Below the pieces are notes generated by a model. The model ran no database searches and was not told the origin of the DNA. It saw only the letters and a list, made by a program, of their open reading frames with translations. Source: an uncultured Planctomycetales bacterium (GTDB taxonomy: Bacteria > Omnitrophota > Gorgyraeia > Zapsychrales > JAHFFX01). Taken from it: a DNA stretch of 64,000 nt. The translations under genes were made by a program, and so were the position numbers. Of this stretch, positions 1 through 64,000 are shown one piece after another. The number at the start of each line of letters is the position of its first letter. The first letter of the stretch is position 1. The DNA lies in contig CAZTCI010000004.1 of the NCBI GenBank assembly GCA_964612665.1, positions 142,376-206,375 on the forward strand, given 5' to 3'.

Positions 1-377
1 CGCAGTCAGCGGTTAGTCGCGGTCTTAAAGTGATTATCGCCGGTGCCGGCGGAGCCGCTCATCTTCCCGGAATGGTTGCCTCAATCACTACATTACCCGT
101 CGTGGGTGTTCCGGTTAAATCTTCGAATTCTTTAGATGGATGGGATTCGATCCTTTCCATTTTACAAATGCCCGCCGGTGTGCCGGTCGCGACCGTTGCT
201 TTAAACGGCGCCCGTAACGCCGGAATCCTCGCCGCTCAAATCATCGGAACATCCGATCCCACCGTAAGTCAGAATTTAAAAATGTTTAAAGATGTTTTAA
301 GGCAAAAAGTTGAACAGTCCGTCACTGAGGTTGAGACGGAAGAGTTGAAGCGGGTTGTGAAGTCTCGACGGAAGTGA
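1..377 (+). CDS. purE: N5-carboxyaminoimidazole ribonucleotide mutase (PurE), 5'-truncated by the window edge
   Basis: Reading frame is open from position 3. The translation [18 protein letters not shown]...[21 protein letters not shown] matches the conserved PurE core. Confidence 0.8.
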
Positions 378-451
378 TGTTGAGAAAATTTAGACTTTTT
401 CGAAGAGACATTGCCATCTAACTTCCGATCTCCGATTTTTGTTCTCCAAAA

Positions 452-1264
452 ATGTCAATAAATCATGAAAAGGAGTGCGCTATGAGACAAACAATTTTAT
501 TCTTCTTGTTTTTTGCCTTCGCGATTCCCGCGCGTGCGGCGCTTCAAACAGAAACAGTTGAGTATAAAGACGGTGACACTGTTCTCGAAGGTTATTTAGC
601 CTATGATGATTCCATTAAGGCCAAGCGGCCGGGCGTTTTGGTTGTTCATGAATGGAAAGGTTTAAATGATTACGCGAAAAAACGCGCGAACCAATTAGCC
701 GAATTAGGTTATGTCGCATTTGCAGCGGATATTTATGGCAAAGGAATTCGCCCGACGACAAATGAAGACGCCGGCAAGCAAGCCGGAATTTATAAAAGTG
801 ACCGGCCGCTTTTGCGTCAACGGGCGATTGCTGGTTTGAATCAATTAAAAAACAATCCGCTGGTTGATCCCAAGAAGATTGCGGCGATCGGCTATTGTTT
901 TGGCGGAACAACTGTCCTGGAATTAGCAAGAAGCGGCGCTGACCTTAAAGGTGTAGTAAGCTTTCACGGCGGATTAGATTCACTTCATCCTGAAGACGCT
1001 GAAAATATTAAAGCCAAACTCCTTGTCTTGCACGGCGCTGACGATCCATTTGTTCCGGCGAAAGATGTTGCCGCGTTTCAAAAAGAGATCGATGACGCGC
1101 GCGTTCCCATGACATTTGTTAAGTATCCCGGCGCTGTTCATGGTTTCACCAATCCGGATAATGGGACGGATGTTTCCAAAGGTGTTGCTTATAATGCTGA
1201 AGCGGATAAAAAATCATGGGAAGAAATGAAGAATTTTTTTAACGGAATCTTTGGTAAAAGCTAG
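452..1264 (+). CDS. dienelactone hydrolase family protein, secreted; probable start at ATG 482
   Basis: Signal-peptide-like N-terminus MRQTILFFLFFAFAIPARA. Alpha/beta-hydrolase motifs GYCFGG and HGADDPFVP with HGF near the C-terminus are typical of the DLH family. Confidence 0.65.
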   Translation: MSINHEKECAMRQTILFFLFFAFAIPARAALQTETVEYKDGDTVLEGYLAYDDSIKAKRPGVLVVHEWKGLNDYAKKRANQLAELGYVAFAADIYGKGIRPTTNEDAGKQAGIYKSDRPLLRQRAIAGLNQLKNNPLVDPKKIAAIGYCFGGTTVLELARSGADLKGVVSFHGGLDSLHPEDAENIKAKLLVLHGADDPFVPAKDVAAFQKEIDDARVPMTFVKYPGAVHGFTNPDNGTDVSKGVAYNAEADKKSWEEMKNFFNGIFGKS

Positions 1265-1271
1265 ATCTTTT

Positions 1272-1751
1272 ATGCGTAACATTACTGACGAATATTTTAT
1301 GCGTCTGGCCATTGCTAAAGCCCGTCGAGGCATCAAACAAGGTCAGACGCCTTTTGGCGCGTGCATTGTTCAAAACGGAAAGGTCGTCAGTTGTGTTCAT
1401 AATGGCGTTTTTAAAACAACCGATATAACCGCTCACGCCGAAATCCGCGCGATCCGTTTTGCCTGCCGTCGGTTGAAAACGATCAATCTAACAGGATGCG
1501 TCATTTACTCGACATGTGAACCTTGTCCGATGTGTTTTAGCGCCTGCCACTGGGCTAAGATCAGCCAAATTGTTTATGGAACAAATATCGCGGATGCCAA
1601 GCGGCTTGGTTTTAGTGAATTAACGATTTCAAATGCCGTTATGAAAAAATTTGGACGAAGCCCGCTTAAAATCAAAGCAGGTGTTTTAAGAGAGGAGAGT
1701 CTGGAGCTTTTTAAAACTTTTCAAAAAACGTCCAGGAAAAAAGTTTATTAA
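1272..1751 (+). CDS. CMP/dCMP-type zinc deaminase (TadA or guanine deaminase-like)
   Basis: HAE...PCPMC zinc-binding signature (HAEIRAIRFACRR...CEPCPMCFSACHWAKI). Start chosen at the first ATG that clears the upstream gene. Confidence 0.65.
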   Translation: MRNITDEYFMRLAIAKARRGIKQGQTPFGACIVQNGKVVSCVHNGVFKTTDITAHAEIRAIRFACRRLKTINLTGCVIYSTCEPCPMCFSACHWAKISQIVYGTNIADAKRLGFSELTISNAVMKKFGRSPLKIKAGVLREESLELFKTFQKTSRKKVY

Positions 1752-1759
1752 GGAGAGTT

Positions 1760-2176
1760 ATGAGACGAACGATCGGTTTTATTGTTTTAGGATGTGTTAT
1801 CAGCGGATGCGCGACCGTCGTCGGCGGCCCGGGCGAAGGACGGCAACTGGTTAATCCTGCAGCCGCTCATTTAGGGATGTCGCGCCAGGAAGTTCTTGGT
1901 GCTTTGGGTGATCATCTGACGATTGGTTATGAATTTGACAAAGCCGCGCCATCGCAAGCCAAACCGATCACTTTTAAAAATCCTTACCGGCGTGAAACAA
2001 TTGCTGCCGGCGACAAGAGTTATGATGTAGATTATTATTTTACTTCGGTCAAAAAACCAGACGACGCAATTTCCGATGATGAACTTGTTCCTTTTGTTTT
2101 TGAGAATGATAAACTGATCGGGCAGGGCTGGGAATTTTTAAATCAACTTAAAGTAAAATCTCGAACATCTCTTTAG
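1760..2176 (+). CDS. small lipoprotein, hypothetical
   Basis: N-terminal hydrophobic segment with lipobox-like ISGC. No recognisable domain. Confidence 0.35.
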   Translation: MRRTIGFIVLGCVISGCATVVGGPGEGRQLVNPAAAHLGMSRQEVLGALGDHLTIGYEFDKAAPSQAKPITFKNPYRRETIAAGDKSYDVDYYFTSVKKPDDAISDDELVPFVFENDKLIGQGWEFLNQLKVKSRTSL

Positions 2177-3539
2177 CTTTTTCAGCGGCCTCGTTATGGT
2201 TGACGAGCGGGGGGAAGTAACCTCGAATTACCTCTGCAGTGTTAGTTGGTTCGCGGTGAATTAACTCCGAACTCATATTGTTAAGTTCCGGAATCCATTT
2301 CTTAATGTAATGTGCTTGTGGATCAAATTTCTTCTGTTGCCGCCATGGGTCGAAAATACGAAAGTAAGGTTGAGCATCACAGCCCGTCGACGCCGCCCAT
2401 TGCCAATTGCCGTTATTGACACAAGGGTCGTAGTCAACTAGCCGCGTGGCAAAATATTTTTCACCCCACCGCCAATCAATCCGCAAATCTTTCACCAAAA
2501 AAGAAGCCGTGATCATTCGGACACGGTTATGCATGAAACCAGTTTGATGAAGTTCACGCATACCGGCATCAACAATTGGAAAACCGGTTTTACCTTCGCA
2601 CCATGCTTTAAAAGAATCTTCATTATTTTCCCAAGCCAATTTAGCATACTTGTCATGAAACGGCTGGCCGAAGACATAAGGAAAATGATAGCCGATATGT
2701 GTAAAAAAATCCCGCCAGTAAAGCTGACGCAATAAAGGATGTTCAGCGCCGAGCTGCGACTGAATCGTGTAAAAGCTTTCGCGGATGGAACAGGTTCCAA
2801 ATTTATGATGTGCCGAAAGTCTGGTTGTGCCGTCGAGATTTGGAAAATCCCGTTGGTTTGCATAGTCCTCAAATTCCTTCACTGACTTAAAAATTTTGAG
2901 TGCTTGAGAGCGGCCGCCATGAAAAGTTGCCCCTTTAAATGAATGGATTAATGTTGATAGTATTTTTTTATTTTCGAGATGTGATGGGCCGTTGAAGTAG
3001 TTAGTATAAGTATTCTTTTGAGGTTGGGAAACTTTCCGCGCGAAAGCTTTTTGAAAGAAAGGCGTAAAAACCGTGTACGGCCCGCCGGTTTGTTTTTGAA
3101 CTTCGTCAGGTTCATGCAAAAGACAATCCGCGCAGGCGTGAAAGGGAATGCGGTGAGTTTGAGCGATTTTTTTCATGGCTAAGTCGCGGCTTGTACCAAA
3201 CGGCGTGTAATCTTTGTTGCAATAAATTGCGTCGAAAGAATGTTCGCGGATTAAGTCGGCGAGGATTTTTTCTGGTTTGTCTTGGAAGAAAAATAATCTG
3301 GCGCCGCATTTTGATAAATCCGCGGCTAATTCTTCAAGCGATTCCAGCATGAAACAAAAAGCGGGTCTGCTTCGGTAGGGATGGTCATCAATCTGCCGCG
3401 GATCAAAGATAAAGCAAGGCATGACCTCGACGGAATCTTTAAGCGCTTGAATTAACCCCGTATTGTCTTGCAGGCGCAAATCACGACGGAAAATAAATAA
3501 AGTTCTTTTGTATTTTTTCGTTTTGGGCAACATAAACAT
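2148..3539 (-). CDS. phr: deoxyribodipyrimidine photolyase / cryptochrome family
   Basis: N-terminal LFIFRRDLRLQDNTGL photolyase motif. The C-terminal FAD-binding region (WRDFF, TGFPIVDAGMRELHQTGFMHNRVRMI, NNGNWQW) is the classic photolyase signature. Real start probably MLPK..., not the longer ORF-track start. The 3' end overlaps the convergent lipoprotein gene by ~29 bp. Confidence 0.8.
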   Translation of the reverse strand: MFMLPKTKKYKRTLFIFRRDLRLQDNTGLIQALKDSVEVMPCFIFDPRQIDDHPYRSRPAFCFMLESLEELAADLSKCGARLFFFQDKPEKILADLIREHSFDAIYCNKDYTPFGTSRDLAMKKIAQTHRIPFHACADCLLHEPDEVQKQTGGPYTVFTPFFQKAFARKVSQPQKNTYTNYFNGPSHLENKKILSTLIHSFKGATFHGGRSQALKIFKSVKEFEDYANQRDFPNLDGTTRLSAHHKFGTCSIRESFYTIQSQLGAEHPLLRQLYWRDFFTHIGYHFPYVFGQPFHDKYAKLAWENNEDSFKAWCEGKTGFPIVDAGMRELHQTGFMHNRVRMITASFLVKDLRIDWRWGEKYFATRLVDYDPCVNNGNWQWAASTGCDAQPYFRIFDPWRQQKKFDPQAHYIKKWIPELNNMSSELIHREPTNTAEVIRGYFPPLVNHNEAAEKAKEMFEILL

Positions 3540-3596
3540 CTTAGTATATAATTTACGCAGTTTAATTCTATGGTTTTGTGTAATCAAAAAACGAAT

Positions 3597-4541
3597 ATGA
3601 AAAATTTTCAAACCAAATTTTACTCCGCCGCGCTTTTGTTACCTTTTCAAATTGAACGTCCCGTTGATTGGCCGCAGCGTTTCGGCCGCCGGGCACCGTT
3701 GGAAGTGGAAATAGGGGCGGGGCTTGGTGAACATATTGTTCGTTTAGCCGAAAAGGCGAGGGAAACCGATTTTGTCGCCATCGAAAACGATTGGCAGCGC
3801 GCCGCCAAGATTTTAAAAAAAATAGCCCGCCAGAATCTTAAGAATATAAAAGTCCTTCCAACTGATGCGCGCTTGGTTTTTGAAAGATTGATTGTCCCAT
3901 CGAGTGTTCAACGGATTCACTGTCTTTTTCCCTGTCCTTGGCCCAAGAAAAGACACGCCAAGCACCGTTTGTTTACTCAGGAATTCTTTCAGCTCTTAAA
4001 CAGCCGGCTCACATCCGATGGTAACGTTCATATTGTTACAGACCATTTCTCTTATACAGAATGGATCAAAGAAGAATTGGCTCAAACAGGTTTTGAACTA
4101 CAAGAGCAGATTATTGCGCCACAATTTAACACCAAATTTGAACGCAAATGGCTCGAAAGCGGACAAACCGCTTTTTTTGAAATGTTCCTTTATAAAAGAG
4201 AGCATCTTGACCGTCCGATTAAAAGAGATGTTGTATTAAGGGAAGGTATATTGGACTTCTTTAATCCAGATATCTTAAAAAATAAATTAAAGACAAAGTC
4301 GGTAAATAGCGACCAAAATATTCCCGTTATCTTAAAAGAATTTCTGTTTGATCCTCAGCAGGAAAAAGGCAAGGTACGGGCGCTTGTGGTTGAAAAGGAC
4401 ATCGAACAGCATCTGTGGATTGAAATTTCCCGTCGGGAAGAAGGTTGGATGATATTTCCTTCGTCCAGTAGCCCGTTTATTCCCACCCCAGGAATCCAAA
4501 AAGCGATTGATCTCGTACTGGCCCATGCAAAAGATCATTGA
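3597..4541 (+). CDS. trmB: tRNA (guanine-N7)-methyltransferase with ~100-aa C-terminal extension
   Basis: VEIGAGLGEHIVRLAEKARETDFVAIE...NIKVLPTDA...FPCPWPKKRHAKHR is the TrmB signature. Alternative start at 3570. The C-terminal third has no recognisable domain. Confidence 0.7.
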   Translation: MKNFQTKFYSAALLLPFQIERPVDWPQRFGRRAPLEVEIGAGLGEHIVRLAEKARETDFVAIENDWQRAAKILKKIARQNLKNIKVLPTDARLVFERLIVPSSVQRIHCLFPCPWPKKRHAKHRLFTQEFFQLLNSRLTSDGNVHIVTDHFSYTEWIKEELAQTGFELQEQIIAPQFNTKFERKWLESGQTAFFEMFLYKREHLDRPIKRDVVLREGILDFFNPDILKNKLKTKSVNSDQNIPVILKEFLFDPQQEKGKVRALVVEKDIEQHLWIEISRREEGWMIFPSSSSPFIPTPGIQKAIDLVLAHAKDH

Positions 4542-4650
4542 ACCTTAAATCCAAGGAGGATCATTCAATAAAACGTGCAAGATGTTCTTGATTCACTGAA
4601 GAATCTGGTTACAATGAGTCCCATGTTTATTGACTTTTTCTTCACCAATA

Positions 4651-4745
4651 TTACTGGCCTTTTCTCTCCCAAAGATAAGCTTATTCTATCATTGTCAGCG
4701 AGAAAAGGCCTAGTACTAGACTTTTGCAATGCAAAAGTCAGTAAG
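4651..4745. mobile_element. MITE-like palindromic element, family C copy 1 (95 bp)
   Basis: Near-identical reverse-complement copy at 17317..17411. Internal perfect palindrome gacttttgcaatgcaaaagtc. Termini ttactg...cagtaa. Lies in the intergenic region between trmB and the carboxypeptidase gene, where the ORF track over-extends through it. Confidence 0.75.
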
Positions 4746-4835
4746 GTAGTCAATATTTGGCCTTTTTCTAGAAGGGAAAAAGTCTTAATATTGGATTTCC
4801 TTAATATTGGTTTGGAAAAGGCCAATAAAACTCTG

Positions 4836-5687
4836 TTGAAACAGCGCCAAACGCGACGGGTTGTCATTGTATTTCTTTTTTGTTTAAGTTTTAGTTCAAT
4901 TACAATCACGCCGTCCTTTGCCAAGCTAAAAACTCTTCACAAAAAAACGGGTTCTTACGTTGTCTCCGCTAAATCCGCCATTGTATTAAGCGCTCGAGGA
5001 AAACAATTTTATCAGAAAAATATTTTTCGGCCCGTTCAGCCCGCCAGCACGACCAAAGTCATGACGGCCATTTTGGTTTTAGAAAAATTACCTTTAGACC
5101 AAGTGTTAACAGTCAAAGAAACAGCGACGTGGGTTCAGCCGAGCCGGCTTGATTTAAAGCCCGGCGAACACTATCGTGTTTCTGATCTCTTATATGCACT
5201 TTTAATCAACTCAGCTAACGATGCCAGTGTGGTATTGGCGGAAGGTGTAGCTGGATCGGAGGCCAATTTTGTTCAATTGATGAACCGGCGTGCGCGCCAA
5301 CTTGGTGCAACGCGCACCAGGTTCGTGAATGCGCATGGGCTTCCAGTCAAAGGGAAAACTCAATTTACAACCGCTTATGATATGGCGATGATTTTTAAAA
5401 CAGCTCTGAAAAATAGTTTTTTCAGAAACACTATCGCTCAGCGTTACAAAATTATCTATTCACAAGAAGGTCGTCGGATAACATTAAAGAATCATAACCG
5501 AATGCTTTTTACCCCGTGGGGTAAAGATATTAGGGGAAAAACAGGTTATACGCGCGCGGCGCAATCGTGCTTTGTTGGTTATATGCCTCAAGGGAAGGAT
5601 GATTTGCTTGTGGCCGTTTTCGGCTGCAGCCGCCGATGGCATGATATTCATTATTTAATGATGAAGTATGGAGGGTTAAGACGGTAA
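4836..5687 (+). CDS. D-alanyl-D-alanine carboxypeptidase (peptidase S11, PBP5/6-like); start uncertain (TTG or CTG candidate)
   Basis: Signal peptide RRVVIVFLFCLSFSSITITPSFA, then the SxxK motif (PASTTKVMTA) and SAN motif (LINSANDA) of class A low-MW PBPs. No in-frame ATG lies between the MITE and the signal peptide. Confidence 0.65.
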   Translation: MKQRQTRRVVIVFLFCLSFSSITITPSFAKLKTLHKKTGSYVVSAKSAIVLSARGKQFYQKNIFRPVQPASTTKVMTAILVLEKLPLDQVLTVKETATWVQPSRLDLKPGEHYRVSDLLYALLINSANDASVVLAEGVAGSEANFVQLMNRRARQLGATRTRFVNAHGLPVKGKTQFTTAYDMAMIFKTALKNSFFRNTIAQRYKIIYSQEGRRITLKNHNRMLFTPWGKDIRGKTGYTRAAQSCFVGYMPQGKDDLLVAVFGCSRRWHDIHYLMMKYGGLRR

Positions 5688-5692
5688 GTAAT

Positions 5693-5826
5693 TATTTAAT
5701 TTTAAGACTTTCGCGTTTGGCTATGAACGAACTGAGAACCAGCTCTGCCTTCATCGATATTTAGAAAAGGTAGAACAGGTTCTCCGTGAGAGAAAAGCCA
5801 AACGCGAAAGTCTTAAAATTAAATAA
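5693..5826. repeat. 31-bp perfect inverted repeat separated by a 72-bp spacer
   Basis: ttatttaattttaagactttcgcgtttggct (5693..5723) is the exact reverse complement of 5796..5826. The spacer contains a nested gagaacc...ggttctc pair. Confidence 0.8.
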
Positions 5827-5941
5827 AAGTCGTTTATTGGCTTTTTCCTTTTCAAAGAAAGGTTTTTATTTTTAATAAAAACATAAACTTCATTGAAAAC
5901 TGTCTTATTTTGCGTTAAAATTCACAGCAAAATGGAGAAGT

Positions 5942-6130
5942 ATGGACGATAGCGTTAAAAAAGCTATAACTTACTTATTGTTCTCCGTCGGATGTGGCAT
6001 TTTTCTTTGCGTGCTTTTATTAAAAGTTGATGTCATGGCAAAGCAAGTGGATAGCCAAGTGAAAATGGTTTCCTCCGAGTCAGATTGGCAGGCCTTTCAG
6101 GAATTTCATAAAAAACCCGCAGCCAAGTAA
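5942..6130 (+). CDS. small hypothetical membrane protein
   Basis: 62-aa ORF with one hydrophobic helix (LLFSVGCGIFLCVLLL). No homology recognised. Confidence 0.25.
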   Translation: MDDSVKKAITYLLFSVGCGIFLCVLLLKVDVMAKQVDSQVKMVSSESDWQAFQEFHKKPAAK

Positions 6131-6204
6131 ATTAAAAATCTTTAGCAGTTCAGCAAAATTGCGAGGGCATGCTTTAACTAAAATTTTTAACAAAGGATAA
6201 ATTT

Positions 6205-6999
6205 ATGAGAGAGAAAATTTTATCAATGGTTATTTTTGTGTTTGTTGGCATTGTGATTGGCGTTGCCGTCGCCGTTCAGCGCACAACGAATCCGGTTATG
6301 ATAGATCAATTGACTGAAACCGTCCGGTCTTTAAAACAAGTCGAGGCGCATTTAGCGGTCATTGAAAAACACGCTGACACCGTTGCCGCGTTTTTCAAAA
6401 ACGTGGAAGATCAGAACAAGAGAATGCAAGGGCAGCAGCGTCAACAAGGTCCGACGGAAGACTATAGTAAAGTCTATGAAATTGATCCTGGCTCTTCACC
6501 TATTAGAGGTAAGAAGGATGCTCCAGTCACTATCGTTGCTTTTATGGATTTTCAATGTCCCTTTTGCCAACGCTTTCACCCGCCTATCATTGAAACGCTC
6601 AAAGCCTATCCTGACAAAGTTCGATATATTTTAAAGAATTATCCGTTACCTTTTCATCCCCAGGCCCGGCCCGCCGCTAAGGCCGCGCTGGCAGCTGGCG
6701 AACAAGGCAAGTATTACGAGATGGCTGATCTTTTATTGTCCAGCGGTACAAATTTGACCGACGCTCATTTTGAAGAATTGGCCAAACAGCTGGGGTTGGA
6801 TGTTGAGAAATTCAAGAAAGATTATAAAGAAAAAGACGCCAATTGGGAAAAAATCCTCAATGACGATATGGCGTTAGGATCAAAAGTGGATGTCCAAGGA
6901 ACGCCCACCTTTTTCATAAACGGCCGCAAGACAATGGCCCGCGATTTTAATAGTTTCAAAACAGAAATCGACAAGATTCTGAGCGAACAACCTAAATAA
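6205..6999 (+). CDS. DsbA-family thiol:disulfide oxidoreductase with N-terminal membrane anchor and coiled-coil linker
   Basis: Thioredoxin-fold CPFC active site (FMDFQCPFCQRFHP) and DsbA-like C-terminal region. N-terminal TM helix. Confidence 0.65.
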   Translation: MREKILSMVIFVFVGIVIGVAVAVQRTTNPVMIDQLTETVRSLKQVEAHLAVIEKHADTVAAFFKNVEDQNKRMQGQQRQQGPTEDYSKVYEIDPGSSPIRGKKDAPVTIVAFMDFQCPFCQRFHPPIIETLKAYPDKVRYILKNYPLPFHPQARPAAKAALAAGEQGKYYEMADLLLSSGTNLTDAHFEELAKQLGLDVEKFKKDYKEKDANWEKILNDDMALGSKVDVQGTPTFFINGRKTMARDFNSFKTEIDKILSEQPK

Positions 7000-7007
7000 A
7001 TAATAAA

Positions 7008-7037
7008 GCAGGGACGGCCTGCTCTGGCTGTCCCTGC
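7008..7037 (+). terminator. hairpin downstream of the DsbA-like gene
   Basis: gcagggacgg...ctgtccctgc imperfect stem directly after the stop codon. Weak U-tract. Confidence 0.4.
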
Positions 7038-7164
7038 CAATTTCCGTCAAGAACCCCTCCCTAAGGTAAAAAAAAGTTGCATTAAAATCCTTTATAGTAT
7101 ATTATTTTTAAGTCTAAAGACGGCTCGAAAGGCCGTCTGTACAATTTTAATGGAGGTAGCTTTA

Positions 7165-7422
7165 ATGACAAAGATCGGCGGTACGACAAAAAAATATTAT
7201 AAAGAGACCCGCGGCATAAAGGTTAGCGGCGGTCAAACTGTAACAGCCGGAACCATTCTTACCCGCGAAGGCCACCGTTGGCAGCCTGGCATTAATGTCA
7301 TCGGTCGAACTCATCTCACTGCCGCCTGCGCTGGTGAGGTTTATTTCACCCGCAAAAGAGGAAGTTATCGAAGAGCCATTACCATTGTTAACGTAAGACC
7401 CATAGATCCTAAGGCAAATTAA
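7165..7422 (+). CDS. rpmA: 50S ribosomal protein L27
   Basis: GIKVSGGQTVTAGTILTREGHRWQPGINVIGRTHLTAACAGEVYF aligns with the conserved L27 core. No rplU upstream. Confidence 0.65.
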   Translation: MTKIGGTTKKYYKETRGIKVSGGQTVTAGTILTREGHRWQPGINVIGRTHLTAACAGEVYFTRKRGSYRRAITIVNVRPIDPKAN

Positions 7423-7486
7423 AATCAACCCTAAATCTTAAATTCCAAAGCTTTCAATTCTGGAATTTTAAAAATGTTTATAAAAT

Positions 7487-9319
7487 ATGTGCGGCATAAT
7501 TGGTTACGTTGGTCACAAAGAGGCCGTGGGCATTTTGGTCGACGGTCTAAAGAAGCTCGAATATCGCGGTTATGATTCTAGTGGCGTTGGTGTTGTTTCA
7601 GCCCATGATGGAAAAATCGCGGTCCGCAAGAGCGAAGGCAAGATTCAAAATCTAGTCAATCTCATCAAAGCCAATCATTTACCCCAAAGTTCCGTCGGAA
7701 TATCCCACACCCGCTGGGCAACCCACGGTGTTCCGAATCGGATTAATGCCCATCCTCATTTTGATTGTTCCCACAAAATTCTGGTCGTTCATAACGGCAT
7801 TATTGAAAATTATCAAGAACTTAAAAGCAGTTTAGCCAAAAAAGGCCATAAATTTCTTTCCCAAACTGATACTGAAGTCGTTGCCCACCTCATTGAAGAA
7901 TATAATTACGGCGATATTTTAGAAGCGGTCAAACGCGCAATTAGTGAATTAAAAGGCGCTTTTGCGTTAGGGATCATTAATAGTGATCAGCCTGATACAT
8001 TGATCGCCGCCCGAGTCGGTTCTCCGCTCATTGTTGGCGTAGGACAGGGCGAACATTTTATTGCTTCCGATGTGCCAGCCATATTGGATAAAACTCGTCG
8101 GATTATTTATCTTCAAGATGAACAGCTCGCGGTCATTAAGAAAGATGGACTTAAACTCTTAGATTTTCGGGGCACGCTTTTAACACCGAAGGTTGATTCG
8201 GTTTCTTTCAGCATTGGTTCAGCGCAGAAGGAAGGTTATCCGCATTTTATGCTGAAAGAAATTCATGAACAACCGAAGGTCCTGTCCCAAATGATTTCAG
8301 CGCACATTAAAGGCGGCAAAATTATTTTAGAAGGATTGCATCTTAAGGAAAAAGAATTAAAAAATATTGAACAAATGATGATTGTCGCCTGCGGGACCGC
8401 TTATCACGCTGGGATGGTTGGTAAATATATTATTGAACAGCTGGCAGGATTGCCAGTTGCCGTAGATGTGTCGTCGGAATTTCGTTATCGTTCGCCGATT
8501 ATAAGTAAGAAAACATTAATTGTCGCCATCAGTCAGTCTGGTGAAACCGCTGATACGCTTGCGGCTGTTAAGGAAGCTAAAGCCAAAGGCGCTAAAGTTG
8601 TTTCTATATGTAATGTGTTGGGATCGTCTTTGGTGCGTGAGTCCGACGGTGTTTTGTATACACATGCTGGCCCGGAAATCGGAGTCGCCTCGACTAAAGC
8701 ATACACCGCCCAATTAGGCATGCTTTATCTTTTAGCTTTGAAATTAGGCGAAATGCGTAAAGTATTACCTGCACCTGAGCTTAAAAACATTGCTGAAGAT
8801 CTAAAGAAAATTCCGCATCTTTATGAAGAGATTTTAAAGATTAAAACTAGTGTTGGTAAAATTGCGCGGGCCAATTCCCATTTTGGTTCGTTTCTTTTTT
8901 TGGGCAGGAATGTCAATTATCCTTCAGCCCTTGAAGGTGCACTTAAATTAAAAGAAATTTCTTATATTCCCGCTGAAGGCTACGCCGCCGGTGAAATGAA
9001 ACACGGACCTATTGCGCTCATTGATGAATACCGCGCTGTTGTTTGTATCGCGCCACATGCCGACACTTATGAAAAAATGATTTCCAATATGCAAGAAATC
9101 CGCGCGCGTAAAGGAAAGATCATCGCGATTGCGACCGCCGGCGATACCACCATCAAACAACACGCGCACCACGTTATTTACATTCCCAAAACAAATCAAA
9201 TCCTGACACCTCTTTTGGCGGCGCTTCCTTTACAGATGATTGCTTATTATATTGCCACCAAGCGCGGGTGTGATGTCGATCAACCGCGTAATCTGGCTAA
9301 GTCAGTTACGGTCGAATGA
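7487..9319 (+). CDS. glmS: glutamine--fructose-6-phosphate aminotransferase (isomerizing)
   Basis: N-terminal MCGIIGYVG Ntn-amidotransferase start, two SIS domains, C-terminal ...VDQPRNLAKSVTVE. Confidence 0.95.
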   Translation: MCGIIGYVGHKEAVGILVDGLKKLEYRGYDSSGVGVVSAHDGKIAVRKSEGKIQNLVNLIKANHLPQSSVGISHTRWATHGVPNRINAHPHFDCSHKILVVHNGIIENYQELKSSLAKKGHKFLSQTDTEVVAHLIEEYNYGDILEAVKRAISELKGAFALGIINSDQPDTLIAARVGSPLIVGVGQGEHFIASDVPAILDKTRRIIYLQDEQLAVIKKDGLKLLDFRGTLLTPKVDSVSFSIGSAQKEGYPHFMLKEIHEQPKVLSQMISAHIKGGKIILEGLHLKEKELKNIEQMMIVACGTAYHAGMVGKYIIEQLAGLPVAVDVSSEFRYRSPIISKKTLIVAISQSGETADTLAAVKEAKAKGAKVVSICNVLGSSLVRESDGVLYTHAGPEIGVASTKAYTAQLGMLYLLALKLGEMRKVLPAPELKNIAEDLKKIPHLYEEILKIKTSVGKIARANSHFGSFLFLGRNVNYPSALEGALKLKEISYIPAEGYAAGEMKHGPIALIDEYRAVVCIAPHADTYEKMISNMQEIRARKGKIIAIATAGDTTIKQHAHHVIYIPKTNQILTPLLAALPLQMIAYYIATKRGCDVDQPRNLAKSVTVE

Positions 9320-9335
9320 AGTCTTCATTAGAAAT

Positions 9336-9417
9336 AAAGAAGTAGAGAAGTAAAAGGTAGAGAAATACAGAGAAAAATTCTAATCTCTACATCTTTACTT
9401 CTTGCTTCTCTACTTCT
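9336..9417. repeat. family A palindromic repeat (GTAGAGA / TCTCTAC type), copy A1
   Basis: Purine-rich arm aagaagtagagaagtaaaaggtagag pairs with ctctacatctttacttcttgcttctctacttctt. Directly 3' of glmS. Confidence 0.75.
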
Positions 9418-9423
9418 TAAACC

Positions 9424-10089
9424 ATGCTCTACATCGTCTCAACTCCTATCGGCAACTTAAAAGACATTACCCTTCGGGCGATTGAGGTTTTAAAAGGAGT
9501 TGATCTGATCGCCGCGGAAGATACGCGCCATACCAAAATCTTTACCCAGCATTATCAAATCGCAACACCGTTAACCAGCTATTTCGAACATAATCAGATT
9601 AAGAAAGCGGATTATTTGTTGAGCCTTTTAAAAGAAGGCAAGAAGATCGCTTTGGTCACCGACGCCGGGACTCCTGGAATTAGTGACCCGGGTTACCATT
9701 TGATCCGGTTGGTTCAGGAGAATGAGATCCCGATGACGGTCGTTCCGGGCGCGACAGCGTTGATTGCGGCGTTGTCGCTTTCGGGTTTGCCGGCGCACAG
9801 TTTTATTTTTGAAGGATTTTTGCCGGTCAAGTCAGCCGCCCGTCGGAAAAAGCTGGAATCAATGCGGGATGAGACCCGTACGATTATTTTTTATGAATCT
9901 CCGTACCGGTTGATTAAAACATTAAAAGATATTGCGGAAATTTGGAATGATCCGGTTGTTGTCTGCGCGCGGGAGTTGACAAAAAAATTTGAAGAGGTCA
10001 AGAAGGACAAGGCCAGTCAGTTGATGGAATATTTTGAACGGCACCAGCCTCGAGGGGAGTTTGTGTTGCTTTTGAATAGAAGTTCATAA
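9424..10089 (+). CDS. rsmI: 16S rRNA (cytidine1402-2'-O)-methyltransferase
   Basis: MLYIVSTPIGNLKDITLRAIEVLKGVDLIAAEDTRHT is the conserved RsmI tetrapyrrole-methylase-like N-terminus. Confidence 0.85.
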   Translation: MLYIVSTPIGNLKDITLRAIEVLKGVDLIAAEDTRHTKIFTQHYQIATPLTSYFEHNQIKKADYLLSLLKEGKKIALVTDAGTPGISDPGYHLIRLVQENEIPMTVVPGATALIAALSLSGLPAHSFIFEGFLPVKSAARRKKLESMRDETRTIIFYESPYRLIKTLKDIAEIWNDPVVVCARELTKKFEEVKKDKASQLMEYFERHQPRGEFVLLLNRSS

Positions 10090-10094
10090 AACAC

Positions 10095-10138
10095 GACGGG
10101 CGGCCCTGCATTGACGCAGCGATGCAGGGCCGCCCGTC
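10095..10138. terminator. GC-rich 17-bp perfect stem hairpin between convergent genes
   Basis: gacgggcggccctgcat / atgcagggccgcccgtc with a 10-nt loop. Sits between rsmI (+) and the tail-fibre-like gene (-). T-runs on the minus-strand side. Confidence 0.7.
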
Positions 10139-10153
10139 TAGAATTCAGTTAAT

Positions 10154-11734
10154 TTATTTCAATTTTTTTTCTACCTCATCAATCCTACCTTTTAGCTCTT
10201 CCAGTTTTTTAATCAACTCATCATTCCTTTTATTTAATATCTCGTTTTCTGCTTTGAGTTCTTTGATGGCTTCGATGAGAATGGCAGAGAATTTAGCATA
10301 ATCAACCGCCAAGAATTTTTCATCCCCAGAAATCGTATTGACAAGCTCAGGAAAAATCTTTTGGACTTCTTGTGCAACTACACCGATATCCTTTTGACCA
10401 GCTTTATGATGAAATTTTTCTTCTGCCAGCTTATTCCATTCGAACGAAACACCACGCAGTTGACTTATCTTGGAGAGTGAACCAGTTAAAGGTGTTAAAT
10501 TTTCTTTAAGACGTTGATCAGAAACTGGGACCCCGCAGTTTGTGCATCCACCGCTTAGAATGAGATTTGTAGCCTTAATATCCCCGCCGACCTCCAGTGT
10601 TGCTGTCGGATTTGTGACGGTGACGCCAATGCCAACGTTCCCGGTGTTTTTGATGATGAAGGGACGGTTCGGGCCTAACGTCCCACTTTCAAAACCAATG
10701 GCATCATTCCAAACGCCAAATTCCCAAACGTTGGCGCCTTCCTGAATGATCATCGCCGATTCTCCCGCAGGCGCACGCATGGCGATGGGATGATTGTCTG
10801 CGCCATTGAACACATCTAAAGAGTGACTGGGATTTGTGCTTCCAATGCCGACATTTCCAGCCGCATTGATCGTCAGTGGTGTGGTTACACCATTGACAGT
10901 GTCAACCATTCTGAGTTGAAATAACCCGGCAATGCTGCCTAATTGCCAATAATGGGTTACACCTCTTTCATTAAACTTCATGGTGGTGCCTCCGGCGGGG
11001 GCATCAATTGTTATATTCGGAAGCACGACCCCTGAGTTACTCCAAACATGAAGAGGCGACGTAGGGTTTGTCGTTCCAATTCCGACGTTGGACGACCACA
11101 GGGTCAAAGAACTGGAATCGTTGCCGGATAAGCCGATCCATGCCGAATACTGCGGATTGTTGACATCATACAACCCTCCTGCTCCTTCATATTCTTGAAA
11201 TTGAATCCGAGAAGGATTTTTTAGATCACTCATCACCATCAAAGGCGCAGCCTGAGGGCCATATTGTATCCACATCTGACCGCCATCTCCGCCACCAGTA
11301 TTTAAATTCAACCATTTACCGTCCCCTAAAGCATATCCTCCACCAAGGTCGGGCAGCGGTCCTGCGATGTCCAAAACTGCGTTCGGCACGCTCGTCCCAA
11401 TCCCAACATTGGATATCGCAACATCACTCGTACCCCAGCCGCCGCCCACATTGTTCAATTTGCTGGTATACAAAATGCTCCCACTCTGCTTCCATCCTCC
11501 CATCGTATACCAGGCCCCACTAACGCAATTATTTACAGTACCGTCGGAGCTGGCATACATTGTTCCAGACTGACATGCTGGCGGTGTCGTTAAATCAGCA
11601 GCTTGGGGGTAAAGTCGCATGGAATTATAAATGCCCGACGGGGATGGATAGGACGTTGTCAATGTGATGCTGTCGGCGTAGGAGAGCACCACATTAAATA
11701 ACGATAAAAACAATAGGAAAAAGAATTTTTTCAT
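10154..11734 (-). CDS. secreted tail-fibre-domain protein with C-terminal intramolecular chaperone (peptidase S74-like) domain and terminal coiled coil
   Basis: Signal peptide MKKFFFLLFLSLFNVVLSYA. Four NVGIG(T/S)xNP...L(D/E/H)V repeats. C-terminal SDQRLKENLTPL...ISQLRGVSFEWNK matches the autoproteolytic chaperone domain of phage tail spikes/fibres, followed by a K/E-rich heptad coiled coil. Confidence 0.7.
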   Translation of the reverse strand: MKKFFFLLFLSLFNVVLSYADSITLTTSYPSPSGIYNSMRLYPQAADLTTPPACQSGTMYASSDGTVNNCVSGAWYTMGGWKQSGSILYTSKLNNVGGGWGTSDVAISNVGIGTSVPNAVLDIAGPLPDLGGGYALGDGKWLNLNTGGGDGGQMWIQYGPQAAPLMVMSDLKNPSRIQFQEYEGAGGLYDVNNPQYSAWIGLSGNDSSSLTLWSSNVGIGTTNPTSPLHVWSNSGVVLPNITIDAPAGGTTMKFNERGVTHYWQLGSIAGLFQLRMVDTVNGVTTPLTINAAGNVGIGSTNPSHSLDVFNGADNHPIAMRAPAGESAMIIQEGANVWEFGVWNDAIGFESGTLGPNRPFIIKNTGNVGIGVTVTNPTATLEVGGDIKATNLILSGGCTNCGVPVSDQRLKENLTPLTGSLSKISQLRGVSFEWNKLAEEKFHHKAGQKDIGVVAQEVQKIFPELVNTISGDEKFLAVDYAKFSAILIEAIKELKAENEILNKRNDELIKKLEELKGRIDEVEKKLK

Positions 11735-11802
11735 AGTTTTGGTTTCCTGTAAAAAGTTTGCGGGATTTTGTAAGGATTATATATCTGTAGACAAAAACAA
11801 AA

Positions 11803-11838
11803 AACCCTATTCTTGATTATTTTTTCAAGACTAGGGTT
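11803..11838 (-). terminator. intrinsic-terminator-like hairpin in the minus-strand leader of the tail-fibre-like gene
   Basis: aaccctattcttga / tcaagactagggtt 14-bp stem. On the minus strand it is followed by UUUUUUGUUUUUG, about 55 nt upstream of the start codon. Confidence 0.5.
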
Positions 11839-12116
11839 CAGGATAAGTTGAAGAAAATGTATGCTTTTCATAGTCATTGGCAACTGGCTGTCTCTTCCTT
11901 AATATCTTTATGGAAGGACCCTGTAGTTTTGTCAGTGTAAGGATTTATAACACTGCCCTAAATCCGACGAGGGTTTAGGGGTCCCACTTTTGCAAGTGGT
12001 TTACCTTTGTACAATGTTTTATTTATATCCAAAATAAGTATAATATATGACTAAAAGAAAAGGCAAATTTAATTCGAAGGCTGAAGTAAACGCCATTCTT
12101 AAGTTTATAAGCGAAC

Positions 12117-12145
12117 TTGACACTCTTAAAAAGGGATGATATATT
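12117..12145 (+). promoter_or_regulatory. sigma70-like promoter for the pyrR operon (TTGACA-N17-TATATT)
   Basis: Consensus -35 at 12117..12122 and -10 at 12140..12145 with 17-nt spacing, upstream of the PyrR attenuator. Confidence 0.45.
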
Positions 12146-12194
12146 TTTGGCCGAGAAAGATTGTTGGTTAAGTAAAGATTTTCTTTTAAACCCG

Positions 12195-13824
<1,630 letters not shown>

Positions 13825-13904
13825 CTGGAACGTTCAAGCTGCATGCTACAAGTCTCGTGCATTGAAGCCTGAAGTTATTAGCGATTAGAAATAAAGGACT
13901 ATTT

Positions 13905-15203
13905 ATGTCGATTCTGATTAAAAACGCAATCATTGTGAGCGCTGATAAAATCGCTTCCAAGCCGCAAGATATCTTTCTTGAAAAAGGAAAAATTTCCAAG
14001 CTTGCGCCGAAATTGGATTTGTCCGCCGAGGAAACGATTGACGCGCAGGATAAGTTAGTTTTGCCTGGACTCATCGATCTTCATGTTCATCTGCGTGAAC
14101 CTGGCCGCGAAGATAAAGAAACGATTGAAACTGGTTCGCGCTCAGCCGCTAAAGGCGGATTTACTTCCATTTTTTGCATGCCGAATACGAATCCCGTTAT
14201 CGATAATGGGATGATCGTTGAAGCGATTATCAAAGAAGCTAAGCGCGTTGGGCTCGTGAATGTCTATCCGATTGGTGCGATCACGAAAGGCCAAAAGAAT
14301 GAAGAGCTGACGGATATGGCGGAACTTAAAAAATCCGGATGTCTGGTGCTTTCCGACGACGGAAAAGCGGTCGCCAACGGCCAGCTCATGCGCCGTGCTT
14401 TGGAATACGCCAAGATGCTTGGTCTTCTGCTTATTCAACACTGCGAAGACCCATTATTAAGCAATCACGGCTGCATGAATGAAGGCGTTACCTCGACGCT
14501 ATTAGGATTAAAAGGAATTCCAGGTGTTGCCGAAACAATTATTGTCGCCCGTGATATTGAACTCGCCCATTATCTTAAAACCAAAATTCATTTTGCGCAT
14601 ATGAGTTTAAAACGTTCGATTGAGTTAATTCGATTTGCTAAATCTCAAGGCATCTTCGTGACCGCGGAAGTTTGCCCGCATCACTTCACATTGACCGATG
14701 AAATTGTGAAATCATTCGATACCAACACCAAAGTCAATCCGCCGCTGCGCACGCAAGAAGACGTTGACGCTTTAAAAGAAGGCCTTAAAGACGGTACGAT
14801 TGACTGCATCACAACCGACCATGCACCGCACACCGCCGAGGAAAAAGAATCTGAATATGATCACGCGCCGTTCGGCATGATTGGATTAGAAACAGCCGTG
14901 GGTCTCGCCATAACCGAACTCGTCGAAAAAGAATATTTGACCTGGCCTGAACTCGTCAATAAAATGTCGACGATGCCAGCCAAGATCACCGGCTTAACAA
15001 ATAAAGGCGAAATCAAAGAAGGCAAAGACGCCGACATTACAATCATCGACTCCGATTGTGAATGGATTTTTCGTAAAGAAGAAATCACCTCCAAATCCAA
15101 AAACTCGCCTTTTATCGCACGTAAACTTAAAGGCCGGGTTGCCGCAACGATTTGTAATGGAAAGATAGTTTATGAACAGGAGAGAGAAGAGAGTAGAAAG
15201 TAG
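13905..15203 (+). CDS. pyrC: dihydroorotase
   Basis: LPGLIDLHVHLREPG and FTSIFCMPNTNP metal-binding motifs of amidohydrolase-type DHOase. The C-terminal residues are encoded by repeat A2. Confidence 0.85.
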   Translation: MSILIKNAIIVSADKIASKPQDIFLEKGKISKLAPKLDLSAEETIDAQDKLVLPGLIDLHVHLREPGREDKETIETGSRSAAKGGFTSIFCMPNTNPVIDNGMIVEAIIKEAKRVGLVNVYPIGAITKGQKNEELTDMAELKKSGCLVLSDDGKAVANGQLMRRALEYAKMLGLLLIQHCEDPLLSNHGCMNEGVTSTLLGLKGIPGVAETIIVARDIELAHYLKTKIHFAHMSLKRSIELIRFAKSQGIFVTAEVCPHHFTLTDEIVKSFDTNTKVNPPLRTQEDVDALKEGLKDGTIDCITTDHAPHTAEEKESEYDHAPFGMIGLETAVGLAITELVEKEYLTWPELVNKMSTMPAKITGLTNKGEIKEGKDADITIIDSDCEWIFRKEEITSKSKNSPFIARKLKGRVAATICNGKIVYEQEREESRK

Positions 15204-15256
15204 AGAGTCAGCAAATTTCGTATCACTCTCTACTCTCACCTTGCTCCTTTCTACTA
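15183..15256. repeat. family A palindromic repeat, copy A2
   Basis: gagtagaaagtagagagt...actctctactctc with extended arms. Spans the pyrC stop codon, directly before tRNA-Arg. Confidence 0.75.
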
Positions 15257-15276
15257 TATTTGAGTTCATTCGAATA

Positions 15277-15348
15277 GCCCCTGTAGCTCAACGGATAGAG
15301 TACTAGCCTCCGGAGCTAGTGGTACAGGTTCGATTCCTGTCAGGGGCA
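15277..15348 (+). tRNA. tRNA-Arg (anticodon CCG)
   Basis: Manual cloverleaf: acceptor gcccctg/caggggc, D stem gctc/gagt, anticodon stem ctagc/gctag with loop cuCCGga, T arm acagg-ttcgatt-cctgt, discriminator A. No encoded CCA. Confidence 0.85.
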
Positions 15349-15471
15349 CTTCGACTCGACTCTTCTTTGTTTTGTACTTGGCCTCGCTCAGTGTAAACTT
15401 TAGAGGGCCGAGTACGAAGTGCCCTGAGCGAACGACTAGGATTGTTTATCATAAGGGAGTGAGTCGAAGGG

Positions 15472-15717
15472 ATGTGGACGGTTTACATCATTCAAAGAAA
15501 AGATAGCTCGTTATATATAGGTATGACAATCGATATAGAGCGGCGCCTCCAAGAGCATAGGCGGAATATGAATTTTTGTGAGATCGAATCAATATATAAA
15601 GAACAATTTCCTGATAAGTTTAAAGCAGCAGCCAGAGAGAAACAACTTAAAGGTTGGACAAGAAAAAAGAAATTAGCTCTGATGGCTGGTGATTTAGAAT
15701 TGTTAAAGAAGCTGTAA
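15472..15717 (+). CDS. GIY-YIG nuclease family protein (UPF0213 / YhbQ-like)
   Basis: VYIIQRKDSSLYIGMTIDIERRLQEH is the GIY-YIG signature. Small 81-aa protein. Confidence 0.7.
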   Translation: MWTVYIIQRKDSSLYIGMTIDIERRLQEHRRNMNFCEIESIYKEQFPDKFKAAAREKQLKGWTRKKKLALMAGDLELLKKL

Positions 15718-15823
15718 TGAATTCTTGATCGTCGATAAATTCATTTTATCTGAATCTAAAAACATTGAAACAGCATCAATTAAGTAGTTAATGTCCATTT
15801 TCCATATCTACAACTCTTAGGAG

Positions 15824-15855
15824 TTATCCACAATCTGTATACAACATGTGGATAA
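15824..15855. promoter_or_regulatory. pair of perfect DnaA-box 9-mers in inverted orientation
   Basis: TTATCCACA at 15824..15832 and TGTGGATAA at 15847..15855, 14 bp apart. An AT-rich tract lies upstream. Confidence 0.4.
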
Positions 15856-15906
15856 CTTTTCTACTTCGCCTTCATACTTTTGTGTGGAGGCTTCGTAGGA
15901 ATTACG

Positions 15907-16380
15907 ATGGGTAAAAAACAAAAACAGAAAATCACAATTTCAGTTATCGGCCGTCGGGAAATTAATGCGCAAGAAGAGAAGCTTGCGTTTGCCGTCGGAA
16001 GAATTGTCGCCCGTTGCGGTGCAGTTTTAGTTTGCGGCGGATTAACCGGCGCAATGGCGGCGTCTGCCGCCGGCGCTAAATCCGCAGGCGGTTTAACGAT
16101 TGGATTATTGCCGGGGATTCTTAAAGCCGATGCAAATCCTTTTATTGACATCGCACTTCCAACAACAATCGGCTTCGCTCGGAACGCGATGGTTGCCTGC
16201 AGTGGCGATGCCGTCATTGCGCTTCCTGGAACTCATGGAACATCCTGTGAAATTTCCTACAGCTTCGTTTATAAACGTCCGGTATTCGATTTGGGAAATT
16301 GGAACGTGCCGGGGATGATTAAAGTCAAAAATCTGCGTGACCTGGAACTTAAGCTGAAAAGTTTAATTCGATCTTTATAA
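15907..16380 (+). CDS. LOG/TIGR00725-family Rossmann-fold protein (lysine-decarboxylase-like)
   Basis: GGLTGAMAASAAGAKSAGGLTIGLLP and PGTHGTSCE resemble the LOG-family nucleotide-binding and PGGxGTxxE motifs. Confidence 0.55.
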   Translation: MGKKQKQKITISVIGRREINAQEEKLAFAVGRIVARCGAVLVCGGLTGAMAASAAGAKSAGGLTIGLLPGILKADANPFIDIALPTTIGFARNAMVACSGDAVIALPGTHGTSCEISYSFVYKRPVFDLGNWNVPGMIKVKNLRDLELKLKSLIRSL

Positions 16381-16382
16381 AA

Positions 16383-16465
16383 AAGAGAAGTAGAGAGGCA
16401 AGAAGCAAAGAAGCAGAGAAAAAGCGTTTATCTCTACTTCGCTGCCTCTTGCTTTTCTATTTCTT
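16383..16465. repeat. family A palindromic repeat, copy A3
   Basis: gaagtagagaggcaagaagcaaagaagcagagaaaa...tctctacttcgctgcctcttgcttttctatttctt. Confidence 0.7.
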
Positions 16466-16495
16466 AACCTCAGTCTTCCCCATACATAAAAACTC

Positions 16496-17308
16496 ATGCC
16501 CGAACTCCCTGAAGTTGAGACAATCAAACGCTCGCTTGCTGTTAAAATAACCGGTCAAAGAATTCTAAAAGTCACCGTGCACGATGACCGTGTTTTGCGC
16601 AATTGTTCTGCCAGCGTTTTTATGAAGACTTTAACCGGACGGACGTTTAAGGACATTTCCCGCCGGGGCAAGGCGCTCATTTTTAGTTTTAATGAACCTG
16701 GATTCATGGTGGTTCAACCGATGATGACCGGCCAGCTCATTTTTTCTCAAACACCTTCGCAACCCCAGATAAAAATCGTTTTCCACCTTTCCAACGGAAA
16801 TTATTTACTTTATAATGACCAACGGCTTTTTGGCCGGATTAATTTTTATCAGGACTTAAAAGAGATGGATTTTTTGAAAACGTTAGGTCCTGAACCGTTC
16901 GGCCCGGAATTTAATAGCGATTGGTTGCAAGAAAAATTAGCCAAACGGAAGGTCCCGATCAAATCATTGCTTTTGAATCAACAAATTGTCGCCGGGATTG
17001 GTAATATTTACGCGTGCGAGATTTTATTCGATTGCGGCATCAATCCCAAACGGCCGGCGCAGCGATTGAAAAAGCAAGAGATTAAAGCGCTCATTGACGC
17101 CACAACGGCGATTCTTCAAAAAGCTATCCACGAACGCGGAACATCGATGCATACTTACGTGGATGGCGAAGGGCAAAAAGGAAATTTTATAAAACGTATT
17201 AAAGTTTACGGCCGAGAGAACGAACCTTGTGTGAAATGCCGGCGGCCTATCGAACGGATTGTTCAGTCCGGCCGCAGTACTTTTTATTGCCGTCGGTGTC
17301 AGCGGTAG
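16496..17308 (+). CDS. mutM: formamidopyrimidine-DNA glycosylase
   Basis: MPELPEVETIKRSL N-terminus with catalytic Pro2/Glu3. C-terminal CxxC...CxxC zinc finger (CVKCRRP...YCRRCQR). Confidence 0.9.
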   Translation: MPELPEVETIKRSLAVKITGQRILKVTVHDDRVLRNCSASVFMKTLTGRTFKDISRRGKALIFSFNEPGFMVVQPMMTGQLIFSQTPSQPQIKIVFHLSNGNYLLYNDQRLFGRINFYQDLKEMDFLKTLGPEPFGPEFNSDWLQEKLAKRKVPIKSLLLNQQIVAGIGNIYACEILFDCGINPKRPAQRLKKQEIKALIDATTAILQKAIHERGTSMHTYVDGEGQKGNFIKRIKVYGRENEPCVKCRRPIERIVQSGRSTFYCRRCQR

Positions 17309-17316
17309 ATGAATAA

Positions 17317-17411
17317 CCTTACTGACTTTTGCATTGCAAAAGTCTAGTACTAGGCCTTTTCTCCCTGAGAATGATAGGACAACTTATCTTTGGGAGAGAA
17401 AAGGCCAGTAA
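17317..17411. mobile_element. MITE-like palindromic element, family C copy 2 (inverted relative to copy 1)
   Basis: Reverse complement of 4651..4745 with a handful of substitutions. Intergenic between mutM and the ICMT-family gene. Confidence 0.75.
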
Positions 17412-17472
17412 ACCATGTTGATAAGGAAATTCGCTCGGTCCCCGCAAAAGACGCGGGGTTAATTCGCGCTTC

Positions 17473-17503
17473 TTGTTACGTTACAAAAAGCGTAACGTAA
17501 CAA
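17473..17503. promoter_or_regulatory. perfect 12-bp-arm palindrome abutting a start codon
   Basis: ttgttacgttac-aaaaagc-gtaacgtaacaa ends one nucleotide before ATG 17504. Confidence 0.4.
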
Positions 17504-18214
17504 ATGCGCTCATTAATAATGAAACCCCGAATTAAAACTGATAGCACCATTCTTGTTGCATTAGTCGTTTTGACTATCCTTTTACTTTATAAATTCCCAC
17601 ATCTTTATACGCGTAACATTCTCGTCGATGATATTCAAGATTTCATCGGTCTATGCGTTGCTTTGATCGGCAATTTTTTAAGAATGACCGCCCGCGGCCA
17701 TAAGAAAAAGCATTCGCAAAGTGGAGAAGACCTTGTTACAACTGGCCCTTACGCCTTAGTCCGTAATCCAATGTACCTCGGAACCTTCCTCATCGGCTGC
17801 GGATTTGCTTTTATCGTCTGGCCGCTGTGGAGCCTGCCTTTGTTCGCCTTTCTTTTTCACTGGCGGTTTAATATTCAAATCAAGATTGAGGAAGAGCATC
17901 TGTCGAAAATTTTCGGTAAAAAATACCAAGCGTACTGTGAACGCGTGCCGCGTTTATTTCCAAGATTAAATGAACTCGTTCAAATAAACTTTAAAAAGAC
18001 CTTTCCGCTCGATGAGATTTGGAGTACAAAAGAGAAGCGGGGGCTGATTTTGTGGCCCGTCGCTGCTATTTTTCTAGACGTGATTCAGGAACAATTCATT
18101 TATCACACCAGTTGTTTGGAAAAAACCGTGTTAATTTTTTTAGTAAGCATGCTTTTGATGGGCGCGATTGGTTGGGTTCTTTATAGACCCGAAAAAGGGT
18201 TAAAGATTGTTTAA
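17504..18214 (+). CDS. isoprenylcysteine carboxyl methyltransferase (ICMT/PEMT) family membrane protein
   Basis: GPYALVRNPMYLGTF...EEEHLSKIFGKKYQAYCERVPRLFP is the ICMT-family C-terminal signature. Multiple TM helices. Confidence 0.65.
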   Translation: MRSLIMKPRIKTDSTILVALVVLTILLLYKFPHLYTRNILVDDIQDFIGLCVALIGNFLRMTARGHKKKHSQSGEDLVTTGPYALVRNPMYLGTFLIGCGFAFIVWPLWSLPLFAFLFHWRFNIQIKIEEEHLSKIFGKKYQAYCERVPRLFPRLNELVQINFKKTFPLDEIWSTKEKRGLILWPVAAIFLDVIQEQFIYHTSCLEKTVLIFLVSMLLMGAIGWVLYRPEKGLKIV

Positions 18215-18219
18215 TCGTT

Positions 18220-18993
18220 ATGGATAAAATCCAACACACCGTTAAAGTTGTTTCCAATAAAAAACTTTGCCCGCAGTTTCATTGCCTGGCGTTAGAAGCG
18301 AAAGGCATTCTTCATAAAATCCTTCCCGGGCAGTTTATTCACATCAAAACTTCGGATGGACTTGAACCGTTTTTCCGACGACCTTTCAGCGTTTACCGCG
18401 CTAAGAAGTATGTGGAAATTTTTTTTGAAGTCGTCGGGCTGGGTACGCGGTTACTCTCCGAGAAAAAGCCGGGCGATCTCTTGGATATCCTGGGCCCGCT
18501 CGGAAACCGTTTTACCCCGCCGCCTAAAGGTACGAAACAAGTCGTCATGATCGCCGGCGGCATCGGCATCGCGCCGTTTTTGATTCTCTCCGATGAGCTA
18601 CGAGCTACGAACTACGAGCTCATCTTGTTTTACGGCGCCAGAACCAAGAATCACGTTTATCCCATGAAGGAATTCAAGCAAAACGGCTGTAAAATTTTTG
18701 TATCAACCGATGATGGCAGCGTCGGTGTTAAAGGACGCGTCAGTCAATTGTTTAACAAAATTAAAATCGACCCGGCCTCAACCATGCTTTATACGTGCGG
18801 TCCACATGCGATGATGCACGCAGTCCAAGAATTTGCCGTTAAAAATAATTTGCACTGCGAAGCGTCATGCGAAGAAATCATGGCCTGCGCGCTTGGCGCG
18901 TGTTTGGGCTGTTCGATTCAAACCACGTCGGGGTATAAGACGGTTTGTTATGACGGGCCGGTGTTTGATATAAAAGAAATTGTATTTGCGTGA
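18220..18993 (+). CDS. pyrK: dihydroorotate dehydrogenase electron-transfer subunit
   Basis: FAD/NAD-binding ferredoxin-reductase fold (RRPFSV, GGIGIAPF) and C-terminal Cys cluster CxxxxCxxC...C for the 2Fe-2S centre. Directly precedes pyrD. Confidence 0.8.
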   Translation: MDKIQHTVKVVSNKKLCPQFHCLALEAKGILHKILPGQFIHIKTSDGLEPFFRRPFSVYRAKKYVEIFFEVVGLGTRLLSEKKPGDLLDILGPLGNRFTPPPKGTKQVVMIAGGIGIAPFLILSDELRATNYELILFYGARTKNHVYPMKEFKQNGCKIFVSTDDGSVGVKGRVSQLFNKIKIDPASTMLYTCGPHAMMHAVQEFAVKNNLHCEASCEEIMACALGACLGCSIQTTSGYKTVCYDGPVFDIKEIVFA

Positions 18994-19077
18994 TTCGTGG
19001 TTCGTCGTTCGAGGAAACCGTTTTTTTATATGCAAATAAAAGAACGAATGCCACGAACAACGAAAGCACGAACGACC
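18994..19077. repeat. family B palindromic repeat (CGTTCG-type), copy B1
   Basis: Shares ...ttcgtcgttcgaggaaa.cg...aaataaaagaacgaat.cc.cgaacaacgaaagca with 36112..36192. Lies between pyrK and pyrD. The ORF-track pyrD start is extended through it. Confidence 0.75.
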
Positions 19078-19080
19078 ATA

Positions 19081-19992
19081 ATGAACATTTCAGTCAAAAT
19101 CGCCAATATAGAATTCAAGAATCCCGTGACCGTTGCCTCCGGTACTTTCGGTCACGCCGAGAAATTCTATAATTTGGAAGAAGTCAAAAAACTCGGCGCG
19201 CTTGTTCCCAAGACCGTGACGCTCAATCAGCGCATCGGCAATCCGCCGCCGCGGATTTTGGAAACGCCTTCGGGAATGTTAAACGCGATTGGGATTGAGA
19301 ATCCCGGAGTGGATGGGTTCATTGAAAACAAACTGCCCGCTTTAAGGAAAATTGGGATTCCACTCATCATAAGTATTCTTGAGAATACCGATGAGGATTT
19401 TGCCACGCTAACTAACAAATTTAATGAAGCACAAGGCGTTAGCGCGTTAGAATTAAATTTGTCGTGTCCAAATCTCAAACACAAAGTTTTAGTCGCGCAA
19501 GATCCGCAAGCGACGCATCGTGTGGTTAAATTGGTTAAAAGTATTTCGCGTTATCCAGTGATTGCGAAATTATCGCCGAATGTTACTGATATCGGCGTTA
19601 TGGCCAGAGCCGCGCAGGACGCCGGTGCTGATGCGGTAAGTTTAATCAACACTTTTTCGGCGATGGCAATTAACATTAAAACCCGGCGGTCGATTTTGGG
19701 AAATTTTACCGGAGGCTTAAGCGGCCCGGCGATCAAACCGATTGCCCTGCGCATGGTTTACGAAGCAACCAAAGCGGTTTCAGTTCCAGTCATCGCGATG
19801 GGCGGCATTATGAAAGCTGAGGATGCGCTGGAATTTATCATCGCAGGCGCGACCATGGTTGCCGTCGGGACAGCTAACTTCGTCAATCCTCGCGCGCCGC
19901 TTGAAGTTTTAGAAGGCATCAAACTTTATATGAAGCAAAATAAGATTAGTGATATTCGAGAACTTATTGGGAGTCTCAAAACGCATAGTTAA
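19081..19992 (+). CDS. pyrD: dihydroorotate dehydrogenase catalytic subunit (class 1B)
   Basis: NPVTVASGTFG...LSCPN...GGI core of PyrD. Start set at MNISV after repeat B1. Confidence 0.85.
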   Translation: MNISVKIANIEFKNPVTVASGTFGHAEKFYNLEEVKKLGALVPKTVTLNQRIGNPPPRILETPSGMLNAIGIENPGVDGFIENKLPALRKIGIPLIISILENTDEDFATLTNKFNEAQGVSALELNLSCPNLKHKVLVAQDPQATHRVVKLVKSISRYPVIAKLSPNVTDIGVMARAAQDAGADAVSLINTFSAMAINIKTRRSILGNFTGGLSGPAIKPIALRMVYEATKAVSVPVIAMGGIMKAEDALEFIIAGATMVAVGTANFVNPRAPLEVLEGIKLYMKQNKISDIRELIGSLKTHS

Positions 19993-20125
19993 ATTTTTTC
20001 CGTCCCCGCAGAGCGTAAGGCGGCCGGACGCGATATGATCGCCGAAGCCCCATCTACACCTCCGGGGTGCGGATGGGTTCTGCGAAGAGATTTAAAACAG
20101 ACGAAAAAACAAAAAAGGAGTCCGT

Positions 20126-22531
20126 ATGACAAAGTGGAAAAGATCGACGGGAAAAGGGTGGGCATGTACTCTGGCGGCTTTCATGATGCTTTTGATGGGG
20201 AGGGCCGCGTTTGCCGGCGAGGCGGATTTGGTTATCCCTGATTTATCTTCAGTTCACTTCTTAGGCGTTGACGGCCGTTCACTCCTCTTGTATGGCATGC
20301 TGATTTGTGTTTTTGGATTCGTCTTCGGGTTGATCCAATTTTTCAGTATTAAAAATATGCCGGTCCATTCCAGCATGCGCGACATCTCGGAATTGATTTA
20401 TGAAACCTGTAAAACTTATTTAATCACTCAGGGGAAATTTATTTTGATCCTGGAAGTTCTCGTCGGATGTATCATCGTCGCTTACTTCGGATGGCTTCGG
20501 CATTTTGAAGCGAACAAAGTTCTTTTGATTCTGATGGCGAGTTTGGTTGGGATTTCCGGGAGTTATATGGTCGCGTGGTTTGGGATGCGGATTAACACAT
20601 TTGCGAATTCGCGCAGTGCTTTTGCCAGTTTAAAAGGAAACCCCGCGCCGGTGTGTGAAATCCCGCTGCAAGCCGGAATGAGCATCGGCATGCTTTTGAT
20701 CAGCACGGAATTATTTGTCATGTTATGCATTTTGCTTTTTGTGAATCCAGCGAACGCTGGGCCGTGTTTTATTGGCTTTGCGATCGGCGAGTCCTTGGGC
20801 GCTTCTGTTTTACGTATCGCCGGCGGGATTTTCACAAAGATCGCGGATATCGGTTCGGATTTAATGAAGATTGATTTTAAAATTAAAGAAGACGACGCCC
20901 GTAATCCTGGTGTTATTGCGGATTGTACGGGTGATAACGCCGGCGATTCTGTCGGCCCGACGGCAGATGGGTTTGAAACTTACGGTGTCACCGGAGTCGC
21001 GCTCATTTCTTTTATTTTGCTTGCGGTTAAACAACCGCTTGTTCAAGTCCAGCTGCTGGTTTGGATTTTTGTAATCCGTCTCGTCATGATTATCGCGAGC
21101 GGGCTTTCGTATACGATCAATGGTTTTTTTGTGCAAAGCTCGTTGGCCAATAAAACTAAAGTGAATTTTGAAGTGCCCTTAACTTCGCTTGTATGGATCA
21201 CGTCGATTGTCTCGGTCGCGTTGACTTTTCTGGCGTCAGCGCTTTTAATTCCGACGCTGGGTGATGGAACGTTGTGGTGGAAACTGGCTTCAATTATTAC
21301 CTGCGGTACGCTCGCCGGTGCGATCATTCCTGAATTAGTGAAAATTTTTACCTCAACGGAATCACAGCATGTTCAAAACATCCGTCATTCATCGAACAAA
21401 GGTGGTGCGTCTTTAAATATTCTTGCAGGTTTGACGACGGGAAATTTCAGCGCCTATTGGATGGGCTTGACGATTATTTTAATCATGGCGATTGTGTATT
21501 TTATTAGTGGCATGGGTTTGAGTCAACTCATGATCGCGCCGGCGGTTTTTGCATTTGGTTTGGTAGCCTTTGGATTCTTAGGCATGGGGCCGGTCACACT
21601 CGCCGTCGATTCCTACGGTCCCGTCGCTGATAACGCCCAGTCCATTTATGAGCTTTCTTTGATTGAATCCATTCCCAATATTAAAAATGATTTAAAAACC
21701 AATTTCGGGTTTGAACCTAATTTTGAAAAAGCCAAATATTATTTGGAAACGAACGACGGCGCCGGAAATACTTTTAAGGCAACCGCCAAGCCAGTTTTAA
21801 TCGGAACAGCGGTCGTCGGCGCGACCACCATGATTTTTTCCATCATTGTTATCCTGACACAAGGTTTGACGGTCAATATCGATAAACTTTCCATTCTTTA
21901 TCCGCCGTTTTTCTTTGGGTTAATTACCGGCGGTGCGGTCATTTATTGGTTTACCGGCGCCTCCACCCATGCAGTCACCTCCGGCGCGTATCACGCGGTT
22001 GAATATATCAAAGACAATATTAAACTTGAAGGCGTTCAGAAAGCTTCAACCGAAGACAGTAAAAAGGTCGTTGAGATCTGCACGCAGTTCGCGCAGAAGG
22101 GGATGATCAATTTGTTTCTCGCGATTTTCTTTACGACGCTGGCCTTCGCTTGCTTTAATCCGTATTATTTTATCGGATACTTAATTTCGATTGCGATCTT
22201 TGGACTTTTTCAAGCGATCTTTATGGCGAATGCCGGCGGCGCCTGGGACAATGCCAAAAAGTTCGTCGAAGTTGATTTAAAAGAAAAAGGAACACAGCTT
22301 CATGCCGCGACCGTCATTGGTGACACCGTTGGAGATCCGTTCAAAGATACTTCCGCGGTTGCGATTAATCCGATTATCAAATTTACAACACTTTTCGGAT
22401 TACTCGCGATTGAAATCGCGATTGAATTAAGCCGCAATTTGTCGCTGGGGCTGGCGGTTGTCTTTTTTGCGGTGGCGTTGGTTTTTGTGGTGAAGTCGTT
22501 TAATGACATGACTATTAAGGTCAAAGAATAA
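20126..22531 (+). CDS. hppA: membrane-bound proton/sodium-translocating pyrophosphatase
   Basis: About 16 TM helices. GDNVGDxAG-type motifs (DCTGDNAGDSVGPTADGFE, GDTVGDPFKDT) are diagnostic of V-type H+-PPase. Confidence 0.9.
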   Translation: MTKWKRSTGKGWACTLAAFMMLLMGRAAFAGEADLVIPDLSSVHFLGVDGRSLLLYGMLICVFGFVFGLIQFFSIKNMPVHSSMRDISELIYETCKTYLITQGKFILILEVLVGCIIVAYFGWLRHFEANKVLLILMASLVGISGSYMVAWFGMRINTFANSRSAFASLKGNPAPVCEIPLQAGMSIGMLLISTELFVMLCILLFVNPANAGPCFIGFAIGESLGASVLRIAGGIFTKIADIGSDLMKIDFKIKEDDARNPGVIADCTGDNAGDSVGPTADGFETYGVTGVALISFILLAVKQPLVQVQLLVWIFVIRLVMIIASGLSYTINGFFVQSSLANKTKVNFEVPLTSLVWITSIVSVALTFLASALLIPTLGDGTLWWKLASIITCGTLAGAIIPELVKIFTSTESQHVQNIRHSSNKGGASLNILAGLTTGNFSAYWMGLTIILIMAIVYFISGMGLSQLMIAPAVFAFGLVAFGFLGMGPVTLAVDSYGPVADNAQSIYELSLIESIPNIKNDLKTNFGFEPNFEKAKYYLETNDGAGNTFKATAKPVLIGTAVVGATTMIFSIIVILTQGLTVNIDKLSILYPPFFFGLITGGAVIYWFTGASTHAVTSGAYHAVEYIKDNIKLEGVQKASTEDSKKVVEICTQFAQKGMINLFLAIFFTTLAFACFNPYYFIGYLISIAIFGLFQAIFMANAGGAWDNAKKFVEVDLKEKGTQLHAATVIGDTVGDPFKDTSAVAINPIIKFTTLFGLLAIEIAIELSRNLSLGLAVVFFAVALVFVVKSFNDMTIKVKE

Positions 22532-22540
22532 AAACTAAGA

Positions 22541-22622
22541 TAAGGAGAAAGGAGCGAGTAGAAAGTAGAGAGTCTGTGCAAGTTTGCATCTCTCTACTCT
22601 CTCCTTGTTACTCTCTACTCTT
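22541..22622. repeat. family A palindromic repeat, copy A4
   Basis: aaggagaaaggagcgagtagaaagtagagagt...actctctactctctccttgttactctctactctt. Fills the gap between hppA stop and pyrF start. Confidence 0.75.
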
Positions 22623-22624
22623 GA

Positions 22625-23353
22625 ATGCGCAAGCCTCAACTCATCGTAGCGCTCGATGTCGAAACCTTCGAAGAAGCCCGACGGCTGATAGATCAGCTCG
22701 CCGATACGGTTGATGTTTTCAAAATCGGCAGCCAGCTTTTCACCAGCTGCGGGCCGGTTGCAGTGCGGTATCTTTTGGCGATGGGAAAAAAAGTTTTTTT
22801 GGATTTGAAGTTTCATGATATTCCCAATACCGTTGGAAATGCCGTCCGTGCGGCGGTCAGCATTAATTCTCAAGGCGTCAATGGTATTTTAATGTACACC
22901 GTACATACGCTGGGCGGCCGCGCGATGCTTGAAGCCGCCGTCGCGGCCGCCCAGGAAAAATCGAAAGAGCTCGGCATTCCAAAACCTTTAACGCTCGGCA
23001 TCACTGTGTTGACAAGCGATGCACCCCAGGCTAACATAGCGCCTCTTGTTTTAGAATGGGCCCGGTTGGCCAAGGAATCAGGATTAGACGGCGTTGTAGC
23101 ATCCGTTGAAGAATCGCCTTTGATCCGACGAGAATTTGGAAAAGATTTTGTGATTGTCACCCCAGGCATTCGTCCGCAAGGCGCGGATAAAGGAGACCAG
23201 GCCCGCGTTGCCACACCGGCTCAAGCGATTTTAAATGGAAGTGATTATTTAGTCGTAGGTCGGCCGATTGTGAAAGCCGAGAATCAACGCGCGGCGGCGT
23301 TAGCTATCTTAGAAGAGATTCAAATAGCGCTAAAAAATGGAGACACGCGATGA
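22625..23353 (+). CDS. pyrF: orotidine 5'-phosphate decarboxylase
   Basis: LIVALDV...DLKFHDIPNTV...VGRPI motifs of type-1 OMP decarboxylase. Confidence 0.85.
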   Translation: MRKPQLIVALDVETFEEARRLIDQLADTVDVFKIGSQLFTSCGPVAVRYLLAMGKKVFLDLKFHDIPNTVGNAVRAAVSINSQGVNGILMYTVHTLGGRAMLEAAVAAAQEKSKELGIPKPLTLGITVLTSDAPQANIAPLVLEWARLAKESGLDGVVASVEESPLIRREFGKDFVIVTPGIRPQGADKGDQARVATPAQAILNGSDYLVVGRPIVKAENQRAAALAILEEIQIALKNGDTR

Positions 23354-24201
23354 GAAAAATGGCAATCATTTTGACCTTATTAAATATTCTAACAATTCAT
23401 GGTTTTGCAGAAGAGGTAGATCCAAACCAGATATTTGAAAAGGTAAGAGACACGTATAAGTCGATGGAGACCTATAAATCAGAAGGAACGGTTACTGTTA
23501 CTATCGATCAGGAAAATAGAAAGGAAACCGCAACTACCGAATTTTCCATCCTTTTAAAGAAGCCAAATTTTTATCGTATTGTTTGGAATGAAAAAAATGA
23601 TTTAACGCCACAACAAGTCCAATCCGGTGCTGTCTGGAATGACGGAACTCAACCATATCTTTATAATACAAACTCTTATCATAAAGTATCTAGCGATTTA
23701 ATGGCTCTCGCTTCAGCAACTGGGATTTCAGGCGGAGCTGCAAATACGGTACCTTCATTTTTCTCCCCATTTTTTTACGATAGACCAGATTTGTTTGCAC
23801 ACCTTAAGAATGTAAAGTTAGAAGGAAGTGAGAAAATTGGTGATGATGAGTGTTATGTGATTAGTGGAAGCTCCAGTTATTCCATAAAGGAAACTTTTTG
23901 GATTTCGAAATCAAAAAAGTTGATTGTCAAGTTCTGGCGTTCTCTTGAGGTGCCCGAGGGAGAAAACAAGAGTTTACAACTTTCTGATGATCAGATTGCA
24001 AAAGCGATTAAGGCAGATGGAAAAGAAGTAAACGAAGAAAATATAAAAGATATGAGAGCAAAGATGGATATGATCAAAGCTTTTATGAATGTTAAAGTAA
24101 AAGGTGAGGCAGAAGAAATTCACACACCAATCCTTTCTCCTAAATTGGAATTATCAAATTTTAAATTTGCTATACCTGAAGGTGCAGTCTTAAAACAATA
24201 A
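23350..24201 (+). CDS. secreted hypothetical protein (LolA-like / DUF2092-like fold suspected)
   Basis: Signal peptide MRKMAIILTLLNILTIHGFA. No confident domain match by eye. Confidence 0.35.
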   Translation: MRKMAIILTLLNILTIHGFAEEVDPNQIFEKVRDTYKSMETYKSEGTVTVTIDQENRKETATTEFSILLKKPNFYRIVWNEKNDLTPQQVQSGAVWNDGTQPYLYNTNSYHKVSSDLMALASATGISGGAANTVPSFFSPFFYDRPDLFAHLKNVKLEGSEKIGDDECYVISGSSSYSIKETFWISKSKKLIVKFWRSLEVPEGENKSLQLSDDQIAKAIKADGKEVNEENIKDMRAKMDMIKAFMNVKVKGEAEEIHTPILSPKLELSNFKFAIPEGAVLKQ

Positions 24202-24215
24202 TTTCCTAGATTATC

Positions 24216-24288
24216 GGGCGGTTAGCTCAGTTGGTAGAGCATCTGACTTACATTCAGAAGGCCGTTGGTTCGAGACCAGCACCGCCCA
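24216..24288 (+). tRNA. tRNA-Val (anticodon TAC)
   Basis: Manual fold: acceptor gggcggt/accgccc, D stem gctc/gagc, anticodon stem tctga/tcaga with loop cuUACau, T loop ttcgaga. Confidence 0.85.
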
Positions 24289-24311
24289 TTTAATAAACGT
24301 ACGATTTATAT

Positions 24312-24340
24312 TTGACAACGTACGCCTCGTAATTTATACT
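24312..24340 (+). promoter_or_regulatory. sigma70-like promoter (TTGACA-N17-TATACT) with flanking ACGTACG repeats, upstream of the TA pair
   Basis: -35 at 24312..24317, -10 at 24335..24340. Direct repeats aacgtacg on both sides of the -35. GGAGG RBS at 24348. Confidence 0.5.
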
Positions 24341-24361
24341 TCGGGTTAGGAGGTAATAATC

Positions 24362-24589
24362 ATGATTAAGCCATCTCAATTTAGAGAAGATATCTATAAT
24401 TTACTCGATCGTGTTATCGAGACAGGAGTTCCTCTGGAAATTAAAAGAAAAGGAAAAGTATTGAAAGTTATGTTGGATAAGAAAGTCAGCAAATTGAGTA
24501 ATCTGAAAAAAAGAAATGTCATGTCAGCCCCGCCTGATTATTATGTTCACTTAGACTGGTCTAAAGAATGGCAATATAAAGATCGATGA
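24362..24589 (+). CDS. type II antitoxin, Phd/YefM-like
   Basis: 75 aa. N-terminal IKPSQFREDIYNLLDRVIETGVPLEIKRKGK resembles the Phd/YefM antitoxin fold. ATGA overlap with the downstream PIN gene. Confidence 0.55.
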   Translation: MIKPSQFREDIYNLLDRVIETGVPLEIKRKGKVLKVMLDKKVSKLSNLKKRNVMSAPPDYYVHLDWSKEWQYKDR

Positions 24590-24960
24590 TTTATTTAGAT
24601 ACTCATATGGTTTTATGGCTTTATTCTGGAGACGTAGATTTGATATCAAAAAAAGTTCTAGATGCGCTTGATAGCGATGAGCTTTATGTTTCTCCCATAG
24701 TAGACTTAGAGTTAGAGTATTTAAAAGAAAGTAAAAAGATTAAAAAATCTCCTTTCGAAATTTTTGAAACCCTCCATAAAGAAATTAATTTAAAAGTCTG
24801 TAGCAAAGATTTTCACAGCATTATAAGAGAAGCCCTCAATATGCATTGGACCAGAGATCCCTTTGATCGTATTATTGTTGCCCATGCTTCTTTAAATAAC
24901 AATCCTTTGATTACCAAAGATGAAAACATTCGAGCTCATTATAAATATGTGATTTGGTGA
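24586..24960 (+). CDS. vapC: PIN-domain toxin (VapC-like)
   Basis: 124 aa. N-terminal acidic Asp (YLDTHMV), central and C-terminal acidic residues (DRIIVAHA) fit the PIN fold. Classic 4-bp overlap with the antitoxin. Confidence 0.65.
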   Translation: MIYLDTHMVLWLYSGDVDLISKKVLDALDSDELYVSPIVDLELEYLKESKKIKKSPFEIFETLHKEINLKVCSKDFHSIIREALNMHWTRDPFDRIIVAHASLNNNPLITKDENIRAHYKYVIW

Positions 24961-25019
24961 TCAAGTTTTCACAATTTAAAGAATCCAGAAAATTTCTAAC
25001 TTACAACGAAAGGTTATCT

Positions 25020-26459
25020 ATGAATCTTTTCGTCAAAAAACCCATCGAAGCAATCATTGCAAACTCCGAGGAGGGTGAGCATAAATTAAAGCGGACGCTG
25101 GGGCCGATGAGTTTGATTGCACTTGGGATTGGTGCAATTATCGGCGCTGGGCTTTTTTCTCTGACGGGAATCGCGGCCGCAGAGAATGCCGGGCCGGCGG
25201 TTGTTCTTTCCTTCGTCGTCGCGGCGATCGGTTGTACCTTTGCCGGGATGTGTTACAGCGAATTGGCCTCCATGATTCCGGTCGCGGGGAGCGCCTACAC
25301 TTATACATACGCGACGATGGGAGAATTGGTTGCATGGATTATCGGCTGGGATTTGGTTTTGGAATACGCGGTTGCGTCGGCGGTTGTGGCGGTCAGCTGG
25401 TCGCGTTATGTGGGTTCACTCTTACATGATTTTGGCATTACAATTCCGGCGCGCTTCGCGGCTTGTCCTTTTGATCTTGTAAAATTACCCGACGGTTCTG
25501 AGGCACACGGTTTCATTAATATTCCCGCTATCATTATCATTGTTTTGATTTCAATTCTCTTAATGTTAGGCATTAAAGAATCAGCGAACGTTAATGGGGT
25601 TATCGTTATCGTTAAGTTGATTGTGGTTTTAACTTTTATTTTCGTCGGAGTGCATTACATCAAAACAGAAAATTATGTGCCGTTTATTCCGCCGAACACG
25701 GGGACGTTTGGGGAGTTTGGGATAAGCGGGATTATGCGGGCCGCCGGAGTTATTTTCTTTGCGTATATTGGGTTTGACACAGTGTCGACGGCGGCCCAGG
25801 AGTCGCGTCAGCCGCAGAAAGATGTGCCGATTGGGATTATCGGGTCGCTTATTATTTGCACGATTTTGTATTTGGCGTTTTCTTCCGTATTAACCGGCAT
25901 GGTCAATTATAAAGCGATGAAAGGAGACGCGGCGCCGGTTGCAACCGCGATTAACTTGACGCCGTACCCATGGCTGCAAATGATGGTGAAGTTTGGAATC
26001 GTCAGTGGTTTTACTTCTGTTATTTTGGTTTTGCTTTTGGGACAATCCCGCGTGTTTTATTCAATGTCCCGCGACGGGCTTTTACCGAAATTATTTTCCC
26101 AAATCCATCCGCAATGGAAAACGCCATGGCTTTCTAATGTTATCTTTATGTTTTTTATTAGTTTCTTCGCCGGGTTTTTTCCCATTTCAAAATTGGGCCA
26201 CATGACGAGCATTGGGACACTGCTGGCTTTTGTTATTGTTTGCGCCGGTGTCATGATTCTCCGGTACACACAACCAAACGTCCCGCGGCCTTACAAGGTT
26301 CCGTTCGTCCCAGTATTTCCTATCCTCGGCATTTTGGTATGTCTGTCAATGATGACATCACTTGATCAAGATACCTGGTGGCGGCTTTTTATCTGGCTCG
26401 CCATTGGGTTGGTTATTTATTTTAGTTACAGCCGGTTTCACAGCCGCTTAAACCGATGA
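25020..26459 (+). CDS. amino acid permease (APC superfamily)
   Basis: 12-TM APC-type sequence with GAGLFSLTG and FAYIGFD motifs. Start set at MNLFVKK. Confidence 0.8.
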   Translation: MNLFVKKPIEAIIANSEEGEHKLKRTLGPMSLIALGIGAIIGAGLFSLTGIAAAENAGPAVVLSFVVAAIGCTFAGMCYSELASMIPVAGSAYTYTYATMGELVAWIIGWDLVLEYAVASAVVAVSWSRYVGSLLHDFGITIPARFAACPFDLVKLPDGSEAHGFINIPAIIIIVLISILLMLGIKESANVNGVIVIVKLIVVLTFIFVGVHYIKTENYVPFIPPNTGTFGEFGISGIMRAAGVIFFAYIGFDTVSTAAQESRQPQKDVPIGIIGSLIICTILYLAFSSVLTGMVNYKAMKGDAAPVATAINLTPYPWLQMMVKFGIVSGFTSVILVLLLGQSRVFYSMSRDGLLPKLFSQIHPQWKTPWLSNVIFMFFISFFAGFFPISKLGHMTSIGTLLAFVIVCAGVMILRYTQPNVPRPYKVPFVPVFPILGILVCLSMMTSLDQDTWWRLFIWLAIGLVIYFSYSRFHSRLNR

Positions 26460-27049
26460 ACAAACTCAAACAATATTTCTTCACCGGGCTGATTATATTC
26501 TTGCCCATAGCGCTTATCGTCCAGCTTTTACATATCACCGTAACTACGGCGGATAGATTTTTTGGTATTTTTCTAAAGCCGTATTTCACTAAAGAGCTCG
26601 GTTTTTATTCTCAGACTTTTAGTTTAATATTTTGTATTCTTTTAATTTTTAGTTTAGGCGTTTTCGTGACGAACTTTGCGGGAAGAAAGATCCATGAAAT
26701 TTTCGAAGCGTTTTTAGTGCGCATTCCTTTTTTTAAACAAGTCTATCCAGCTTCGAAAGAAATTTCTTCATTTCTGTTTTCGAAAGAAAAGTTTAATTTC
26801 CGTCAGAGTGTCTTAATCCCTTATCCACGTCCGGGCATTTATTCGCTCGGATTTTTAACGAATGAAGGTCCGAAAACCATGTCTCAAAAAACAAACACAG
26901 AGTTATGCCATGTGTTTGTTCCGCACACCCCGCAGCTTTTGAGTGGATTTTTTACCGTTGTTCCCAGAAAAGATTTAATTTTTCCTGAGCTGACTATAGA
27001 ACAAGCCGTAAAATTTATTATGACCGGCGGTATTATTAAGATTGAATAA
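26456..27049 (+). CDS. DUF502-family membrane protein
   Basis: Two N-terminal TM helices and conserved C-terminal ...EQAVKFIMTGGI, typical of DUF502. Confidence 0.5.
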   Translation: MNKLKQYFFTGLIIFLPIALIVQLLHITVTTADRFFGIFLKPYFTKELGFYSQTFSLIFCILLIFSLGVFVTNFAGRKIHEIFEAFLVRIPFFKQVYPASKEISSFLFSKEKFNFRQSVLIPYPRPGIYSLGFLTNEGPKTMSQKTNTELCHVFVPHTPQLLSGFFTVVPRKDLIFPELTIEQAVKFIMTGGIIKIE

Positions 27050-27099
27050 ATGCGTTTTATGAAACGGGTAGTTAAAGAAAAATATTGAAATAATTAAAA

Positions 27100-27246
27100 T
27101 TCTTAGTAAACTATTGGCCGATCTCGAATAGAATTTTTACCTGTCTTTATTTCCGGTACTCGCCCTCGAAGCAAGAAGAAGAGAAATTGAAATTAAGAAA
27201 TATATAAAGGCGTAGAGCATTAAGGAACTAGTTGCATTAAAAGTTG
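27100..27246 (+). pseudogene. remnant of a second GIY-YIG gene (3' end only)
   Basis: Translates to ...ALEARRREIEIKKY, matching the C-terminus of the intact GIY-YIG gene at 27351..27611. About 100 bp of nucleotide similarity to 27460..27596. No 5' half. Confidence 0.6.
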
Positions 27247-27313
27247 GGCCCGTGGTGTAGTCTGGTTAACATGTCACCCCGCCTAAGGCGGGGTGAAGAT
27301 CGCCGCGTTCAAA
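27247..27313 (+). pseudogene. degenerate tRNA-Asp-like fragment (5' acceptor and D arm conserved; anticodon arm replaced by a 7-bp hairpin; no 3' acceptor strand)
   Basis: gggcccgtggtgtagtctggttaacatgtca is identical to the 5' 31 nt of tRNA-Asp at 27597. It is followed by ccccgcc-taa-ggcgggg and a T-arm-like cgccgcgttcaaatcgag, then TTTTT. Confidence 0.6.
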
Positions 27314-27350
27314 TCGAGTTTTTAGTAATATTGTTATCGACAACTTTGTT

Positions 27351-27611
27351 ATGTATTTTGTATATATTATTAAAAGTGTTAAAAATGGAAGGTATTATAC
27401 AGGTTTCACGAGTAATCTTGAGCTAAGAATAAAACAGCATAACGATGGTCAAACTAAATCTCTTAAGAACCGTGGACCTTTTGAAATAGTTTTTACACAA
27501 ACGTATAATACCGCATTAGAAGCGCGAAGAAGAGAAATTGAGATTAAGAAATATAAGGGGGGAAGAGCATTTAGGGAATTATTAAATTCAAAAGTTGGGC
27601 CCGTGGTGTAG
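27351..27611 (+). CDS. GIY-YIG nuclease family protein (YhbQ-like)
   Basis: YFVYIIKSVKNGRYYTGFTSNLELRIKQH is the GIY-YIG signature. The 3' end overlaps the first 15 nt of tRNA-Asp. Confidence 0.7.
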   Translation: MYFVYIIKSVKNGRYYTGFTSNLELRIKQHNDGQTKSLKNRGPFEIVFTQTYNTALEARRREIEIKKYKGGRAFRELLNSKVGPVV

Positions 27612-27671
27612 TCTGGTTAACATGTCAGATTGTCGATCTGAAGATCGCGCGTTCAAATCGCGTCGGGCCCG
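27597..27671 (+). tRNA. tRNA-Asp (anticodon GTC)
   Basis: Acceptor gggcccg/cgggccc, anticodon stem tcaga/tctga with loop uuGUCga, T arm gcgcg-ttcaaat-cgcgt, discriminator G. Confidence 0.85.
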
Positions 27672-27733
27672 TTCTTCTACGTTCCAATGTTTACACGTTG
27701 GAGCTTCGAAGAAACAGGTTCCTATGAAGTACG

Positions 27734-27762
27734 AAAGCCATCTTATAAATTAAGATGGCTTT
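27734..27762. terminator. hairpin terminator between convergent tRNA-Asp and a minus-strand gene
   Basis: aaagccatctta-taaat-taagatggcttt followed by TTTATTT. Abuts the stop codon of the minus-strand GT-C gene. Confidence 0.6.
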
Positions 27763-27763
27763 T

Positions 27764-28972
27764 TTATTTGGACCACAATTCAGGAGCCGGGTTTAGGGTT
27801 TTTGTCAATACAAAGGCAGTCAGACCGCTGCTGACAAAAATTAGGAAGGCAATAAAAGTTAAACGTAAAACAAAGTAAGCATATTGATTAATTTGTTTGA
27901 CGGTGGTGATCCCTTTGATAATGAGAACGAGCACAACCGGCGCAAAAAAAAGCGAGGTGCGCGGGACCGTGAAAGGATATTTCTTTAACGCACCCAAGGT
28001 CACCAGTTCGACAAAAATAAAAAAGGCTATCGTTGTTAAATTTTTAGAGCGAAATTGATCTTTACGAATATTTGTTAAGAAACCATAAACCATTTCAAAA
28101 ATTCCAATCACCGCAAAAGGAATCCCAAATTTTTTAAAAGTTTTCGGCTTCTCCACAAACCAGCGGAAAAATAAATTACAGACACCCTCGCCGAATGTTT
28201 TAAAGAATTCGGGAATGGACTTCAGTGAAATAAAATAATCTGCCCAGTAATCCACAATCCTCACCGGTTTAAACCGCATGTCAAAACAGTAAGAGATCGT
28301 CGAGAAGAAGATACTCGCCAGTATAAACGTGAGTAAATATCGGCGTTGTTCAGGATTCTCCCGGCTCGCCAGCACTAAATTGTAAAAAACAATCGGAAGA
28401 AAGAAATAAGCTGGATAAGAAAAAAGCACGAGTGCCGGTAAAAGAGCCAGGATGATTCCATAACGGTTATCTTTGCGTGCCTGCAGAGTTTCTTGATTAT
28501 AAATAAATAAAATAAATAAAGCGGCGCTTAAGACATCCATTGAATATTGTTTAAGTTCTGCCGAGTAATAAATCAAAACCGCTGATGCGTTCCAACATAA
28601 AATAAAGGTTAGAACATCCAGTTTATTTTTGAATTCGTAATGGGCGATTTTAAGCCAAACAAAAAAAGCCGTAATCATGGCCGCAAAAGGAAGAAAGCGT
28701 AAGCTGATTAAATGATATTGGAAGGGCTGGGAAAATTTTTGGATGCAAAAAAGATAAAAGTGCGGGAAGACTTGGACGGCCATTAACATGTCATGAAAGA
28801 TGCGATAAGCGTCGAAGTCGCGAATGCTTTGAAAGACACAAAGCTCATCATTCCATAAAGGCCGCATGCAAAGTAAATGCAAAACGCAAAGCCATAGATA
28901 CCAAGAGGCAGCTGCGATAATGACAAATTTTAGAAAGCGTTCTAAGGGAGATGTTTGGGGTGATTGGTTCAT
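27764..28972 (-). CDS. GT-C superfamily membrane glycosyltransferase (ArnT/PMT-like)
   Basis: Polytopic membrane protein with the N-terminal periplasmic-loop motif RPLWNDE characteristic of GT-C polyprenol-phosphate-sugar-dependent transferases. Confidence 0.5.
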   Translation of the reverse strand: MNQSPQTSPLERFLKFVIIAAASWYLWLCVLHLLCMRPLWNDELCVFQSIRDFDAYRIFHDMLMAVQVFPHFYLFCIQKFSQPFQYHLISLRFLPFAAMITAFFVWLKIAHYEFKNKLDVLTFILCWNASAVLIYYSAELKQYSMDVLSAALFILFIYNQETLQARKDNRYGIILALLPALVLFSYPAYFFLPIVFYNLVLASRENPEQRRYLLTFILASIFFSTISYCFDMRFKPVRIVDYWADYFISLKSIPEFFKTFGEGVCNLFFRWFVEKPKTFKKFGIPFAVIGIFEMVYGFLTNIRKDQFRSKNLTTIAFFIFVELVTLGALKKYPFTVPRTSLFFAPVVLVLIIKGITTVKQINQYAYFVLRLTFIAFLIFVSSGLTAFVLTKTLNPAPELWSK

Positions 28973-28984
28973 TTGAATTTGCGT

Positions 28985-29045
28985 GAATGAGCGAAGGAGC
29001 GGGCGCCCCGCTTCGGCGTAAAGCGCTGCGGCGGGGCGCCCGGCG
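28985..29045 (-). other. GC-rich intercistronic hairpin inside the minus-strand operon
   Basis: gggcgccccgc...gcggggcgccc 11-bp perfect stem in otherwise AT-rich DNA, between two co-directional minus-strand genes. Confidence 0.5.
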
Positions 29046-29058
29046 TCTTTATTTCAGC

Positions 29059-29739
29059 TTACAGCAGCTTCTGCGTCAGAATATAAACCATCGTCGGATG
29101 TTTTAAGCAATACATCATGTGCGTACGTTTCAAAGCGACATAAGGCTCGAACCCAGATTTCATAAAAAATGCCTTGGCCTTTTCCGACATGGTGGCGAGA
29201 TGCACACCGCTGACTTTATGTTCTCTTAAATAGTTCAGATAATATTCAATAAGACGGCCGCCGATTTTTTGATTGCGGTAAGCATTGTCGATATTGATAT
29301 GCAAGACGGCAGGATATTTCTCGGTCAAATCGGGAAAGTGCAGATTGCCCTGCAAAAATGCCTTGGCTGATTCCAAAAGAAAGCGCAAAGATTTCTTATT
29401 GACGAGAAAACCGCGCTGAATGAGTTTCAAAATTAATTTAGGCAGAATTCTTGAATTAAATACCCTCATCATCCCGCGCTCATCCAGCGTCCCGGTCAAA
29501 TAACCAATTGTTTTGCCCCGATGTTCCGCCACAAAACAGGATTCGGGTTCATAATCCGTAAAATAAATGGTTAGAAAATCCGCAAGGACTTCATCATCTT
29601 CGAAGAATTGATAACGCGGAAATCCGGCGAAAGATGTTTCGCAGCTGATCAGACGGACACTTTCCCGGTCAGAAGGTTTAAAAGGGCGGATCACAATATT
29701 AGAAAAAATAAAACTCATTTTAGTTTTAAAGCCCTCCAT
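29059..29739 (-). CDS. GNAT-family N-acetyltransferase
   Basis: Acetyl-CoA binding motif region (RNQKIGGRLIEYYLNYLREHKVSGVHLATMSEKAKAFFMKSGFEP). Confidence 0.55.
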   Translation of the reverse strand: MEGFKTKMSFIFSNIVIRPFKPSDRESVRLISCETSFAGFPRYQFFEDDEVLADFLTIYFTDYEPESCFVAEHRGKTIGYLTGTLDERGMMRVFNSRILPKLILKLIQRGFLVNKKSLRFLLESAKAFLQGNLHFPDLTEKYPAVLHINIDNAYRNQKIGGRLIEYYLNYLREHKVSGVHLATMSEKAKAFFMKSGFEPYVALKRTHMMYCLKHPTMVYILTQKLL

Positions 29740-31103
29740 GCTGTGGCCGACAAAGGCAGATTGCCAGAACGCATTCTAACCGACGTCAGTATATAATCCG
29801 GGTCTTTAAGTTCTTTTAAAGGAAACCGAATAATTAAATCTTGTTTGTTAAATTTAACTTCGACACCCGCAACTTCAATGTCCTTTTGCTTATCATAAAA
29901 CTTAAGCCGTGTCCCCCAATTGCTCATTGAAATGCGGATCTTGGGCATATCGGCGAAAGGGATTTTCTTGTTATAACTAAAAAGGAAAAGATTTGTGCCC
30001 AATAATTTGTCTTTCCAGCGCTGAGATGTAATTTTAATTTCAAGAAAACCTTTAGCCTTAGTGTAAACGACAGACTCAATGAATTTATTCTGGACGTCTT
30101 TTTCTTCTGGAAATTGACCTTCAACACCGGTCAATTTTTCTAAATGACTTTGTCCGATTGGCTGGATTTCTTTTTCTTTTACCTCGACGACTGGATACCG
30201 GCCGAAAAGTTCATTTTTCCGCGCGAATGTAAAAAGATAAGGAGGATTATACTCGATTTGGCTTTTATAAAGATTAATCATGTCGTATTTCTTTTGAATG
30301 ACGGCTTTTTCTAAAGGCAGCGAAAACCAGCTAAGATCATGATTTAATTTGGCTGGCGGAATAATTTCAGAATCTGGATGATAACCCCGGGGCTTCGGCC
30401 AGCCCGATAAATGGATAAGATAAGGATAAATTGCGGGTGCCGGTATTTGATCTTCTATATCCCATAAAGCTACCTGCAAAAAAAGAAAACACGCCCGATG
30501 GTCACCGTTACTGTCTACCGGATTGGTCACAAAAATTTTTGTCGGTTTGAAATCTAAAAGAATTTTATCCAAATCTCTTAAAATGTTGTCGCCGAGATAA
30601 GCGGCGTTAGGTGAAAAGGCGTCTTTGTAAGGGACCTGCTGGACACGTGTGAAAAGACTTTTAAAAGGTTTAACCGCACCCCAGTATGAAATAAATATAT
30701 TGAATGTCCCAAAATCCGGATAACCTAAAAAAATCAACTGATCATCTTTAAGGCCTGCCAATCTCATTGCTTTGACAGCTTCATCGCGGCGGATACGGCC
30801 GTAATTGATAAAGGCATTTTTGCGGATAACAAGATGTTTGGAATAAATGATAAAAGCCAATTCATTATTGTCACCGTTCGTTAAATACACTACTTTAATG
30901 GGAATTCCTTGTTTAACCGCTTGCTGGATAACGCCCGCTGTTCCGATGGCTTCATCGTCGGGATGAGGAGCAAAAATCAGAATCCGGTCATCAGCGGTTA
31001 AGGTCGGAAGAGGTTCCGTCGTTATATTTTCTGCAAATCCGCTCACAGCACAGCAGAGCATGATCGCAATTAGAATAAGAATCTTTTTAATTTTCAATGG
31101 CAT
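29715..31103 (-). CDS. secreted PIG-L/LmbE-family N-acetylglucosaminyl deacetylase with extra C-terminal domain
   Basis: Signal peptide MPLKIKKILILIAIMLCCAVSGFA followed by ILIFAPHPDDEAIGTAG (LmbE/PIG-L zinc-binding motif). About 220 additional C-terminal residues of unknown fold. Confidence 0.6.
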   Translation of the reverse strand: MPLKIKKILILIAIMLCCAVSGFAENITTEPLPTLTADDRILIFAPHPDDEAIGTAGVIQQAVKQGIPIKVVYLTNGDNNELAFIIYSKHLVIRKNAFINYGRIRRDEAVKAMRLAGLKDDQLIFLGYPDFGTFNIFISYWGAVKPFKSLFTRVQQVPYKDAFSPNAAYLGDNILRDLDKILLDFKPTKIFVTNPVDSNGDHRACFLFLQVALWDIEDQIPAPAIYPYLIHLSGWPKPRGYHPDSEIIPPAKLNHDLSWFSLPLEKAVIQKKYDMINLYKSQIEYNPPYLFTFARKNELFGRYPVVEVKEKEIQPIGQSHLEKLTGVEGQFPEEKDVQNKFIESVVYTKAKGFLEIKITSQRWKDKLLGTNLFLFSYNKKIPFADMPKIRISMSNWGTRLKFYDKQKDIEVAGVEVKFNKQDLIIRFPLKELKDPDYILTSVRMRSGNLPLSATAWRALKLK

Positions 31104-32729
31104 TTACAATGCTTTCTTTTTTAATATTAATGTCCCATGATTCCACGCCCAGCCTGGTGGATTCATCCAATCACCAATACGCACCGCGGGTTCATAATTA
31201 TTATTTATGTACTGGGCGATCAATGGACAATACGTCTGGCCTAAAATACCTAACCCTTGTTCTGCCGAACTAAAACGGCTTGATAAAACCACATAAGCAA
31301 CATTCTGATTTTTTAATTCATCAATAATCCGTTTTTCTTGTTCGGTTGGAATTTTAATGTGTTCAAAGAAAATCAACTGCCTGGTTGGGCTTTTTTTACC
31401 TGTTAAATAATAGTAAAGACAGTCATAAGGTAAAGCAAAAAATGTTTCATTATTTTGTAGATGGCTGGTTAGAAATTCGGTCGTTACATCTACGGTTTTA
31501 ATCCAGTTGATATCATTGCCGACATACACTTGGCCTTTAGGATAGGTCAAAAAATGTCCAGGCGTTTTATAATGCTCAATAATTTTAAACTGCGGCCAAA
31601 ACTGTGAAAGTCCCACCAATAAAAAACAACCATACAAAAAGTTTTTCCAAACACGAGAAATTTGAAGTGTGGCGACGGCAATAAAGCTAAACATAAGCAT
31701 CAATTGAAATGGTTTGGCCCAGAACGAACGATACAAAACGCCGCTGCGCAAGAATTCATGCATACTTGTCAGGTAAAAAATAATTAAAATGCCGATGAAC
31801 AAAATGATGTCCATACGTTTGTTTGACTCGATCTTTCCTTTAATTAAAAGAAAGACGCTATAAAAAATTGATAAGTTAAGCACAACGGCAAAGACTTTAT
31901 TGGCTAAAACCAATTTTATGTTGTTCCAGGTAATTTCGAATAGAACCTGTAGAGCCTTCACTGGTGATGTTTCATAAGGCTGATCTCCGCCCCAGTACGG
32001 AAAACATTGACGGATTTCATGAATCGTCAATCCGCGCACCAGCCAAGAATAAATTCCAAGGACAGCCGCCGGAAAAAGCAAAATAGCGGCGGCGTAGAAA
32101 TATTTTTTGGCGGCGCCAAAATTATTTTTCTTGAATTTATCAATTAGGAAAACCGAAATCAGCAAAGCGGCTAAAGAACTAAACGCAAAGTTGATTTTAA
32201 TGAAAGCTAAAAGAAAAAGACTTCCTAACGCCCAGAAAAGATAACGCGGTTGAGCATCTTTTAAATACAGATTGAGCGCATAGAAAGCCAGATTAACCAT
32301 GACAATGCCGCCGACATGGTTGTAGGTAAAGAAAAAATCCGCATTAAATATCCAAAACCACAAAGCGGTTAGAAAACTTAAGAATGGAGAAAAAAACAAG
32401 GCCATCGCCCCATAGATCAAAGTGCCAGCTATAAGATTGAGAAGGAGTTTCCCAATTAAAATGCTATGGATGCTAATACCCAAAAGCAGATTGAAGAGCC
32501 CATAATAAAGGATCATGAGCGGCCCGTAGACCCACCAATAATCTTTGTAAGGCTGGCCGCCAGATAGTATCTGTTCAAAAGCGTACAAATCCCGCCCGTG
32601 ATCACCTTGGGCCAGATAATCCTGGAAGTTGTGATAAGGCGCCAGCAAAACGCAGCCCGCCAGAATTGTTAAAATTAAAAATAGGTGTTGTTGGGGTTTA
32701 TTTTTGGTTAGTTCTGTAAGGAAATTCAT
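31104..32729 (-). CDS. large polytopic membrane protein, putative GT-C-type glycosyltransferase
   Basis: 541 aa with more than 10 predicted TM helices. First gene of the minus-strand operon. No confident family assignment. Confidence 0.4.
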   Translation of the reverse strand: MNFLTELTKNKPQQHLFLILTILAGCVLLAPYHNFQDYLAQGDHGRDLYAFEQILSGGQPYKDYWWVYGPLMILYYGLFNLLLGISIHSILIGKLLLNLIAGTLIYGAMALFFSPFLSFLTALWFWIFNADFFFTYNHVGGIVMVNLAFYALNLYLKDAQPRYLFWALGSLFLLAFIKINFAFSSLAALLISVFLIDKFKKNNFGAAKKYFYAAAILLFPAAVLGIYSWLVRGLTIHEIRQCFPYWGGDQPYETSPVKALQVLFEITWNNIKLVLANKVFAVVLNLSIFYSVFLLIKGKIESNKRMDIILFIGILIIFYLTSMHEFLRSGVLYRSFWAKPFQLMLMFSFIAVATLQISRVWKNFLYGCFLLVGLSQFWPQFKIIEHYKTPGHFLTYPKGQVYVGNDINWIKTVDVTTEFLTSHLQNNETFFALPYDCLYYYLTGKKSPTRQLIFFEHIKIPTEQEKRIIDELKNQNVAYVVLSSRFSSAEQGLGILGQTYCPLIAQYINNNYEPAVRIGDWMNPPGWAWNHGTLILKKKAL

Positions 32730-32949
32730 TTTGACGAGGCGCTGAAATCTTTGAAATAATAAATGTTTGTGAGTCTACTGGAGTCATTCTAGTGATTCGC
32801 TGTATGTGTGCGGCCATTATAGGGAAGAGAGGCTTCCGGCTCAATCATTTAGTTACAAATTTGTCTTTAGATTTGATTATAGTGGGGCTTTGATGTACAA
32901 TGCTGGCGATTTTGAGTAAAAGCCTTCCTTTAAATTTTCCAAAGGACCA

Positions 32950-33840
32950 TTGTTGATGCAAACTCAAACCCAGTTGCCTGAAGTTGAGGTTCCCAAAGAC
33001 ACAGATTACTTGGGCGTTTACTTAACCAACCGTTGTTTCCTTTCCTGCTCCTACTGCATCACCAATTACAACGAACAATTTATAAATCTAAAAAAATTCC
33101 GCGAGCTTGAAGCGTCCGAATGGGTTGAGGCTTTAAACCGTTTGAAACTTCCCCCCGGCGTTCCTTTAACGTTTCAAGGAGGGGAGCCTTTTATTCATAA
33201 AGGGATTTGGGAAATTCTGGAGAATGTTCATCACAAAATTGATATTCTGACAGCCTTACCGCCGCAAGTTACCGTCGAGAGATTTACACAATTAAAGACG
33301 CTCGTATGGAACAAACGCCCCGCCCCCTATCCCACCATTAGGGTCAGTTTCCATAAAGGGCAAAACGATTACAAAAAATTAATTGAGCGCATCAAAAAAC
33401 TGCAAAAGATTGTCAGTATCGGTTTATACCATATTGAACACCCTGCCTATCCCGAATTAATTGAAGAAATCCGCCAATACGCTAGAGCCGAAGGCGTTGA
33501 ATTCCGTACCAAAACTTTTTTGGGCGAGTATAACGGTAAACTTTATAGTGAATACAGATATCCCGATGCCTGCAAGGGAAAAATAGTTCGTCCGTTGGTC
33601 CAATGCAAGAATACGGTTTTTCCGATTGGCCCGGATGGGACCGTTTACCGTTGTCATTCGGATTTGTATTCTATCCGACGAGAATTGAGCATTGGAAATC
33701 TTCTCGATCCTGATTTAAAACTCGAACACAAGTACCGCGACTGCCGCTTTTATGGGACATGCATTCCCTGTGATGTGAAAGTGAAGACCAACCATTTGCA
33801 GCAACAAGGTTATACATCGGTGGACATCCTCTTTCCTTAA
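32950..33840 (+). CDS. radical SAM protein
   Basis: CxxxCxxC motif (NRCFLSCSYC) about 30 aa from the N-terminus. Additional C-terminal cysteines (CHSD, CRFYGTCIPC). Confidence 0.6.
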   Translation: MLMQTQTQLPEVEVPKDTDYLGVYLTNRCFLSCSYCITNYNEQFINLKKFRELEASEWVEALNRLKLPPGVPLTFQGGEPFIHKGIWEILENVHHKIDILTALPPQVTVERFTQLKTLVWNKRPAPYPTIRVSFHKGQNDYKKLIERIKKLQKIVSIGLYHIEHPAYPELIEEIRQYARAEGVEFRTKTFLGEYNGKLYSEYRYPDACKGKIVRPLVQCKNTVFPIGPDGTVYRCHSDLYSIRRELSIGNLLDPDLKLEHKYRDCRFYGTCIPCDVKVKTNHLQQQGYTSVDILFP

Positions 33841-33911
33841 TTAATGATTCGAATATTAATTTTTAGGTTATGGTAACGAAGCCGGTTTCGTTAGGGGTTT
33901 GGGGTTAGGTG

Positions 33912-33943
33912 TTACTGGCCTTTTGCAATGCAAAAGTCAGTAA
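33912..33943. mobile_element. miniature derivative of the family C MITE-like element (32 bp)
   Basis: ttactggccttttgcaatgcaaaagtcagtaa joins the two termini of the 95-bp element. Sits inside a family D inverted repeat (33893..33989). Confidence 0.6.
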
Positions 33944-34031
33944 AAACATTTTATGTTATGATTCTTAGACTTTACCCTAACCTAAAACCGAAATGGGTCT
34001 CCTAACCTTAACCGTTAAGAAAAGTCAATCA

Positions 34032-35018
34032 ATGGGCCGCCCAAGAAAAGTTCTCATTGTTAAAACGGGATTTTCCGAATTTTTAGACCGCGGGATTTCG
34101 ACGACGGTGAGTTTAGGCGATGTGCATATTTGTACGGCGCTTTTGCATATTTATAAGAACGATAGTGTGACTTGGATGACTTCTTGGGACGCGCGGTTGC
34201 TTTTTAAGGATAATCCTTATGTTAAAGAGTTGCTGATCTTCGGGCCTCAAGCCATTCAAAAGATCACACAGGCGTCTTATGATCTTCTGATAAATTTGGA
34301 AAAAGACATCGGCATCTGCACCTTCTTACGTCACGTTAAAGCCAAAAAGCGTTTTGGGTTTTATTTTAGCGACCGTATCCATAATATTGCAACGCATAAT
34401 CGTGCCACTAAATATCTTTTAGCCGGACAGGAGAACCACCGCAACATTGATAAATCTGTTTTTGAAATTCTATATGAGGCCGTTGGGGAAAAGTGGAGCG
34501 GGCAGCTGCCGGTGTTTTCCCGTCAGCATAAAAGCGAAATTCGTTACGATGTTGGGTTTAACTACTCCGTCGGAACCAAATGGCCAACGAAGGCGTGGCC
34601 GGATGATAAATGGACGACGCTAGAAACGCTGCTTACGCCGCAATTCAAGATCAGCTGGCAGCGCGGACATCGGAACATTCTTCAATACGTTGACTGGTTA
34701 GACAGCTGCCGGGTTATTGTCACCTCCGATTCGCTGGCGCAATCGTTGGGTGTGGCGCTTGATAAAAAAGTCATTGTGCTTTATGGTCCAACCAATTCTC
34801 GTCGGGTGGAAGGACTTAAGAATTTGGAGGTCATCACATCATGTTTGGATTGTCCGCACATGCCGTGTTTTTCGCCGGTTTGTAAATTTGACCGTTTTTG
34901 TATGGATTATATTTCGCCCGAGCAGGTCGCGGGGATTTGCAGGTCTTGGCTGTCGTCGTCGGAAAGAAGTAAAGAAGCAGAGAAGCAAGAAATAGAGATG
35001 CAGAGAGTATTAATATAG
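34032..35018 (+). CDS. glycosyltransferase family 9 (LPS heptosyltransferase-like)
   Basis: VLIVKTGFSEFLDRGISTTVSLGDVHICTALLHIYKND matches the GT9 N-terminus (KILIIR.SSLGDV...). The C-terminal approximately 20 residues are encoded by repeat A5. Confidence 0.6.
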   Translation: MGRPRKVLIVKTGFSEFLDRGISTTVSLGDVHICTALLHIYKNDSVTWMTSWDARLLFKDNPYVKELLIFGPQAIQKITQASYDLLINLEKDIGICTFLRHVKAKKRFGFYFSDRIHNIATHNRATKYLLAGQENHRNIDKSVFEILYEAVGEKWSGQLPVFSRQHKSEIRYDVGFNYSVGTKWPTKAWPDDKWTTLETLLTPQFKISWQRGHRNILQYVDWLDSCRVIVTSDSLAQSLGVALDKKVIVLYGPTNSRRVEGLKNLEVITSCLDCPHMPCFSPVCKFDRFCMDYISPEQVAGICRSWLSSSERSKEAEKQEIEMQRVLI

Positions 35019-35090
35019 AAGTAGAGAAGTAAGAGGTAGAGATGTAGAGAAAATCTCTACATCTTTGCTTCTTTACCTCTCTACCTCTCT
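34961..35090. repeat. family A palindromic repeat, copy A5 (extra purine-rich half-arm plus full palindrome)
   Basis: gaaagaagtaaagaagcagagaagcaagaaatagagatgcagagagt then agaagtagagaagtaagaggtagagatgtagagaaaatctctacatctttgcttctttacctctctacctctct. Confidence 0.75.
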
Positions 35091-35118
35091 CGCGGAAAGT
35101 AAACTTAAAAGAACATCA

Positions 35119-36111
35119 ATGCGCAAAATACTCGTAACAGGCGGCGCCGGATACGTCGGCGCTGTTTTAATTCCTAAACTATTAACCAAAGGATACGAGG
35201 TCAAAGTGATCGACCTTTATCTGTACGGCGAAAACGTTTTGGATAAAGTCAAAGATCATCCGGGCTTAACTCAAATTAAAGGCGATATCCGGGATTTAGA
35301 TCTTCTTCGTCGGGAAATGCCGGGAACAGATGCGGTCATTCATCTGGCCTGCATTTCTAACGATCCCAGTTATGAATTAAATCCAGCGCTTGGAAAATCA
35401 ATTAACTATGACGCTTTTCTTCCTCTCGTTGATACAGCCAAGCGTGAAGGCGTTAAGCGTTTTATTTTTGCCTCGAGTTCAAGCGTTTATGGCGTTAAAG
35501 AAGAGCCGGACGTTACTGAAGAACTTTCGCTCGAGCCATTGACGGATTATTCAAAGTACAAAGCGTTGTGCGAAGAATATCTTTTAAAACAGCAGTCTGA
35601 TAACTTTACAGTTTTGATTCTTCGCCCGGCGACAGTTTGCGGTTATTCGCCGCGTTTGCGTCTTGATCTGACAGTCAACATTTTAACGAATCACGCCGTC
35701 AACAAAGGCAAGATCACGGTCTTTGGCGGCGAACAAAAGCGCCCAAACATTCATATTGCAGACATGACCGATCTTTATGTGAAAACATTGAGCTATTCAA
35801 AGGAAAAAATTGCCGGCAAGATCTTTAACGCCGGCTATCAAAATTACAAAGTGATCCAACTGGCCGAAATGGTCAAAAAGGTCGTCGGAAATCCGAACCT
35901 TCAAATGGAAATTGTGGCGTCGGATGATAAGCGTTCGTATTGTGTGTGTTCAGAGAAAATCAAACGTGAACTGGGGTTTGTGCCAAAGCATACTGTTGAA
36001 GACGCCATCCGTGATTTGAAAGAAGCGTTTGAGAATCAGTGGATCAAGGATGCGTCTGGCGATATTCGTTACTACAATATTAAAACAATGCAAGCGGTTC
36101 AGCTGAGTTAG
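35119..36111 (+). CDS. NAD-dependent epimerase/dehydratase (UDP-sugar 4-epimerase-like)
   Basis: KILVTGGAGYVG Rossmann motif. YxxxK catalytic pair (YSKYK). Confidence 0.75.
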   Translation: MRKILVTGGAGYVGAVLIPKLLTKGYEVKVIDLYLYGENVLDKVKDHPGLTQIKGDIRDLDLLRREMPGTDAVIHLACISNDPSYELNPALGKSINYDAFLPLVDTAKREGVKRFIFASSSSVYGVKEEPDVTEELSLEPLTDYSKYKALCEEYLLKQQSDNFTVLILRPATVCGYSPRLRLDLTVNILTNHAVNKGKITVFGGEQKRPNIHIADMTDLYVKTLSYSKEKIAGKIFNAGYQNYKVIQLAEMVKKVVGNPNLQMEIVASDDKRSYCVCSEKIKRELGFVPKHTVEDAIRDLKEAFENQWIKDASGDIRYYNIKTMQAVQLS

Positions 36112-36192
36112 TCGTTCGTTTGTTCGTCGTTCGAGGAAATCGTCCTTTTATTTTGAAATAAAAGAACGAATTCCTCGAACAACGAAAGCAGA
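36112..36192. repeat. family B palindromic repeat, copy B2
   Basis: gtcgttcgtttgttcgtcgttcgaggaaatcg...cgaattcctcgaacaacgaaagca. The arms pair as tcgttcgaggaa / ttcctcgaacaacga. Confidence 0.75.
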
Positions 36193-36336
36193 GACTGTTG
36201 AATAATGAAATTTGAACGCGAATATGCGCGAATTATTCGCGATATTCGTGTGAAATTCGCGAAAATTCGCGTTGACATTCAATCTTTCAATGTCTCAAAG
36301 CACGAACGACGCTTCGCCAAACTAAAACAACCAAAC

Positions 36337-37305
36337 ATGCCGTTAATAACCTCTGAGATTAAGAAACAACTCCTAACCAAGATGCTTAAAATCCGCGCTG
36401 CGGAAGAAAAGATCGTCGATGTTTACACGAAAGAGCAGCAGATCCGCACGCCTACGCATTTGTCGATTGGGCAAGAGGCGGTTGCGGCCGGGCTTTGTCA
36501 GGCGCTTACAAAAGAAGATCAGGTTTTTGCTGGACATCGTTGTCACGCGGTTTACTTGGCCAAGGATGGAGATTTGAACGCGTTTTTCGCGGAACTTTGC
36601 GGACGGATTACCGGCAGCAGCCGCGGGCGCGCCGGGTCGGCTCATTTAACAGACGTTGACAACGGTGTTTACTCTTCGCCGATTTTAGGCGCGATGATTC
36701 CTGTTGCCGTCGGGGCGGCAATGACATTTCAAATGGATCAAAAACCGAATGTCGCGGTTGCCATGTTTGGTGACGGCGCCATTGAAGAAGGGATTCTTGC
36801 GGAAAGTTTGAATTTTGCAATCACCAAAAAACTTCCAATCCTTTTTTTGTGTGAGAACAATTTGTATTCAACGCATTCACCTTTAAAAGTCCGCCAACCT
36901 TCTTCTGCGATTCATGAACGTCTGCGATTGAAAGAACTCAAAACCCAGCAGATCGACGGAAATGACGTCATCTTAGTTTATCAAACTATTTTAAACGCGA
37001 TTGAACAGATCCGCGAAGGCTGGGGCCCGAGCTTTGTTGAATGTTTAACGTACCGGATCCGTGAGCACGTCGGACCTTTGTTCGACTACGACCGCGGTTA
37101 TCGCAGCGAACAAGAAGTCCGTCAGTGGATGGACCGCTGTCCGGTTAAGCGTTACCGCAATCGATTGCTGGCCGAAAGAGTTTTTACGCTAACTGAAATT
37201 GAAGCGGAAGAAAAGAAATGGCAATACCTCGCCGATGAAGCTTATGCTAGTGCGCTTAAAGAGCCGTGGCCGTCGTCGGAAGATTTATTAAAATTTGTAT
37301 ATTAA
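36337..37305 (+). CDS. thiamine-diphosphate-dependent dehydrogenase E1 component, alpha subunit (PDH/acetoin DH E1-alpha-like); alternative upstream start 36205
   Basis: ThDP-binding GDGAIEEG...NN motif (FGDGAIEEGILAESLNFAITKKLPILFLCENNLYS). Followed by an E1-beta gene. The region 36205..36336 is rich in TTCGCGA repeats and may be regulatory rather than coding. Confidence 0.7.
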   Translation: MPLITSEIKKQLLTKMLKIRAAEEKIVDVYTKEQQIRTPTHLSIGQEAVAAGLCQALTKEDQVFAGHRCHAVYLAKDGDLNAFFAELCGRITGSSRGRAGSAHLTDVDNGVYSSPILGAMIPVAVGAAMTFQMDQKPNVAVAMFGDGAIEEGILAESLNFAITKKLPILFLCENNLYSTHSPLKVRQPSSAIHERLRLKELKTQQIDGNDVILVYQTILNAIEQIREGWGPSFVECLTYRIREHVGPLFDYDRGYRSEQEVRQWMDRCPVKRYRNRLLAERVFTLTEIEAEEKKWQYLADEAYASALKEPWPSSEDLLKFVY

Positions 37306-37378
37306 GTTTGCCAGTTTCCAGTTCACAGTTTTGAAAATTATTTAACTGGATAACTTGCCACTGGCTAACTGGAGAACT
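37306..37378. repeat. family F palindromic repeat (CCAGTT / AACTGG type), copy F1
   Basis: gtttgccagtttccagttcacagtt...aactggataacttgccactggctaactggagaact. Same family at 57039..57117. Confidence 0.7.
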
Positions 37379-37383
37379 AAAAA

Positions 37384-38424
37384 ATGCGTCAACTAAGTTA
37401 CGCTGAAGCGATTTCCGAAGCACTGATCCAAGGAATGGAGCGCGACCCGGACGTTTTTATTTTCGGATTAGGCGTTGATGATCACAAAGGCGTTTTTGGA
37501 ACGACCCGACGGGCGTTTGAGAAATTTGGTTCGGCGCGTGTTTTTGATACGCCAGCGAGCGAAGCGGCATTAACCGGAATTGCGATGGGCGCGGCTTTAA
37601 ACGGCAAGCGTCCAATTTTAGTTCACGCGCGTAATGATTTTATGTTTTTGACGCTCGATCAAATGATCAATAACGCTGCTAAATGGAAATACACGTACGG
37701 CGGAAAATCTTCGGTGCCTTTTGTCGTGCGCGGGATTATAGGAAAAGGGTGGGGCCAGGGGCCGACGCATTCGCAAAGTATTCAATCGATCTTCGCGCAT
37801 TTCCCCGGGCTTTTGGTCGCGATGCCGACGACACCGTATGATGTGAAAGGAATTCTCTTAGAAAGTTTTCGCGTCGATACGCCCGTCGTTATCCTTGAGC
37901 ACCGCAGTTTATACAATTTAAAAGGCAATGTGCCCGACGGATATTATACGGTTCCATTCGGTCAAGCGCGTTGTTTGCGTGTGGGACAAGATGTCACGGT
38001 TGTGGCAACATCTTTTATGGCGCAAGAAGCGTTAAAGGCCGCCGAGATTTTGAGTCGAGAAAATATTAGTCTAGAAGTTATTGATCCTATCAGCCTGCAG
38101 CCTTTTGATGAAGCCGCCGTCATTGAATCCGTTAAGAAAACCGGGCGTTTGATTTCGGCGGACACCAGTTGGCTGTCATGCGGCTTTGCCAGCGAAGTCG
38201 CCGCCACCGTCGCGGAAAAAGCTTTTGAATATTTAAAAGCGCCAGTCCGTAGAATTGCCTGGCCAGCATGCCCTTGCCCAGTTTCAAAAAATTTAGAAGA
38301 TGTCTTTTACCGTTCTTATAAAGATATCATCGAAGCGGCTTGTGAATTGACAGGCAAAAAAGAAAAGACTGTTCAGTTCAAACAAGAAGAAGCGGTTGTG
38401 GATGTGTTTATGGGACCTTATTAG
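37384..38424 (+). CDS. E1 component beta subunit (transketolase-like pyrimidine-binding and C-terminal domains)
   Basis: MRQLSYAEAISEALIQGMERDPDVFIFG is the typical E1-beta N-terminus. Pyr-binding and TKC domains. Confidence 0.8.
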   Translation: MRQLSYAEAISEALIQGMERDPDVFIFGLGVDDHKGVFGTTRRAFEKFGSARVFDTPASEAALTGIAMGAALNGKRPILVHARNDFMFLTLDQMINNAAKWKYTYGGKSSVPFVVRGIIGKGWGQGPTHSQSIQSIFAHFPGLLVAMPTTPYDVKGILLESFRVDTPVVILEHRSLYNLKGNVPDGYYTVPFGQARCLRVGQDVTVVATSFMAQEALKAAEILSRENISLEVIDPISLQPFDEAAVIESVKKTGRLISADTSWLSCGFASEVAATVAEKAFEYLKAPVRRIAWPACPCPVSKNLEDVFYRSYKDIIEAACELTGKKEKTVQFKQEEAVVDVFMGPY

Positions 38425-38426
38425 GT

Positions 38427-38486
38427 GATAGGGTTTTAGGTGTCAGGTGTTAGGGACTAAAACTAAAACCTAAGACCCAAACCCTA
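38427..38486. repeat. family D palindromic repeat (GGGTTTAGG-type), copy D2
   Basis: tagggttttaggtgtcagg...cctaagacccaaaccctag inverted arms. Related arms flank the mini-MITE at 33893..33989. Confidence 0.6.
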
Positions 38487-38493
38487 GAAAAAT

Positions 38494-39495
38494 ATGAAAA
38501 GACGAATCATAGTCCTAGGCAGCAACTCATTCTCCGGCGCTGATTTCATTGATCTTCTGCTCGAAGATCCGATGAACGAAGTCATCGGCATCAGCCGCTC
38601 GCCGGAAAAGGATGAAGTTTTCTTACCTTATCATCGTCATGGGACGACGAAACGCTTTCAATTTTATCAGTTTGATTTAAACCAGCCTATCGACCGGGAA
38701 CGGATTTTTAGTTTGCTTGATAAATTCCAGCCCGAATATATTGTGAATTTCGCAGCGCAAAGTGAAGTCGGCCCGAGCTGGTCAACGCCCTGGCATTGGT
38801 TTGAAACCAACGCCGTCGCGCTTTCACATCTCATTGACCGTTTTAAGAATGCCAGTTATCTCAAAAGCTATGTGCATATTTCGAGTCCAGAAATTTACGG
38901 GTCATGCCAAGGCGTTGTGAAAGAAGATTCTTCCTTTAACCCCAGCACGCCCTACGCGGCTTCAAAGGCGGCGGCGGATTTGCTTTTGTTTTCCTATTTT
39001 AAAAATTATAAATTTCCTTTAGTTATTGTCCGCGCAACGAATGTCTATGGCGTGGGCCAGCAGCTTTTTAAAATTGTTCCGCGCACGGTGATTTCCATTA
39101 AATCCCGCCGGCCTTTGGAACTTCACGGGGGTGGCAAAGTCATCAAGTCATATATCCATATCCGCGATGTTTCTCGAGGAGAATTAGCCGCGATGCTTCA
39201 TGGACAACCGGGCGAAGTTTATCATTTCTCACCGCAGCGGGGAATCACAGTGCGGGAAGTTGTTGAAACAATTTGTGCCCGCATGGGCGTTGATTTTTCA
39301 ACTTCCATCAAATCCGTCGAAGAACGTTTGGGCCAGGACAACGCGTATGTCATTGATTCCTCGAAGGCGCAAAAAGAATTTGGCTGGAAGGTTGAAGTCC
39401 CTTTAGAGGAAGGGATTGATCAAGTGATCGAATGGATTAACCGCAACTGGGACCGCATTGAGCAATTGCCGTTTGAGTATATTCATAAAGAGTGA
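38494..39495 (+). CDS. NAD-dependent epimerase/dehydratase family protein (dTDP/UDP-sugar 4,6-dehydratase-like)
   Basis: IIVLGSNSFSGADF Rossmann-like N-terminus. YxxxK (YAASKAAAD). Confidence 0.7.
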   Translation: MKRRIIVLGSNSFSGADFIDLLLEDPMNEVIGISRSPEKDEVFLPYHRHGTTKRFQFYQFDLNQPIDRERIFSLLDKFQPEYIVNFAAQSEVGPSWSTPWHWFETNAVALSHLIDRFKNASYLKSYVHISSPEIYGSCQGVVKEDSSFNPSTPYAASKAAADLLLFSYFKNYKFPLVIVRATNVYGVGQQLFKIVPRTVISIKSRRPLELHGGGKVIKSYIHIRDVSRGELAAMLHGQPGEVYHFSPQRGITVREVVETICARMGVDFSTSIKSVEERLGQDNAYVIDSSKAQKEFGWKVEVPLEEGIDQVIEWINRNWDRIEQLPFEYIHKE

Positions 39496-39505
39496 TTAAT
39501 ATCTT

Positions 39506-40390
39506 ATGATATCGAGAGAAAAACCAACTGTCTTTATTCTTTCAATTAGCAGCGACATTGGACTTTTTCTGGCCAGGAAATATTTGGAGAGGGGCTGCCG
39601 TGTCATCGGAACATATCGTTCTCCAGAAGCTCTTGTCGAATTAAAAGCGTTAAAAGGTTGCGAACTCTTTCAATGCGATATTAGCCGGAAAGATAATGTG
39701 GATGAGTTAGTGCAATCTCTTAAAAGACTGAATGTACAGTGGCATACTTTCATTTCTTGCGTCGGGTATTTGCTCCCGGTTAAACCTTTTTTTAACGCGA
39801 GCTTTGAGGAATGGGAACAATCTGTTTTGATCAATTCCATCGATCAATTGCGTGTCTTACATAAACTTTATCCTTTTTGTGATCAAAGTAAAACAGCGAA
39901 TGTCGTTTTTTTCGCCGGTGGTGGCGCCAACAACGTGACAATCAGCATGTCCGCTTATGCGGCGGCTAAAATTCTATTAATGAAAATGTGTGAACATTTG
40001 GATGTTGAGAATAGTAACATGAAATTCTTTATGGTTGGGCCGGGTTGGACCAAGACAAAACTGCACGAAGTCATTTTAAAGACACCGGGCGTCGATCAAC
40101 ATAAATATCAGCAAACCAAAGAATTCATGGAAACAAAACAAGGGACTGCGCTACAGGAAATTTGTGAATGCATTGACTGGCTTTGTGAACAGGAAAAATC
40201 TGTTGTGAGCGGCCGCAATTTTTCTGTTGTCCATGACCCTTGGCGCATTGAAAGCCGGGAAGATCTCCTTCAAGCATTGAAAGCAGAACCTGAAATGTAT
40301 AAACTCCGTCGGTACAACAACGATTTTCTTCAAAATATTGAAAGTGTTTATGGGGAAGTCCAAAAAATTAAGCCAGCAAGAAGCGTATAG
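39506..40390 (+). CDS. short-chain dehydrogenase/reductase-like protein
   Basis: Rossmann N-terminus ILSISSDIGLFLARKYLERGCRVIGTYR. YAAAK catalytic motif. Confidence 0.55.
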   Translation: MISREKPTVFILSISSDIGLFLARKYLERGCRVIGTYRSPEALVELKALKGCELFQCDISRKDNVDELVQSLKRLNVQWHTFISCVGYLLPVKPFFNASFEEWEQSVLINSIDQLRVLHKLYPFCDQSKTANVVFFAGGGANNVTISMSAYAAAKILLMKMCEHLDVENSNMKFFMVGPGWTKTKLHEVILKTPGVDQHKYQQTKEFMETKQGTALQEICECIDWLCEQEKSVVSGRNFSVVHDPWRIESREDLLQALKAEPEMYKLRRYNNDFLQNIESVYGEVQKIKPARSV

Positions 40391-41042
40391 ACTCGGTACA
40401 GATTATCAGTTTGTCGACTTAATTGAGCTGGGACCGTGGTCGTCTTACAGCCTGCTTAACGACCCTAAGCATATGGGTTTTGTTTTGGCCCGTTATAAAT
40501 TTTGCGCCAAGATGTTGGAAGGAAAAAAGAAGGTCTTGGAAGTTGGTTGCGGTGATGGATTCGGCGCGCCAGTTGTTGCGCAGGCCGTTGGACATTTGGT
40601 TGCGATCGACCCCGAAGCCCGCCATATTGAAGGCAACAAACGGAGGCTGGCTAAAATTAAAAATATTGAATTTAAGCATATGGATATCTGCCACAGTCTG
40701 CCCGACGGAGAATTTGACGGCATTTTTTCAATCGATGTCATTGAACATTTGGACAAACCGCTTAATAAGAAATTTATGGAAAATCAGCGTGACTTGCTTA
40801 ACGACGACGGTGTTTGTATCATCGGTACCCCCAACATTACCGCGAATAAATACGCTTCACCGCGCAGCCGCGTTCAACACATCAATTTAAAAAGCCATAA
40901 AACGTTACGCATGCAGATGGAAAAATATTTTAGGAACGTTTTTATGTTCAGCATGAATGATGAAGTGTTACATACAGGCTATGCGCCGATGGGGCATTAT
41001 ATTTTTGGAATGGGAGTCGGGGTTAAGAAAAGTAGAGAGTAG
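40338..41042 (+). CDS. class I SAM-dependent methyltransferase
   Basis: VLEVGCGDGFGAPVVAQAVGHLVAIDPEA SAM-binding motif I. The C-terminal approximately 7 residues are encoded by repeat A6. Confidence 0.65.
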   Translation: MKVFMGKSKKLSQQEAYRLGTDYQFVDLIELGPWSSYSLLNDPKHMGFVLARYKFCAKMLEGKKKVLEVGCGDGFGAPVVAQAVGHLVAIDPEARHIEGNKRRLAKIKNIEFKHMDICHSLPDGEFDGIFSIDVIEHLDKPLNKKFMENQRDLLNDDGVCIIGTPNITANKYASPRSRVQHINLKSHKTLRMQMEKYFRNVFMFSMNDEVLHTGYAPMGHYIFGMGVGVKKSRE

Positions 41043-41105
41043 CAAGGAGCGAGGAGAGAGTGCCATTAGCTGACTCTCTACTTTCTCCTCTCTACTCGCT
41101 CCTTT
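41028..41105. repeat. family A palindromic repeat, copy A6
   Basis: aaaagtagagagtagcaaggagcgaggagagagt...actctctactttctcctctctactcgctcctt. Confidence 0.75.
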
Positions 41106-41121
41106 AAAAGGAAGTACACAA

Positions 41122-42942
41122 ATGAAGCTTTCTGATTTCATTGCTCAATTTCTCGTCGATCAAGGCATTAAACATGTCTTCATTGTCTCCGGCGGAGCGA
41201 TCATTCATTCGATTGATTCCATCGCGCGGCATCCGGACATTGATTACATTTGTGTCCAGCATGAACAAACCGCCGGCGCGGCTGCTGAGGCTTATTCGCG
41301 GATTTCAGGAAAACTTGGGACCGCCATGGTCACAAGCGGACCGGGTGCGACCAATTTGACGACGAGCATTTGTAACGCTTACTTTGATTCTGTACCCGCG
41401 CTTTTTATTTGCGGGCAAGTGACGACCTTCCGACTTAAGTCCAATGAAGTAAGACAAAAAGGTTTTCAAGAGACAAACATTGTTTCCATTTTTCAATCGA
41501 TTACTAATTATGCCGCTCAAGTTTTGAATCCTTTAGACATCAAGTATGAACTTGAAAAGGCCGTTCATTTAGCGACGATCGGCCGGCCAGGGCCGGTTGT
41601 GCTGGATATTCCTGACGATATTCAAAGAACGGAAATCGATCCCAAATCGTTGCGTTCATTTTTTCCTCATGCTCCTCAGAATGCCCGCAACATTCAAAAA
41701 GAAATTGAAAAAATCGACGCTTGGATTAAAGAGGCCCAGCGTCCGGTTTTAATTTATGGCGCTGGCATCAGAATCGCCAACGCGATCACTGAGGCGCAGG
41801 CGTTCGCGCGGCATTATCATCTGCCGGTACTTTTAACTTGGAGCGCTAAAGATATTATGATCTTCAACGATGATTTGAATTTCGGCGGACTGGGCGTCTG
41901 CGGTCCGCGCGCCGGAAATTTCGCCGCGCAGAATTCGGATTTGGTCATTGCGATGGGAACACGTCTTTCGCAAATGGTCACCGGCGGAAAACAAAGCCTT
42001 TTTGCGCCCAACGCCAAAAAGATTATGATTGATTTAGATAACGGCGAACTTAACAAATTCAACGCCCACGATTTTACATTAGATTTAAAAGTGGCCTGCG
42101 ATCTTAAACGATTTTTTAAATCCTGGTCGGCTCACATCAAAGAAAAAGAACCAGACGCATTTCTTTCTTGGCGCAATCAAATTAAACAATGGCACAAGCA
42201 GTATCCGGTTTGCCCGCCGCCAAAATATAAGAGAACAAAAGACGTCGACGGCCATGTCTTTGTGAAAGAACTGTCTCATCAACTGAAGGAAGGCGATGTT
42301 ATTATTGCCGACACCGGCGCTAACATTGCTTGGACGCTACAGGCCATTGAAATAAAAAAAGGCCAAAGACTTTTCTCGGCGTGGAATCACACGCCGATGG
42401 GTTATTCTCTGCCGGCAGCGGTTGGCGCCGCGTTGGCGGGGCGCAATCAAGAAGTTATCGCCTTGATTGGCGACGGCGGTATGATGATGTGTTTATATGA
42501 ATTAGCCACGATTAAGCGTTATCAATTGCCCGTTAAGGTTTTTATTTTTAATAATCGAGGCCATTCGATCCAAAAACAAACAATCGACACCTGGCTTCAT
42601 TCGAACTATGTGGCTGTTAATGAAGAAACGGGTTTAAGTTTTCCTGACTTTGTTAAGCTCGCTGAATCTTTCGGTTTGCCGGCGACCACAATTAGTAATC
42701 ATTCACATATTAAGGAAGTGATTCGTCAGACGTTATCGATGGCTGGGCCAGTTGTTTGTAATGTTGAAATTGATCCAGACCAGAAGATTGAACCGATGCT
42801 GAAATATGGCGCTGGGCTTGAAGATTTGGATCCTAAAATTGCCGTCGAGGAATTAAAAGCCGTCATGAGTGTCTCTACTGCTCAAGCCAATGCGTCAAAA
42901 GACGAGGCGCTGATTTCCTCTAATAAAATAACAATTCACTAA
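41122..42942 (+). CDS. thiamine-diphosphate enzyme of the acetolactate-synthase large-subunit family
   Basis: N-terminal Pyr domain (AMVTSGPGATNLTTSICNAYFDSVPALFICGQV), central domain, C-terminal PP domain with GDGGMMM...N ThDP/Mg motif. Confidence 0.8.
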   Translation: MKLSDFIAQFLVDQGIKHVFIVSGGAIIHSIDSIARHPDIDYICVQHEQTAGAAAEAYSRISGKLGTAMVTSGPGATNLTTSICNAYFDSVPALFICGQVTTFRLKSNEVRQKGFQETNIVSIFQSITNYAAQVLNPLDIKYELEKAVHLATIGRPGPVVLDIPDDIQRTEIDPKSLRSFFPHAPQNARNIQKEIEKIDAWIKEAQRPVLIYGAGIRIANAITEAQAFARHYHLPVLLTWSAKDIMIFNDDLNFGGLGVCGPRAGNFAAQNSDLVIAMGTRLSQMVTGGKQSLFAPNAKKIMIDLDNGELNKFNAHDFTLDLKVACDLKRFFKSWSAHIKEKEPDAFLSWRNQIKQWHKQYPVCPPPKYKRTKDVDGHVFVKELSHQLKEGDVIIADTGANIAWTLQAIEIKKGQRLFSAWNHTPMGYSLPAAVGAALAGRNQEVIALIGDGGMMMCLYELATIKRYQLPVKVFIFNNRGHSIQKQTIDTWLHSNYVAVNEETGLSFPDFVKLAESFGLPATTISNHSHIKEVIRQTLSMAGPVVCNVEIDPDQKIEPMLKYGAGLEDLDPKIAVEELKAVMSVSTAQANASKDEALISSNKITIH

Positions 42943-44144
42943 TGCTGACCCAAACCGCTTACCGTATTATTCAAACCCGACAGCAGTGCGCTGTTTGTGA
43001 AAGTTCCAATCTGGAAACGGCCATCGACTTGCCTGATCTTCCATTAACCGGAAGATTTTCCAAACAACCGATGGTGGTGAAACCGCAAGGCATTGGGCAG
43101 AAATTATTGTTTTGTGCAAATTGCGGCCATGCGCAGGCAGCTTTCCAAGTCGATCCGTCGGCATTATATGATGAGACGTATAGTTTTCGAACTTCCCAAA
43201 GTACAACCGCAAAAAATGGAACAGCGTTTTTCCTTAATACACTTAACGCGTTGGTCGGAGAAAAACGTTTTCAATGTGTTTTAGATGTCGGCTGTAATGA
43301 TCTTTATCTTTTGAATCAGCTAAAAGACAGAGTTGAGATTTGCGTCGGAGTAGATCCTATTTGGCGGGGCCAAGAAGCTGGAGTTTCAAAAACAAATTTT
43401 ACAGTGATTGGCAAATCGATTGAAGAGATGGATTTTAGAAAAGATTTAAAAGTGCGGCCGGATTTGATTGTTTGCCGGCATACACTTGAACATATTTATA
43501 ATCCTAGCGCTGTTTTGGAAAATTTATTTAACATTGCCGCCGACGGAGCGGTTTTTTTGTTCGAAGTGCCTGGCTTCGACGGGTTGCTTGAGCGTTTACG
43601 CTTCGATCAAATCTTCCATCAGCATCTGCAGTATTTCTCGTTGTATTCGTTTTTACGGATGATTGAAAAATCCGGCGGCTGTTATCTTGGGCACCGGGAA
43701 AATTATCATGACTGGTCAGCGCTTTGTATTGGATTTAAGAAGGAAAAGACCTCCGGCGTTACAAAGACGGTTAAGAAACATACGTTGACCGAGATTAAAA
43801 AACGTTATGGTCTATTCCAGAATCAAATACGCACCGCTGGCGAAACCTTAGATGCGTTAAAAACTGAAGAAGTTTACGGCTACGGCGCTGCTGGAATGCT
43901 ACCAATTTTAAGTTATCATCTCAACAATGACTTGTCTGATTTGGTTTGCGTTCTCGATGATGATTCAGCCAAAGAAGGTTGGTCATATTGGAATCTGCCT
44001 TTGAGTATTCAAAAGCCGGATAAAAATTTTGATTGGGAACACAAAAATATTTTTCTGACAGCCGTTGATAACGCCGGATCGATTTTAAAGAGGCTGCTCT
44101 TGAATCGTCCTCGTCGGATTATTTATCCATTTAATATAATTTAA
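42942..44144 (+). CDS. NDP-hexose C-methyltransferase (TylC3-like) with N-terminal zinc ribbon
   Basis: CAVCESSNLETAIDLPDLPLTGRF...CANCGH zinc-ribbon N-terminus and VLDVGCNDLYLLNQL SAM motif, as in sugar 3-C-methyltransferases. Confidence 0.65.
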   Translation: MLTQTAYRIIQTRQQCAVCESSNLETAIDLPDLPLTGRFSKQPMVVKPQGIGQKLLFCANCGHAQAAFQVDPSALYDETYSFRTSQSTTAKNGTAFFLNTLNALVGEKRFQCVLDVGCNDLYLLNQLKDRVEICVGVDPIWRGQEAGVSKTNFTVIGKSIEEMDFRKDLKVRPDLIVCRHTLEHIYNPSAVLENLFNIAADGAVFLFEVPGFDGLLERLRFDQIFHQHLQYFSLYSFLRMIEKSGGCYLGHRENYHDWSALCIGFKKEKTSGVTKTVKKHTLTEIKKRYGLFQNQIRTAGETLDALKTEEVYGYGAAGMLPILSYHLNNDLSDLVCVLDDDSAKEGWSYWNLPLSIQKPDKNFDWEHKNIFLTAVDNAGSILKRLLLNRPRRIIYPFNII

Positions 44145-44151
44145 TTTTGTT

Positions 44152-44931
44152 ATGGATCTAGGAATTAAAGGAAAAAAGGCATTAGTGACGGGCGCCGGAC
44201 GCGGTATTGGCCGGGCGATTGCCAAAGCGTTGGCAGGCGAAGGCGCCTTGGTGACAGCGGTGTCGCGGACCGAAGATGATCTCAATAAACTTCTTGATGA
44301 AATCGGCGGTCAATCAGTGGGACATCGCACAATCGCGATGGATCTTTTGCCGCCGGGTGCGCCGACAAAACTTCTTAAAGAACTTCAGGAATCTGGTTTT
44401 TATCCACTTGATATTGTTGTACATAATTTGGGCGGCACATTTGATATCCGGGACCCGTTTTGTCCGCTCGATGATTGGCGGAAATTGTATCGTCTGAATT
44501 TTGAAATTGCGGTTGAGTTTAATTTAACCATTTTGCCCGAGATGCAAAAGCGCAAGTGGGGACGGATTGTTCATATCTCCTCGATCTCCGCTTTAGAAAA
44601 CCAAGGACCGGTTCCCTATTGTACTGTTAAAGCGGCGTTGACGGCTTATGTGCGCAGCATGGGCGGTGTGGTTGCGCCCGACGGCGTTGTAATGTCAGCG
44701 GTTTTGCCCGGCGGTGTTTACACGGAGGGCGGCGATTGGGAACGGATGGTTAAAAACCGTCCGGAGCATGTTGAAAAGTTTTTAAAAGAACGCCAGCGCA
44801 TTGGGCGTTTCGGCCGGCCGGAAGAAATTGGAAATTACGTGGCGTTTCTCTGCTCCGAACTCGCCTCATTTAACACCGGAAGCATTGTGCCTGTCGACGG
44901 CGGGCAAGGGAGAGGATATTTTGGACAGTAG
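44152..44931 (+). CDS. SDR-family oxidoreductase
   Basis: KALVTGAGRGIGRAIAKAL TGxxxGxG motif. S...YxxxK (YCTVKAA). Confidence 0.8.
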   Translation: MDLGIKGKKALVTGAGRGIGRAIAKALAGEGALVTAVSRTEDDLNKLLDEIGGQSVGHRTIAMDLLPPGAPTKLLKELQESGFYPLDIVVHNLGGTFDIRDPFCPLDDWRKLYRLNFEIAVEFNLTILPEMQKRKWGRIVHISSISALENQGPVPYCTVKAALTAYVRSMGGVVAPDGVVMSAVLPGGVYTEGGDWERMVKNRPEHVEKFLKERQRIGRFGRPEEIGNYVAFLCSELASFNTGSIVPVDGGQGRGYFGQ

Positions 44932-44954
44932 AAGTTGTTATCAATCAGAATTGT

Positions 44955-45398
44955 TTGGATTTTATAGATCTCGTTATGGCCTTGGATTTAGGAAGTTTTA
45001 AAAAAGCCGTTGGATCGCTTGAAAGAGCCTTGCAGGTGGCGTGTTCTCCACAAAAAATGGCTGGATTAGACAAGGACCAAAAAGAAACAATCCGAGCGGG
45101 CGTTATCCAGAATTTTAAATTTACGTATGAATTGTCCTGGAAGTTTATGAAACGCTGGCTTGAACGCAATCTCGGCTCAACTTATGTCGATGGGCTTTTC
45201 CGTCGGGAATTATTTAGATTATCTATTGAGCATCAATTAATTAACAATATTGAAAATTGGATGGTGTACCATGAAGCGCGCAGCCAAACCGCGCATACCT
45301 ACGATGAGATAAAAGCGCAAGAGGTCTTTGAGACCGCCCAAGGGTTTTTAAATGACGCCCAAATATTGCCCAAAAGTCTTGAGACCAAGAATGATTAA
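44955..45398 (+). CDS. HEPN-domain protein (HI0074 / nucleotidyltransferase substrate-binding family)
   Basis: IQNFKFTYELSWKFMKRWLERN matches the conserved core of the HI0074 family. The 3' end overlaps the next gene as ATGATTAA. Confidence 0.6.
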   Translation: MDFIDLVMALDLGSFKKAVGSLERALQVACSPQKMAGLDKDQKETIRAGVIQNFKFTYELSWKFMKRWLERNLGSTYVDGLFRRELFRLSIEHQLINNIENWMVYHEARSQTAHTYDEIKAQEVFETAQGFLNDAQILPKSLETKND

Positions 45399-45699
45399 CG
45401 TTCACGCTAAAAATTTAACAGCGGTAAAAAAGATTTTAGACCAATATCTTCCTGGGATTGAAGTTTGGGCTTTTGGTTCGCGTGTCGGCGGCCAAGCCAA
45501 ATCATACTCGGATTTGGACTTGGTTATTGTTGGAAAAAGTAAAATTGATCGTGTGGCATGGGTTCGTTTAAAAGAGGCCTTTGAAGAATCCAAACTTCCT
45601 TTTCGAGTTGATCTCATCGATTGGAACAGTATATCGACGGATTTTCAGAAAATTGTTACGCAGAATTACGAAATACTTCAAAGTGGAAAAAAATCATAA
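45391..45699 (+). CDS. minimal nucleotidyltransferase (MNT, Pol-beta superfamily)
   Basis: AFGSRVGGQAKSYSDLDLVIV is the GSx10DxD nucleotidyltransferase motif. Paired with the HEPN gene. Confidence 0.6.
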   Translation: MINVHAKNLTAVKKILDQYLPGIEVWAFGSRVGGQAKSYSDLDLVIVGKSKIDRVAWVRLKEAFEESKLPFRVDLIDWNSISTDFQKIVTQNYEILQSGKKS

Positions 45700-45709
45700 A
45701 ACAACAATA

Positions 45710-46504
45710 GTGGATCAGGAGACCTGGCGCATTCACAATTATTTACGCCGACGGATCGTTGATATGGTCGTTGAAGGACGCGACGGACATATCCCGAGTG
45801 CGTTTTCTATTTTGGATCTCGTTACTCTTTTGTATAAATACTATTTAAAATTTGATCCCACCAAACCGCAATGGCCGGAGCGGGATTATTTTATTTTAAG
45901 CAAAGGCCACGGGTGCTTGGCGTTGTATGTGAATTTGAAAGAGCATGGATTTATTACCGAGGAGGATTTGAAGAAATTCTGTAAGGCTGACGGCATTCTA
46001 GGTGAACATCCGGATTCGACCAAGGTGCCAGGGGTTGAAGCCTGCACAGGTTCTTTGGGCCACGGCATTTGTTTTGCCGTCGGGCTGGCGCTCGGATTGC
46101 GCATTCAAGGACAAAACAATAAGATTTATGTTTTAGTTGGCGACGGCGAATGTCACGAAGGGACCGTGTGGGAAGCGGCGAATATCGCGAACAATTTACA
46201 ATTGGGAAATCTTTGTGTCATCGTTGATTGGAACGGTTCAGCCGCGCAATTGATGCCGCGTGATGACTTGCCGTCGAAATGGCGGGCGTTCGGCTGGCAG
46301 ACGCGCGTGATTGACGGCCATTCTTTGAAAGAAATTCACGGCGCATTTAATGCTACGGAATTCCGCAGTGAAGGCTCTCCGTCGGTAATTCTAGCCAAGA
46401 CAATCAAAGGAAAAGGTGTTCCGATGCTGGAAGGCCACGGCAGCTGGCACCACCGTATTCCAAATGAGCAAGAATATAAAGTGATTATGGAAGCCTTGAC
46501 TTAA
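45710..46504 (+). CDS. transketolase, N-terminal (ThDP-binding) subunit; GTG start tentative
   Basis: Split-transketolase N-section motifs (GHIPSAFSILDL, GSLGHGICFAVGLAL, GDGECHEGTVWEA). Confidence 0.7.
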   Translation: MDQETWRIHNYLRRRIVDMVVEGRDGHIPSAFSILDLVTLLYKYYLKFDPTKPQWPERDYFILSKGHGCLALYVNLKEHGFITEEDLKKFCKADGILGEHPDSTKVPGVEACTGSLGHGICFAVGLALGLRIQGQNNKIYVLVGDGECHEGTVWEAANIANNLQLGNLCVIVDWNGSAAQLMPRDDLPSKWRAFGWQTRVIDGHSLKEIHGAFNATEFRSEGSPSVILAKTIKGKGVPMLEGHGSWHHRIPNEQEYKVIMEALT

Positions 46505-46533
46505 CCACCCCAACCCCGGGGGTTGAGGTGGTT
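46503..46533. repeat. family E palindromic repeat (CCCCAACC / GGTTGGGG type), copy E1
   Basis: aaccaccccaacccc-ggg-ggttgaggtggtt directly after the transketolase-N stop. Confidence 0.6.
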
Positions 46534-46557
46534 TTTGAGTTAATTCGAGAGAAGATT

Positions 46558-47499
46558 ATGTCAAAAGATATCCGGCAACAATTCGCCGACACAATGCTTG
46601 AAGTGGGACAGGAAGATCCGTTGCTCACTGTTCTCGTCTCAGATATAAGTCATTTTAAATTACAGCCGTTTGCCAAAGCTTGTCCGGGACGATTTTATAA
46701 TATCGGAATTTGTGAACCAGCAATCGTCAGCATGGCCGCGGGATTATCCAAAGCCGGATTGCATCCTGTTGCGCACACAATCACGCCTTTTTTAATTGAA
46801 CGCTGTTTTGAGCAGATTAAGCTGGATTTTTGTTATCAAAACCTAGGAGGAAATTTAATTTCGGTTGGCAGCGCTTTTGATTACGCTGGTTTAGGCTGTA
46901 CACATCATTGTTATAATGACTTCGCGATTTTAAAATGTTTGCCAGGTATTAACCTATTTTACCCGTCGAGTGCGCTTGAATTTGACCGCTTGTTTCGTTT
47001 GAATTATAAAAATGGCCACTTGAATTATTATCGTCTCCCTGCCCAAAGCCATGGTCATGCGTTTGATGCAAAAGAGATTACGCATGGTTCTGGAATAAAG
47101 ATCACGCCAGGAAACGATTTGACAGTTGTCGTCACCGGCCCGCAACTAAAAAATGTGCTGGAAGCCTGTACAGTTCTAAAACGAGAGGGCTGGGATCCGG
47201 AGGTGATTTATATTCATACGATCCATCCTCTGGATGAAAATATGATTTTGGAAAGTGTCCGTAAAACGAGGCATGTGCTAGTTATCGAGGAACATATTTT
47301 TCACGGCGGGCTGGCGCACACGATAAAATCTCTGTTGCAAACGCCCAATGACATTCAACTAACCTACCTCTGTATTCCTCCCGAATTTTTGCGCGGTTAT
47401 GGGACTTATGAAGACCAATGCCGGCGCATTAATTTGACGGCCCAGGGTATCGTCGCAAAAATTAGAAAAGATTTTAAAAGAAGAATGGTTTCGGCATGA
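46558..47499 (+). CDS. transketolase, C-terminal (pyrimidine-binding plus C-terminal) subunit
   Basis: Pyr-domain and TKC-domain sequence. Adjacent to the N-subunit gene. Confidence 0.7.
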   Translation: MSKDIRQQFADTMLEVGQEDPLLTVLVSDISHFKLQPFAKACPGRFYNIGICEPAIVSMAAGLSKAGLHPVAHTITPFLIERCFEQIKLDFCYQNLGGNLISVGSAFDYAGLGCTHHCYNDFAILKCLPGINLFYPSSALEFDRLFRLNYKNGHLNYYRLPAQSHGHAFDAKEITHGSGIKITPGNDLTVVVTGPQLKNVLEACTVLKREGWDPEVIYIHTIHPLDENMILESVRKTRHVLVIEEHIFHGGLAHTIKSLLQTPNDIQLTYLCIPPEFLRGYGTYEDQCRRINLTAQGIVAKIRKDFKRRMVSA

Positions 47500-50369
47500 A
47501 GGAATTACGCGCCTACCTGACAAATCAAGAATGGCGAACGTGTGGCTTTGTGTTATTAAGTTGTCTTGTGTCATTTTTGATTATGTGTTTAATGCTTCCC
47601 GAGGTTTATGTTTTTTGTCGGTATAGTTTCATTCGGTTCAGTGATACAGGTTTGAATTATCAAGGCGTTTTTGCATTGTTGACCAACTTTTATCACGGCG
47701 GAATCGAGTTATGGAACAGTTATGATCAGATGCCTTACGCTTTTCAGCATTTGGTCGCCGGCATTTATAATTTTATGAACATTGCGGTGGCGGCCGCTTA
47801 TATTTTATTCCATCGGTTTTTTGAATCGCCGGCGGTTGCTTTTCATGTCATTTACACATTGGCCTATCATCTCTCCGCATTTTTCTTAAGGGCCTTCGGC
47901 GCTTACCTGTTGGCCACGCATTTTACGTCGAGAAAATCGATCCTCTTTACCGGTTGTATATTAATTAATACGATTTTGATTCCGCATTTTCATTTAGGTT
48001 TAAATACAAACGCGTTGTTCAGTTTTTTCCCATTGATGACACATTTTATGCTGAGGTTCTTTGAAAAATTTGAACTGAACGATCTTTTACTTGCCATAAC
48101 AACGTACACGCTGGCTGCAGCGACGACGCCTTTGGTATCAGTCAGTTATTTTTATCTCGGAAATCATTTTGTTCTATTAATGTGCATGAGCTGGGCGTTG
48201 GTTAAAAACTGGAATCAAATTTTGAAAGCTTTACAGAAACCCAAAGTCCCGCTGAAATGGCTCAGAAACCGTTTCAATGGACGGGTTGTATTAAAAATCG
48301 CGCTGGTTCTGTTCCTGTGTTTAGTGATTATCTTGCCAAGCGCTTACATGCTTAAAACAAATTATAAGGACTACGAATGCGATCAAGCACACAGCCGCTT
48401 CAACAATATGCTGAGTATCAAAGCTTATTTCGAACGCAGTCTTTATTTTGCGCCTAAGGAAGAATTTTTGTGGCGATTGGTTGATTATACGCGCAACAAT
48501 TGGACTTTTTCTTGGGTTTACGTCGGGTATTTGATGGTGTTTCTTTTGGGAGCGGGATTAATTTTAAGCGCGGACAGCCGCAAATATATTTTCTTTGGGT
48601 CGATTTTTTCCTTTTGGTTAATCAACAGCCCGAGGATGTCCCATAGCTGGACGGATATTGGACATTGGATTAACGCGCTCACCAATCCTTTTAAATTTGC
48701 GGCCAATACCTTTCATATGGCCGGGGCGCTGCAGATGTGTTTTGTCATGTACCCTTTGTTGATCATCGGCCTTGAGGCTTTTTATAATTTGGTTCAAAAA
48801 AACTACACGGCAGATTATAGGCGCCGGGTTCATTTGTTAATTATTTTTTTGGCTGTTTTTTGTTTGTGGATCTGGAACGATGTCGATTTAGAAATCAAAA
48901 CTTATGTGTTCCGGGCGACATTGGGATTTGCGTTGCTTTTATTATTTTTAAAGGTTGAGAAATATTCTGTCCGACGGAGGGCGCTGGCGGCGCTGTTTGT
49001 TGTCGGGTTGGTCTTTGTGGGCGATTGGCATGGGATGCGGGTTTATTTAAAAGATACAATGAACCAAGTTTTTATGAAGACACATCGTATCCGTAATTTA
49101 GAGAAAGCAGGCTATGTGGATTTGGATTACCGGAACCCGGAAGTTTTTCCGCGGCGTCTTTATTTTTCGAATTCGTTCATCGGACAGGTGGATAATTTTT
49201 TGCAAGCGGATGCGATCGGAATGCAGGGGATCTATTATGAATACACAGATTTTTACAAATATTTTATGCCGGTCAACAATTACAAACCCCGGCACAAAGC
49301 TTACGCACATTGGCCAGGTAATAGTAAGTCGAATGTTTATTATCCTTTTGAATTGTGGCCGGGCGATAAAGATATGCTTAATTACGTGGCCCGGGACACG
49401 CGGCTGATTTTTGAGGCGCGGTCGGGCGTGCCTTTTCATGAAAATCTGTTTCATGACATTCTAAATCACCGGTGGGACCGTCAAGTCATCATGGTTCACG
49501 ATGTTCTTCCCGGCGAGATTCCGGCGGAAGTTTTTAAAAATAATTTGCCGGAGAAAGTTGACCCGCCCATTGCGGATGATTTTAAATGGCATATTGCCAA
49601 CATCGCATTGAACTCAGCGCAGAAATCGGAAGAACATTATGACGCTGTTGAATACACGTTTCCTTTGCCAAAAAGTTTTCCAGACCATTTAACCAGCACA
49701 ATTTTTACTAATGACCGGGGATTGCTCAGGGTTTTTGTATTTCAAAAAGATCAGAAAGATCAGCAGATTGAGTTAACGATTGCGCAAGGAAGGCTCGTGG
49801 CGCCTTTTACCTTTGATGTACGTAACATGTATCCAGATAAGTTGAGCGTTATGCTTCCGCGCGATTTTCAACCATCGGATGGATTGGTGCATTTTCTTTT
49901 CTGGTCGGGAGCGAAGGCAGGTTTGGATGAAATCTGGCGTAATGAAAATGACAACTTTGGTTTTAATTATATAGCTTCGGAAAACGGGTGGTTGGTTTTG
50001 CATTATCCGTATGATGATAAATGGAAAATCACGATGGACGACAAACCCGTCAAATTCTACCGCGTTAATAAAAGTTTTATGGGCTTTCCAATAACTCAGG
50101 GAGAACACCGCATTTTATTGCGATATTGGCCCAACACGATTTTGCGGCCTTTGATTTTTGTCTCAATTGTTTTTTATTTGTTGGCGCTGCCAGCAGTTAT
50201 CGGTATTGGGATGCGTCGAGAAAGAAGGATAGAAGTTATGGTGAGGGAAGGGCGGCCTTCGGAAATTTACGATCCGGGGCCGCCCAACTCGTCGCCATTT
50301 AAGCCCATCATGACAAACCTAAAAGCACCTGAAGGAGATTTCTCATGGTCCAGCCGCAAGTTGATTTAG
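47496..50369 (+). CDS. YfhO-like GT-C membrane glycosyltransferase (957 aa), paralog 1
   Basis: About 500-aa polytopic N-domain (YHGGIELWNSYDQMP) and a soluble C-domain ending in the YfhO-type motif LHYPYDDKWKITMDDKPVKFYRVNKSFMGFPI..GEHRILLRYWP. 40-50% identical to 53671..56394. Confidence 0.55.
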   Translation: MKELRAYLTNQEWRTCGFVLLSCLVSFLIMCLMLPEVYVFCRYSFIRFSDTGLNYQGVFALLTNFYHGGIELWNSYDQMPYAFQHLVAGIYNFMNIAVAAAYILFHRFFESPAVAFHVIYTLAYHLSAFFLRAFGAYLLATHFTSRKSILFTGCILINTILIPHFHLGLNTNALFSFFPLMTHFMLRFFEKFELNDLLLAITTYTLAAATTPLVSVSYFYLGNHFVLLMCMSWALVKNWNQILKALQKPKVPLKWLRNRFNGRVVLKIALVLFLCLVIILPSAYMLKTNYKDYECDQAHSRFNNMLSIKAYFERSLYFAPKEEFLWRLVDYTRNNWTFSWVYVGYLMVFLLGAGLILSADSRKYIFFGSIFSFWLINSPRMSHSWTDIGHWINALTNPFKFAANTFHMAGALQMCFVMYPLLIIGLEAFYNLVQKNYTADYRRRVHLLIIFLAVFCLWIWNDVDLEIKTYVFRATLGFALLLLFLKVEKYSVRRRALAALFVVGLVFVGDWHGMRVYLKDTMNQVFMKTHRIRNLEKAGYVDLDYRNPEVFPRRLYFSNSFIGQVDNFLQADAIGMQGIYYEYTDFYKYFMPVNNYKPRHKAYAHWPGNSKSNVYYPFELWPGDKDMLNYVARDTRLIFEARSGVPFHENLFHDILNHRWDRQVIMVHDVLPGEIPAEVFKNNLPEKVDPPIADDFKWHIANIALNSAQKSEEHYDAVEYTFPLPKSFPDHLTSTIFTNDRGLLRVFVFQKDQKDQQIELTIAQGRLVAPFTFDVRNMYPDKLSVMLPRDFQPSDGLVHFLFWSGAKAGLDEIWRNENDNFGFNYIASENGWLVLHYPYDDKWKITMDDKPVKFYRVNKSFMGFPITQGEHRILLRYWPNTILRPLIFVSIVFYLLALPAVIGIGMRRERRIEVMVREGRPSEIYDPGPPNSSPFKPIMTNLKAPEGDFSWSSRKLI

Positions 50370-51097
50370 ATCACGACGTTTTAGAAAAATACAAAAAAGA
50401 CGGTTTTGCTATTATCAAACTTTATAACGACAATGAAGTGGCTGTACTTGAAAAGTTTACTTCACAGTGGCTCTACCGTCTTCTGGCGCCTTGGGTCAAA
50501 GGCCGCGAAGCCGAATTCCCTTTAGACAAATATCACGTTTGGTCAAAAACACTCCAAGTGGACCATGGCCAGCTTTTCCGTGCGCAAAATCGTTATATGT
50601 CTCCCGAACTGATAATTGAAAAAACGGTTTTGAATTCTAAGGTCGATGAATTTATGCGTTTGATCGGCTGGCCCGATTATAAAGTGCGTGATGAAGGGTT
50701 AGGCTGGATAGGTTTTCGTTTTATCCGTCCAGGTGTTAATGATGGTTATCCTTTTTCGCGCAAAGCCTGGGGCTACGCCAAAAATTGTGTGTCCTGCTGG
50801 ATCCCAATCATTGGCCATAACCCCAGCGAAACCTTGCGTCTTATACCGGGTTCGCACTTAAAGGAATACGAAAGTTTCTTACCGACGGACCAAAAATTCA
50901 CGCGCGGCGAATACCGCCTGGCCCAAAAACCAGAAGACCATGAAATCTACAGCCCGGCCTTAAAAAAAGGCGAGGCCATATTTTATGATCATATGACATT
51001 GCACAGCGAAGATGTCATTAAAAGTTCTGTAACTCGACTCAGTCTAGAATTTCGGGTCGTTCAAACCTCCCCAACCCCGGAGGTTGGGGAGGTTTAA
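50345..51097 (+). CDS. phytanoyl-CoA dioxygenase (PhyH)-family Fe(II)/2-oxoglutarate oxygenase
   Basis: WIPIIGHNPSETLRLIPGSHLKEY with downstream His (FYDHMTLHSE) fits the PhyH facial triad. The last approximately 10 residues are encoded by repeat E2. Confidence 0.55.
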   Translation: MVQPQVDLDHDVLEKYKKDGFAIIKLYNDNEVAVLEKFTSQWLYRLLAPWVKGREAEFPLDKYHVWSKTLQVDHGQLFRAQNRYMSPELIIEKTVLNSKVDEFMRLIGWPDYKVRDEGLGWIGFRFIRPGVNDGYPFSRKAWGYAKNCVSCWIPIIGHNPSETLRLIPGSHLKEYESFLPTDQKFTRGEYRLAQKPEDHEIYSPALKKGEAIFYDHMTLHSEDVIKSSVTRLSLEFRVVQTSPTPEVGEV

Positions 51098-51127
51098 CCA
51101 TCCCAACCTCCGGGGTTGGGGAGGTCA
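51064..51127. repeat. family E palindromic repeat, copy E2 (two tandem hairpins)
   Basis: aacctccccaacc-ccgg-aggttggggaggtt followed by cccaacc-tccgg-ggttgggg. Confidence 0.65.
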
Positions 51128-51130
51128 GCC

Positions 51131-52135
51131 ATGCATTACAGGTTATTAGGGAAGTCATCCTTAAAAAGTTCGGTCGTCGGCATTGGCGCTTTGCATTTCG
51201 GTGTCTTTGTTAATGCTCTGGGCGTTGAACAAATTATCCACCGGGCGATTGATTTAGGAATTAATTTAATCGACTCGGCGCCTCAATACGGCCAAGGACA
51301 GGCGGAAAATTTTATTAATAAAGCGATCTGCGGCCGTCGGAGTAAAGTTTTTCTAACCAGCAAGGTTGGATTAAGACCCATTAAAGACGCCCAAGGCCGT
51401 TTTGGTGTTGAAACGGTTCCGTTAACCGCTCAAATCATCCGTCAAACAATCGAAAATAGTTTGCGTGCTTTAGGAACGGATTACATTGATCTTTTTCAAA
51501 TTCACGCGTTTGATGAGGAGACATCGTTTGAAGAAACGTTAAAGACGCTCGATGATCTTGTAAAAGAAGGAAAGGCCCGCACCGTCGGGTGCTGCAATTT
51601 GGAACATTCTGAACTTTTAGCGGCCTTTCAAGTGAACCGTTCGCACGGATGGCCAGGATTTGTTTCCTGTCAGATGCATTACAACTTGATCGAACGGCGC
51701 GCCGAAGACCAGATTATTCCTGTCTGCCAAGAATTAGAAATAACACCGATCGCCTACCGGGCATTGTGCCGCGGCATTTTGACCGGACAATATAAAGTTA
51801 ACGAACCTGTTCCGCAAGAAAGCCGCGCCGCGACGAGTTATCGTGTGGCGCGCTGGCTTGAACCGCAAACATTATCAGTCATCGAAGCTTTAGAAAATTT
51901 TGCCGCCGCCCGCGGGTACTCGATGGTGCAGTTATCTTTGGCCTGGTTATTATCACGGATCCCGAAAGCCATGGCTGTTGTCGGCGTGCGCAATCTTGAG
52001 CAACTCGAATCCTGCGTCAAAGCAACACAGTGGTTGTTAGACGACCAGGACCTAAAAGAAGTTGATGCGATCATTGACGAATTTGGCCTGACCGCTCAAG
52101 TGCGTCAAAGGCCTGAGACATTTCTGGAAAAATGA
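51131..52135 (+). CDS. aldo/keto reductase
   Basis: AKR fold motifs (IDLFQIHAFD..., active-site region). Start set at MHYRLLGKSSLKSS. Confidence 0.75.
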   Translation: MHYRLLGKSSLKSSVVGIGALHFGVFVNALGVEQIIHRAIDLGINLIDSAPQYGQGQAENFINKAICGRRSKVFLTSKVGLRPIKDAQGRFGVETVPLTAQIIRQTIENSLRALGTDYIDLFQIHAFDEETSFEETLKTLDDLVKEGKARTVGCCNLEHSELLAAFQVNRSHGWPGFVSCQMHYNLIERRAEDQIIPVCQELEITPIAYRALCRGILTGQYKVNEPVPQESRAATSYRVARWLEPQTLSVIEALENFAAARGYSMVQLSLAWLLSRIPKAMAVVGVRNLEQLESCVKATQWLLDDQDLKEVDAIIDEFGLTAQVRQRPETFLEK

Positions 52136-52953
52136 ATTCTTATCCTGAATTAAAGGGGAAAGTTGTTGTGATAACCGGCGCTGCGCACGGGATTGGCAAA
52201 GCGTTGGCCATTGCTTTCGCCGAGGCGCACGCGAAGGTCGTGATTGTTGACATTGACCGTCGGGCAGGCGAGGCGTTGTCACAGAAATTGCAAAGAAGCG
52301 GTTTCGAATCGCTTTTCATTTATACGGATTTGAGAAAAGAAGAGCAGATCAAAAAGGCCGTTCAGTTAACTAAAAAGCATTTTAAAAGAATCGATGTCAT
52401 CATTAACAACGCCCGGCCAAGATTGACTAAATTAACTCTGGGCGCTGGTTTAAAAGAATGGGACGCCGCGATGGATGTTTTATTGAAAGCTCCCGCCATG
52501 CTTGTCCATTATGCTCTTTCAGAATTAATCAAGAATAAAGGCCAGATTATTAATATGACATCGACGAATTCCTTTTCTGTTTCTCAACAGCCGTTAGTCT
52601 ATCATGTGGCCAAAGCCGGGATTGTGCAAATGACACGGTATTTGGCTTATGAATTTGGGCCGCAGGGTTTACGGGTCAACGCCATTTGCCCAGCGCTCGT
52701 CGATGTTCCCGATGAAGCTAAACCCTCTTTGACGGCTGATCGAGAAAATGAAGAAGTCATCAAATCAATCGTTCCGCTGCAAAGAGCCGCCAAAGTTAAA
52801 GAGATCGCTCAAAGTGCGCTTTTTTTATGCAGTGAACAGTCTTCGTATTTGACCGGACAAGTGCTTTTGCTTGACGGCGGATTGATGCTGGGCGAGCCTT
52901 TCCGTCTGGCGCGAAAAACATTTCTTAAAGGTAAACACCCAAATCATGTCTAA
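52132..52953 (+). CDS. SDR-family oxidoreductase
   Basis: VVVITGAAHGIGKALAIAF motif. YHVAKAG YxxxK. Confidence 0.8.
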   Translation: MNSYPELKGKVVVITGAAHGIGKALAIAFAEAHAKVVIVDIDRRAGEALSQKLQRSGFESLFIYTDLRKEEQIKKAVQLTKKHFKRIDVIINNARPRLTKLTLGAGLKEWDAAMDVLLKAPAMLVHYALSELIKNKGQIINMTSTNSFSVSQQPLVYHVAKAGIVQMTRYLAYEFGPQGLRVNAICPALVDVPDEAKPSLTADRENEEVIKSIVPLQRAAKVKEIAQSALFLCSEQSSYLTGQVLLLDGGLMLGEPFRLARKTFLKGKHPNHV

Positions 52954-53680
52954 CGACATCTCTATTATCGTTCTAGCTTTCAACGAAGAAAAGAATATTG
53001 AATCCGCCATCGACAATGTCATCCAAGCGATTAAACCTTGCGTGTCTGATTATGAAATTCTCGTCGTTAACGACGGCAGCCGGGACACCACAGGGACTTT
53101 GACGGAAGCAAAAGCCAAAGAGAATCCCAAAGTAAAAGTCATTCACAATGAAGTCAACCGCGGCTATGGTTACAGTTACCGTCGGGCGCTAGCCTTGGCT
53201 TCCAAAACTTATGCCACAACTTTTTCGGGCGATAACGACATGACGGCGGAATCGTTGCAAAATCTTTTGGCGGCAATGGGAACCGCTGATGTGATTTGTA
53301 ATTATTATGATCCAAAGACAAACCAGAGAGGCCTTTTAAGAAAAATGTTATCCAAGTCGTTTGCGTTTTTTATTAATACACTTTTTGGTTTGCATTTGAA
53401 ATATACAAACGGCTCTTGCCTGTGCCTAGTTGAGACGCTGCGCCAATTAGCCTTAAAGTCCGACGGGCTTGCGATCAATACGGAAATTCTTGTGAAGCTA
53501 TTAAAGTCAGGCTGCAGTTACAAAGAAGTCCCTTTAGATCATATTGGACGCCATTCAGGAAAATCAACAGCATTGACCTTGCGTAGTTTAAAGATGGTAT
53601 TGAGGACGATCAGCATTTTAATCAAAGATGTTTATTTGTCACCGTCCGTTAAACAAGAGAGTGCTGTTTCTTGCCTATGA
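52946..53680 (+). CDS. GT2 polyprenol-phosphate sugar synthase (Dpm1/GtrB/CsbB-like)
   Basis: ISIIVLAFNEEKNIESAID...YEILVVNDGSRD GT2 DxD region. About 240 aa, typical of the Dpm1/GtrB family. Immediately followed by a YfhO-like GT-C gene. Confidence 0.75.
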   Translation: MSNDISIIVLAFNEEKNIESAIDNVIQAIKPCVSDYEILVVNDGSRDTTGTLTEAKAKENPKVKVIHNEVNRGYGYSYRRALALASKTYATTFSGDNDMTAESLQNLLAAMGTADVICNYYDPKTNQRGLLRKMLSKSFAFFINTLFGLHLKYTNGSCLCLVETLRQLALKSDGLAINTEILVKLLKSGCSYKEVPLDHIGRHSGKSTALTLRSLKMVLRTISILIKDVYLSPSVKQESAVSCL

Positions 53681-56394
53681 GTATCAAGAAGCCCGACATA
53701 AATAATTGGCTGGTCATGATCGTCGGTCCTATTATCTGCTCGGCATTTTTGATGCTTTTTATTTTCCCCGACCGGCTTTGGTTCCACCATGTGAGTTTTA
53801 TCCGCAATTTGGATTTGGAATTTTGTTACGAAGGTGTTTTTACGCTTTTGTATAATTTTTATCACGGCGGGATCCAGCTTTGGGATGTTTATGACCAGAT
53901 GCCGCTGGCGTATCATCATTTGGGCGGCGGACTTTATACGTTTACTAATGTCGCCCCGGCGTTTGTTTATGTTGTTCTTTCCCCGCTCTTTCAATCCTCC
54001 GCTGATGCTTTTCAGGTGATTTATTCGGTTGCTTTTGTTTTGTTGCCTTTTTTTTTGAGAACGGCAGGAGCGTTTTTGATCGCGCGGCATTTTAGCCGCA
54101 GTATACCGGTTGTGTTTGCGGTGTGTGTTTTATTTAACACAACTCTTGTGCCTCAATTGCATATGGGATTGTCGGCGGGAGATTGTTACAGTTATTTTCC
54201 ATTGGTTATGTTTTTTATTTTACGGTTCTTTGAAAATTTTAAGCTGAATGATTTTCTTGGCGGGCTTTTGATTTTTGTGATAGCGATTGCTTCTAATCCG
54301 CTTGTAGGGCCGGGATATTTTTATCAAGGGTTACATTTTTTGATTTTATCGTGCGCGGTGTGGGCCTTAATTTTTAACCGGGAAGTTTTTTTCATTTTTG
54401 TTAAGAAAATTCCAACGCACCTTAAGGCCTTAGCGCAGGGAAAAGAAAATAATACTTTGTTTAAGATTGGGCTTGTTGGATTGCTGGCATTTATTATTCT
54501 GGCGCCGTCGCTGCACATGACTCTGTTTAATTGGCATGATTATGAGTTTGATGTCGAACATAGCCGATTTAATAGTGTTTTTAATATAGGCGCTTATTTT
54601 GACCGGCCTGTTTTTTTTGCCAAGCAAAGTGAGTTTTTGAAAAGATGGCTTGATTATAATCATAATGATTGGGGCAACACCTGGCTTTTTTTTGGATATG
54701 TTCCTTTATTCTTGGTTGTGGCTGGCATTTTGATGAGCAGAGATGACCGGAGATTTATTTTTCTATTAACGTTATTTTTTTTCTGGCTGATCAACAGTCC
54801 GCGACATTCATCGGGCTTAAGTGGGCTGGCGCATTGGTTGAACGCTCTGACGAATCCTTTGAAATTCTTGCCGCGGTCGTTTCATATGGTAGGCGCTTTT
54901 ATGAGTTCTTTTATTTTATTACCGCTGACCACGATCGGCCTGCAGTCCGTCGAGGATACGATAAAAGACGCAGTAAATCCGCGCAGCCGTCTTAATATAG
55001 TGTTGACCGCCGGCGTGTTGGGTTTAATTGTGATTATGCTTTTAGGAAAGTTTGAACTGGAGATTAAACAATATCTGCTGCGGGCATTTTTGATTTCGAT
55101 CGTCATTTTATATTTCTTGTGGCAAAAGCCGTGGGGCAGAATTGTTTCGGGAAGTGCGGCTGCTTTTTTGTTAGGCGTTATTTTTTTGATGGATTGTTAT
55201 GGAAGCTATCGATACATTAAACAATTTGCCGACGCTGTTGTCATGACGCAGTACCAATTGAAAGGTTTGGAATCTAGCGGTTCGGTTAATTTAGATTACC
55301 GTAATCCCAAAATTTTACCCAGACGTTTTTATTTTACGATCCGGCCGTTAGGCTCGGTGCCGTATTATTTATCTCTGGACCCGGCGGGGATGCAGGGATT
55401 GTATTTTCAGTTCACGGATTTTCTAAAATATTTTCTGCCCATTGATAATTATAAACCCAGGCACATCGCTTACGCGAAATGGCCTGGGACCAGTCGAAAA
55501 AATACCGCCTATACATACGATCAATGGCCCGTTGACCAAGATATGTTGAATTATTTATTGAAGGACCAGAACCTTTTATTCTTCGCCGAAACTGCGGTCA
55601 GTCCTCGCAAAGACATTTATCGTGAGATTCTGGATCATCATATGGAAAGACAGGTCGCTGTTATTGAACCCCTAGCAAGCGATTCCGACGCCGTCATATC
55701 AGATCATCTTCCCGAAAATGTAGAGCCGCCCAAGCCCAAGAATATAATTATGAAATGGCAGCAGATCCCTTTAGCCGGAGCTGCCAGCACAAAGGAAGAT
55801 TATAATTTTATAGAATATATTTTTCCTTTACCTAAAGATTTTCCCAATTATTTGGCTAGCACTGTATTCTCCGACGACCGGATCTTGACCCGCGTTTTAT
55901 TAGGCCCGAAAAGATCTATTGAATTAACGCCAGCTCAAGGCAAATTAATCCGGCCTTTTACTTTTGATGTGCAGAACATGCAGAAGGGAAAGTTTTCGAT
56001 CTTGCTTCCGAAGGGTTTTGCTGCCGATACAGAACCGGTGACACTTGTGTATATGGTGGACAATACTGGCGGGATTGGGAAAGTCTGGAAAAATGAGCCG
56101 GACAATTTCGGTTTTGATTATACAGCTTCTAAAAATGGTTGGCTTGTTATTCATTATCCTTATGATTCCAAATGGCGGATGACAGTGGATGACCGGCCGG
56201 TCCAGATATATCGTGCTAATAAAAGTTTTATGGGTGTTCCTTTAGAACGAGGGAAACACCGAATCTTATTACGCTATTGGCCGTCGACGATTTTAAGGCC
56301 TTTGATTGTTTTTTCTTTTGGGACCATGATTTTAACTTTGCTGGGTGTTATTGCGATAGGTATCCATGAGGAAAATTTGTATGCCCGAAATTGA
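53671..56394 (+). CDS. YfhO-like GT-C membrane glycosyltransferase (907 aa), paralog 2
   Basis: Same architecture as 47496..50369 (YHGGIQLWDVYDQMP...; C-terminal IHYPYDSKWRMTVDDRPVQIYRANKSFMGVPL..GKHRILLRYWP). Confidence 0.55.
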   Translation: MPMSIKKPDINNWLVMIVGPIICSAFLMLFIFPDRLWFHHVSFIRNLDLEFCYEGVFTLLYNFYHGGIQLWDVYDQMPLAYHHLGGGLYTFTNVAPAFVYVVLSPLFQSSADAFQVIYSVAFVLLPFFLRTAGAFLIARHFSRSIPVVFAVCVLFNTTLVPQLHMGLSAGDCYSYFPLVMFFILRFFENFKLNDFLGGLLIFVIAIASNPLVGPGYFYQGLHFLILSCAVWALIFNREVFFIFVKKIPTHLKALAQGKENNTLFKIGLVGLLAFIILAPSLHMTLFNWHDYEFDVEHSRFNSVFNIGAYFDRPVFFAKQSEFLKRWLDYNHNDWGNTWLFFGYVPLFLVVAGILMSRDDRRFIFLLTLFFFWLINSPRHSSGLSGLAHWLNALTNPLKFLPRSFHMVGAFMSSFILLPLTTIGLQSVEDTIKDAVNPRSRLNIVLTAGVLGLIVIMLLGKFELEIKQYLLRAFLISIVILYFLWQKPWGRIVSGSAAAFLLGVIFLMDCYGSYRYIKQFADAVVMTQYQLKGLESSGSVNLDYRNPKILPRRFYFTIRPLGSVPYYLSLDPAGMQGLYFQFTDFLKYFLPIDNYKPRHIAYAKWPGTSRKNTAYTYDQWPVDQDMLNYLLKDQNLLFFAETAVSPRKDIYREILDHHMERQVAVIEPLASDSDAVISDHLPENVEPPKPKNIIMKWQQIPLAGAASTKEDYNFIEYIFPLPKDFPNYLASTVFSDDRILTRVLLGPKRSIELTPAQGKLIRPFTFDVQNMQKGKFSILLPKGFAADTEPVTLVYMVDNTGGIGKVWKNEPDNFGFDYTASKNGWLVIHYPYDSKWRMTVDDRPVQIYRANKSFMGVPLERGKHRILLRYWPSTILRPLIVFSFGTMILTLLGVIAIGIHEENLYARN

Positions 56395-57037
56395 TTTACT
56401 GCAGAATTATCCAAGGACAAAAAGAAATTTAGAAGAAAGGGCTCAGCTTAAAAGTGAAGAAGACCGCGCGATTGCCCGGCGTTTTGGCAAAGAATTCTTC
56501 GACGGAGACAGGCGTTTCGGCTACGGCGGATTTACCTATCAAAGCCGGTTTTGGCAGCCGGTTGTGCCCGATTTTCAAAAGCATTATGGATTAACAAACA
56601 AGAGCTCAGTTTTGGATGTAGGATGTGCCAAGGGTTTTATGCTGCACGATTTTATGACGCTTATTCCAGGAATAAAAGTGGTTGGCGTTGATGTTTCGCC
56701 ATACGCGATTGCAAATGCGATGGATGATGTCAAACCTTTTGTGCAGATTGCCGACGCCAAGCAGTTGCCCTTTCCGGACAAATCTTTTGATTTAGTAATT
56801 TCAATCAACACAATCCATAATCTTCCCTTGGAAGAATGCAAACAAGCGCTGCGTGAAATCACCCGCGTTTCGCGGAAACATGCCTTTATCACCGTCGATG
56901 CGTACCGCACGCCGGAAGAAAAGCGGCGGATGGACATGTGGAACCTGACCGCGCTGACGTATATGCATGTTGATGAGTGGATATCTTTATTTAGGGAAGT
57001 GGGATATCACGGAGATTATTTTTGGTTCATTCCATAG
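56381..57037 (+). CDS. class I SAM-dependent methyltransferase
   Basis: VLDVGCAKGFMLHDF motif I and DLVISINTIHNL motif. Alternative start 56366. Confidence 0.65.
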   Translation: MPEIDLLQNYPRTKRNLEERAQLKSEEDRAIARRFGKEFFDGDRRFGYGGFTYQSRFWQPVVPDFQKHYGLTNKSSVLDVGCAKGFMLHDFMTLIPGIKVVGVDVSPYAIANAMDDVKPFVQIADAKQLPFPDKSFDLVISINTIHNLPLEECKQALREITRVSRKHAFITVDAYRTPEEKRRMDMWNLTALTYMHVDEWISLFREVGYHGDYFWFIP

Positions 57038-57038
57038 A

Positions 57039-57117
57039 GTTTGCCAGTTCTCCAGTTACCAGTTCTCCAGTTTTAATTTTCAAACTGGTTAACTGGCAAC
57101 TGGAAAACTCGAGAACT
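57039..57117. repeat. family F palindromic repeat, copy F2
   Basis: gtttgccagttctccagttaccagttctccagtt...aactggttaactggcaactggaaaactcgagaact. Confidence 0.7.
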
Positions 57118-57121
57118 GATT

Positions 57122-58156
57122 ATGAAAACAAAAGCCGCCATTTTATACGAATTAAATAAACCGCTGATTATCGACGAGGTTGAAATCCCACCGCTTAAAC
57201 GCGGGCAGGTATTGGTCAAGATTTTATTCAGTGGTATTTGCGGCGCGCAATATAACGAGATCATTGGATTGAAAGGGCCGGACCGCTTTCTGCCGCACTT
57301 GCTGGGTCATGAAGCTTCCGCGATCGTCGATAAAATTGGTCCTGGCGTGACAAAGGTTAAGAAAGGTGATTACATTGCCCTATCGTGGATTAAAGGCAAA
57401 GGGTTGGACGGTTTAAATACTCAGTATCAAAAAAACGGCCGCGTCATTAATGCTGGAGCGGTGACAACTTTTAGTGAATATTCGGTTGTTTCCGAAAACC
57501 GGGTGACTAAAATATCAAAACAGATGCCGCCGGATGTAGCTGCGATTATCGGCTGCGCGATTGTGACGGGATCAGGGATTGTTCATAACACTCTTCAGGT
57601 TAAACCTAAGACAAGTATTGCTATTTTTGGCGTTGGGGGAATTGGTTCGAGTGTGCTTTTGGCCGCGCGGAAAGCTGGCTGCCAGATCATTATTGCTGTC
57701 GATCTTTCTTCGACAAAACTTGAAGCAGCAAAAGAATTAGGTGCAACCCACACTATCTCAGCGGATGATCCAGAACTCGTTCAACGCATTAAAGAGATTC
57801 TTCCGTCGGGTGCAGATTATTCGGTTGATGCCTCTGGCGCCCGTAGAGCTATGGAAACGGCCTTTGAAATTTTAAACACCAAAGGCATCTGCGTTATTGC
57901 TGGGAATCTAAGTAAGGATGAAAAAATTTCCTTGCATCCTTTTGAATTGATCAAAGGCAAGCGTATCGTCGGGACTTGGGGCGGTGAAACCAATCCGGAT
58001 AAAGATATTCCGAAATATGTCAGGCAGTATCTGGACGGCGGACTGCCGATCAAGAAAATGATCACTCACCGCTTCAAGCTGGATCAAATCAACGCGGCCT
58101 TTGAAACGTTAAAGAAAAAAGAAGCCGGCCGTATTGTCCTGGATATGACGCCGTAA
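57122..58156 (+). CDS. zinc-dependent medium-chain alcohol dehydrogenase
   Basis: GICGAQYNEIIG...GHEASA zinc-binding region and GVGGIGSSVLLAA Rossmann motif. Confidence 0.8.
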   Translation: MKTKAAILYELNKPLIIDEVEIPPLKRGQVLVKILFSGICGAQYNEIIGLKGPDRFLPHLLGHEASAIVDKIGPGVTKVKKGDYIALSWIKGKGLDGLNTQYQKNGRVINAGAVTTFSEYSVVSENRVTKISKQMPPDVAAIIGCAIVTGSGIVHNTLQVKPKTSIAIFGVGGIGSSVLLAARKAGCQIIIAVDLSSTKLEAAKELGATHTISADDPELVQRIKEILPSGADYSVDASGARRAMETAFEILNTKGICVIAGNLSKDEKISLHPFELIKGKRIVGTWGGETNPDKDIPKYVRQYLDGGLPIKKMITHRFKLDQINAAFETLKKKEAGRIVLDMTP

Positions 58157-58163
58157 GGAGGCC

Positions 58164-59651
58164 ATGTTGGTTGAAAGTCTTTCAATTCTGATTCCGGCAT
58201 TTAACGAGCAGGACAATATTGAAAAGGCGATCGAAAGTGTGTTGTACGCCGTCCAAGGGTTGGTCAAAGATTTTGAAATCGTTGTTATTGACGACGGAAG
58301 TACCGATCAAACAAAAAAGCTTGTCATTGAGAAGGCCCAAAAAAATCCTGCCATTCGTTTGGTTTCTTATCCGCATAATCAAGGCTACGGCATTGCTTTC
58401 CGACGGGGAATGGAAGCCGCTACAAAAATGTGTTTGACGACATTTCCCGGCGACAATGATATGTCCAGGGAATCTCTGCGCGACATTATTAAAGCGGGAG
58501 GCCAGGCAGATTTGATTCTCTCTTATATGCTGGCCAACCAAAAGCGCAGTCTTTCTCGACGGATGATTTCAAAATCCTTTGTGCTGGTGTCGAACACCTT
58601 GTTTGGATTAAAACTCCGTTATTATAATGGCGCGTTTTTGTGTCGTACTGACCTTCTGCAAAGAATTCCTATCAAATCAACTGGAATGACACTGCACGCC
58701 GAGTGTATTGTTCGCTTGATCAAAGCAGGTTGCAGTTATAAGGAAATTGCTTTTGAGCACACCGGACGAATGGCGCATGCTTCTAAAGCGTTGAAGCTCA
58801 AACATTGCTGGTCGGTGGTTAGAGCGATGGGCGTGTTATTTAAAGATATTCATTGGCTTTCCAAAAGAGGAAATAATTCTGGAGCTGGAAATAAATCCAA
58901 TAAGCTGGATATCTCTGTCATTGTTCCTGCTTTTAATGAAGAAGGAAATATTAAGGATGCTATTAACAGCGTTCTTGGCGCGCTTGAGGGAATTACAGAG
59001 GATTATGAAATCATCGTAATTGACGACGGGAGCCGTGATCAAACCTTAAAGTTTGCTCAAGAATGCGCTGAATCAAATCAGCGTGTCCGCGTTTTTACCA
59101 ATGGAACAAACAAAGGCTACGGTATTGTTTTTCAGTGGGGTGTTGCCTTGGCCACCAAGACTTATTTTACCTTATTTCCCGGTGATAATGATCTAGCGGC
59201 TTCATCGCTGCATAATGCCATGAAACAAATCGGCCAGGCCGAGATTATTACCTCGTATCCCGTCGCTAATCACCGCCGGTCATTATTCCGAAAGACCGTT
59301 TCCAAAACGTATGTGCTTTTGATTAACGGACTATTCGGTCTTGATCTTCGCTACTATAACGGCCCGTTTGTGTATAAAACCTCGGTGCTGCGTAACATTC
59401 CGATCCGGTCGACCGGTCTCGGCGTTTTATCTGAATGTTTAATTAAACTTTTGAAAAAAGGCTATAGCTACAAAGCCATTCCTTTTGAACATGTAGGGCG
59501 CAAATCGGATAAATCCAAGGCGTTTAGTTTGAAAGGGATCGTTTCGGTCGTCCAAACACTGTGTATTCTAATCAAAGATCTTCGTGACCAGAAAATAAAC
59601 GGCAAGACTGTTTATGTGGATCGATCTTTTGATTCGTCGTCGATAAAATGA
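58164..59651 (+). CDS. tandem double GT2 (two Dpm1/GtrB-like modules fused)
   Basis: Two internal repeats, each with (L/V)IPAFNE...YEI(V/I)VIDDGS(T/R)DQT and the downstream (Y/N)NG(A/P)F... motif. Followed by a third YfhO-like gene. Confidence 0.7.
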   Translation: MLVESLSILIPAFNEQDNIEKAIESVLYAVQGLVKDFEIVVIDDGSTDQTKKLVIEKAQKNPAIRLVSYPHNQGYGIAFRRGMEAATKMCLTTFPGDNDMSRESLRDIIKAGGQADLILSYMLANQKRSLSRRMISKSFVLVSNTLFGLKLRYYNGAFLCRTDLLQRIPIKSTGMTLHAECIVRLIKAGCSYKEIAFEHTGRMAHASKALKLKHCWSVVRAMGVLFKDIHWLSKRGNNSGAGNKSNKLDISVIVPAFNEEGNIKDAINSVLGALEGITEDYEIIVIDDGSRDQTLKFAQECAESNQRVRVFTNGTNKGYGIVFQWGVALATKTYFTLFPGDNDLAASSLHNAMKQIGQAEIITSYPVANHRRSLFRKTVSKTYVLLINGLFGLDLRYYNGPFVYKTSVLRNIPIRSTGLGVLSECLIKLLKKGYSYKAIPFEHVGRKSDKSKAFSLKGIVSVVQTLCILIKDLRDQKINGKTVYVDRSFDSSSIK

Positions 59652-61885
59652 ATGTATTCTTCAATATAATCCGCCGTCCTTGGAAATTACTGTTCCCGGT
59701 TTTATTGTGGCTTGTTGTTTTTCTCGATTTTTTGACCGGTAAAAACGTTATTAATCTGGACACCGTTCTAAGTTACGGGGTCGCTAAGTTTTTTGTTAAT
59801 AATATTCTTAACGGTGTTTTTCCGCTATGGGATCCTTTTGTATATTTGGGTACACCTTTTTATAGCCTGGTTTTTTTGGGGCTTTTTAGTCCGCTTATTT
59901 ATGTCATGGCTTTTCTGGTTTTGCTCGGGGTCAATTATTATGAATCTTACCTGATCTATTTATTATTAAATTTTTTTATAGGCTGTTTAGGGTATTACTT
60001 TTTGGCGAAGGAAATCATCGACGATGAAGACTTGGCCTTTTTCGCTTATACGGCGCTATTGTTTTCCGGAATGAGTCACATTGTTTTTTCTCAATTAAAT
60101 ATGCTGTTATTGTTTGTGCCCAGCGGCTGGTTCTTTTATTTTCTTCTGCGTTTTGCCAAGCATTTTCGTCATGGCGATTTTTTGGGCCTGACATTCAGCG
60201 TCATGATGATTTGTAATCATTATCTGCCGTTTCATTTCATAACGTTATTTTTGGTTTTTGGAATTGTTTTTATCCTCTTGTATTTTGAAAATTTTTTGAG
60301 ATTTCTGAACAAGTTTATGCTTTTTTGCCGTGACAATACGGCCTTTGTTGTTCTTTGCATTTTAGGAATCACGGTGGCTTTAGGACCGGCGGCTCTGTAC
60401 AAACTTGCTAACCGTCCGGACCAAATAGTTACTCCCGCCCGTCAGTGTATTAATAAAACACCGGAGGAATGCTATGCTTCGACGATGTATAACCAATCTT
60501 TATTAAGCTATAAAGAAACATCTGGAACAGGATCGCTGGGGGAACGGACGGATTTTGGGGATTTGTTTTTCCATTTAGACAAGATTAGCTATAGCAACGA
60601 CAGTTTTTTTTATGTCTCGGTGTTTTGTTATCTGCTGATCATTATAGGAGCCATCGCCCGTTTTGACCGCAAAGTCCTTTTATTATTTTTAGTCGGCGCA
60701 GGGGTCTTTATCATTTCTCTGGGCCAATCCACGCCCGTACATCCATTTTTATGGGAACATGTTTTTTATTTTAAATCGTTCCGCAATTTCTTTTTCTTTA
60801 TGGGATTTCTAATGCCGCTCGTTATTTTATTTAGTTTTGCGCAATTTAAACTGCTTATGGATGAGCTTAAAACATTGACTGGCCCGAGGAGAAAAGTCAT
60901 TTTTGGTGGCATTGTCATCTTGCATATTCTTTTCCTGGCCTTTCTTTGGAGTCCTGACCAGAAGCTCAAAACGACTTTTTTAACGGTGTTAGGAAGCCTG
61001 CTGCTTTTTATCGGCTATTTTTATGAAATAAAAATATTAAAAACGGAATTAAATAAATTTCTATTGTTCGTTTTAATTGTCTTACAGCCGGTTGAGGTTT
61101 TTTATTTTTTTAATCAAAATGCCCGGCAATATTCCTGTGAACTTCCTCGTGAACATGTAAAACCGCAATTTTCTTTTAACCGCCCGGCTAATAATGTTGA
61201 TCTGCCCTGCTTTGCCAAACTTTTCAACCGATTTGTTAAAGATTTTTGGTATGACATGCTTTTAAGTGATTCTACCGGCGCCATTGATATGCCAGGACAA
61301 ATCACGCGCGGCGTTTTTCATCTGTCCATGTATTTACCTCATCCGAATTGGCAAGAATACGTGCGTTACAAATTTTTGGCTTATGACCGGGTCAAGCCTT
61401 TGGACAAAAGTCAGAAAGAATTGGCCGTTCTTCTCGATACGTTGAAAAATAAAGAAAACCTTATATTTATTGATCAGCCGGATACAAAAGTGCTAAACGC
61501 TTTTTCACCAGACCATTCGGTGATGGGAGCGCATTTCATAGCCGTTACCGAGCCCAATATGGGTTTTAATATTGAACATTATGATGCTAATTCTTTGAGA
61601 TTTAAAACCAATGTCACAAGCGATATTATGCTGGTTTATACGCAAAGTTTTCATACCGGCTGGAAACTTTGGATCAATGGAAAATCTAGCAGGCTTTATA
61701 AAATTGATTATGCCTTTCAAGGCTTTTGGCTGCCCGCCGGAATGAATACGGTTGATTTGAAATATGAACCGCTGGGCGGAAGCAAAGTATATGTTTTAAT
61801 AACGTTGTTTATTCAAGCTTTTTTTCTGGGCACAGTCATTCAACTTTATCGAGAAAAATTTAAATTAAACGCCATCGAAACATGA
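59648..61885 (+). CDS. YfhO-like GT-C membrane protein (745 aa)
   Basis: Polytopic N-domain. C-terminal QSFHTGWKLWINGKSSRLYKIDYAFQGFWLPAGMNTVDLKYEP resembles the YfhO C-terminal motif. Confidence 0.45.
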   Translation: MNVFFNIIRRPWKLLFPVLLWLVVFLDFLTGKNVINLDTVLSYGVAKFFVNNILNGVFPLWDPFVYLGTPFYSLVFLGLFSPLIYVMAFLVLLGVNYYESYLIYLLLNFFIGCLGYYFLAKEIIDDEDLAFFAYTALLFSGMSHIVFSQLNMLLLFVPSGWFFYFLLRFAKHFRHGDFLGLTFSVMMICNHYLPFHFITLFLVFGIVFILLYFENFLRFLNKFMLFCRDNTAFVVLCILGITVALGPAALYKLANRPDQIVTPARQCINKTPEECYASTMYNQSLLSYKETSGTGSLGERTDFGDLFFHLDKISYSNDSFFYVSVFCYLLIIIGAIARFDRKVLLLFLVGAGVFIISLGQSTPVHPFLWEHVFYFKSFRNFFFFMGFLMPLVILFSFAQFKLLMDELKTLTGPRRKVIFGGIVILHILFLAFLWSPDQKLKTTFLTVLGSLLLFIGYFYEIKILKTELNKFLLFVLIVLQPVEVFYFFNQNARQYSCELPREHVKPQFSFNRPANNVDLPCFAKLFNRFVKDFWYDMLLSDSTGAIDMPGQITRGVFHLSMYLPHPNWQEYVRYKFLAYDRVKPLDKSQKELAVLLDTLKNKENLIFIDQPDTKVLNAFSPDHSVMGAHFIAVTEPNMGFNIEHYDANSLRFKTNVTSDIMLVYTQSFHTGWKLWINGKSSRLYKIDYAFQGFWLPAGMNTVDLKYEPLGGSKVYVLITLFIQAFFLGTVIQLYREKFKLNAIET

Positions 61886-62265
61886 ACGGTAAATCCATTT
61901 TTAAAAAAGTGCAAAGCCTAGGGCAAAGAGGCATCTTGTTATATGTCATTCTTTTTATGACGGCTTCAAGGTTTAACTGGCCGTTGGCCGCCAAACATCG
62001 TCTGGGTTATTTATGGGGAATTTTTTTGCAGAGCGACATGGCGAACTGGAACGATGGATTTCTTTTTTTCGAGAAAAAGATTGCAAAGAATCCCGACGAA
62101 GCGAGCGCTTATGCCGGGTTGGGCGTATCTTGTCTTTACTTAGGAAGATATGATGAGGCCGAAACGCTTCTTAAAAAAGCTTTGGATATGTCTCCGCAAT
62201 TATATCCTTCCGTAAAAGAATTCTTAGCCGAGCTTAAACAAAAAAAACAAGGGTCTAATCAATGA
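61882..62265 (+). CDS. TPR-repeat protein with N-terminal membrane anchor
   Basis: TPR-like helices (AYAGLGVSCLYLGRYDEAETLLKKALDMSP). Confidence 0.45.
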   Translation: MNGKSIFKKVQSLGQRGILLYVILFMTASRFNWPLAAKHRLGYLWGIFLQSDMANWNDGFLFFEKKIAKNPDEASAYAGLGVSCLYLGRYDEAETLLKKALDMSPQLYPSVKEFLAELKQKKQGSNQ

Positions 62266-63935
62266 TGTCTTTGAATTTAAAAAAGTCTGGGTTCGCGGCC
62301 GCGGTTTTATTGGGCCTCATTGTGATCGGTTATGCCAACAGCCTGCATAATGCGTTTATGCTGGATGATTACATCATTCTTTTTGGCGAAAAAGGCGTAA
62401 GCAACAAGAATATCATTTCCTTGTTTGCGGCCCATCAAGGTAATTTCTACCGTCCCGTCGGGCATTTGTATATGATGCTTCTGTATGCTTTATTTGAAAA
62501 CAACGTTTTGCCTTATCATGTGGCTAATTTATTTTTGTTTTTTATCGTGGTCTTTTTATTTTACTATCTGATTGAAAAAATTTCCGGCCATCAAGACCTT
62601 GCCTTGCTAACCAGCGCTTTGTATGCGGTTCATCCTATTAATAGTATGCTGATCAATTATGTGACCGCGACTGTTATAACGACTTTTGTTCTCATGAATG
62701 AACTTTGCATTTTAAGTTTTTGGTTATTTTTAGAACGCCGACAAAAAATCTTTTATGTGGTGAGCGTGCTGTTTTTTATCCTGGCTTTGTTGTCGCACGA
62801 AATGAGTCTAGCGATGCCATTATACTTGGCGGGAATGCTTTATTTTTTAAAGAGAGCTCCTCTCAAACGGATTGTTTTTTTGATCTTACCGTTTTTCTTA
62901 TTGGCCGTCGTTTACGCTTGTTTGCGCATGAAATTCTTTAGTTTTAGCCGGGTGATTTTGGGAACCGATAAGGCGATCGAGGTTGGTGGGAGCTTTATTC
63001 CCTCGATTGCAACGCTGATCGCGTGGTATGTTACAAAATTGGTCTGGCCGTTTAAATTTCTTTTTCTCTGGACGGGGACGCTTGTTAAAACACAGCTTTT
63101 GTTAAAGACCTTCTTGTTTATCATCGCTGTGGGCGGGTTTTTATATGTTGTCTTGCTCCGATGGCGCGCGGGTCTGAAAGCTTTTTTGTTGTGGATCTTT
63201 GGCGCAGGATTTATTCCGGTTGCATTTTCCAGCTTTACTTATCTTCCTTTTCTTGGGCCGATCATCGAACCGCATTGGTTTTATTTTTCATCTATTGGAT
63301 TTTTTGCGCTGGCCGCGTACTTATTTTTATCCTGGAAGGAAAAATTAGGTTTGAGAATTTGGATGACTGTGATTGCCAGTTTAATTGTTCTTAATATTTT
63401 CTTGCTGCGGGAGAATAATAAACTTTGGAAAGATCAAAAAACCTATTGTGAGTATTGGCTTAAATTAAATCCCCGACGCAATCTAACGCCTTACTATGGT
63501 CTGGGCAAAGCTTATATGAATAAAAAAGACTACGCGAAGGCCGCTTATTATTTTCAAAAAGGGATTGATGAGGTCAACTACAGCAATATTTTTGTTTTGT
63601 CTGATTTAGGTTATTGTTATTTGGCCCTAGGGAATGAGACCAGCGCCCAAAAAATGCTTGAGGCGGCGTTAAATGAAGATATCAATTATTCGTATACCTA
63701 CCACTATATAGGATTGCTGGCGTTAGAAAAAAATAATCCCAGCGGTGTTGTTCAGGCTTTTTCAAAAGCTGTGCAACTCTATCCTAAACTATTTGGTTCT
63801 CTAGGAGAGTTGGCGCTCACTAACGAGGTACCGGGTATGACTGATCAAGTATGGGACCTTTATCGTCAGATAATCACACATGAAAAAAGTGAAGCGAAAC
63901 GTTTGATTTATGATCCCATTCAATCGAGACAATGA
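62262..63935 (+). CDS. TMTC-like GT-C membrane domain (DUF1736-like) fused to C-terminal TPR repeats
   Basis: NAFMLDDYIILF...GNFYRPVGHLYMMLLYALFENNVLPYHVANL is the N-terminal signature of bacterial TMTC/DUF1736 proteins. C-terminal TPR repeats. Confidence 0.5.
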   Translation: MMSLNLKKSGFAAAVLLGLIVIGYANSLHNAFMLDDYIILFGEKGVSNKNIISLFAAHQGNFYRPVGHLYMMLLYALFENNVLPYHVANLFLFFIVVFLFYYLIEKISGHQDLALLTSALYAVHPINSMLINYVTATVITTFVLMNELCILSFWLFLERRQKIFYVVSVLFFILALLSHEMSLAMPLYLAGMLYFLKRAPLKRIVFLILPFFLLAVVYACLRMKFFSFSRVILGTDKAIEVGGSFIPSIATLIAWYVTKLVWPFKFLFLWTGTLVKTQLLLKTFLFIIAVGGFLYVVLLRWRAGLKAFLLWIFGAGFIPVAFSSFTYLPFLGPIIEPHWFYFSSIGFFALAAYLFLSWKEKLGLRIWMTVIASLIVLNIFLLRENNKLWKDQKTYCEYWLKLNPRRNLTPYYGLGKAYMNKKDYAKAAYYFQKGIDEVNYSNIFVLSDLGYCYLALGNETSAQKMLEAALNEDINYSYTYHYIGLLALEKNNPSGVVQAFSKAVQLYPKLFGSLGELALTNEVPGMTDQVWDLYRQIITHEKSEAKRLIYDPIQSRQ

Positions 63936-63948
63936 AAGAGGCTACATT

Positions 63949-64000
63949 ATGGAAAAAGTTAGTATCGATGATTTTAAAAAGTTTGAACTGATTGTCGCCC
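63949..64000 (+). CDS. start of a tRNA-binding-domain protein (CsaA / MetRS C-terminal-like), truncated by the window end
   Basis: MEKVSIDDFKKFELIVA resembles the ISIDDFKKVDLRVA start of Trbp111-type tRNA-binding domains. Confidence 0.4.
   Translation, partial: MEKVSIDDFKKFELIVA

Follow-up and report, generated by a model that had tools for sequence, protein, structure and literature searches.

The window (that is, the entire 64,000-nt stretch of DNA analyzed here) carries two consecutive units, each pairing a gene for a small GIY-YIG nuclease with tRNA-Asp sequence (Table 1). Our data show the following order: a truncated, TAG-stopped nuclease gene, positions 1-31 of tRNA-Asp, a hairpin, and a decaying T arm, and then an intact nuclease gene joined to a working tRNA-Asp. 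In the downstream unit, the TAG stop codon of the nuclease gene falls within the D stem of the tRNA. Pfam, ARAGORN, and Rfam all agree with the preliminary description, which had this unit as intact, with an 86-amino-acid ORF overlapping tRNA-Asp(GTC) by 15 nt. An exact-sequence look-up of the 86-amino-acid protein returned no record. A near-consensus promoter lies inside the nuclease ORF, at 27481-27509; across 30 loci, the best score for such an in-ORF promoter equaled that of shuffled sequences (7.9 versus 7.9), and the feature was common to 4 loci.

Table 1. Features of the two nuclease-tRNA units in the window
Feature	Position	Strand	Evidence or relation
GIY-YIG gene remnant, 3' third, ~32 codons	27162..27260	+	In register 351 nt upstream of the intact ORF
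Copy of tRNA-Asp 1-31 (5' strand of the acceptor stem, D arm, and first 3 nt of the anticodon stem)	27246..27276	+	Identical to 27597-27627
Hairpin CCCCGCC-TAA-GGCGGGG	27277..27293	.	Replaces tRNA positions 30-40 (inner anticodon stem and loop)
Rest of the tRNA copy (3' strand of the anticodon stem, variable region, T arm)	27294..27319	+	Aligns to 27632-27663, 12/16 and 15/16
T run (27320-27324, TTTTT) and 31-nt spacer to the ATG	27320..27350	+	Read from the sequence
Intact 86-aa GIY-YIG nuclease gene	27351..27611	+	Pfam PF01541, E = 8e-16
Intact tRNA-Asp(GTC), working copy	27597..27671	+	Rfam 64.3 bits; ARAGORN 27596-27672
Intrinsic-terminator-like hairpin closing the unit	27733..27763	+	Terminator scan

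The nuclease remnant of the upstream unit, which was also picked up by tblastn, translates as ALEARRREIEIKKYIKA, a stop (in-frame TAG at 27213-27215), SIKELVALKVGPVV, and a second stop, and its final codons enter the tRNA 5' copy in the same layout as in the intact unit. Homology further upstream (27092-27160, i.e., 5' of 27161) is weak and suggestive, with a score that 33 of 500 shuffles reached. Together with three retained outer pairs (TCA/TGA), the hairpin forms a 10-bp stem (27274-27296; -20.6 kcal/mol, z = -5.7), and its sequence was found once in the window, against a chance expectation of 0.08. The T arm of the copy has one inserted C and one change that breaks the stem, and the 3' acceptor strand is missing; no 3' tRNA fragment was found within 700 nt downstream in the window. 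Lacking an anticodon loop, the copy does not make a complete cloverleaf, and 27246-27319 was called as a tRNA neither by ARAGORN nor by Rfam, even at E ≤ 10. Alignment in register and translation with the TAG bear out the earlier statement that the upstream GIY-YIG gene is reduced to its 3' third, and the tRNA part had likewise been described correctly (first 31 nt identical, hairpin in place of the anticodon arm, no 3' acceptor strand, and a T run).

We also considered the hairpin at 27274-27296 as an intrinsic terminator and rejected it: the T run begins 24 nt past the stem, and the terminator scan made no call there. In other loci of the same architecture, 10-60 nt separate the hairpin from the ATG. 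A promoter scan made no call for the upstream tRNA copy. The proposal that the fragment is a tRNA-derived small-RNA gene with its own terminator thus finds no support in the window, where neither promoter nor terminator was called, the T run does not directly follow the hairpin, and the copy is decaying in its 3' half.

The two units align in four blocks. Identity is 38/44 between 27161-27204 and 27512-27555, 22/33 between 27206-27238 and 27556-27588, 38/38 between 27239-27276 and 27590-27627 (the block that takes in tRNA positions 1-31), and 15/16 between 27304-27319 and 27648-27663. Across the coding and tRNA 5' blocks, the two units are offset by 351 nt, or 117 codons, and are thus in register; 3' of the hairpin, the offset falls to 344 nt. 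These values correct the unit length of ~354 bp given initially. Similarly, a direct repeat pairing 27173..27270 with 27527..27628 does exist, in the form of these blocks, and the wording "almost exactly" applies to its last 38 nt alone. In the coding part, the units are 67-86% identical, and the ORF remnant beside the tRNA block matches at 60/77 positions, against 38/38 for the tRNA 5' block. This unevenness is consistent with an older resident copy having been joined to a newer copy via the tRNA segment, and we infer that the upstream, truncated unit of the window is older than the intact one that follows it.

It is extremely improbable that this duplication is an assembly artefact (i.e., a collapsed or mis-joined repeat), a caveat raised in the preliminary description. 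The 38-nt perfect repeat does split short-read assemblies exactly here: independent Logan assemblies from four sequencing runs agree exactly with the window to either side and break at 27268 and 27598, within that repeat. However, these contigs reproduce both outer junctions, and the repeat is therefore no artefact of one assembly. Because they stop inside it, copy-number variation is not resolvable from these contigs. Moreover, the units differ by 14-33% in their coding part and by the hairpin, which makes them distinct sequences, and the same architecture is present in the genomes of isolates, among them Flavisolibacter ginsengisoli DSM 18119 and Terrimonas ferruginea DSM 30193.

The only above-threshold Pfam match in the 86-amino-acid protein is GIY-YIG (58.5 bits against a cut-off of 22.6, residues 1-68), with no auxiliary domain. 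In an alignment of 11 homologs, Y5, Y16, G18, R26, H30, and E62 are invariant, comprising both motif tyrosines, the arginine, and the catalytic glutamate; no invariant C-terminal asparagine is seen in this alignment, and its absence, like that of auxiliary domains, is a criterion for Slx1-like proteins (PMC1564403). In a profile search of the PDB, the best matches were the stand-alone UPF0213 proteins BH0048 (1zg2; 8e-21) and EF2693 (1ywl; 5e-16), which have the minimal domain in common with the window protein, followed by SLX1 (~1e-6) and I-TevI (3e-4). Judged by these profiles, the window protein is a domain-only nuclease of the Slx1/UPF0213 type, closer to these proteins than to UvrC or I-TevI. 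An assignment to I-TevI/Seg-type homing enzymes, defined by an N-terminal GIY-YIG domain plus a C-terminal DNA-binding region in ~200 amino acids or more, was rejected given the length of only 86 residues and a score of 16.7 bits against a cut-off of 56 for TIGR01453 (group I intron endonuclease). The description of the enzyme as a "classic homing nuclease" in the I-TevI/Seg sense has accordingly been replaced by the Slx1/UPF0213 placement. PHROG homing-endonuclease families gave weak matches (best, 5e-5), and 50,697 phage records contained three weak matches to the nuclease family; a phage origin of the family is unlikely.

The protein family comprises 11,072 clusters at E ≤ 1e-10, and the loci studied here are those of its 80 closest members, which were picked by protein similarity alone and come from many phyla; many are from metagenome bins, whose phylum labels may be wrong. 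A tRNA on the same strand started between -70 and +30 nt of the nuclease stop codon, or ended 0-110 nt before the ATG, in 59 of the 80 loci, as compared with 14 of 329 control ORFs in these loci. Inspection revealed fragments of a tRNA or tmRNA, hairpins, or both next to the ORF in 13 further loci, bringing the count to 72 of 80. The partner RNAs vary (Asp, Glu, Pro, Ser, Ala, Gly, Thr, Ile, Arg, Val, His, Phe, and tmRNA). Across phyla, the nuclease gene either runs with its 3' end into the 5' end of a tRNA or lies just downstream of one, and in every case, one intact tRNA is kept beside the cassette.

The hairpin recurs as well, in most of these loci. The motif CCCCGCC-N3-5-GGCGGGG lies beside the GIY-YIG gene in at least 35 of the 80 related loci and is ~35-fold enriched near ORF ends. 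With a 6-bp stem, 52 all-GC hairpins were located in the 6.6% of the sequence near ORF ends and 21 elsewhere, and 51 of those 52 are of the CCCCGC/CCCGCC type. The hairpin substitutes for an entire tRNA arm from the stem base onward. In tRNA-Pro of Bacteroidota, this is the D arm, and in tRNAs for Asp, Thr, Gly, His, and Glu, it is the anticodon arm. Junctions fall at 10|26 in three isoacceptors of Bacteroidota tRNA-Pro, at ~25|43 in Thr, Gly, and His, at a comparable boundary in Glu, and at 29|41 in the window; one identical hairpin, loop included (CCCCGCCATGGCGGGG), appears in Thr, Gly, and His contexts. Three metagenome contigs (L085-L087) have a tRNA-Asp/hairpin junction identical to that of the window in differing layouts, with L087 carrying a nuclease gene and a full-length copy and L086 carrying two copies and no ORF. 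Mismatches in the hairpin stems (3 T-G, 2 C-A, and others, in a small sample) display no G-U bias. At permissive thresholds, Rfam returned tRNA matches alone for the window region and eight related loci, with no family over the hairpin or the hybrids. Judging from this recurrence of one sequence, the hairpin is a conserved signature of the element and no accidental footprint.

Some loci preserve the interrupted tRNA. In the nearest Omnitrophota relative (L003), the native tRNA-Asp is split by an insert of ~580 nt. Its 5' part is followed by a hairpin, the nuclease gene, an intact tRNA, and a terminator; next come a T arm, which two hairpins interrupt, the 3' acceptor strand, and another terminator. 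In L019, a split tRNA-His-like gene encloses an intact, sequence-divergent tRNA-His and the nuclease gene. In addition, 3' tRNA fragments lie downstream in L005, L006, L053, L054, L073, L076, and L080. Other loci are expanded: L008 has an array of five nuclease copies, the first frameshifted, whose units are identical at 357-361 of 364 positions and whose last tRNA copy has both its D and T arms swapped, and further arrays occur in L030, L039, L079, and L006. Head-to-tail repeats of a tRNA (or part of one) and the nuclease with truncated nuclease copies are found in the window, L008, L030, L039, and L079, and nuclease copies are frameshifted or truncated in L008, L030, L024, and the window. 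Two loci (L045 and L086) contain arrays of hairpin-bearing tRNA copies and no nuclease ORF.

The closest protein neighbors cross phyla: the nuclease beside tRNA-Thr in a gammaproteobacterium and that beside tRNA-Gly in a member of Paceibacterota are 72% identical, and an Elusimicrobiota protein and a Saccharibacteria protein, 71%. A single metagenome-assembled genome has copies at both tRNA-Ala and tRNA-Ser (L038 and L044). As expected for homing endonuclease genes, the distribution is patchy, with similarity across distant taxa and degenerate copies. Close relatives of the window locus yielded no unambiguous empty site, and for the region downstream of tRNA-Asp, a comparison with L003 gave no support for synteny (E = 0.008 over 44 residues). 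In substance, the early suggestion of a tRNA-targeting mobile event is supported, with relatives at many tRNAs having partial or complete extra tRNA copies, nuclease pseudogenes, and arrays; a view of the hairpin as an accidental footprint is not.

Collectively, these loci show a cassette composed of a nuclease gene fused to a tRNA, one or two conserved GC hairpins of the form CCCCGCC-loop-GGCGGGG, to which TCCCGC-loop-GCGGGA is sometimes added, and an extra tRNA copy or fragment in which a hairpin stands in for an arm. From sequence comparison, we postulate that the window locus probably represents two units of a selfish, homing-like cassette that lives in tRNA genes and uses tRNA sequence as its homology arms. 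The nuclease would break a tRNA gene; junctions recur where tRNA arms have their base and, within the T loop, after GTTC. The break would be repaired from a cassette-bearing copy, with the tRNA segments flanking the hairpin serving as homology arms, and repair would thereby bring a copy of the nuclease gene to any allele of the tRNA in question. If recombination took place 5' of the hairpin, the hairpin-bearing tRNA would come first, ahead of the nuclease and the other tRNA, as in the window; if it took place 3' of the hairpin, the hairpin-bearing tRNA would come last, as in Bacteroidota. Tandem arrays may then arise by repeated invasion or by unequal recombination between the repeated tRNA segments, the older units of which would decay. 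The element-borne hairpin might either take the nuclease target out of the spare copy or be the site that the nuclease holds. Under simple homing, the adjoining intact tRNA would be a target too, and self-immunity is therefore unaccounted for by this cassette model.

A bolder version is tentative at best: the cassettes might form an undescribed class of mobile element whose domain-only, structure-specific nuclease acts on folded tRNA-gene DNA or on the hairpin, such that an arm is excised at its stem base and the hairpin of the element swapped in, and which uses the conserved D- and T-arm sequences common to all tRNAs as portable homology and hops between tRNAs and phyla. The split tRNAs in L003 and L019 suggest a variant in the manner of a "disrupt and rescue" drive, in which the resident tRNA is broken and a linked working copy is supplied. 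The literature searched, which most subscription journals lay outside, contained no description of this association of the nuclease with tRNA genes and hairpins, and an earlier description is possible.

By analogy, the nearest experimental precedent for the window locus is the SegB-driven amplification of a tRNA-segB unit in phage T6. SegB, a free-standing GIY-YIG homing endonuclease encoded among the clustered tRNA genes of phages T4 and T6, cuts inside tRNA genes at RAWTSGAAC (PMC2330249; PMC13096335), a motif that we read as the complement of T-loop sequence. In T6, it drives recombination-dependent tandem amplification of tRNA-Tyr with a truncated segB (PMC13096335), and the dependence of amplification on nuclease activity and recombination has been shown for T6 SegB only (PMC13096335). 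The window likewise has tandem nuclease-tRNA units with one truncated nuclease, and related loci join after GTTC. However, SegB is a phage-borne member of the I-TevI/Seg lineage with a DNA-binding region at its C terminus, whereas the window protein is domain-only and chromosomal, and neither a conserved hairpin nor arm-replaced tRNA copies are reported for SegB in PMC2330249 or PMC13096335. On the side of the protein family, the structure-specific nuclease SLX1 has branched and stem-loop DNA as its substrates and maintains rDNA repeat number (as summarized in PMC1564403), and prokaryotic Slx1-like proteins have been treated as vertically inherited repair enzymes (PMC1564403). In the literature on Slx1-like/UPF0213 proteins, we found no report of tRNA-gene association, hairpins, or arrays.

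Integrase-type tRNA/tmRNA islands and prophages likewise target tRNA or tmRNA genes, regenerate the tRNA, and leave a partial copy flanking the insert, and in one related locus (L075), the 3' end of a tmRNA is duplicated. The window differs from them in that the insert spans just 0.35-0.6 kb, the 5' part of the tRNA is duplicated, and the spare copy contains a hairpin. The insert holds the 86-amino-acid ORF alone, with no tyrosine or serine recombinase gene. We rejected an integrase-type att duplication since a recombinase is lacking and the duplicated tRNA part is 5' rather than 3'. The cassettes also resemble MITE- and REP-like elements in being short, GC-rich, multicopy palindromes, and the ORF-less arrays of L045 and L086 look like non-autonomous derivatives. 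REP elements, in contrast, are linked to HUH (RAYT) transposases and are intergenic, whereas the window-type palindrome accompanies a GIY-YIG gene and lies inside tRNA sequence.

Among the other readings, an unlikely one is that the hairpin-bearing tRNA copy is a functional RNA, i.e., a scaffold processed by RNase P and RNase Z that shows the hairpin and binds, regulates, or guides the GIY-YIG protein, with the DNA rearrangements being secondary. Replacement of arms exactly at their stem bases keeps the cloverleaf and could reflect selection on an RNA. Indeed, the tRNA-Pro copy of L027 folds as a cloverleaf with an 8-bp hairpin as its D arm, the final copy in L008 has exchanged both D and T arms, the tRNA-Asp copy of L087 is full-length (with acceptor, D, and T arms and CCA), and the Bacteroidota copies match the working tRNA in full outside the hairpin and score 37-48 bits as tRNA; some family members are also fused to tRNA methyltransferases (PMC1564403). 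In the window and most loci of the same architecture, however, the copy ends in or after the T arm and has no 3' acceptor strand, which makes a tRNA-like fold impossible, and the window copy is gathering stem-breaking changes with no promoter called. Complete hairpin-bearing copies in other loci may have a role at the RNA level.

More improbable still is a plain local tandem duplication of the gene and tRNA by slippage or unequal crossing-over with subsequent decay, in which the hairpin would be an incidental terminator or scar and the nuclease immobile. The units are indeed head-to-tail and in register, and the upstream one is clearly decaying. The recurrence of the hairpin and of the arm-replacement geometry in dozens of loci, across phyla and tRNAs, largely refutes this reading; the hairpin is also not called as a terminator and has no T run directly after it, native tRNAs are split around inserts, and identity along the repeat is uneven. 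We assign a similarly low probability to the idea that the nuclease benefits its host by amplifying or repairing tRNA genes (for dosage or to counter tRNA-targeting attack), which would make the arrays adaptive. In phage T6, amplifying tRNA-Tyr through SegB is adaptive (PMC13096335), and arrays of tRNA-Pro copies do occur. Against this, the extra copies are truncated or arm-replaced and so bring no obvious gain in tRNA dosage, that of the window is without any anticodon, and the family is almost missing from phage records.

If the selfish-cassette reading is true, the smallest GIY-YIG proteins (UPF0213), filed as uncharacterized repair factors, would include a large selfish clade that parasitizes tRNA genes, with such parasites in Omnitrophota, Patescibacteria, Bacteroidota, and other phyla. 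It would also give candidate substrates, namely, tRNA-gene DNA and a defined 17-nt hairpin, to an enzyme family that has none, and it would make these loci a natural chromosomal counterpart of SegB-driven tRNA amplification. The cassettes could, moreover, account for breaks in metagenome assemblies at tRNA genes, as at this locus, where contigs of the four runs end within the 38-nt repeat. Certain spurious extra tRNA calls would likewise be explained, in that hairpin-bearing tRNA-Pro copies exceed the Rfam tRNA threshold and ARAGORN takes hairpin loops for anticodons.

The preliminary description had claimed a degenerate tandem duplication of a GIY-YIG gene and tRNA-Asp, in which 27527-27628 repeats 27173-27270 almost exactly with a period of ~354 bp. 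A repeat finder and local alignment resolved real, in-register blocks; their spacing is 351 nt (117 codons; 344 nt past the hairpin), and near identity holds for the tRNA block but not for the coding part, which is 67-86% identical. Similarity further upstream (27092-27160) was not significant, its score being equalled by 33 of 500 shuffles. The downstream unit is intact, as had been stated, with an 86-aa ORF (Pfam GIY-YIG match, 8e-16) whose final 15 nt overlap the single tRNA called in the region. The earlier account of the upstream copy also stands: the first 31 nt of its tRNA are identical to those downstream and are followed by the hairpin CCCCGCC-TAA-GGCGGGG, a T arm bearing one inserted C and one change that breaks its stem, and TTTTT, and the 3' acceptor strand is missing. 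Neither ARAGORN nor Rfam calls this copy as a tRNA. Translation of the upstream unit gives ..ALEARRREIEIKKYIKA*SIKELVALKVGPVV*, interrupted by a TAG in frame. With the retained TCA/TGA, the hairpin forms a 10-bp stem (-20.6 kcal/mol, z = -5.7), and it occurs once in the window versus 0.08 times expected by chance. An assembly artefact, raised earlier as a possible refutation, is ruled out by the divergence of the units and by contigs of four independent sequencing runs that match the window exactly on either side; these end at 27268 and 27598, within the 38-nt perfect repeat, as is the behavior of a k-mer assembler at a real repeat.

Coordinates of features in the window and in related loci (L numbers; positions within each locus)
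Sequence	Position	Compared with	Feature
Window	27161-27204	27512-27555	Repeat block, 38/44 identical
Window	27206-27238	27556-27588	Repeat block, 22/33 identical
Window	27239-27276	27590-27627	Repeat block, 38/38 identical
Window	27304-27319	27648-27663	Repeat block, 15/16 identical
Window	27213-27215		In-frame TAG, upstream copy
Window	27277-27293		Hairpin, upstream copy
Window	27351-27611		GIY-YIG ORF
Window	27596-27672		tRNA-Asp(GTC), ARAGORN
Window	27597-27671		Same tRNA-Asp, Rfam (64.3 bits)
Window	27481-27509		TTGAAA-17-TATAAT (11/12)
Window	17440-17458		Lone hairpin CCCCGC-AAAAGAC-GCGGGG, between ORFs 16496-17308 and 17504-18214
Window	24288-24960		75-aa ORF and 124-aa PIN-domain ORF (gene calls from L089)
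L075	1430-2170		Nuclease gene after tmRNA
L039	1839-1870, 2332-2365, 2747-2780		TGTTATAAT
L045	148-433		ORF-less tandem array, period about 133 nt
L086	71-199		ORF-less tandem array, period about 98 nt
L008	2372-3175		Hairpin-bearing copies called as tRNA
L027	2732-2808		Hairpin-bearing copy called as tRNA
L028	2737-2815		Hairpin-bearing copy called as tRNA
L087	378-461		Hairpin-bearing copy called 'tRNA-Asn gtt'
L012	2722-2817		Hairpin-bearing copy called 'tRNA-Lys', 96 nt
L072	2734-2809		Hairpin-bearing copy called undetermined tRNA

Three side observations concern the window. The nuclease ORF contains a near-consensus sigma-70-like promoter in its 3' part, 87 nt ahead of tRNA-Asp; TTGAA(A/C)-17-TATAAT also occupies the equivalent position in the related loci L009, L020, and L031 and is not general to the nuclease family. 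A lone intergenic hairpin of the same type has no T run behind it and no nuclease gene or tRNA close by. Immediately after tRNA-Val(tac), two ORFs look like a VapBC-type toxin-antitoxin pair.

Only 11 relatives emerged from a protein search, and the first two with genomic context each lay directly 5' of a same-strand tRNA (Ser-tga, gap of 5 nt; Ala-ggc, 69 nt). We then took 80 loci from one-genome-per-species collections, with similarity to the protein as the sole criterion; they come from Omnitrophota, many Patescibacteria, Bacteroidota, Planctomycetia, Marinimicrobia, Zixibacteria, Elusimicrobia, Margulisiibacteriota, and bins labelled Gammaproteobacteria, and represent the closest members of a wider family of 11,072 clusters (E<=1e-10). 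A same-strand tRNA started within -70 to +30 nt of the nuclease stop codon in 37/80 loci and ended 0-110 nt ahead of the nuclease ATG in 33/80; 11 loci had both and 59/80 at least one, versus 14/329 control ORFs of the same loci. Of the 21 loci left, 13 proved on inspection to have tRNA-derived fragments and/or signature hairpins beside the ORF, which brings the tRNA-type association to 72/80. The tRNAs are Asp, Glu, Pro, Ser, Ala, Gly, Thr, Ile, Arg, Val, His, and Phe, and in 14 loci the ORF stop is the TAG at positions 8-10 of the ARAGORN call, i.e., the conserved U8-A9-G10 of tRNAs. The other eight relatives (L060, L064, L082, L070, L051, L057, L067, and L050), mostly Patescibacteria and including a sub-cluster (the first three), have no tRNA sequence or hairpin beside the gene, a link that may have been lost or may never have existed in them. 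At L075, one of the 13 loci, the family member directly follows a tmRNA gene whose tRNA-like 3' end recurs beyond the ORF, its T loop interrupted by an insertion; the cassette thus uses tmRNA as well.

The hairpin belongs to the element. Across 434 kb, the hairpin pattern CCCCG..CGGGG matched 54 times, mostly near a nuclease ORF. The 6.6% of sequence close to ORF ends contained 52 all-GC hairpins with a 6-bp stem and the remainder 21 (~35-fold enrichment), 51/52 being of the CCCCGC/CCCGCC type. Stem sequence is conserved and loop sequence is free, and a second hairpin, TCCCGC-loop-GCGGGA, is a frequent companion. The hairpin substitutes for a tRNA arm, with the junction exactly at the stem base: it replaces the whole D arm (positions 11-25) in three Bacteroidota tRNA-Pro isoacceptors (>20 copies, including isolates Flavisolibacter ginsengisoli DSM 18119 and Terrimonas ferruginea DSM 30193), the anticodon arm in tRNA-Thr, Gly, His, and Glu, positions 30-40 in the window tRNA-Asp copy, and both the D and T arms in the unit that ends the L008 array. 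A cloverleaf fold is retained by the Bacteroidota hybrids, whose tRNA scores of 37-48 bits exceed the gathering score of 29; no Rfam family covers the hairpin or the hybrid copies.

Two architectures were found. In architecture I (the window, L003, L005, L006, L011, L014, L001, L010, and L039), the 5' part of tRNA X leads into the hairpin and a variable-region plus T-arm remnant truncated within or past the T loop, and a 10-60 nt spacer, the nuclease ORF, and an intact tRNA X follow. Architecture II, which occurs in Bacteroidota, Marinimicrobia, and others, runs from an intact tRNA through the nuclease ORF to a hairpin-bearing copy or 3' part of the same tRNA. The full anatomy is present in L003, an Omnitrophota bin and the nearest relative with tRNA-Asp: the tRNA-Asp 5' part, hairpin, and CGAGTTC precede the nuclease gene, an intact tRNA-Asp, and a terminator, and ~110 nt on come GGACGAGTTC, two hairpins, GAATCTCGTCGGGCCCG, and a second terminator, so that an insert of roughly 580 nt splits the native tRNA-Asp. 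A tRNA-His-like gene in L019 (G-1 and C73 present) is split likewise around a sequence-divergent intact tRNA-His and nuclease gene. Seven further loci have tRNA 3' fragments 100-200 nt downstream; the window has none within 700 nt downstream. Junctions recur just past GTTC of the T loop in L003, L006, L039, and the Ser group.

The copy-number comparison across relatives proposed in the preliminary description bore out variation. A metagenome scan found the window junction, with exactly the same join (..AACATGTC(A/C) directly before CCCCGCC-GTT-GGCGGGG), in three contigs; TGAAGATCGCGAG follows that hairpin in L086 and L087. In L087, a nuclease gene with 49% identity to the window protein precedes a full-length hairpin-bearing tRNA-Asp copy, and L086 has two 98-nt tandem copies without an ORF; arrangement and copy number therefore vary among relatives. 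The short ORF-less arrays of L045 and L086, both made up of hairpin-bearing tRNA copies, may be non-autonomous derivatives. In L008, five nuclease copies, the first frameshifted, alternate with tRNA-Pro copies, the units being 357-361/364 identical among themselves and 309/364 to the first; arrays are also present in L030, L079, L006, and L039. In L039 (Margulisiibacteriota), a truncated tRNA-Asp copy whose anticodon loop holds hairpins comes after each of the three nuclease genes, and every unit carries TGTTATAAT, an extended -10-like motif, right behind the nuclease stop and 16-25 nt before the tRNA copy. Predicted proteins with two GIY-YIG domains among the family representatives (P0012, 214 aa; P0013, 205 aa; P0014; P0015; P0018) are probably read-through or fused tandem units.

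The nuclease is not the classic homing enzyme that had been suggested. Its homolog profile matched the UPF0213 stand-alone proteins 1zg2 (8e-21) and 1ywl (5e-16), SLX1 at about 1e-6, and I-TevI at just 3e-4; the NCBIfam group I intron endonuclease model scored 16.7 bits (cut-off 56), PHROG homing-endonuclease families matched weakly, and the phage records searched gave only three weak matches. Given these results and the residues invariant in homologs (Y5, Y16, G18, R26, H30, and E62), an I-TevI/Seg-type enzyme was rejected, and the protein is an apparently active, domain-only Slx1-like GIY-YIG nuclease.

The simplest account that we infer for both architectures is a unit of nuclease, tRNA 5' segment, hairpin, and tRNA 3' segment that would recombine with a resident tRNA gene through its tRNA-derived segments; exchange 5' of the hairpin would give architecture I and exchange 3' of it architecture II, and arrays would arise by repeated invasion or by unequal exchange between repeated tRNA segments. 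In the window, the contrast between the tRNA block (38/38) and the neighboring ORF remnant (60/77) is consistent with a newer unit having been joined, via the tRNA segment, to an older resident nuclease copy, and the older gene, beside the DUF502 gene, would then have been truncated. Nearest protein neighbors can come from different phyla and tRNA types (72% for a Thr-associated and a Gly-associated copy), the same hairpin, down to its loop, is found in Thr, Gly, and His contexts, and one bin has copies at both tRNA-Ala and tRNA-Ser, which suggests an element lineage that moves to new hosts and targets and carries its own hairpin.

The strongest rival is that the hairpin-bearing tRNA copies act at the RNA level, given that arm replacement is exact and that complete copies preserve the cloverleaf; against it, the window copy and most architecture I copies are decaying and lack the 3' acceptor strand. 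That the extra copies confer a dosage benefit is unlikely, because they are the defective ones, and plain local duplication cannot explain why the same hairpin recurs across loci. The recombining-cassette model, with its putative cutter, does not account for how the intact tRNA beside the cassette would escape cleavage.

An experimental precedent for the proposed core step is SegB, a GIY-YIG homing endonuclease of the T4/T6 tRNA cluster that cuts RAWTSGAAC inside tRNA genes and drives recombination-dependent tandem amplification of tRNA-Tyr plus truncated segB (PMC2330249; PMC13096335). We read that site as the complement of the T-loop sequence. On a conservative reading, the cassette, like SegB, would be a free-standing nuclease gene that parasitizes tRNA genes. 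The link among an Slx1-like GIY-YIG gene, a tRNA gene, and a conserved hairpin was not described in the full-text literature searched, which leaves most subscription journals outside, or in the reference phylogenomic study of GIY-YIG nucleases, and there is a real chance that these cassettes are a distinct class of element.

Hairpin-bearing copies were called as genuine tRNAs in six loci, with Rfam scores of 37-48 bits (threshold 29). ARAGORN takes the hairpin loop for the anticodon in L087 and is also the source of the L012 and L072 calls, and tRNA genes are probably over-counted in genome annotations at such loci.

Follow-up and report, generated by a model that had tools for sequence, protein, structure and literature searches.

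Enzymes of the LmbE/PIG-L superfamily (PF02585; CE14 in CAZy), such as MshB, BshB, the Pyrococcus diacetylchitobiose deacetylase, BC1534 and TT1542, share a fold with an AHPDDE motif and a His/Asp/His zinc triad, and are cytoplasmic proteins. In the eukaryotic GPI pathway (PIG-A, PIG-L, PIG-W, PIG-M), PIG-L works at the cytoplasmic side, prior to flipping, and the inositol is acylated by PIG-W, which is a membrane acyltransferase and not a GNAT; an LmbE enzyme and a GNAT both take part in mycothiol synthesis. The Arn system (ArnA/ArnC/ArnD/ArnT) masks and unmasks an aminosugar that is formylated, deformylated and then transferred by ArnT. To our knowledge, none of the described three-component systems of extracytoplasmic glycosylation (a GtrB/CsbB GT2, a flippase and a GT-C enzyme, e.g., YfhO) includes a periplasmic deacetylase or a GNAT, and we know of no member of the GNAT subfamily formed by SsAT (4bmh), OgpAT (3zj0) and the O-GlcNAcase pseudo-HAT domains with a known substrate. 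Unmasking of an N-acyl-masked amino sugar on polyprenyl phosphate by a hydrolase, followed by periplasmic GT-C transfer, has been described (PMC11279074; PMC8168481): NaxD deacetylates undecaprenyl-P-GalNAc ahead of its transfer to lipid A (PMC11279074), and LgmB adds GlcN to lipid A in an LpxL1-dependent manner (PMC8168481). An acetyl-CoA-binding protein, SsAT also possesses a pocket for a small molecule (PMC3919268). No description of an SsAT-type GNAT linked to an LmbE enzyme was found in the literature.

Layout of the four-gene block

The 64,000-nt stretch of DNA analyzed here (hereafter, the window) comes from an uncultured Omnitrophota MAG. At the positions listed below, it contains exactly four minus-strand ORFs, denoted A, B, C and D, that form the sole long minus-strand block, the rest of the window being almost wholly plus-strand. 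Each has hundreds of full-length homologs at 42–54% identity, and they are therefore genuine genes as opposed to fortuitous ORFs. The preliminary description of this DNA, which listed the same four genes at the same positions, likened them to GPI-anchor-type glycolipid remodeling; the general idea of glycolipid remodeling survives, whereas the specific analogy with the GPI, PIM or bacillithiol pathways falls. The observations detailed below point to an uncharacterized modification of a membrane-anchored cell-surface sugar and, tentatively, we propose that A–D constitute an envelope sugar-modification module that would work across the inner membrane on a putative substrate. The features of the locus are as follows.

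27596-27672, tRNA-Asp gene, converging on D
27733..27763, no strand assigned, terminator-like 13-bp hairpin directly 3' of the D stop, before the converging tRNA-Asp gene
27764..28972, minus strand, gene D, 402-aa minimal GT-C-fold glycosyltransferase (structural model)
29000..29042, minus strand, GC-rich hairpin (12-bp stem) of the C–D spacer (RNA folding)
29059..29718, minus strand, gene C, predicted 219-aa cytoplasmic GNAT N-acyltransferase (Pfam, start-site comparison)
29715..31103, minus strand, gene B, 462-aa exported LmbE/PIG-L (CE14-type) deacetylase (PF02585 and model)
29724..30080, minus strand, B residues 342–460, family-specific Ig-like beta-sandwich of ~120 aa (model)
30189..30986, minus strand, B residues 40–305, complete LmbE catalytic fold (model, alignment)
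31032..31103, minus strand, B residues 1–24, signal peptide (sequence reading)
31104..32729, minus strand, gene A, 541-aa polytopic membrane protein, probably of GT-C type (ORF)
32730..32949, no strand assigned, divergent intergenic region between A and a radical-SAM gene, candidate promoter for A-B-C(-D)

The stop codon of A directly abuts the start of B (TAAATG, 0 nt between them), and B and C overlap by ATGA if C begins at M8, its likely start, which yields 219 aa as called in locus L084 (the ORF reaches 29739, i.e., 226 aa). The spacer between C and D is 86 nt long, and its hairpin (-39.4 kcal/mol, z = -3.3), for which none of 200 shuffles was equally stable, has no second copy in the window. 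On the minus strand of the divergent region (32844-32816), there is a sigma-70-like site (TTGAGC-17-TATAAT, 10/12), which is a candidate only, given that such sites are not enriched over shuffles. The radical-SAM gene on the other side of this region is the head of a plus-strand glycan locus of more than 30 kb, at the edge of which A–D are located. This locus encodes GT9, NDP-sugar epimerases/dehydratases, TPP enzymes and C-methyltransferases, and it is syntenic with A–D in relatives too.

The exported LmbE-fold enzyme B

B is a zinc amidase of the LmbE fold, and its metal site is intact. Residues 42–209 match the Pfam family PIG-L (PF02585, 82.5 bits, cut-off 28.2), and the AlphaFold model (pLDDT 84.6, pTM 0.85) is aligned by Foldseek over 270–300 columns (E~1e-8) with diacetylchitobiose deacetylase, BC1534, MshB and BshB, i.e., B shares with the superfamily the fold of ~270–300 residues, along with the AHPDDE motif and the zinc triad (H47/D50/H202), albeit at an identity of only 14–20%. 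H47, D49, D50 and H202 are all invariant. In contrast to the known enzymes, the usual HPDH motif is represented by N199-x-D201-H202, where the invariant N199 is placed opposite the first His of HPDH in an HMM alignment with the Pyrococcus diacetylchitobiose deacetylase; given this Asn, the chemistry or specificity of B may differ from that of known LmbE enzymes.

The "extra" C-terminal domain of ~220 aa suggested in the preliminary description was oversized: in the structure model, this region comprises the second half of the LmbE fold (to residue ~305), a disordered linker (residues 317–338) and the beta-sandwich. For the latter, the Foldseek matches are no more than weak, generic Ig folds, and a phmmer search against 1.84 billion representative proteins yielded 159 matches, nearly all of which are the C-terminus of B-like proteins or fragments thereof; the long, repetitive P0372 and P0435 are probably spurious. 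The beta-sandwich is a new domain which, together with the linker and a conserved signal peptide, sets B apart from its LmbE/PIG-L relatives.

The N-terminal export signal of B consists of MPLKIKK, ILILIAIMLCCAV and SGFA, followed by EN, and residues 3–20 are modeled as a helix. Of 120 B homologs, 104 pass a crude test for a signal peptide (basic n-region, hydrophobic core, small-x-small site), and the majority of the others seem to have truncated gene starts. The topology is fixed by a natural fusion. In P0444, encoded on a 93-kb contig, a GNAT similar to C of the window (E 2.5e-29) precedes, in this order, RRRRR, a TM helix, the LmbE domain and the C-domain; the GNAT needs acetyl-CoA and is thus cytoplasmic and, with a single TM helix in between, the LmbE domain is outside. 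In the PEMT fusions, LmbE comes after a K/R-rich loop and a final TM helix, and P0478 has a signal peptide, then APP1_cat, then LmbE. Such recurrent fusions, in which ~20 residues tether the LmbE domain to a TM helix and the partners are a C-type GNAT, PEMT/ICMT-like membrane methyltransferases or an APP1-like lipid phosphatase, locate this domain on the outer side of the inner membrane, next to enzymes that modify lipids. The earlier remark that an exported LmbE enzyme is unusual stands, the solved relatives of B found here being all enzymes that we take to be cytoplasmic.

Alternatively, B could de-N-acetylate a polymer (a PNAG-like exopolysaccharide, LPS O-chain or core, or peptidoglycan) as a soluble protein of the periplasm, an LmbE-fold counterpart of PgaB, IcaB or PgdA whose beta-sandwich would bind the glycan. 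A and D would then be neighbors engaged in building that glycan or a different one, without a shared lipid-linked intermediate. The AxA-type cleavage sites conserved in the family suggest that its ordinary members lose the signal peptide and are soluble periplasmic proteins, a state that would be equally compatible with a polymer substrate. Chitobiose deacetylases are among the best fold matches, the overall shape of the beta-sandwich is reminiscent of glycan-binding modules, and most B genes have no adjacent GT-C gene. In the locus of the fusion P0409, the B fusion is adjoined by PEGA, processive-type GT2 and CE4 polysaccharide deacetylase genes, which point to an exopolysaccharide and not to a lipid-linked donor. 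Nevertheless, the tethering of LmbE near a TM helix and lipid head-group enzymes (PEMT/ICMT-like, APP1-like) in the fusions speaks against this explanation, and the tight B–C pair and the fusion of B with a cytoplasmic GNAT would be difficult to account for with an already exported polymer. We view polymer deacetylation as possible, if rather doubtful.

The acyltransferase, the membrane proteins and the proposed pathway

The GNAT assignment of C is borne out by Pfam (PF00583, 37 bits, cut-off 20.7; PF13508 is matched too), and neither a signal peptide nor a TM segment was found in this protein. In the family alignment, the R-x-x-G-x-G acetyl-CoA motif is retained, with Lys at the first Gly in C of the window. 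The best solved relative is SsAT (4bmh, E 1.3e-14, residues 16–199), followed by the O-GlcNAcase HAT-like domains 6r45, 9qep and 3zj0.

D adopts the GT-C fold according to its model (pLDDT 93.4), with an invariant Asp-Glu in the first outward loop. The RPLWNDE motif noticed previously occupies residues 37–43, after TM1, in the first periplasmic loop; R37, W40, D42 and E43 are invariant in 40 homologs, and a large periplasmic domain is absent. The 22 best Foldseek matches in PDB are GT-C-superfamily or related ER-membrane complex chains, including ALG12, Pmt4, ArnT (5f15, TMq 0.52), PglB, ALG9, AftA/B and EmbC, as well as a GRP94/translocon chain and GPI-transamidase chain U. D itself has no direct Pfam match; PMT_2 (PF13231) is detected in 17 of the 40 homologs, at 35 bits or less.

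Of the two GT-C proteins named in the preliminary description, D is thus shown by structure to be one, whereas A, judging by sequence, is probably a GT-C-type glycosyltransferase. This protein has at least 8 hydrophobic segments and a conserved C-terminal soluble region (~390–541), and its 440 homologs are all of Omnitrophota type. Just past TM1, it contains GDHGRD, in which G42, D43, G45, R46 and D47 are invariant and H44 is present in at least 90% of the homologs. There is no direct match to A in Pfam, NCBIfam or PDB, and PMT_2 is found in 11 of 40 homologs over the entire model (4–160 of 160; best score 26.6 bits, cut-off 26.1).

The substrate of the proposed module would be a membrane-anchored N-acetyl-hexosamine, either a sugar carried by polyprenyl phosphate or an acceptor of glycolipid or LPS type. 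In the cytoplasm, C would use acetyl-CoA to N-acetylate the amino sugar, so that the amine is masked for assembly and flipping, and B would strip the acetyl group at the periplasmic face, exposing the free amine. D, and probably A, would use lipid-linked donors at the periplasmic face for sugar transfer to, or extension on, an envelope glycan that might be the product of the large adjacent sugar-biosynthesis locus. By analogy, we infer that the operon logic is nearer to Arn or NaxD/FlmK-type aminosugar decoration than to GPI synthesis. The proposed scheme has the mask-unmask-transfer logic of Arn, Francisella/Acinetobacter NaxD-FlmK and Bordetella LgmABC; D matches ArnT structurally, although it is much smaller and lacks the ArnT periplasmic domain, and the B family is often found near an LpxL-like gene. 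The departure from these systems is the LmbE-type deacetylase, as opposed to YdjC or CE4, placed outside the membrane and not at the cytoplasmic face, along with a dedicated GNAT and the absence of an adjacent polyprenyl-P GT2.

Gene order in other genomes and alternative explanations

The complete A-B-C-D order is absent from all 80 B loci and all 81 D-family loci (L081-L083 and 78 of L086-L164) examined in other organisms. In the closest relatives, A is directly followed by D, without B–C (L081-083, L086, L087, L091, L132). Given this unique order and the A–D pair of the closest relatives, the coupling of B–C to A and D in the window could be recent or incidental. The partners do, however, occur together in part: in 21 of the 80 species genomes, C immediately follows B; D-B-C is found in L096/L114, L104 and L099, and D-B in L142 (in total, 4 of the 52 D loci with enough flank); and five genomes have B-C-PMT-type GT-C or PMT-B-C, where the PMT-type GT-C is an unrelated one. 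In addition, a PEMT-like gene adjoins B in L030 and L002. Thus, four different gene orders and two unrelated GT-C families are involved, with chance adjacency of one given gene pair estimated at ~0.1% per genome. That the deacetylase is linked with the GNAT and with GT-C proteins is supported by the fusions and by these several independent gene orders.

A point against the proposed module is that about 70% of the B genes have neither a GNAT nor a GT-C gene alongside. The family otherwise belongs, in about half of the genomes, to an envelope-lipid block (Lnt, LpxL-like acyltransferase, Lgt), the neighbors in 75 B loci being LpxL-like (38), Lnt (31) and SecA (30); Lgt adjoins B in L009. This block, as well as the A–D pairs, would fit an explanation without any functional unit, whereby B–C is a roaming two-gene cassette inserted by chance between A and D, and the real role of B is in lipid A or lipoprotein maturation, in keeping with the usual location of its gene between lnt and that of an LpxL-like acyltransferase. 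Hairpins of other sequence occupy the same place 5' of D in the A–D spacers of L087, L091, L081 and L083, i.e., the hairpin is ancestral to this spacer, which likewise speaks for this explanation. We nonetheless consider a chance cassette unlikely: the independent D-B(-C) and B-C-PMT orders in other lineages speak against pure chance, the insertion gave perfect translational coupling at the A/B junction, the composition of B–C shows no anomaly, and lnt-secA-prfB is housekeeping synteny that does not necessarily imply a shared function.

A GPI/PIM-like pathway, in which B would remove the N-acetyl group of GlcNAc-phosphatidylinositol, C would acylate the product and GT-C enzymes would add mannose, appears very improbable. 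The PIG-L family assignment of B and the GT-C fold of D, with matches that include ALG and PMT mannosyltransferases, are common to both, but B is no nearer to PIG-L than to other LmbE enzymes, its location outside the membrane makes the topology opposite, C is another kind of acyltransferase and not PIG-W-like, the arrangement seen here is not conserved, and no PIG-A-like GT4 (GlcNAc-PI synthase) and no inositol-lipid or PI-synthesis genes were found in the annotated 22.6–62 kb. Synthesis of a low-molecular-weight thiol of the mycothiol or bacillithiol kind, with a MshB/BshB-like deacetylase and a MshD-like GNAT, has next to no probability despite the weak NCBIfam matches of B to BshB1/2, MshB and Mca, as these are far under the equivalog cut-offs (30 vs. 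182–277 bits), B is exported, C is SsAT-like and not MshD-like, and neither a BshA/MshA GT4 nor a Cys ligase was found among the annotated genes nearby.

Compared with the three-component extracytoplasmic systems, the window combines the PMT_2-like A and D with two GT2 enzymes and three YfhO-like GT-C proteins of the glycan locus. The small GT2, the sole such candidate for polyprenyl-P-sugar synthesis, is encoded 20 kb away from A–D by a gene that overlaps, and is paired with, one of the YfhO-like genes, which counts against the proposed module; two more YfhO-like genes are present in addition.

Layout of the operon and its surroundings

The four operon genes, transcribed in the order A, B, C, D, constitute the sole long minus-strand block of the window, the rest of which is almost all plus-strand. 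The ORF listing bears out the preliminary description of four consecutive minus-strand genes. They are transcribed divergently from the left edge of a large surface-glycan locus.

Operon genes, the hairpin upstream of D and the adjacent glycan locus (window coordinates)
31104-32729, minus strand: gene A, ORF of 541 aa, membrane protein
29715-31103, minus strand: gene B, ORF of 462 aa, predicted LmbE/PIG-L deacetylase
29059-29739, minus strand: gene C, ORF of 226 aa, predicted GNAT acyltransferase
29000-29042, minus strand: hairpin upstream of D, 12-bp stem, -39.4 kcal/mol, z = -3.3, in an AT-rich genome
27764-28972, minus strand: gene D, ORF of 402 aa, predicted minimal GT-C transferase
32950-63935, plus strand: surface-glycan locus of more than 30 kb, at the right edge of the operon, traced to at least 61885 and making up the right-hand two-fifths of the window

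The start of B lies immediately 3' of the stop of A (TAAATG), and the stop of B overlaps, as ATGA, an in-frame start of C at M8, which yields a 219-aa product, as called on reads of the same organism. Proteins identical to those of the window are found on a 340-kb NCBI contig and in runs SRR12313477 and SRR12313478, and the homologues of the operon proteins are labelled Candidatus Omnitrophota. The C-D spacer of 86 nt contains the strong GC-rich hairpin. Hairpins with other stem sequences are present at the matching place in relatives in which A and D are adjacent (L087, ~6930-6985; L091, ~6945-6995; L081, 7829-8000; L083, 2549-2664); the stems in the relatives are GGCGGCCCACC...GGTGGGCCGCC and CCTTCGA...TCGAAGG. 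It seems to be the structure rather than the sequence of this element that is conserved. Attenuation between the cistrons, RNA processing or stabilisation of the D transcript could be its function. Because the A-D spacers of the relatives hold a hairpin just upstream of D, B and C in the window sit between the stop of A and the ancestral hairpin. There is no compositional sign of recent transfer of B and C (GC 0.40-0.42, vs. 0.39 for A and D), and promoter-like and terminator-like sites show no enrichment over shuffles.

The glycan locus encodes a radical SAM protein, a GT9 protein, several NDP-sugar epimerases and dehydratases, TPP enzymes (split E1 alpha/beta, transketolase-like and acetolactate-synthase/YerE-like), methyltransferases including one of the zinc-finger C-methyltransferase type, SDRs, an aldo-keto reductase (AKR), PhyH, three large YfhO-like GT-C proteins (957, 907 and 745 aa) and two GT2 proteins, of which the gene for a small one overlaps a YfhO-like gene. 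This gene content suggests the production of a branched or C-methylated unusual sugar along with several extracytoplasmic glycosylation steps.

A small GIY-YIG nuclease-domain ORF (86 aa, window 27351-27611, plus strand), which ends 16 nt inside tRNA-Asp, adjoins D, and homologous small GIY-YIG genes are located beside B or D in at least seven other loci (L010, L012, L015, L058, L106, L110, L132); if mobile, as they might be, these genes may help to reshuffle B and D. Elsewhere in the window, ORFs from 12284 are preceded by a PyrR-binding RNA element (12178-12287, plus strand) whose 54.5 bits only just reach the gathering score, and, within 24216-24960, an ORF for a PIN-domain toxin-like protein (24586-24960, plus strand) follows tRNA-Val.

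An exported LmbE family and its GNAT partner

B is a member of the LmbE/PIG-L superfamily by profile, fold and zinc ligands. It matches the PIG-L profile of Pfam (PF02585, CE14) with 82.5 bits (cut-off 28.2) over residues 42-209. In a structure model built on 30 family members (pLDDT 84.6, pTM 0.85), an N-terminal helix (3-20) is followed by the Rossmann-like LmbE fold (~40-305), a disordered linker (317-338) and a beta-sandwich (342-460). The LmbE fold aligns over 270-300 columns (Foldseek E~1e-8) with 4xm2, 2ixd, 4ewl and 6p2t, the matches including diacetylchitobiose deacetylase, BC1534, MshB, BshB and TT1542, whereas the ~120-residue sandwich yields weak, generic Ig-fold matches. The preliminary description had credited B with an extra C-terminal domain of ~220 aa; a new domain does exist in the model, about 120 residues long, and the other half, left uncovered by the Pfam model, belongs to the catalytic fold, so that the estimate was too large. 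The C-terminal domain was searched against 1.84 billion representative proteins, and the longer matches were then scanned for fusions; the sandwich is a private domain of this family, seen nowhere else.

Residues H47, D49, D50 and H202 are invariant in the 30 sequences and align with the diacetylchitobiose deacetylase motifs, so that the zinc His and Asp of (A/P)HPDDE, the catalytic Asp and the second His of HPDH are all present; in place of the first His of HPDH, typical of the superfamily, the B family has an invariant Asn (N199). By motif and model, B is apparently a competent LmbE zinc amidase.

The N-terminus of B (MPLKIKK, then ILILIAIMLCCAV, then SGFA|EN) has the form of a Sec signal, and 104 of 120 homologues pass a crude export test (basic n-region, hydrophobic core and small-x-small site), with most of the failures looking like truncated gene starts. 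Independent support for export comes from natural fusions. In P0444, the order is GNAT, RRRRR, one TM helix, LmbE and sandwich; its GNAT part matches the C protein of the window (E 2.5e-29), and the surroundings of the gene, on a contig of 93 kb, are ordinary. Given that GNAT requires cytoplasmic acetyl-CoA and that a single TM helix intervenes, the LmbE domain of this protein should be outside. In three separate clusters (P0376, P0409, P0434), a PEMT/ICMT-like membrane methyltransferase is fused to the B module by way of a loop rich in K/R and a final TM helix; P0478 combines a signal peptide, an APP1-type phosphatidate-phosphatase-like domain and LmbE; and P0458 has a lipobox immediately N-terminal to the LmbE part. 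The caution in the preliminary description that the N-terminal segment might anchor B in the cytoplasm does not withstand the conserved signal and the fusion topologies: whether cleaved or anchored, the catalytic domain is predicted to face the periplasm.

To our knowledge, all characterised LmbE/PIG-L enzymes are cytoplasmic or act at the cytoplasmic face of the membrane. Literature searches for periplasmic LmbE enzymes and for WabN returned nothing relevant, and PIG-L and LmbE are unmentioned in the lipocone paper. The B family spans essentially the whole candidate phylum Omnitrophota, with a few matches labelled as other lineages; it is an orphan family set apart by its topology, by the sandwich domain of its own and by fusions that are informative.

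A homologue of the PEMT/ICMT-like methyltransferase (236-aa ORF, E 4e-15) is encoded in the window itself, at 17504-18214 on the plus strand, 10 kb from the operon; elsewhere, this domain is fused to B-type LmbE modules or encoded beside B.

C is, by profile and motif, a GNAT acyl-CoA N-acyltransferase. It matches PF00583 with 37 bits (cut-off 20.7) and also PF13508. Among solved structures, SsAT (PDB 4bmh) is the closest to it, at E 1.3e-14, and O-GlcNAcase HAT-like domains come next. The acetyl-CoA motif, R/Q-x-x-G-x-G/A in GNAT enzymes, has the family consensus R-G-x-G-I-G, in which R148 and G153 hardly vary; the copy in the window reads R-N-Q-K-I-G. No signal peptide or TM segment was found in C. 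For the orphan protein SsAT, acetyl-CoA binding and a pocket for a small molecule have been described (PMC3919268).

Membrane proteins A and D and the conservation of gene order

The preliminary description included two GT-C proteins. For D this holds by structure: the model (pLDDT 93.4) has a minimal GT-C fold without the usual large periplasmic domain, and its 22 best PDB matches are all GT-C superfamily proteins or related ER-membrane complex chains (Foldseek), among them ALG12, Pmt4, ArnT, PglB, ALG9, AftA/B and EmbC, the best dozen with TMq of 0.45-0.63. The RPLWNDE motif directly follows TM1 (helix 9-34), placing the invariant D42 and E43 in the first extracytoplasmic loop. D itself has no direct Pfam match. 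Of 40 homologues, 17 align with PMT_2 (PF13231) over the full length of the model, at up to 35 bits, so that a place for D in PMT_2 would follow by transitive homology only. For A, the assignment is unproven: there is no direct match in Pfam or in the PDB profile search, and PMT_2 matches 11 of 40 homologues marginally, at 24-26.6 bits against a cut-off of 26.1. Given these matches and the GDHGRD motif, invariant after TM1 (including D43 and D47), A is probably a GT-C protein as well. Sequence profiles alone could place neither protein: A- and D-family profiles gave only noise against all PDB sequences, and hhalign probabilities were ~2% or less for A vs. D, A vs. PMT and D vs. PMT, so A and D are not detectably paralogous. 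L086 (3758-8559) has two tandem copies of A (546 and 537 aa), and in front of its complete D there is a D-like fragment of 132 aa.

Loci of B were collected from 80 species-representative genomes with a B homologue, including 8-kb flanks; in the genome scan, a single B protein as query retrieved nothing and the family alignment succeeded. The four-gene order is found in none of these 80 loci and in none of 81 D-family loci of other organisms, being shared only by reads of the same organism (L084, L085). Conservation of the operon as a unit, a check suggested in the preliminary description, is rejected since tblastn, phmmer and family HMMs detected no relatives of A or D near B in the 80 loci, even at E<1 to E<10. 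The A-B-C-D operon of the window is a one-off. The nearest A and D relatives (~50% identity) share the right flank (radical SAM, GT9, epimerase and E1 dehydrogenase), and D directly follows A in L081-083, L086, L087, L091 and L132. In other metagenomes, D is surrounded by housekeeping genes without relation to it (sulfate permease, Ppx, Ppk, ABC-2, FKBP and CofD), which therefore add no further pathway partners.

What recurs are smaller combinations. C immediately follows B in 21 of the 80 genomes; D-B-C or D-B is present in 4 of the 52 D loci with enough flank (L096/L114, L104, L099, L142); B-C is preceded or followed by an unrelated PMT/PMT_2 GT-C gene in L015, L024, L025, L067 and L013; and a PEMT-like gene adjoins B in L030 and L002. 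With four gene orders, GT-C genes from two unrelated families and a fusion of the Rosetta-stone kind, there is good evidence for a joint function of B, C and GT-C enzymes. Upstream of the B-C pair of L028 (4574-7995), there are unusual membrane-enzyme neighbors, namely a 7-TM protein with C-terminal TPR repeats and an HTTM/vitamin-K-carboxylase-like protein that carries HTTM and a VKGC lumenal domain.

A possible role in remodelling of envelope amino sugars

The link of an exported LmbE protein with GNAT and GT-C enzymes in envelope glycoconjugate remodelling, which was part of the preliminary description, is upheld by the signal, the fusions and the recurrent gene orders. We tentatively propose, with slightly less than even confidence, that the substrate of B is a membrane-anchored HexNAc, attached to a lipid. 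Under this proposal, C would N-acetylate an amino sugar inside the cell, B would take the acetyl off at the outer face of the membrane, and D, probably with A, would draw on lipid-linked donors to transfer sugars or extend them at that face. The proposal is based on the exported LmbE, the GNAT that lacks an export signal and is genetically coupled to B, the GT-C fold of D and the lipid-directed fusion partners.

A more specific version is quite unlikely: a trans-membrane cycle, not recognised before, in which a lipid-anchored amino sugar is acetylated inside and de-acetylated outside. A cytoplasmic SsAT-like GNAT and an exported LmbE, sometimes within one membrane-spanning polypeptide, would yield, on the periplasmic side, a glycolipid or lipid-linked donor bearing a free amine, for use by the unusually small GT-C enzymes; the periplasmic domain missing from D might be provided in trans by the family-specific beta-sandwich of B. 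Such a cycle would amount to a bacterial version, with inverted topology, of the step from GlcNAc-PI to GlcN-PI and would provide the first physiological role for the O-GlcNAcase-HAT-like GNAT subfamily. Free amino sugars govern surface charge and cationic-peptide resistance. Should the proposed mechanism hold, it would represent a new enzyme class and a new topology for free amino sugars on the bacterial envelope, and would hint at the kind of substrate on which the orphan SsAT/O-GlcNAcase-HAT-like GNATs act. Should it fail, the B family, wired by fusion and adjacency to GNAT, lipid-head-group enzymes and GT-C transferases, would still be a well-defined orphan with clear experimental handles.

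The main rival, that B is a soluble periplasmic polysaccharide de-N-acetylase, we consider unlikely, if worth keeping in mind; the cleavage sites conserved in the B family speak for it, as does the locus of the P0409 fusion, with its CE4 deacetylase and processive-type GT2, and the fusions to lipid-directed partners favor a lipid-anchored substrate. In that locus (L166, 1225-8049), the PEMT::LmbE gene is directly 3' of the CE4 polysaccharide deacetylase gene, two deacetylase folds thus being encoded side by side, and the contig also encodes a PEGA-domain protein.

It is similarly improbable that the adjacency is incidental and that B acts on lipid A or lipoprotein. In about half of the genomes, B is embedded in a conserved block (prfB, secA, lnt, M23 peptidase, a divergent CDF zinc exporter, B, a PF04008 protein and an LpxL-like acyltransferase), and in L009 it lies between lgt and a GNAT gene; these envelope-lipid neighbors are weak evidence, reflecting housekeeping synteny. 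The CDF zinc-type exporter (Cation_efflux and ZT_dimer) divergently adjoins B in 24 of 75 loci (L005, L008, L011, L018, L022, L026 and others) and could be a source of metal for the zinc enzyme once exported, or this could be plain synteny.

The GPI-type pathway logic of the preliminary description is highly improbable and the analogy should be dropped, given that B is exported, that the acyltransferase is a GNAT, and that the 38 neighbors scanned include no GPI genes, neither a PIG-A-like GlcNAc-PI synthase nor a PIG-W-type acyltransferase. A role of B in mycothiol or bacillithiol synthesis was rejected, with next to no probability left for a thiol pathway, given the export and scores far below the equivalog cut-offs.

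For A-B-C-D as a system acting on a lipid-anchored amino sugar, the nearest working analogy is the Arn, NaxD-FlmK and Lgm decoration of lipid A. The Arn pathway first adds a formyl group to the sugar and later removes it. NaxD deacetylates undecaprenyl-P-GalNAc ahead of GT-C transfer (PMC11279074), and LgmB adds GlcN to lipid A, dependent on LpxL1 (PMC8168481). These systems employ a YdjC/CE4 deacetylase, an adjacent polyprenyl-P-HexNAc GT2 and a GT83 (ArnT-family) transferase, whereas A-B-C-D has an LmbE fold on the other side of the membrane, no GT2 within the operon (the nearest small one is at 52946-53680) and, in D, a GT-C protein that neither Pfam nor the structural matches assign to GT83. 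By analogy, A-B-C-D may work like these systems but is not a member of them.

Follow-up and report, generated by a model that had tools for sequence, protein, structure and literature searches.

What does a locus build when it encodes ThDP-dependent enzymes of three classes, each with an established or suggested role in keto-sugar branching (PMC12247030, PMC9306805), next to a sugar C-methyltransferase-like protein? We analysed a 64,000-nucleotide stretch of Candidatus Omnitrophota DNA (the window) that had been proposed, in an earlier note, to direct synthesis of one highly branched or chain-extended sugar. From gene content, homologies and gene order in related loci (labelled L004, L005 and so on), we think it fairly probable that the locus builds one or more C-branched, methylated sugars for a cell-envelope glycoconjugate, by an uncharacterised pathway that combines a conserved core with an accessory block.

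Extent and gene content of the locus

We find a co-directional, tightly packed array of 27 genes on the + strand, running from 32950 to at least 63935 (~31 kb), with stop and start codons overlapping at many of the gene junctions and with glycosyltransferases and YfhO-like membrane proteins belonging to the same array (Table 1). The interval 35119-47499, originally described as the cluster, is therefore merely its middle. Within that interval, Pfam places the E1 pair, the ALS-family enzyme, the split transketolase and the zinc-ribbon methyltransferase at or near their expected positions, all on the + strand, together with the single class I SAM methyltransferase that had been noted (MT_a); however, there are four epimerase/dehydratases or SDRs rather than three (Epi1, Dh46, SDR_a and SDR_b). 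The genes do share one strand, as the earlier note held, but the block is broken by a HEPN/MNT pair that had been missed, and the array is far longer. This chromosomal locus is an operon-like cluster that probably adds carbon branches to a cell-surface sugar. As to its host, Omnitrophota is the only group among the named top matches of the GlmS encoded in the window.

Table 1. Genes of the array and the matches on which their names are based.
Feature	Position	Strand	Match
Radical SAM protein	32950..33840	+	Pfam Radical_SAM
GT9 (heptosyltransferase-family) glycosyltransferase-like	33993..35018	+	Pfam Glyco_transf_9, E 6e-14
Extended SDR Epi1, candidate NDP-sugar C4-dehydrogenase	35119..36111	+	Pfam Epimerase
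E1 alpha, alpha-keto acid dehydrogenase class 2 ThDP enzyme	36337..37305	+	Pfam E1_dh, E 8.5e-53
E1 beta	37384..38424	+	Pfam Transket_pyr + Transketolase_C
Extended SDR Dh46, dTDP-glucose 4,6-dehydratase-like	38494..39495	+	TIGR01181, PDB 6bi4
Classical SDR_a	39506..40390	+	Pfam adh_short
Class I SAM methyltransferase MT_a	40350..41042	+	Pfam Methyltransf_23/25/11
ALS-family ThDP enzyme, YerE-like carboligase candidate	41122..42942	+	Pfam TPP_enzyme_N/M/C
Zinc-ribbon SAM methyltransferase (ZnMT)	42942..44144	+	Pfam Methyltransf_13 (zinc-binding) + Methyltransf_23
Classical SDR_b	44152..44931	+	Pfam adh_short
HEPN (NTase_sub_bind)	44955-45398	+	Pfam
MNT (nucleotidyltransferase)	45352-45699	+	Pfam
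Split transketolase-like N-terminal (ThDP-binding) subunit	45710..46504	+	Pfam Transketolase_N
Split transketolase-like C-terminal (pyrimidine-binding) subunit	46528..47499	+	Pfam Transket_pyr + Transketolase_C
YfhO-like polytopic membrane protein 1, candidate GT-C type transferase	47496..50369	+	Pfam YfhO
PhyH-like dioxygenase	50345-51097	+	Pfam
Aldo-keto reductase	51116-52135	+	Pfam
SDR_c	52132-52953	+	Pfam
GT2 resembling polyprenyl-phosphate sugar synthases	52946-53680	+	Pfam
YfhO-like protein 2	53671-56394	+	Pfam
Class I methyltransferase MT_b	56366-57037	+	Pfam
Zn-dependent alcohol dehydrogenase (Zn-ADH)	57122-58156	+	Pfam
Double-GT2 protein	58164-59651	+	Pfam
YfhO-like protein 3	59648-61885	+	Pfam
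Two TPR proteins	61882-62265, 62262-63935	+	Pfam

The radical SAM gene is the first of the conserved cassette in Omnitrophota-type loci (orthologues in L006, L007, L093, L098, L103 and L153), and its product matched no NCBIfam equivalog. The GT9-like protein weakly matches heptosyltransferase II (NCBIfam), and its gene adjoins that of Epi1 in 5 metagenome loci as well as in L006 and L007. YfhO-like proteins 1 and 2 share 44% identity; the Pfam match behind the YfhO assignment covers only ~60 C-terminal residues. Between them lie three accessory tailoring genes (PhyH-like, aldo-keto reductase and SDR_c), two of which, PhyH-like and SDR_c, accompany the ZnMT/transketolase module in L150, with SDR_c also in L157, followed by a GT2 with weak NCBIfam matches to ArnC, AglJ and dolichyl-phosphate hexose transferase. 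The genes from the double-GT2 protein to the TPR pair form the putative export/attachment end of the core cassette; their order recurs in L007 and L008, and a GT2 comes after Zn-ADH in 8 loci.

Three types of ThDP-dependent enzyme

The ALS-family protein has >100 homologues at 55-67% identity and scores 400 bits against TIGR00118, below the cut-off of 538. Its closest solved relative is JanthE (8rph), at 325 bits compared with 258 for AHAS using the single sequence; the alignment extends through the C-terminal tail. A family profile gives 427 versus 368 bits, a modest margin for JanthE over a true AHAS as judged by these scores. JanthE has been described as a YerE-like carboligase that accepts ketones (PMC12188165, PMC12247030). 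The family lies nearer to this enzyme than to any ALS, whether anabolic or catabolic.

E1 alpha has its longest ORF from 36205, and the start at 36337 is favoured because its orthologues are 318 aa long. It scores 249 bits against TIGR03182 (cut-off 394), while orthologues in the core cassette score 450-490 bits. E1 beta, with 301 bits against NF006667 (cut-off 321), has as its top PDB match the G. stearothermophilus E1 beta (1.7e-68). Since both histidines used for lipoyl transfer are retained in E1 alpha and beta, the pair is inseparable from pyruvate or acetoin dehydrogenase E1 by sequence alone. No E2, E3 or ilvN/ilvC-type protein was found among the scanned window ORFs, which comprised nearly all of the ORFs >120 aa.

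Both transketolase halves score below the NCBIfam transketolase cut-offs. The N-terminal subunit, for which an alternative start exists at 45581, best matches in the PDB the N chain of the C. hydrogenoformans split transketolase (1.3e-64) and retains His26, His66, His100, Asp155 and Asn185; the C-terminal subunit matches 6yaj (5e-39) and retains Glu411, His473 and Arg358. ThDP-binding and catalytic residues are retained across the transketolase-like family. At two substrate-binding positions, His461 is replaced by Gly and Asp469 by Leu in 120/120 family members, whereas the canonical C. hydrogenoformans enzyme retains both residues; the substrate pocket of the C-terminal subunit is predicted to be altered.

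SDRs and methyltransferases

Epi1 is retained within the core cassette and is a candidate maker of the keto-sugar acceptor. Its closest solved relative is 6vo6/6vo8 (E 3e-48); we take 6vo6 to be Cj1427, a GDP-heptose C4-dehydrogenase. This role of Cj1427 has been described (PMC10680097). Dh46 scores 196 bits against TIGR01181 (cut-off 365), matches PDB 6bi4 at 1.9e-40 and differs from RmlB in having SPE in place of DE. It is missing from the closest relatives, is found in L004 and in heptose-type loci, and is an accessory gene in this lineage. In the core cassette the SDR_a gene lies immediately 5′ of those for MT_a and the ALS-like enzyme; SDR_a is a candidate branch ketoreductase with a YerF-like role. 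MT_a (66-74% identity in L004, L006 and L007) serves as a marker, adjoining ALS-like, transketolase or E1 genes in all related loci; comparison with solved structures gave no informative relative for it.

ZnMT had been called a TylC3-type C-methyltransferase. Its closest solved relatives are indeed NDP-sugar 3-C-methyltransferases (4rv9, 4.3e-18; TcaB9, 1e-12), and it retains four Cys along with residues corresponding to His181 and His225, but it has Tyr222 -> Phe and Glu224 -> Gln substitutions and does not match the Pfam C-terminal C-methyltransferase model PF08484; it appears to be a distant member of the TylC3/TcaB9/MtmC type. SDR_b is its constant partner, adjacent to it in L112, L150 and L158, separated by one small gene in L004 and by the transketolase genes in L157. 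The HEPN/MNT pair separates SDR_b from the transketolase genes in the window and is absent at the matching position in all related loci annotated with window proteins; it is a toxin-antitoxin-type insertion outside the pathway.

A conserved core and an accessory module

More than 30 independent metagenome loci, ranging in GC from 0.30 to 0.70, carry the same gene sets, so the clustering is not chance, and the synteny with sugar-nucleotide genes that the earlier note asked after is strong. The core (Epi1-like SDR, E1 alpha/beta, SDR, methyltransferase, YerE-like enzyme, methyltransferase and Zn-ADH) is found in ~20 of the metagenome loci, and E1 and the ALS-like enzyme are both present in 13/34 counted loci. 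All three ThDP types occur together in only 1/34 comparable loci, which bears out the view that the combination is unusual.

In the closest relatives, MT_b and Zn-ADH come directly after the ALS-like gene, so that 42942-56394, which carries its own GT2, two YfhO-like genes and the toxin-antitoxin pair, behaves as a 13.4 kb insertion. ZnMT, SDR and transketolase thus look like an accessory module inserted in a conserved E1 and YerE-like core. Different arrangements occur elsewhere: in L150 the transketolase occupies the place of the YerE-like enzyme, in one operon with E1 alpha/beta; within the L157 sequence examined, ZnMT, SDR and transketolase occur without E1 or ALS-like genes; L152 and L168 have SDR and transketolase without ZnMT, E1 or ALS-like genes; and in L004/L099 the genes for transketolase and C-methyltransferase lie interspersed among those of the core. 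With members in small-genome uncultivated lineages, DPANN archaea included, the cluster family is widespread, modular and unstudied.

Proposed pathway and alternatives

Judging from gene content and homologies, an activated sugar, probably an NDP-heptose from GmhA/HldE-type enzymes, would be oxidised to a keto-sugar by Epi1, with or without Dh46. ThDP-bound acyl-anion equivalents would then attack the ketone: E1 alpha/beta would add a C2 acetyl unit derived from pyruvate; the unit added by the YerE-like enzyme would be acetyl or a longer group derived from a 2-oxo acid, and that added by the transketolase-like enzyme would be hydroxyacetyl. The TylC3-like enzyme would C-methylate beside a keto group. 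Branch ketones would be reduced by neighbouring SDRs and Zn-ADH and then capped by the class I methyltransferases. The finished sugars would pass to the GT9 and GT2 transferases and be attached outside the membrane by the three YfhO-like proteins and the TPR proteins. The core, up to its GT2 and YfhO-like genes, would need two ThDP steps. We consider the accessory module (C-methyltransferase, SDR, transketolase-like enzyme, dioxygenase, reductases, GT2 and a pair of YfhO-like proteins) most likely to yield either another sugar or a modified form of the first, not a third or fourth branch on the same skeleton.

A heptose is the likely substrate by analogy, since GmhA/HldE-like genes flank the cassette in relatives, GT9 is in the core and Epi1 resembles 6vo6. 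Such flanking genes are present in 11/34 counted loci and also in L011; the GmhA-like and HldE-like proteins fall below NCBIfam cut-offs. The heptose-type loci are more distant (Epi1 at 250-490 bits) and have no GT9 gene. The window has no nucleotidyltransferase, GmhA or HldE for heptose activation, so the heptose assignment is borrowed from these distant loci. Neither the probable heptose substrate nor the full cluster extent figured in the earlier note.

An uncharacterised branched-sugar pathway, as previously suggested, is supported; the further idea of a single NDP-sugar passing through all four chemistries in succession to yield a multiply branched higher-carbon sugar, for example with the ketone of the first acyl branch accepting the next unit, seems unlikely to us. 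The obligate pairing of E1 alpha/beta and the YerE-like enzyme in the core implies two ThDP steps on one product, and the interleaving in L004/L099, where the extra genes are not simply beside the core, and the tight L150 operon of E1 alpha/beta, C-methyltransferase and transketolase point the same way. Against it are the contiguity of the accessory insert with its own transferase genes and toxin-antitoxin pair, the loci with transketolase and neither E1 nor ALS-like genes, and the substitution, not addition, of transketolase in L150. Because the module looks inserted and there are three GT2/YfhO-like sets, a single product is no more likely than two or more sugars with different branching.

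Other explanations take the branching enzymes away from sugars or the sugars away from the envelope. The ALS-like enzyme, E1 alpha/beta without E2/E3, SDR and Zn-ADH parallel alsS/acoAB/budC/bdhA, and could form an acetolactate/acetoin/butanediol-type route to a non-sugar substituent or acetyl donor (cf. acetoin:DCPIP oxidoreductase) that is then attached to a sugar. This would account for E1 alpha/beta and the ALS-like enzyme always being together, AcoAB-type enzymes take acetoin-type donors for carboligation (PMC12247030), and SDR_b matches BudC at 127 bits; but that score, like those for PDH, is far below cut-off, the ALS-like family is nearer to JanthE, no acetolactate decarboxylase was seen, and the genes sit between NDP-sugar SDRs and glycosyltransferases, making the route improbable. 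We give a little less credence still to a soluble, heptose-derived metabolite of the septacidin or aminoglycoside type, even though antibiotic clusters are the source of every alpha-KADH2 sugar-branching enzyme characterised and every such transketolase proposed (PMC12247030) and heptose-type relatives have NUDIX hydrolase and B12-radical SAM genes and no obvious Wzx/Wzy: the cassette, preceded by GT9, leads straight into GT2, YfhO-like and TPR genes in the window and at least 8 relatives, we saw no genes for an aglycone or scaffold, and the family is found in uncultivated lineages with small genomes. Finally, ordinary pyruvate or acetoin dehydrogenase, ilvB and tkt lying near glycan genes by chance would share the observed domain architectures and E1 catalytic histidines. 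That reading, which the earlier note had singled out for checking, is contradicted and highly improbable: all ThDP enzymes score below the NCBIfam PDH, AHAS and transketolase equivalog cut-offs, no E2/E3 or ilvN/ilvC appeared among the window ORFs scanned, pentose-phosphate neighbours are absent, the transketolase lacks His461 and Asp469, and synteny with NDP-sugar genes is kept in >30 loci of widely differing GC.

Fusions of the transketolase-like N-terminal subunit

We also observed extended SDR-TktN fusions in independent assemblies (L004, L005 and L099). The fused library representatives of TktN need not all belong to the Gly/Leu subfamily, because their scores equal those of canonical split transketolases. 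Among library representatives, the fusion partners of TktN are NDP-sugar SDRs (four cases), a full TylC3-type C-methyltransferase, a class I methyltransferase and a GT2.

Gene organization of the cluster

The ThDP block lies in the middle of an array of 27 tightly packed genes whose stops and starts often overlap. Every gene that the earlier note had named was recovered in the ORF listing and Pfam scans, and all of them are on the + strand; what its list had overlooked is a HEPN/MNT pair between the second classical SDR and transketolase genes. Upstream of the block are genes for a radical SAM protein and a GT9-family protein. Downstream follow, in order, a YfhO-like protein, a PhyH-like dioxygenase, an aldo-keto reductase, an SDR, a GT2 and a second YfhO-like protein, and then a methyltransferase (MT_b), a Zn-ADH, a double GT2, a third YfhO-like protein and two TPR proteins. 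We found no NCBIfam equivalog for the radical SAM, GT9, YfhO-like, GT2, MT_b, Zn-ADH or PhyH-like proteins, and a profile of the class I methyltransferase MT_a searched against the PDB returned generic methyltransferase relatives only. Promoter and terminator scans of the window performed no better than on shuffled sequence, and the sole notable promoter-like site, a 10/12 match, lies upstream of the first gene of the array. The remainder of the window is ordinary chromosome with glmS, pyrimidine biosynthesis genes, a Na+-pyrophosphatase and tRNAs; the named best matches of GlmS are all from Candidatus Omnitrophota (69-72% identity), which assigns the organism to this phylum.

Features of the window and of related loci (L108, L109, L110, L133, L150)
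Feature	Sequence	Position	Strand	Basis
Array of 27 genes	window	32950-63935
Promoter-like site	window	32731-32760
Extended SDR (first SDR)	window	35119-36111	+	Pfam
E1 alpha (longest ORF from 36205)	window	36337-37305	+	Pfam
E1 beta	window	37384-38424	+	Pfam
4,6-dehydratase-like SDR	window	38494-39495	+	Pfam
Classical SDR	window	39506-40390	+	Pfam
Class I methyltransferase (MT_a)	window	40350-41042	+	Pfam
ALS-family ThDP enzyme, three-domain	window	41122-42942	+	Pfam
Zinc-ribbon methyltransferase	window	42942-44144	+	Pfam
Second classical SDR (SDR_b)	window	44152-44931	+	Pfam
HEPN/MNT pair	window	44955-45699
Split transketolase	window	45710-46504, 46528-47499	+	Pfam
YfhO-like proteins 1, 2 and 3	window	47496-50369, 53671-56394, 59648-61885
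Region behaving as an insertion	window	42942-56394
Divergent gene block	window	27764-32729	-
tRNA-Asp	window	27596-27672
Peptidase_S74 protein	window	10154-11734	-	E 2.7e-17
HldE-like protein	L150	13390-14859
HldE-like protein	L108	11914-13401
HldE-like protein	L109	1415-2953
B12-binding radical SAM and NUDIX genes	L109	7624-9129, 13161-13697
B12-binding radical SAM and NUDIX genes	L108	8259-9707
B12-binding radical SAM and NUDIX genes	L110	7627-9969
NeuB-family synthase and cytidylyltransferase	L150	16069-17698
Canonical-type split transketolase	L133	9810-11626

The small GT2 genes immediately upstream of YfhO-like genes resemble the three-component glycosylation systems of the CsbB/YfhO and GtrB/GtrC type, in which a polyprenyl-phosphate sugar is used by a GT-C transferase. 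Unlike in those systems, the Pfam YfhO match is limited to the last ~60 residues of these large polytopic membrane proteins and TPR proteins follow; no GtrA-like flippase was recognised. The first two YfhO-like proteins are paralogues (44% identity), the third is barely related to them (E 2e-4), and none of the three is matched by NCBIfam.

A modular cassette in related loci

We examined the contexts of three ALS-like homologues first, and then carried out a metagenome scan anchored on MT_a and annotated with the window proteins. A contig scan with the ALS-like alignment used generic patterns (VTSGPGATN) and returned mostly ordinary ilvB, with L009-L011 as the only relevant loci. The core cassette recurs beside NDP-sugar SDRs in related loci (~20 for the E1 pair). 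Its order is an SDR resembling Cj1427 of C. jejuni, E1 alpha, E1 beta, in some cases the 4,6-dehydratase-like SDR, SDR, MT_a, the ALS-like enzyme, MT_b and Zn-ADH. In Omnitrophota-type loci, radical SAM and GT9 genes precede this core and GT2, YfhO-like and TPR genes follow it. The related loci range in GC content from 0.30 to 0.70 and include a Pacearchaeota MAG and a Caulobacterales MAG.

The three ThDP enzymes occur in many combinations. Among 34 loci of at least 9 kb each, counted with flanks of 10 kb per side and therefore as lower bounds, E1 and the ALS-like enzyme are found together in 13, the ALS-like enzyme alone in 7, transketolase alone in 4, E1 with transketolase in 4, E1 alone in 2, and none of the three in 3. 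All three are combined in 1/34, a locus (L099) of the same lineage as another relative, L004. MT_a-like genes always adjoin one of the ThDP enzymes. Because MT_b directly follows the ALS-like gene in the closest relatives, the stretch between these two genes in the window behaves as a 13.4 kb insertion, containing the C-methyltransferase, SDR_b, the toxin-antitoxin pair, the transketolase, YfhO-like 1, the dioxygenase, the aldo-keto reductase, an SDR, a GT2 and YfhO-like 2; the gene for the 4,6-dehydratase-like SDR is a second insertion. Other loci arrange these accessory genes differently. In L004 and L099 they are intermingled with core genes, in L150 the transketolase occupies the usual ALS-like position in the same operon as the E1 pair, and in L112 and L158 it is an ALS-like paralogue that is found together with the C-methyltransferase and SDR_b.

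The HEPN (NTase_sub_bind) and minimal nucleotidyltransferase (MNT) genes of the window form a toxin-antitoxin-type pair, and L004 is likewise dotted with small unrelated genes (YhcG/DUF1016 nuclease-like, DUF6680, 23S_rRNA_IVP and DUF6036).

The ALS-like enzyme and the E1 pair

The ALS-like enzyme has three domains (TPP_enzyme_N/M/C) with the catalytic Glu and a GDG...NN ThDP motif, and Glu48 and G450-D451-G452...N478 are invariant among 19 family members; homologues at 55-67% identity number >100. It scores 400 bits against an NCBIfam cut-off of 538 for AHAS. As a single sequence searched against the PDB, its best solved relative is 8rph (5.7e-96, 325 bits; best AHAS 258 bits), and a profile of the 19 sequences gives 427 bits for the same structure against 368 for AHAS, with a match extending into the C-terminal tail. 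8rph is JanthE, a YerE-like carboligase that accepts ketones (PMC12188165). The ALS-like enzyme thus appears closer to JanthE than to AHAS/ALS, by a modest margin in this comparison with solved structures; its ThDP motif is the canonical GDG as against CDG in JanthE. As with YerE/YerF (yersiniose A of Yersinia pseudotuberculosis), ErwE, MygE and JanthE, an ALS-family ThDP enzyme stands beside an SDR in a glycan locus, and YerE-type chemistry adds an acyl anion derived from a 2-oxo acid to an NDP-4-keto-sugar before ketoreduction (PMC9306805, PMC12247030). In contrast to yersiniose-type systems, the cluster of the window has no CDP-3,6-dideoxyhexose genes, the ALS-like enzyme of the core is always accompanied by the E1 pair and two methyltransferases, and loci related to the window are tied to heptose-type activation genes.

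E1 alpha and E1 beta score 249 and 301 bits against PDH cut-offs of 394 and 321 in NCBIfam; orthologues of E1 alpha are 318 aa long. Both lipoyl-transfer histidines are retained, so the catalytic residues do not separate the pair from PDH-type E1 and the case rests on gene context: the two genes lie inside a sugar-nucleotide tailoring cluster without E2/E3, and no lipoyl, E2 or E3 protein was found among the window ORFs scanned (nearly all >120 aa). By gene content this is the arrangement seen for alpha-keto acid dehydrogenase class 2 (alpha-KADH2) enzymes in antibiotic clusters of actinomycetes (aldgamycin, avilamycin AviB1/B2, kibdelomycin KbDH-alpha/beta), where such a pair, without E2/E3 and among NDP-sugar tailoring genes, attaches a C2 (acetyl) branch to a 3- or 4-keto sugar (PMC12247030). 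The cluster of the window differs in not being actinobacterial, in its cell-envelope type context, and in that its type of E1 pair is obligately co-encoded with a YerE-like enzyme.

A transketolase-like clade with altered pocket residues

The N and C halves of the split transketolase score 240 and 126 bits against an NCBIfam cut-off of 488 for both. In canonical transketolase (E. coli, yeast), the phosphate of the substrate is bound with the help of His461, while the C2 hydroxyl group of the acceptor is recognised by Asp469. The two halves were concatenated and aligned, together with the orthologues found in related loci, to E. coli TktA and to the split enzyme of Carboxydothermus hydrogenoformans. 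Residues for cofactor binding and catalysis (His26, His66, His100, Asp155, Asn185, Arg358, Glu411 and His473 in E. coli numbering) are retained in the window protein and its orthologues. His461 is replaced by Gly and Asp469 by Leu, and Gly461/Leu469 are invariant in 120/120 database homologues of the C subunit (MAGs of many phyla), the family having >120 members at 54-64% identity; both canonical residues are retained in the bona fide split enzyme of C. hydrogenoformans. The columns of Ser385 and Arg520 shifted between two MAFFT runs (position 520 is not Arg in one alignment), and our conclusion is based on His461 and Asp469 only. Because these two are invariantly replaced and the cofactor and catalytic residues kept, the window enzyme is, as judged from sequence, a member of a distinct transketolase-like clade with a putatively remodelled substrate pocket.

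We had considered the transketolase as a supplier of sedoheptulose-7-phosphate for heptose synthesis and rejected this, as the residues binding the phosphate and the acceptor hydroxyl are lost. A cassette-linked split transketolase in another locus, L133, keeps Ser385, His461, Asp469 and Arg520 in canonical form, so both canonical-type and remodelled enzymes occur in these loci.

The N half (TktN) is fused to an extended SDR in L004, L005 and L099, which are independent assemblies. An N-terminal extension is present in 13 of the 150 best library representatives of TktN. Among the 10 of these that were scanned, the partner is an NDP-sugar epimerase/dehydratase domain in 4, a complete TylC3-type C-methyltransferase (PF08421 + PF13489 + PF08484) in 1, a class I methyltransferase in 1, a GT2 in 1 and a PfkB kinase in 2, with no recognised N-terminal domain in 1. 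Such fusions connect split transketolases with the tailoring of nucleotide sugars and, in particular, with C-methylation. The scores of the fused representatives do not exceed those of canonical split enzymes, and some of them may lie outside the Gly/Leu clade. The two PfkB carbohydrate kinase fusions (P0412, P0425) differ in type from those with NDP-sugar SDRs and methyltransferases.

A two-gene transketolase is likewise found in the sugar-tailoring clusters of miharamycin and amipurimycin in Streptomyces, where it has been proposed to pass a C2 ketol unit on to a keto-sugar, giving a hydroxyacetyl branch (PMC12247030). That proposal covers 13 sequences, all from Streptomyces, none characterised and the reaction never shown in vitro (PMC12247030). 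The family of the window differs in its size, its spread over many uncultivated phyla and its Gly461/Leu469 signature, and split transketolases are also seen fused to NDP-sugar SDRs and a C-methyltransferase.

The zinc-ribbon methyltransferase

The best solved relatives of the zinc-ribbon methyltransferase are NDP-sugar 3-C-methyltransferases (4rv9, 4.3e-18; TcaB9, 1e-12). It matches PF08421 and PF13489 and its orthologues keep the four-Cys CxxC...CxxC pattern; PF08484 gave no Pfam match at E <= 1e-3, and a C-terminal region of ~150 aa is conserved in all orthologues. In the TcaB9 active-site numbering of the Holden laboratory papers (His181, Tyr222, Glu224, His225), both histidines are kept in the enzyme and its orthologues, Tyr222 is Phe in all orthologues, and Glu224 is Gln in most and Glu in L004 and L099. 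The protein is thus predicted to be a distant member of the TylC3 family, sharing with TylC3, TcaB9 and MtmC the N-terminal four-Cys zinc ribbon, the class I SAM domain and probably a C-terminal nucleotide-binding-like domain. It differs from them in its low similarity (E 4e-18), the undetected PF08484 and the two replaced residues.

The probable sugar and a proposed pathway

The first SDR is most similar to PDB 6vo6/6vo8 (3e-48), of which we take 6vo6 to be Cj1427, the GDP-heptose C4-dehydrogenase of C. jejuni. The chemistry of Cj1427 has been described, and in the capsular logic of C. jejuni an NDP-heptose is oxidised at C4 and then tailored (PMC10680097). Related cassettes resemble this pathway (Cj1427, epimerases, reductases) in their first SDR and in flanking GmhA-/HldE-like genes: a SIS protein and a bifunctional nucleotidyltransferase/PfkB kinase flank the cassette in 11/34 loci and in L011. 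In NCBIfam these proteins are matched best by gmhA and by rfaE domains I and II, in every case under the cut-off and with an exchanged domain order; the sugar that is activated might therefore be other than standard ADP-heptose. In L150, L108 and L109 the HldE-like protein has its nucleotidyltransferase N-terminal and its PfkB kinase C-terminal, the reverse of E. coli HldE. Unlike in the C. jejuni pathway, GmhA-/HldE-type heptose genes are absent from the window itself, and its scanned ORFs encode no nucleotidyltransferase. Omnitrophota-type loci have a gene of the heptosyltransferase family GT9 at the position of the GmhA-/HldE-like genes, and the two never occur in the same locus (34 loci, 10 kb flanks). 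Our best guess for the window is therefore an NDP-heptose substrate; in the heptose-type relatives the nucleotide is probably of ADP type (RfaE domain II-like) rather than GDP. We know of no ThDP-dependent branching of a heptose, nor of any case in a heptose pathway.

Several heptose-type relatives carry further genes. Between E1 beta and SDR they have a radical SAM protein with B12-binding domain, a class B methylase candidate that is fused to the SDR in L110 (781 aa), and between MT_b and Zn-ADH they have a NUDIX hydrolase. Directly downstream of the branched-sugar operon in L150 are a NeuB-family synthase and a CMP-sugar-type cytidylyltransferase, which suggests that a nonulosonic acid pathway shares this glycan locus.

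Each of the three ThDP classes is known or proposed to branch keto-sugars (PMC12247030, PMC9306805). From homology, active-site remodelling, synteny and fusions we infer every catalytic step of a pathway in which one or more SDRs would oxidise an NDP-sugar to a keto-sugar, and ThDP-bound acyl anions would add to its ketone. The E1 pair would donate acetyl, the YerE-like enzyme acetyl or a longer 2-oxo-acid unit, and the transketolase-like enzyme hydroxyacetyl. SDRs and Zn-ADH could then reduce the branch ketones, methyltransferases could cap them, the TylC3-like enzyme may methylate a carbon alpha to a ketone, and GT9, GT2 and YfhO-like proteins would move the products to an envelope acceptor. 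As the core always has the E1 pair and the YerE-like enzyme, its product would need two ThDP steps.

That the three ThDP enzymes are housekeeping copies from central metabolism, the outcome that the earlier note had named as refuting its reading, is effectively excluded: all of these proteins fall below the curated NCBIfam cut-offs, the ALS-like enzyme is nearest JanthE and the pocket residues of the transketolase are replaced, with gene context as the basis for the E1 pair. The obligate pairing of E1 and ALS-like enzymes would also be accounted for by an acetoin/acetolactate-type sub-pathway (ALS, AcoAB-like E1, BudC-like SDR, Zn-ADH) that provides an acyloin as donor or substituent; it is disfavoured by the affinity of the ALS-like enzyme to JanthE, by the weak scores and because no acetolactate decarboxylase was seen. 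For the relatives that contain NUDIX genes a soluble heptose-derived metabolite is possible, but the series of GT9, GT2, YfhO-like and TPR genes in the window is not what one would expect for such a product.

The earlier note had suggested one highly branched or chain-extended sugar. We slightly favour a second sugar, or a variant, as the product of the inserted module over a single sugar with all four modifications, because the module has its own GT2 and YfhO-like genes, much of it occurs elsewhere without the other two ThDP enzymes, and in L150 the transketolase stands in for the YerE-like enzyme. The intermingling of accessory and core genes in L004 and L099 leaves some room for the single-sugar reading. 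Taken as one joint proposal, it is possible, though in its entirety rather doubtful, that these loci form a large modular family for C-branching of NDP-heptoses or other higher sugars in uncultivated bacteria and DPANN archaea. In such a family the E1 pair, YerE-like and Gly461/Leu469 transketolase-like enzymes would be serial or interchangeable carboligase modules, and the window would hold a maximal version, its multiply branched, methylated heptose-derived sugars displayed via a polyprenyl-phosphate/YfhO-like route. The transketolases would then be the first natural ketone-accepting ones outside actinomycetes.

Relation to known branching systems

ThDP-dependent branching of keto-sugars is known for a few LPS sugars (yersiniose, erwiniose, caryophyllose) and for antibiotics made by actinomycetes. 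A 2025 review counts ~200 predicted YerE-like enzymes, ~120 alpha-KADH2 clusters and 13 split transketolases, and nowhere mentions heptose (PMC12247030). Our literature search found no description of the cassette or its Omnitrophota context. The classes of chemistry are known; new are their combination, the lineages and probably the substrate class. The locus and its relatives combine three ThDP enzyme classes in one pathway family, common in uncultivated lineages (Omnitrophota, DPANN archaea and others) and with heptose as its likely substrate. They point to envelope glycans not yet known in a phylum with almost no cultured members. The Gly461/Leu469 clade, defined at the level of sequence, and the fusions to NDP-sugar SDRs and a C-methyltransferase provide a concrete candidate set for the missing ketone-accepting transketolases; since direct synthesis and assay of these proteins are feasible, a question still open in ThDP enzymology comes within reach of experiment.

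Outside the array, a block divergent from the cluster encodes 541-aa and 402-aa proteins without a Pfam domain, a 462-aa PIG-L protein (GlcNAc-PI de-N-acetylase family) and a GNAT acetyltransferase, and a tRNA-Asp gene just outside it is a possible island boundary. Amid the housekeeping genes lies a 526-aa protein whose only recognisable domain is Peptidase_S74, the intramolecular chaperone of endosialidase/phage tail-fibre type.
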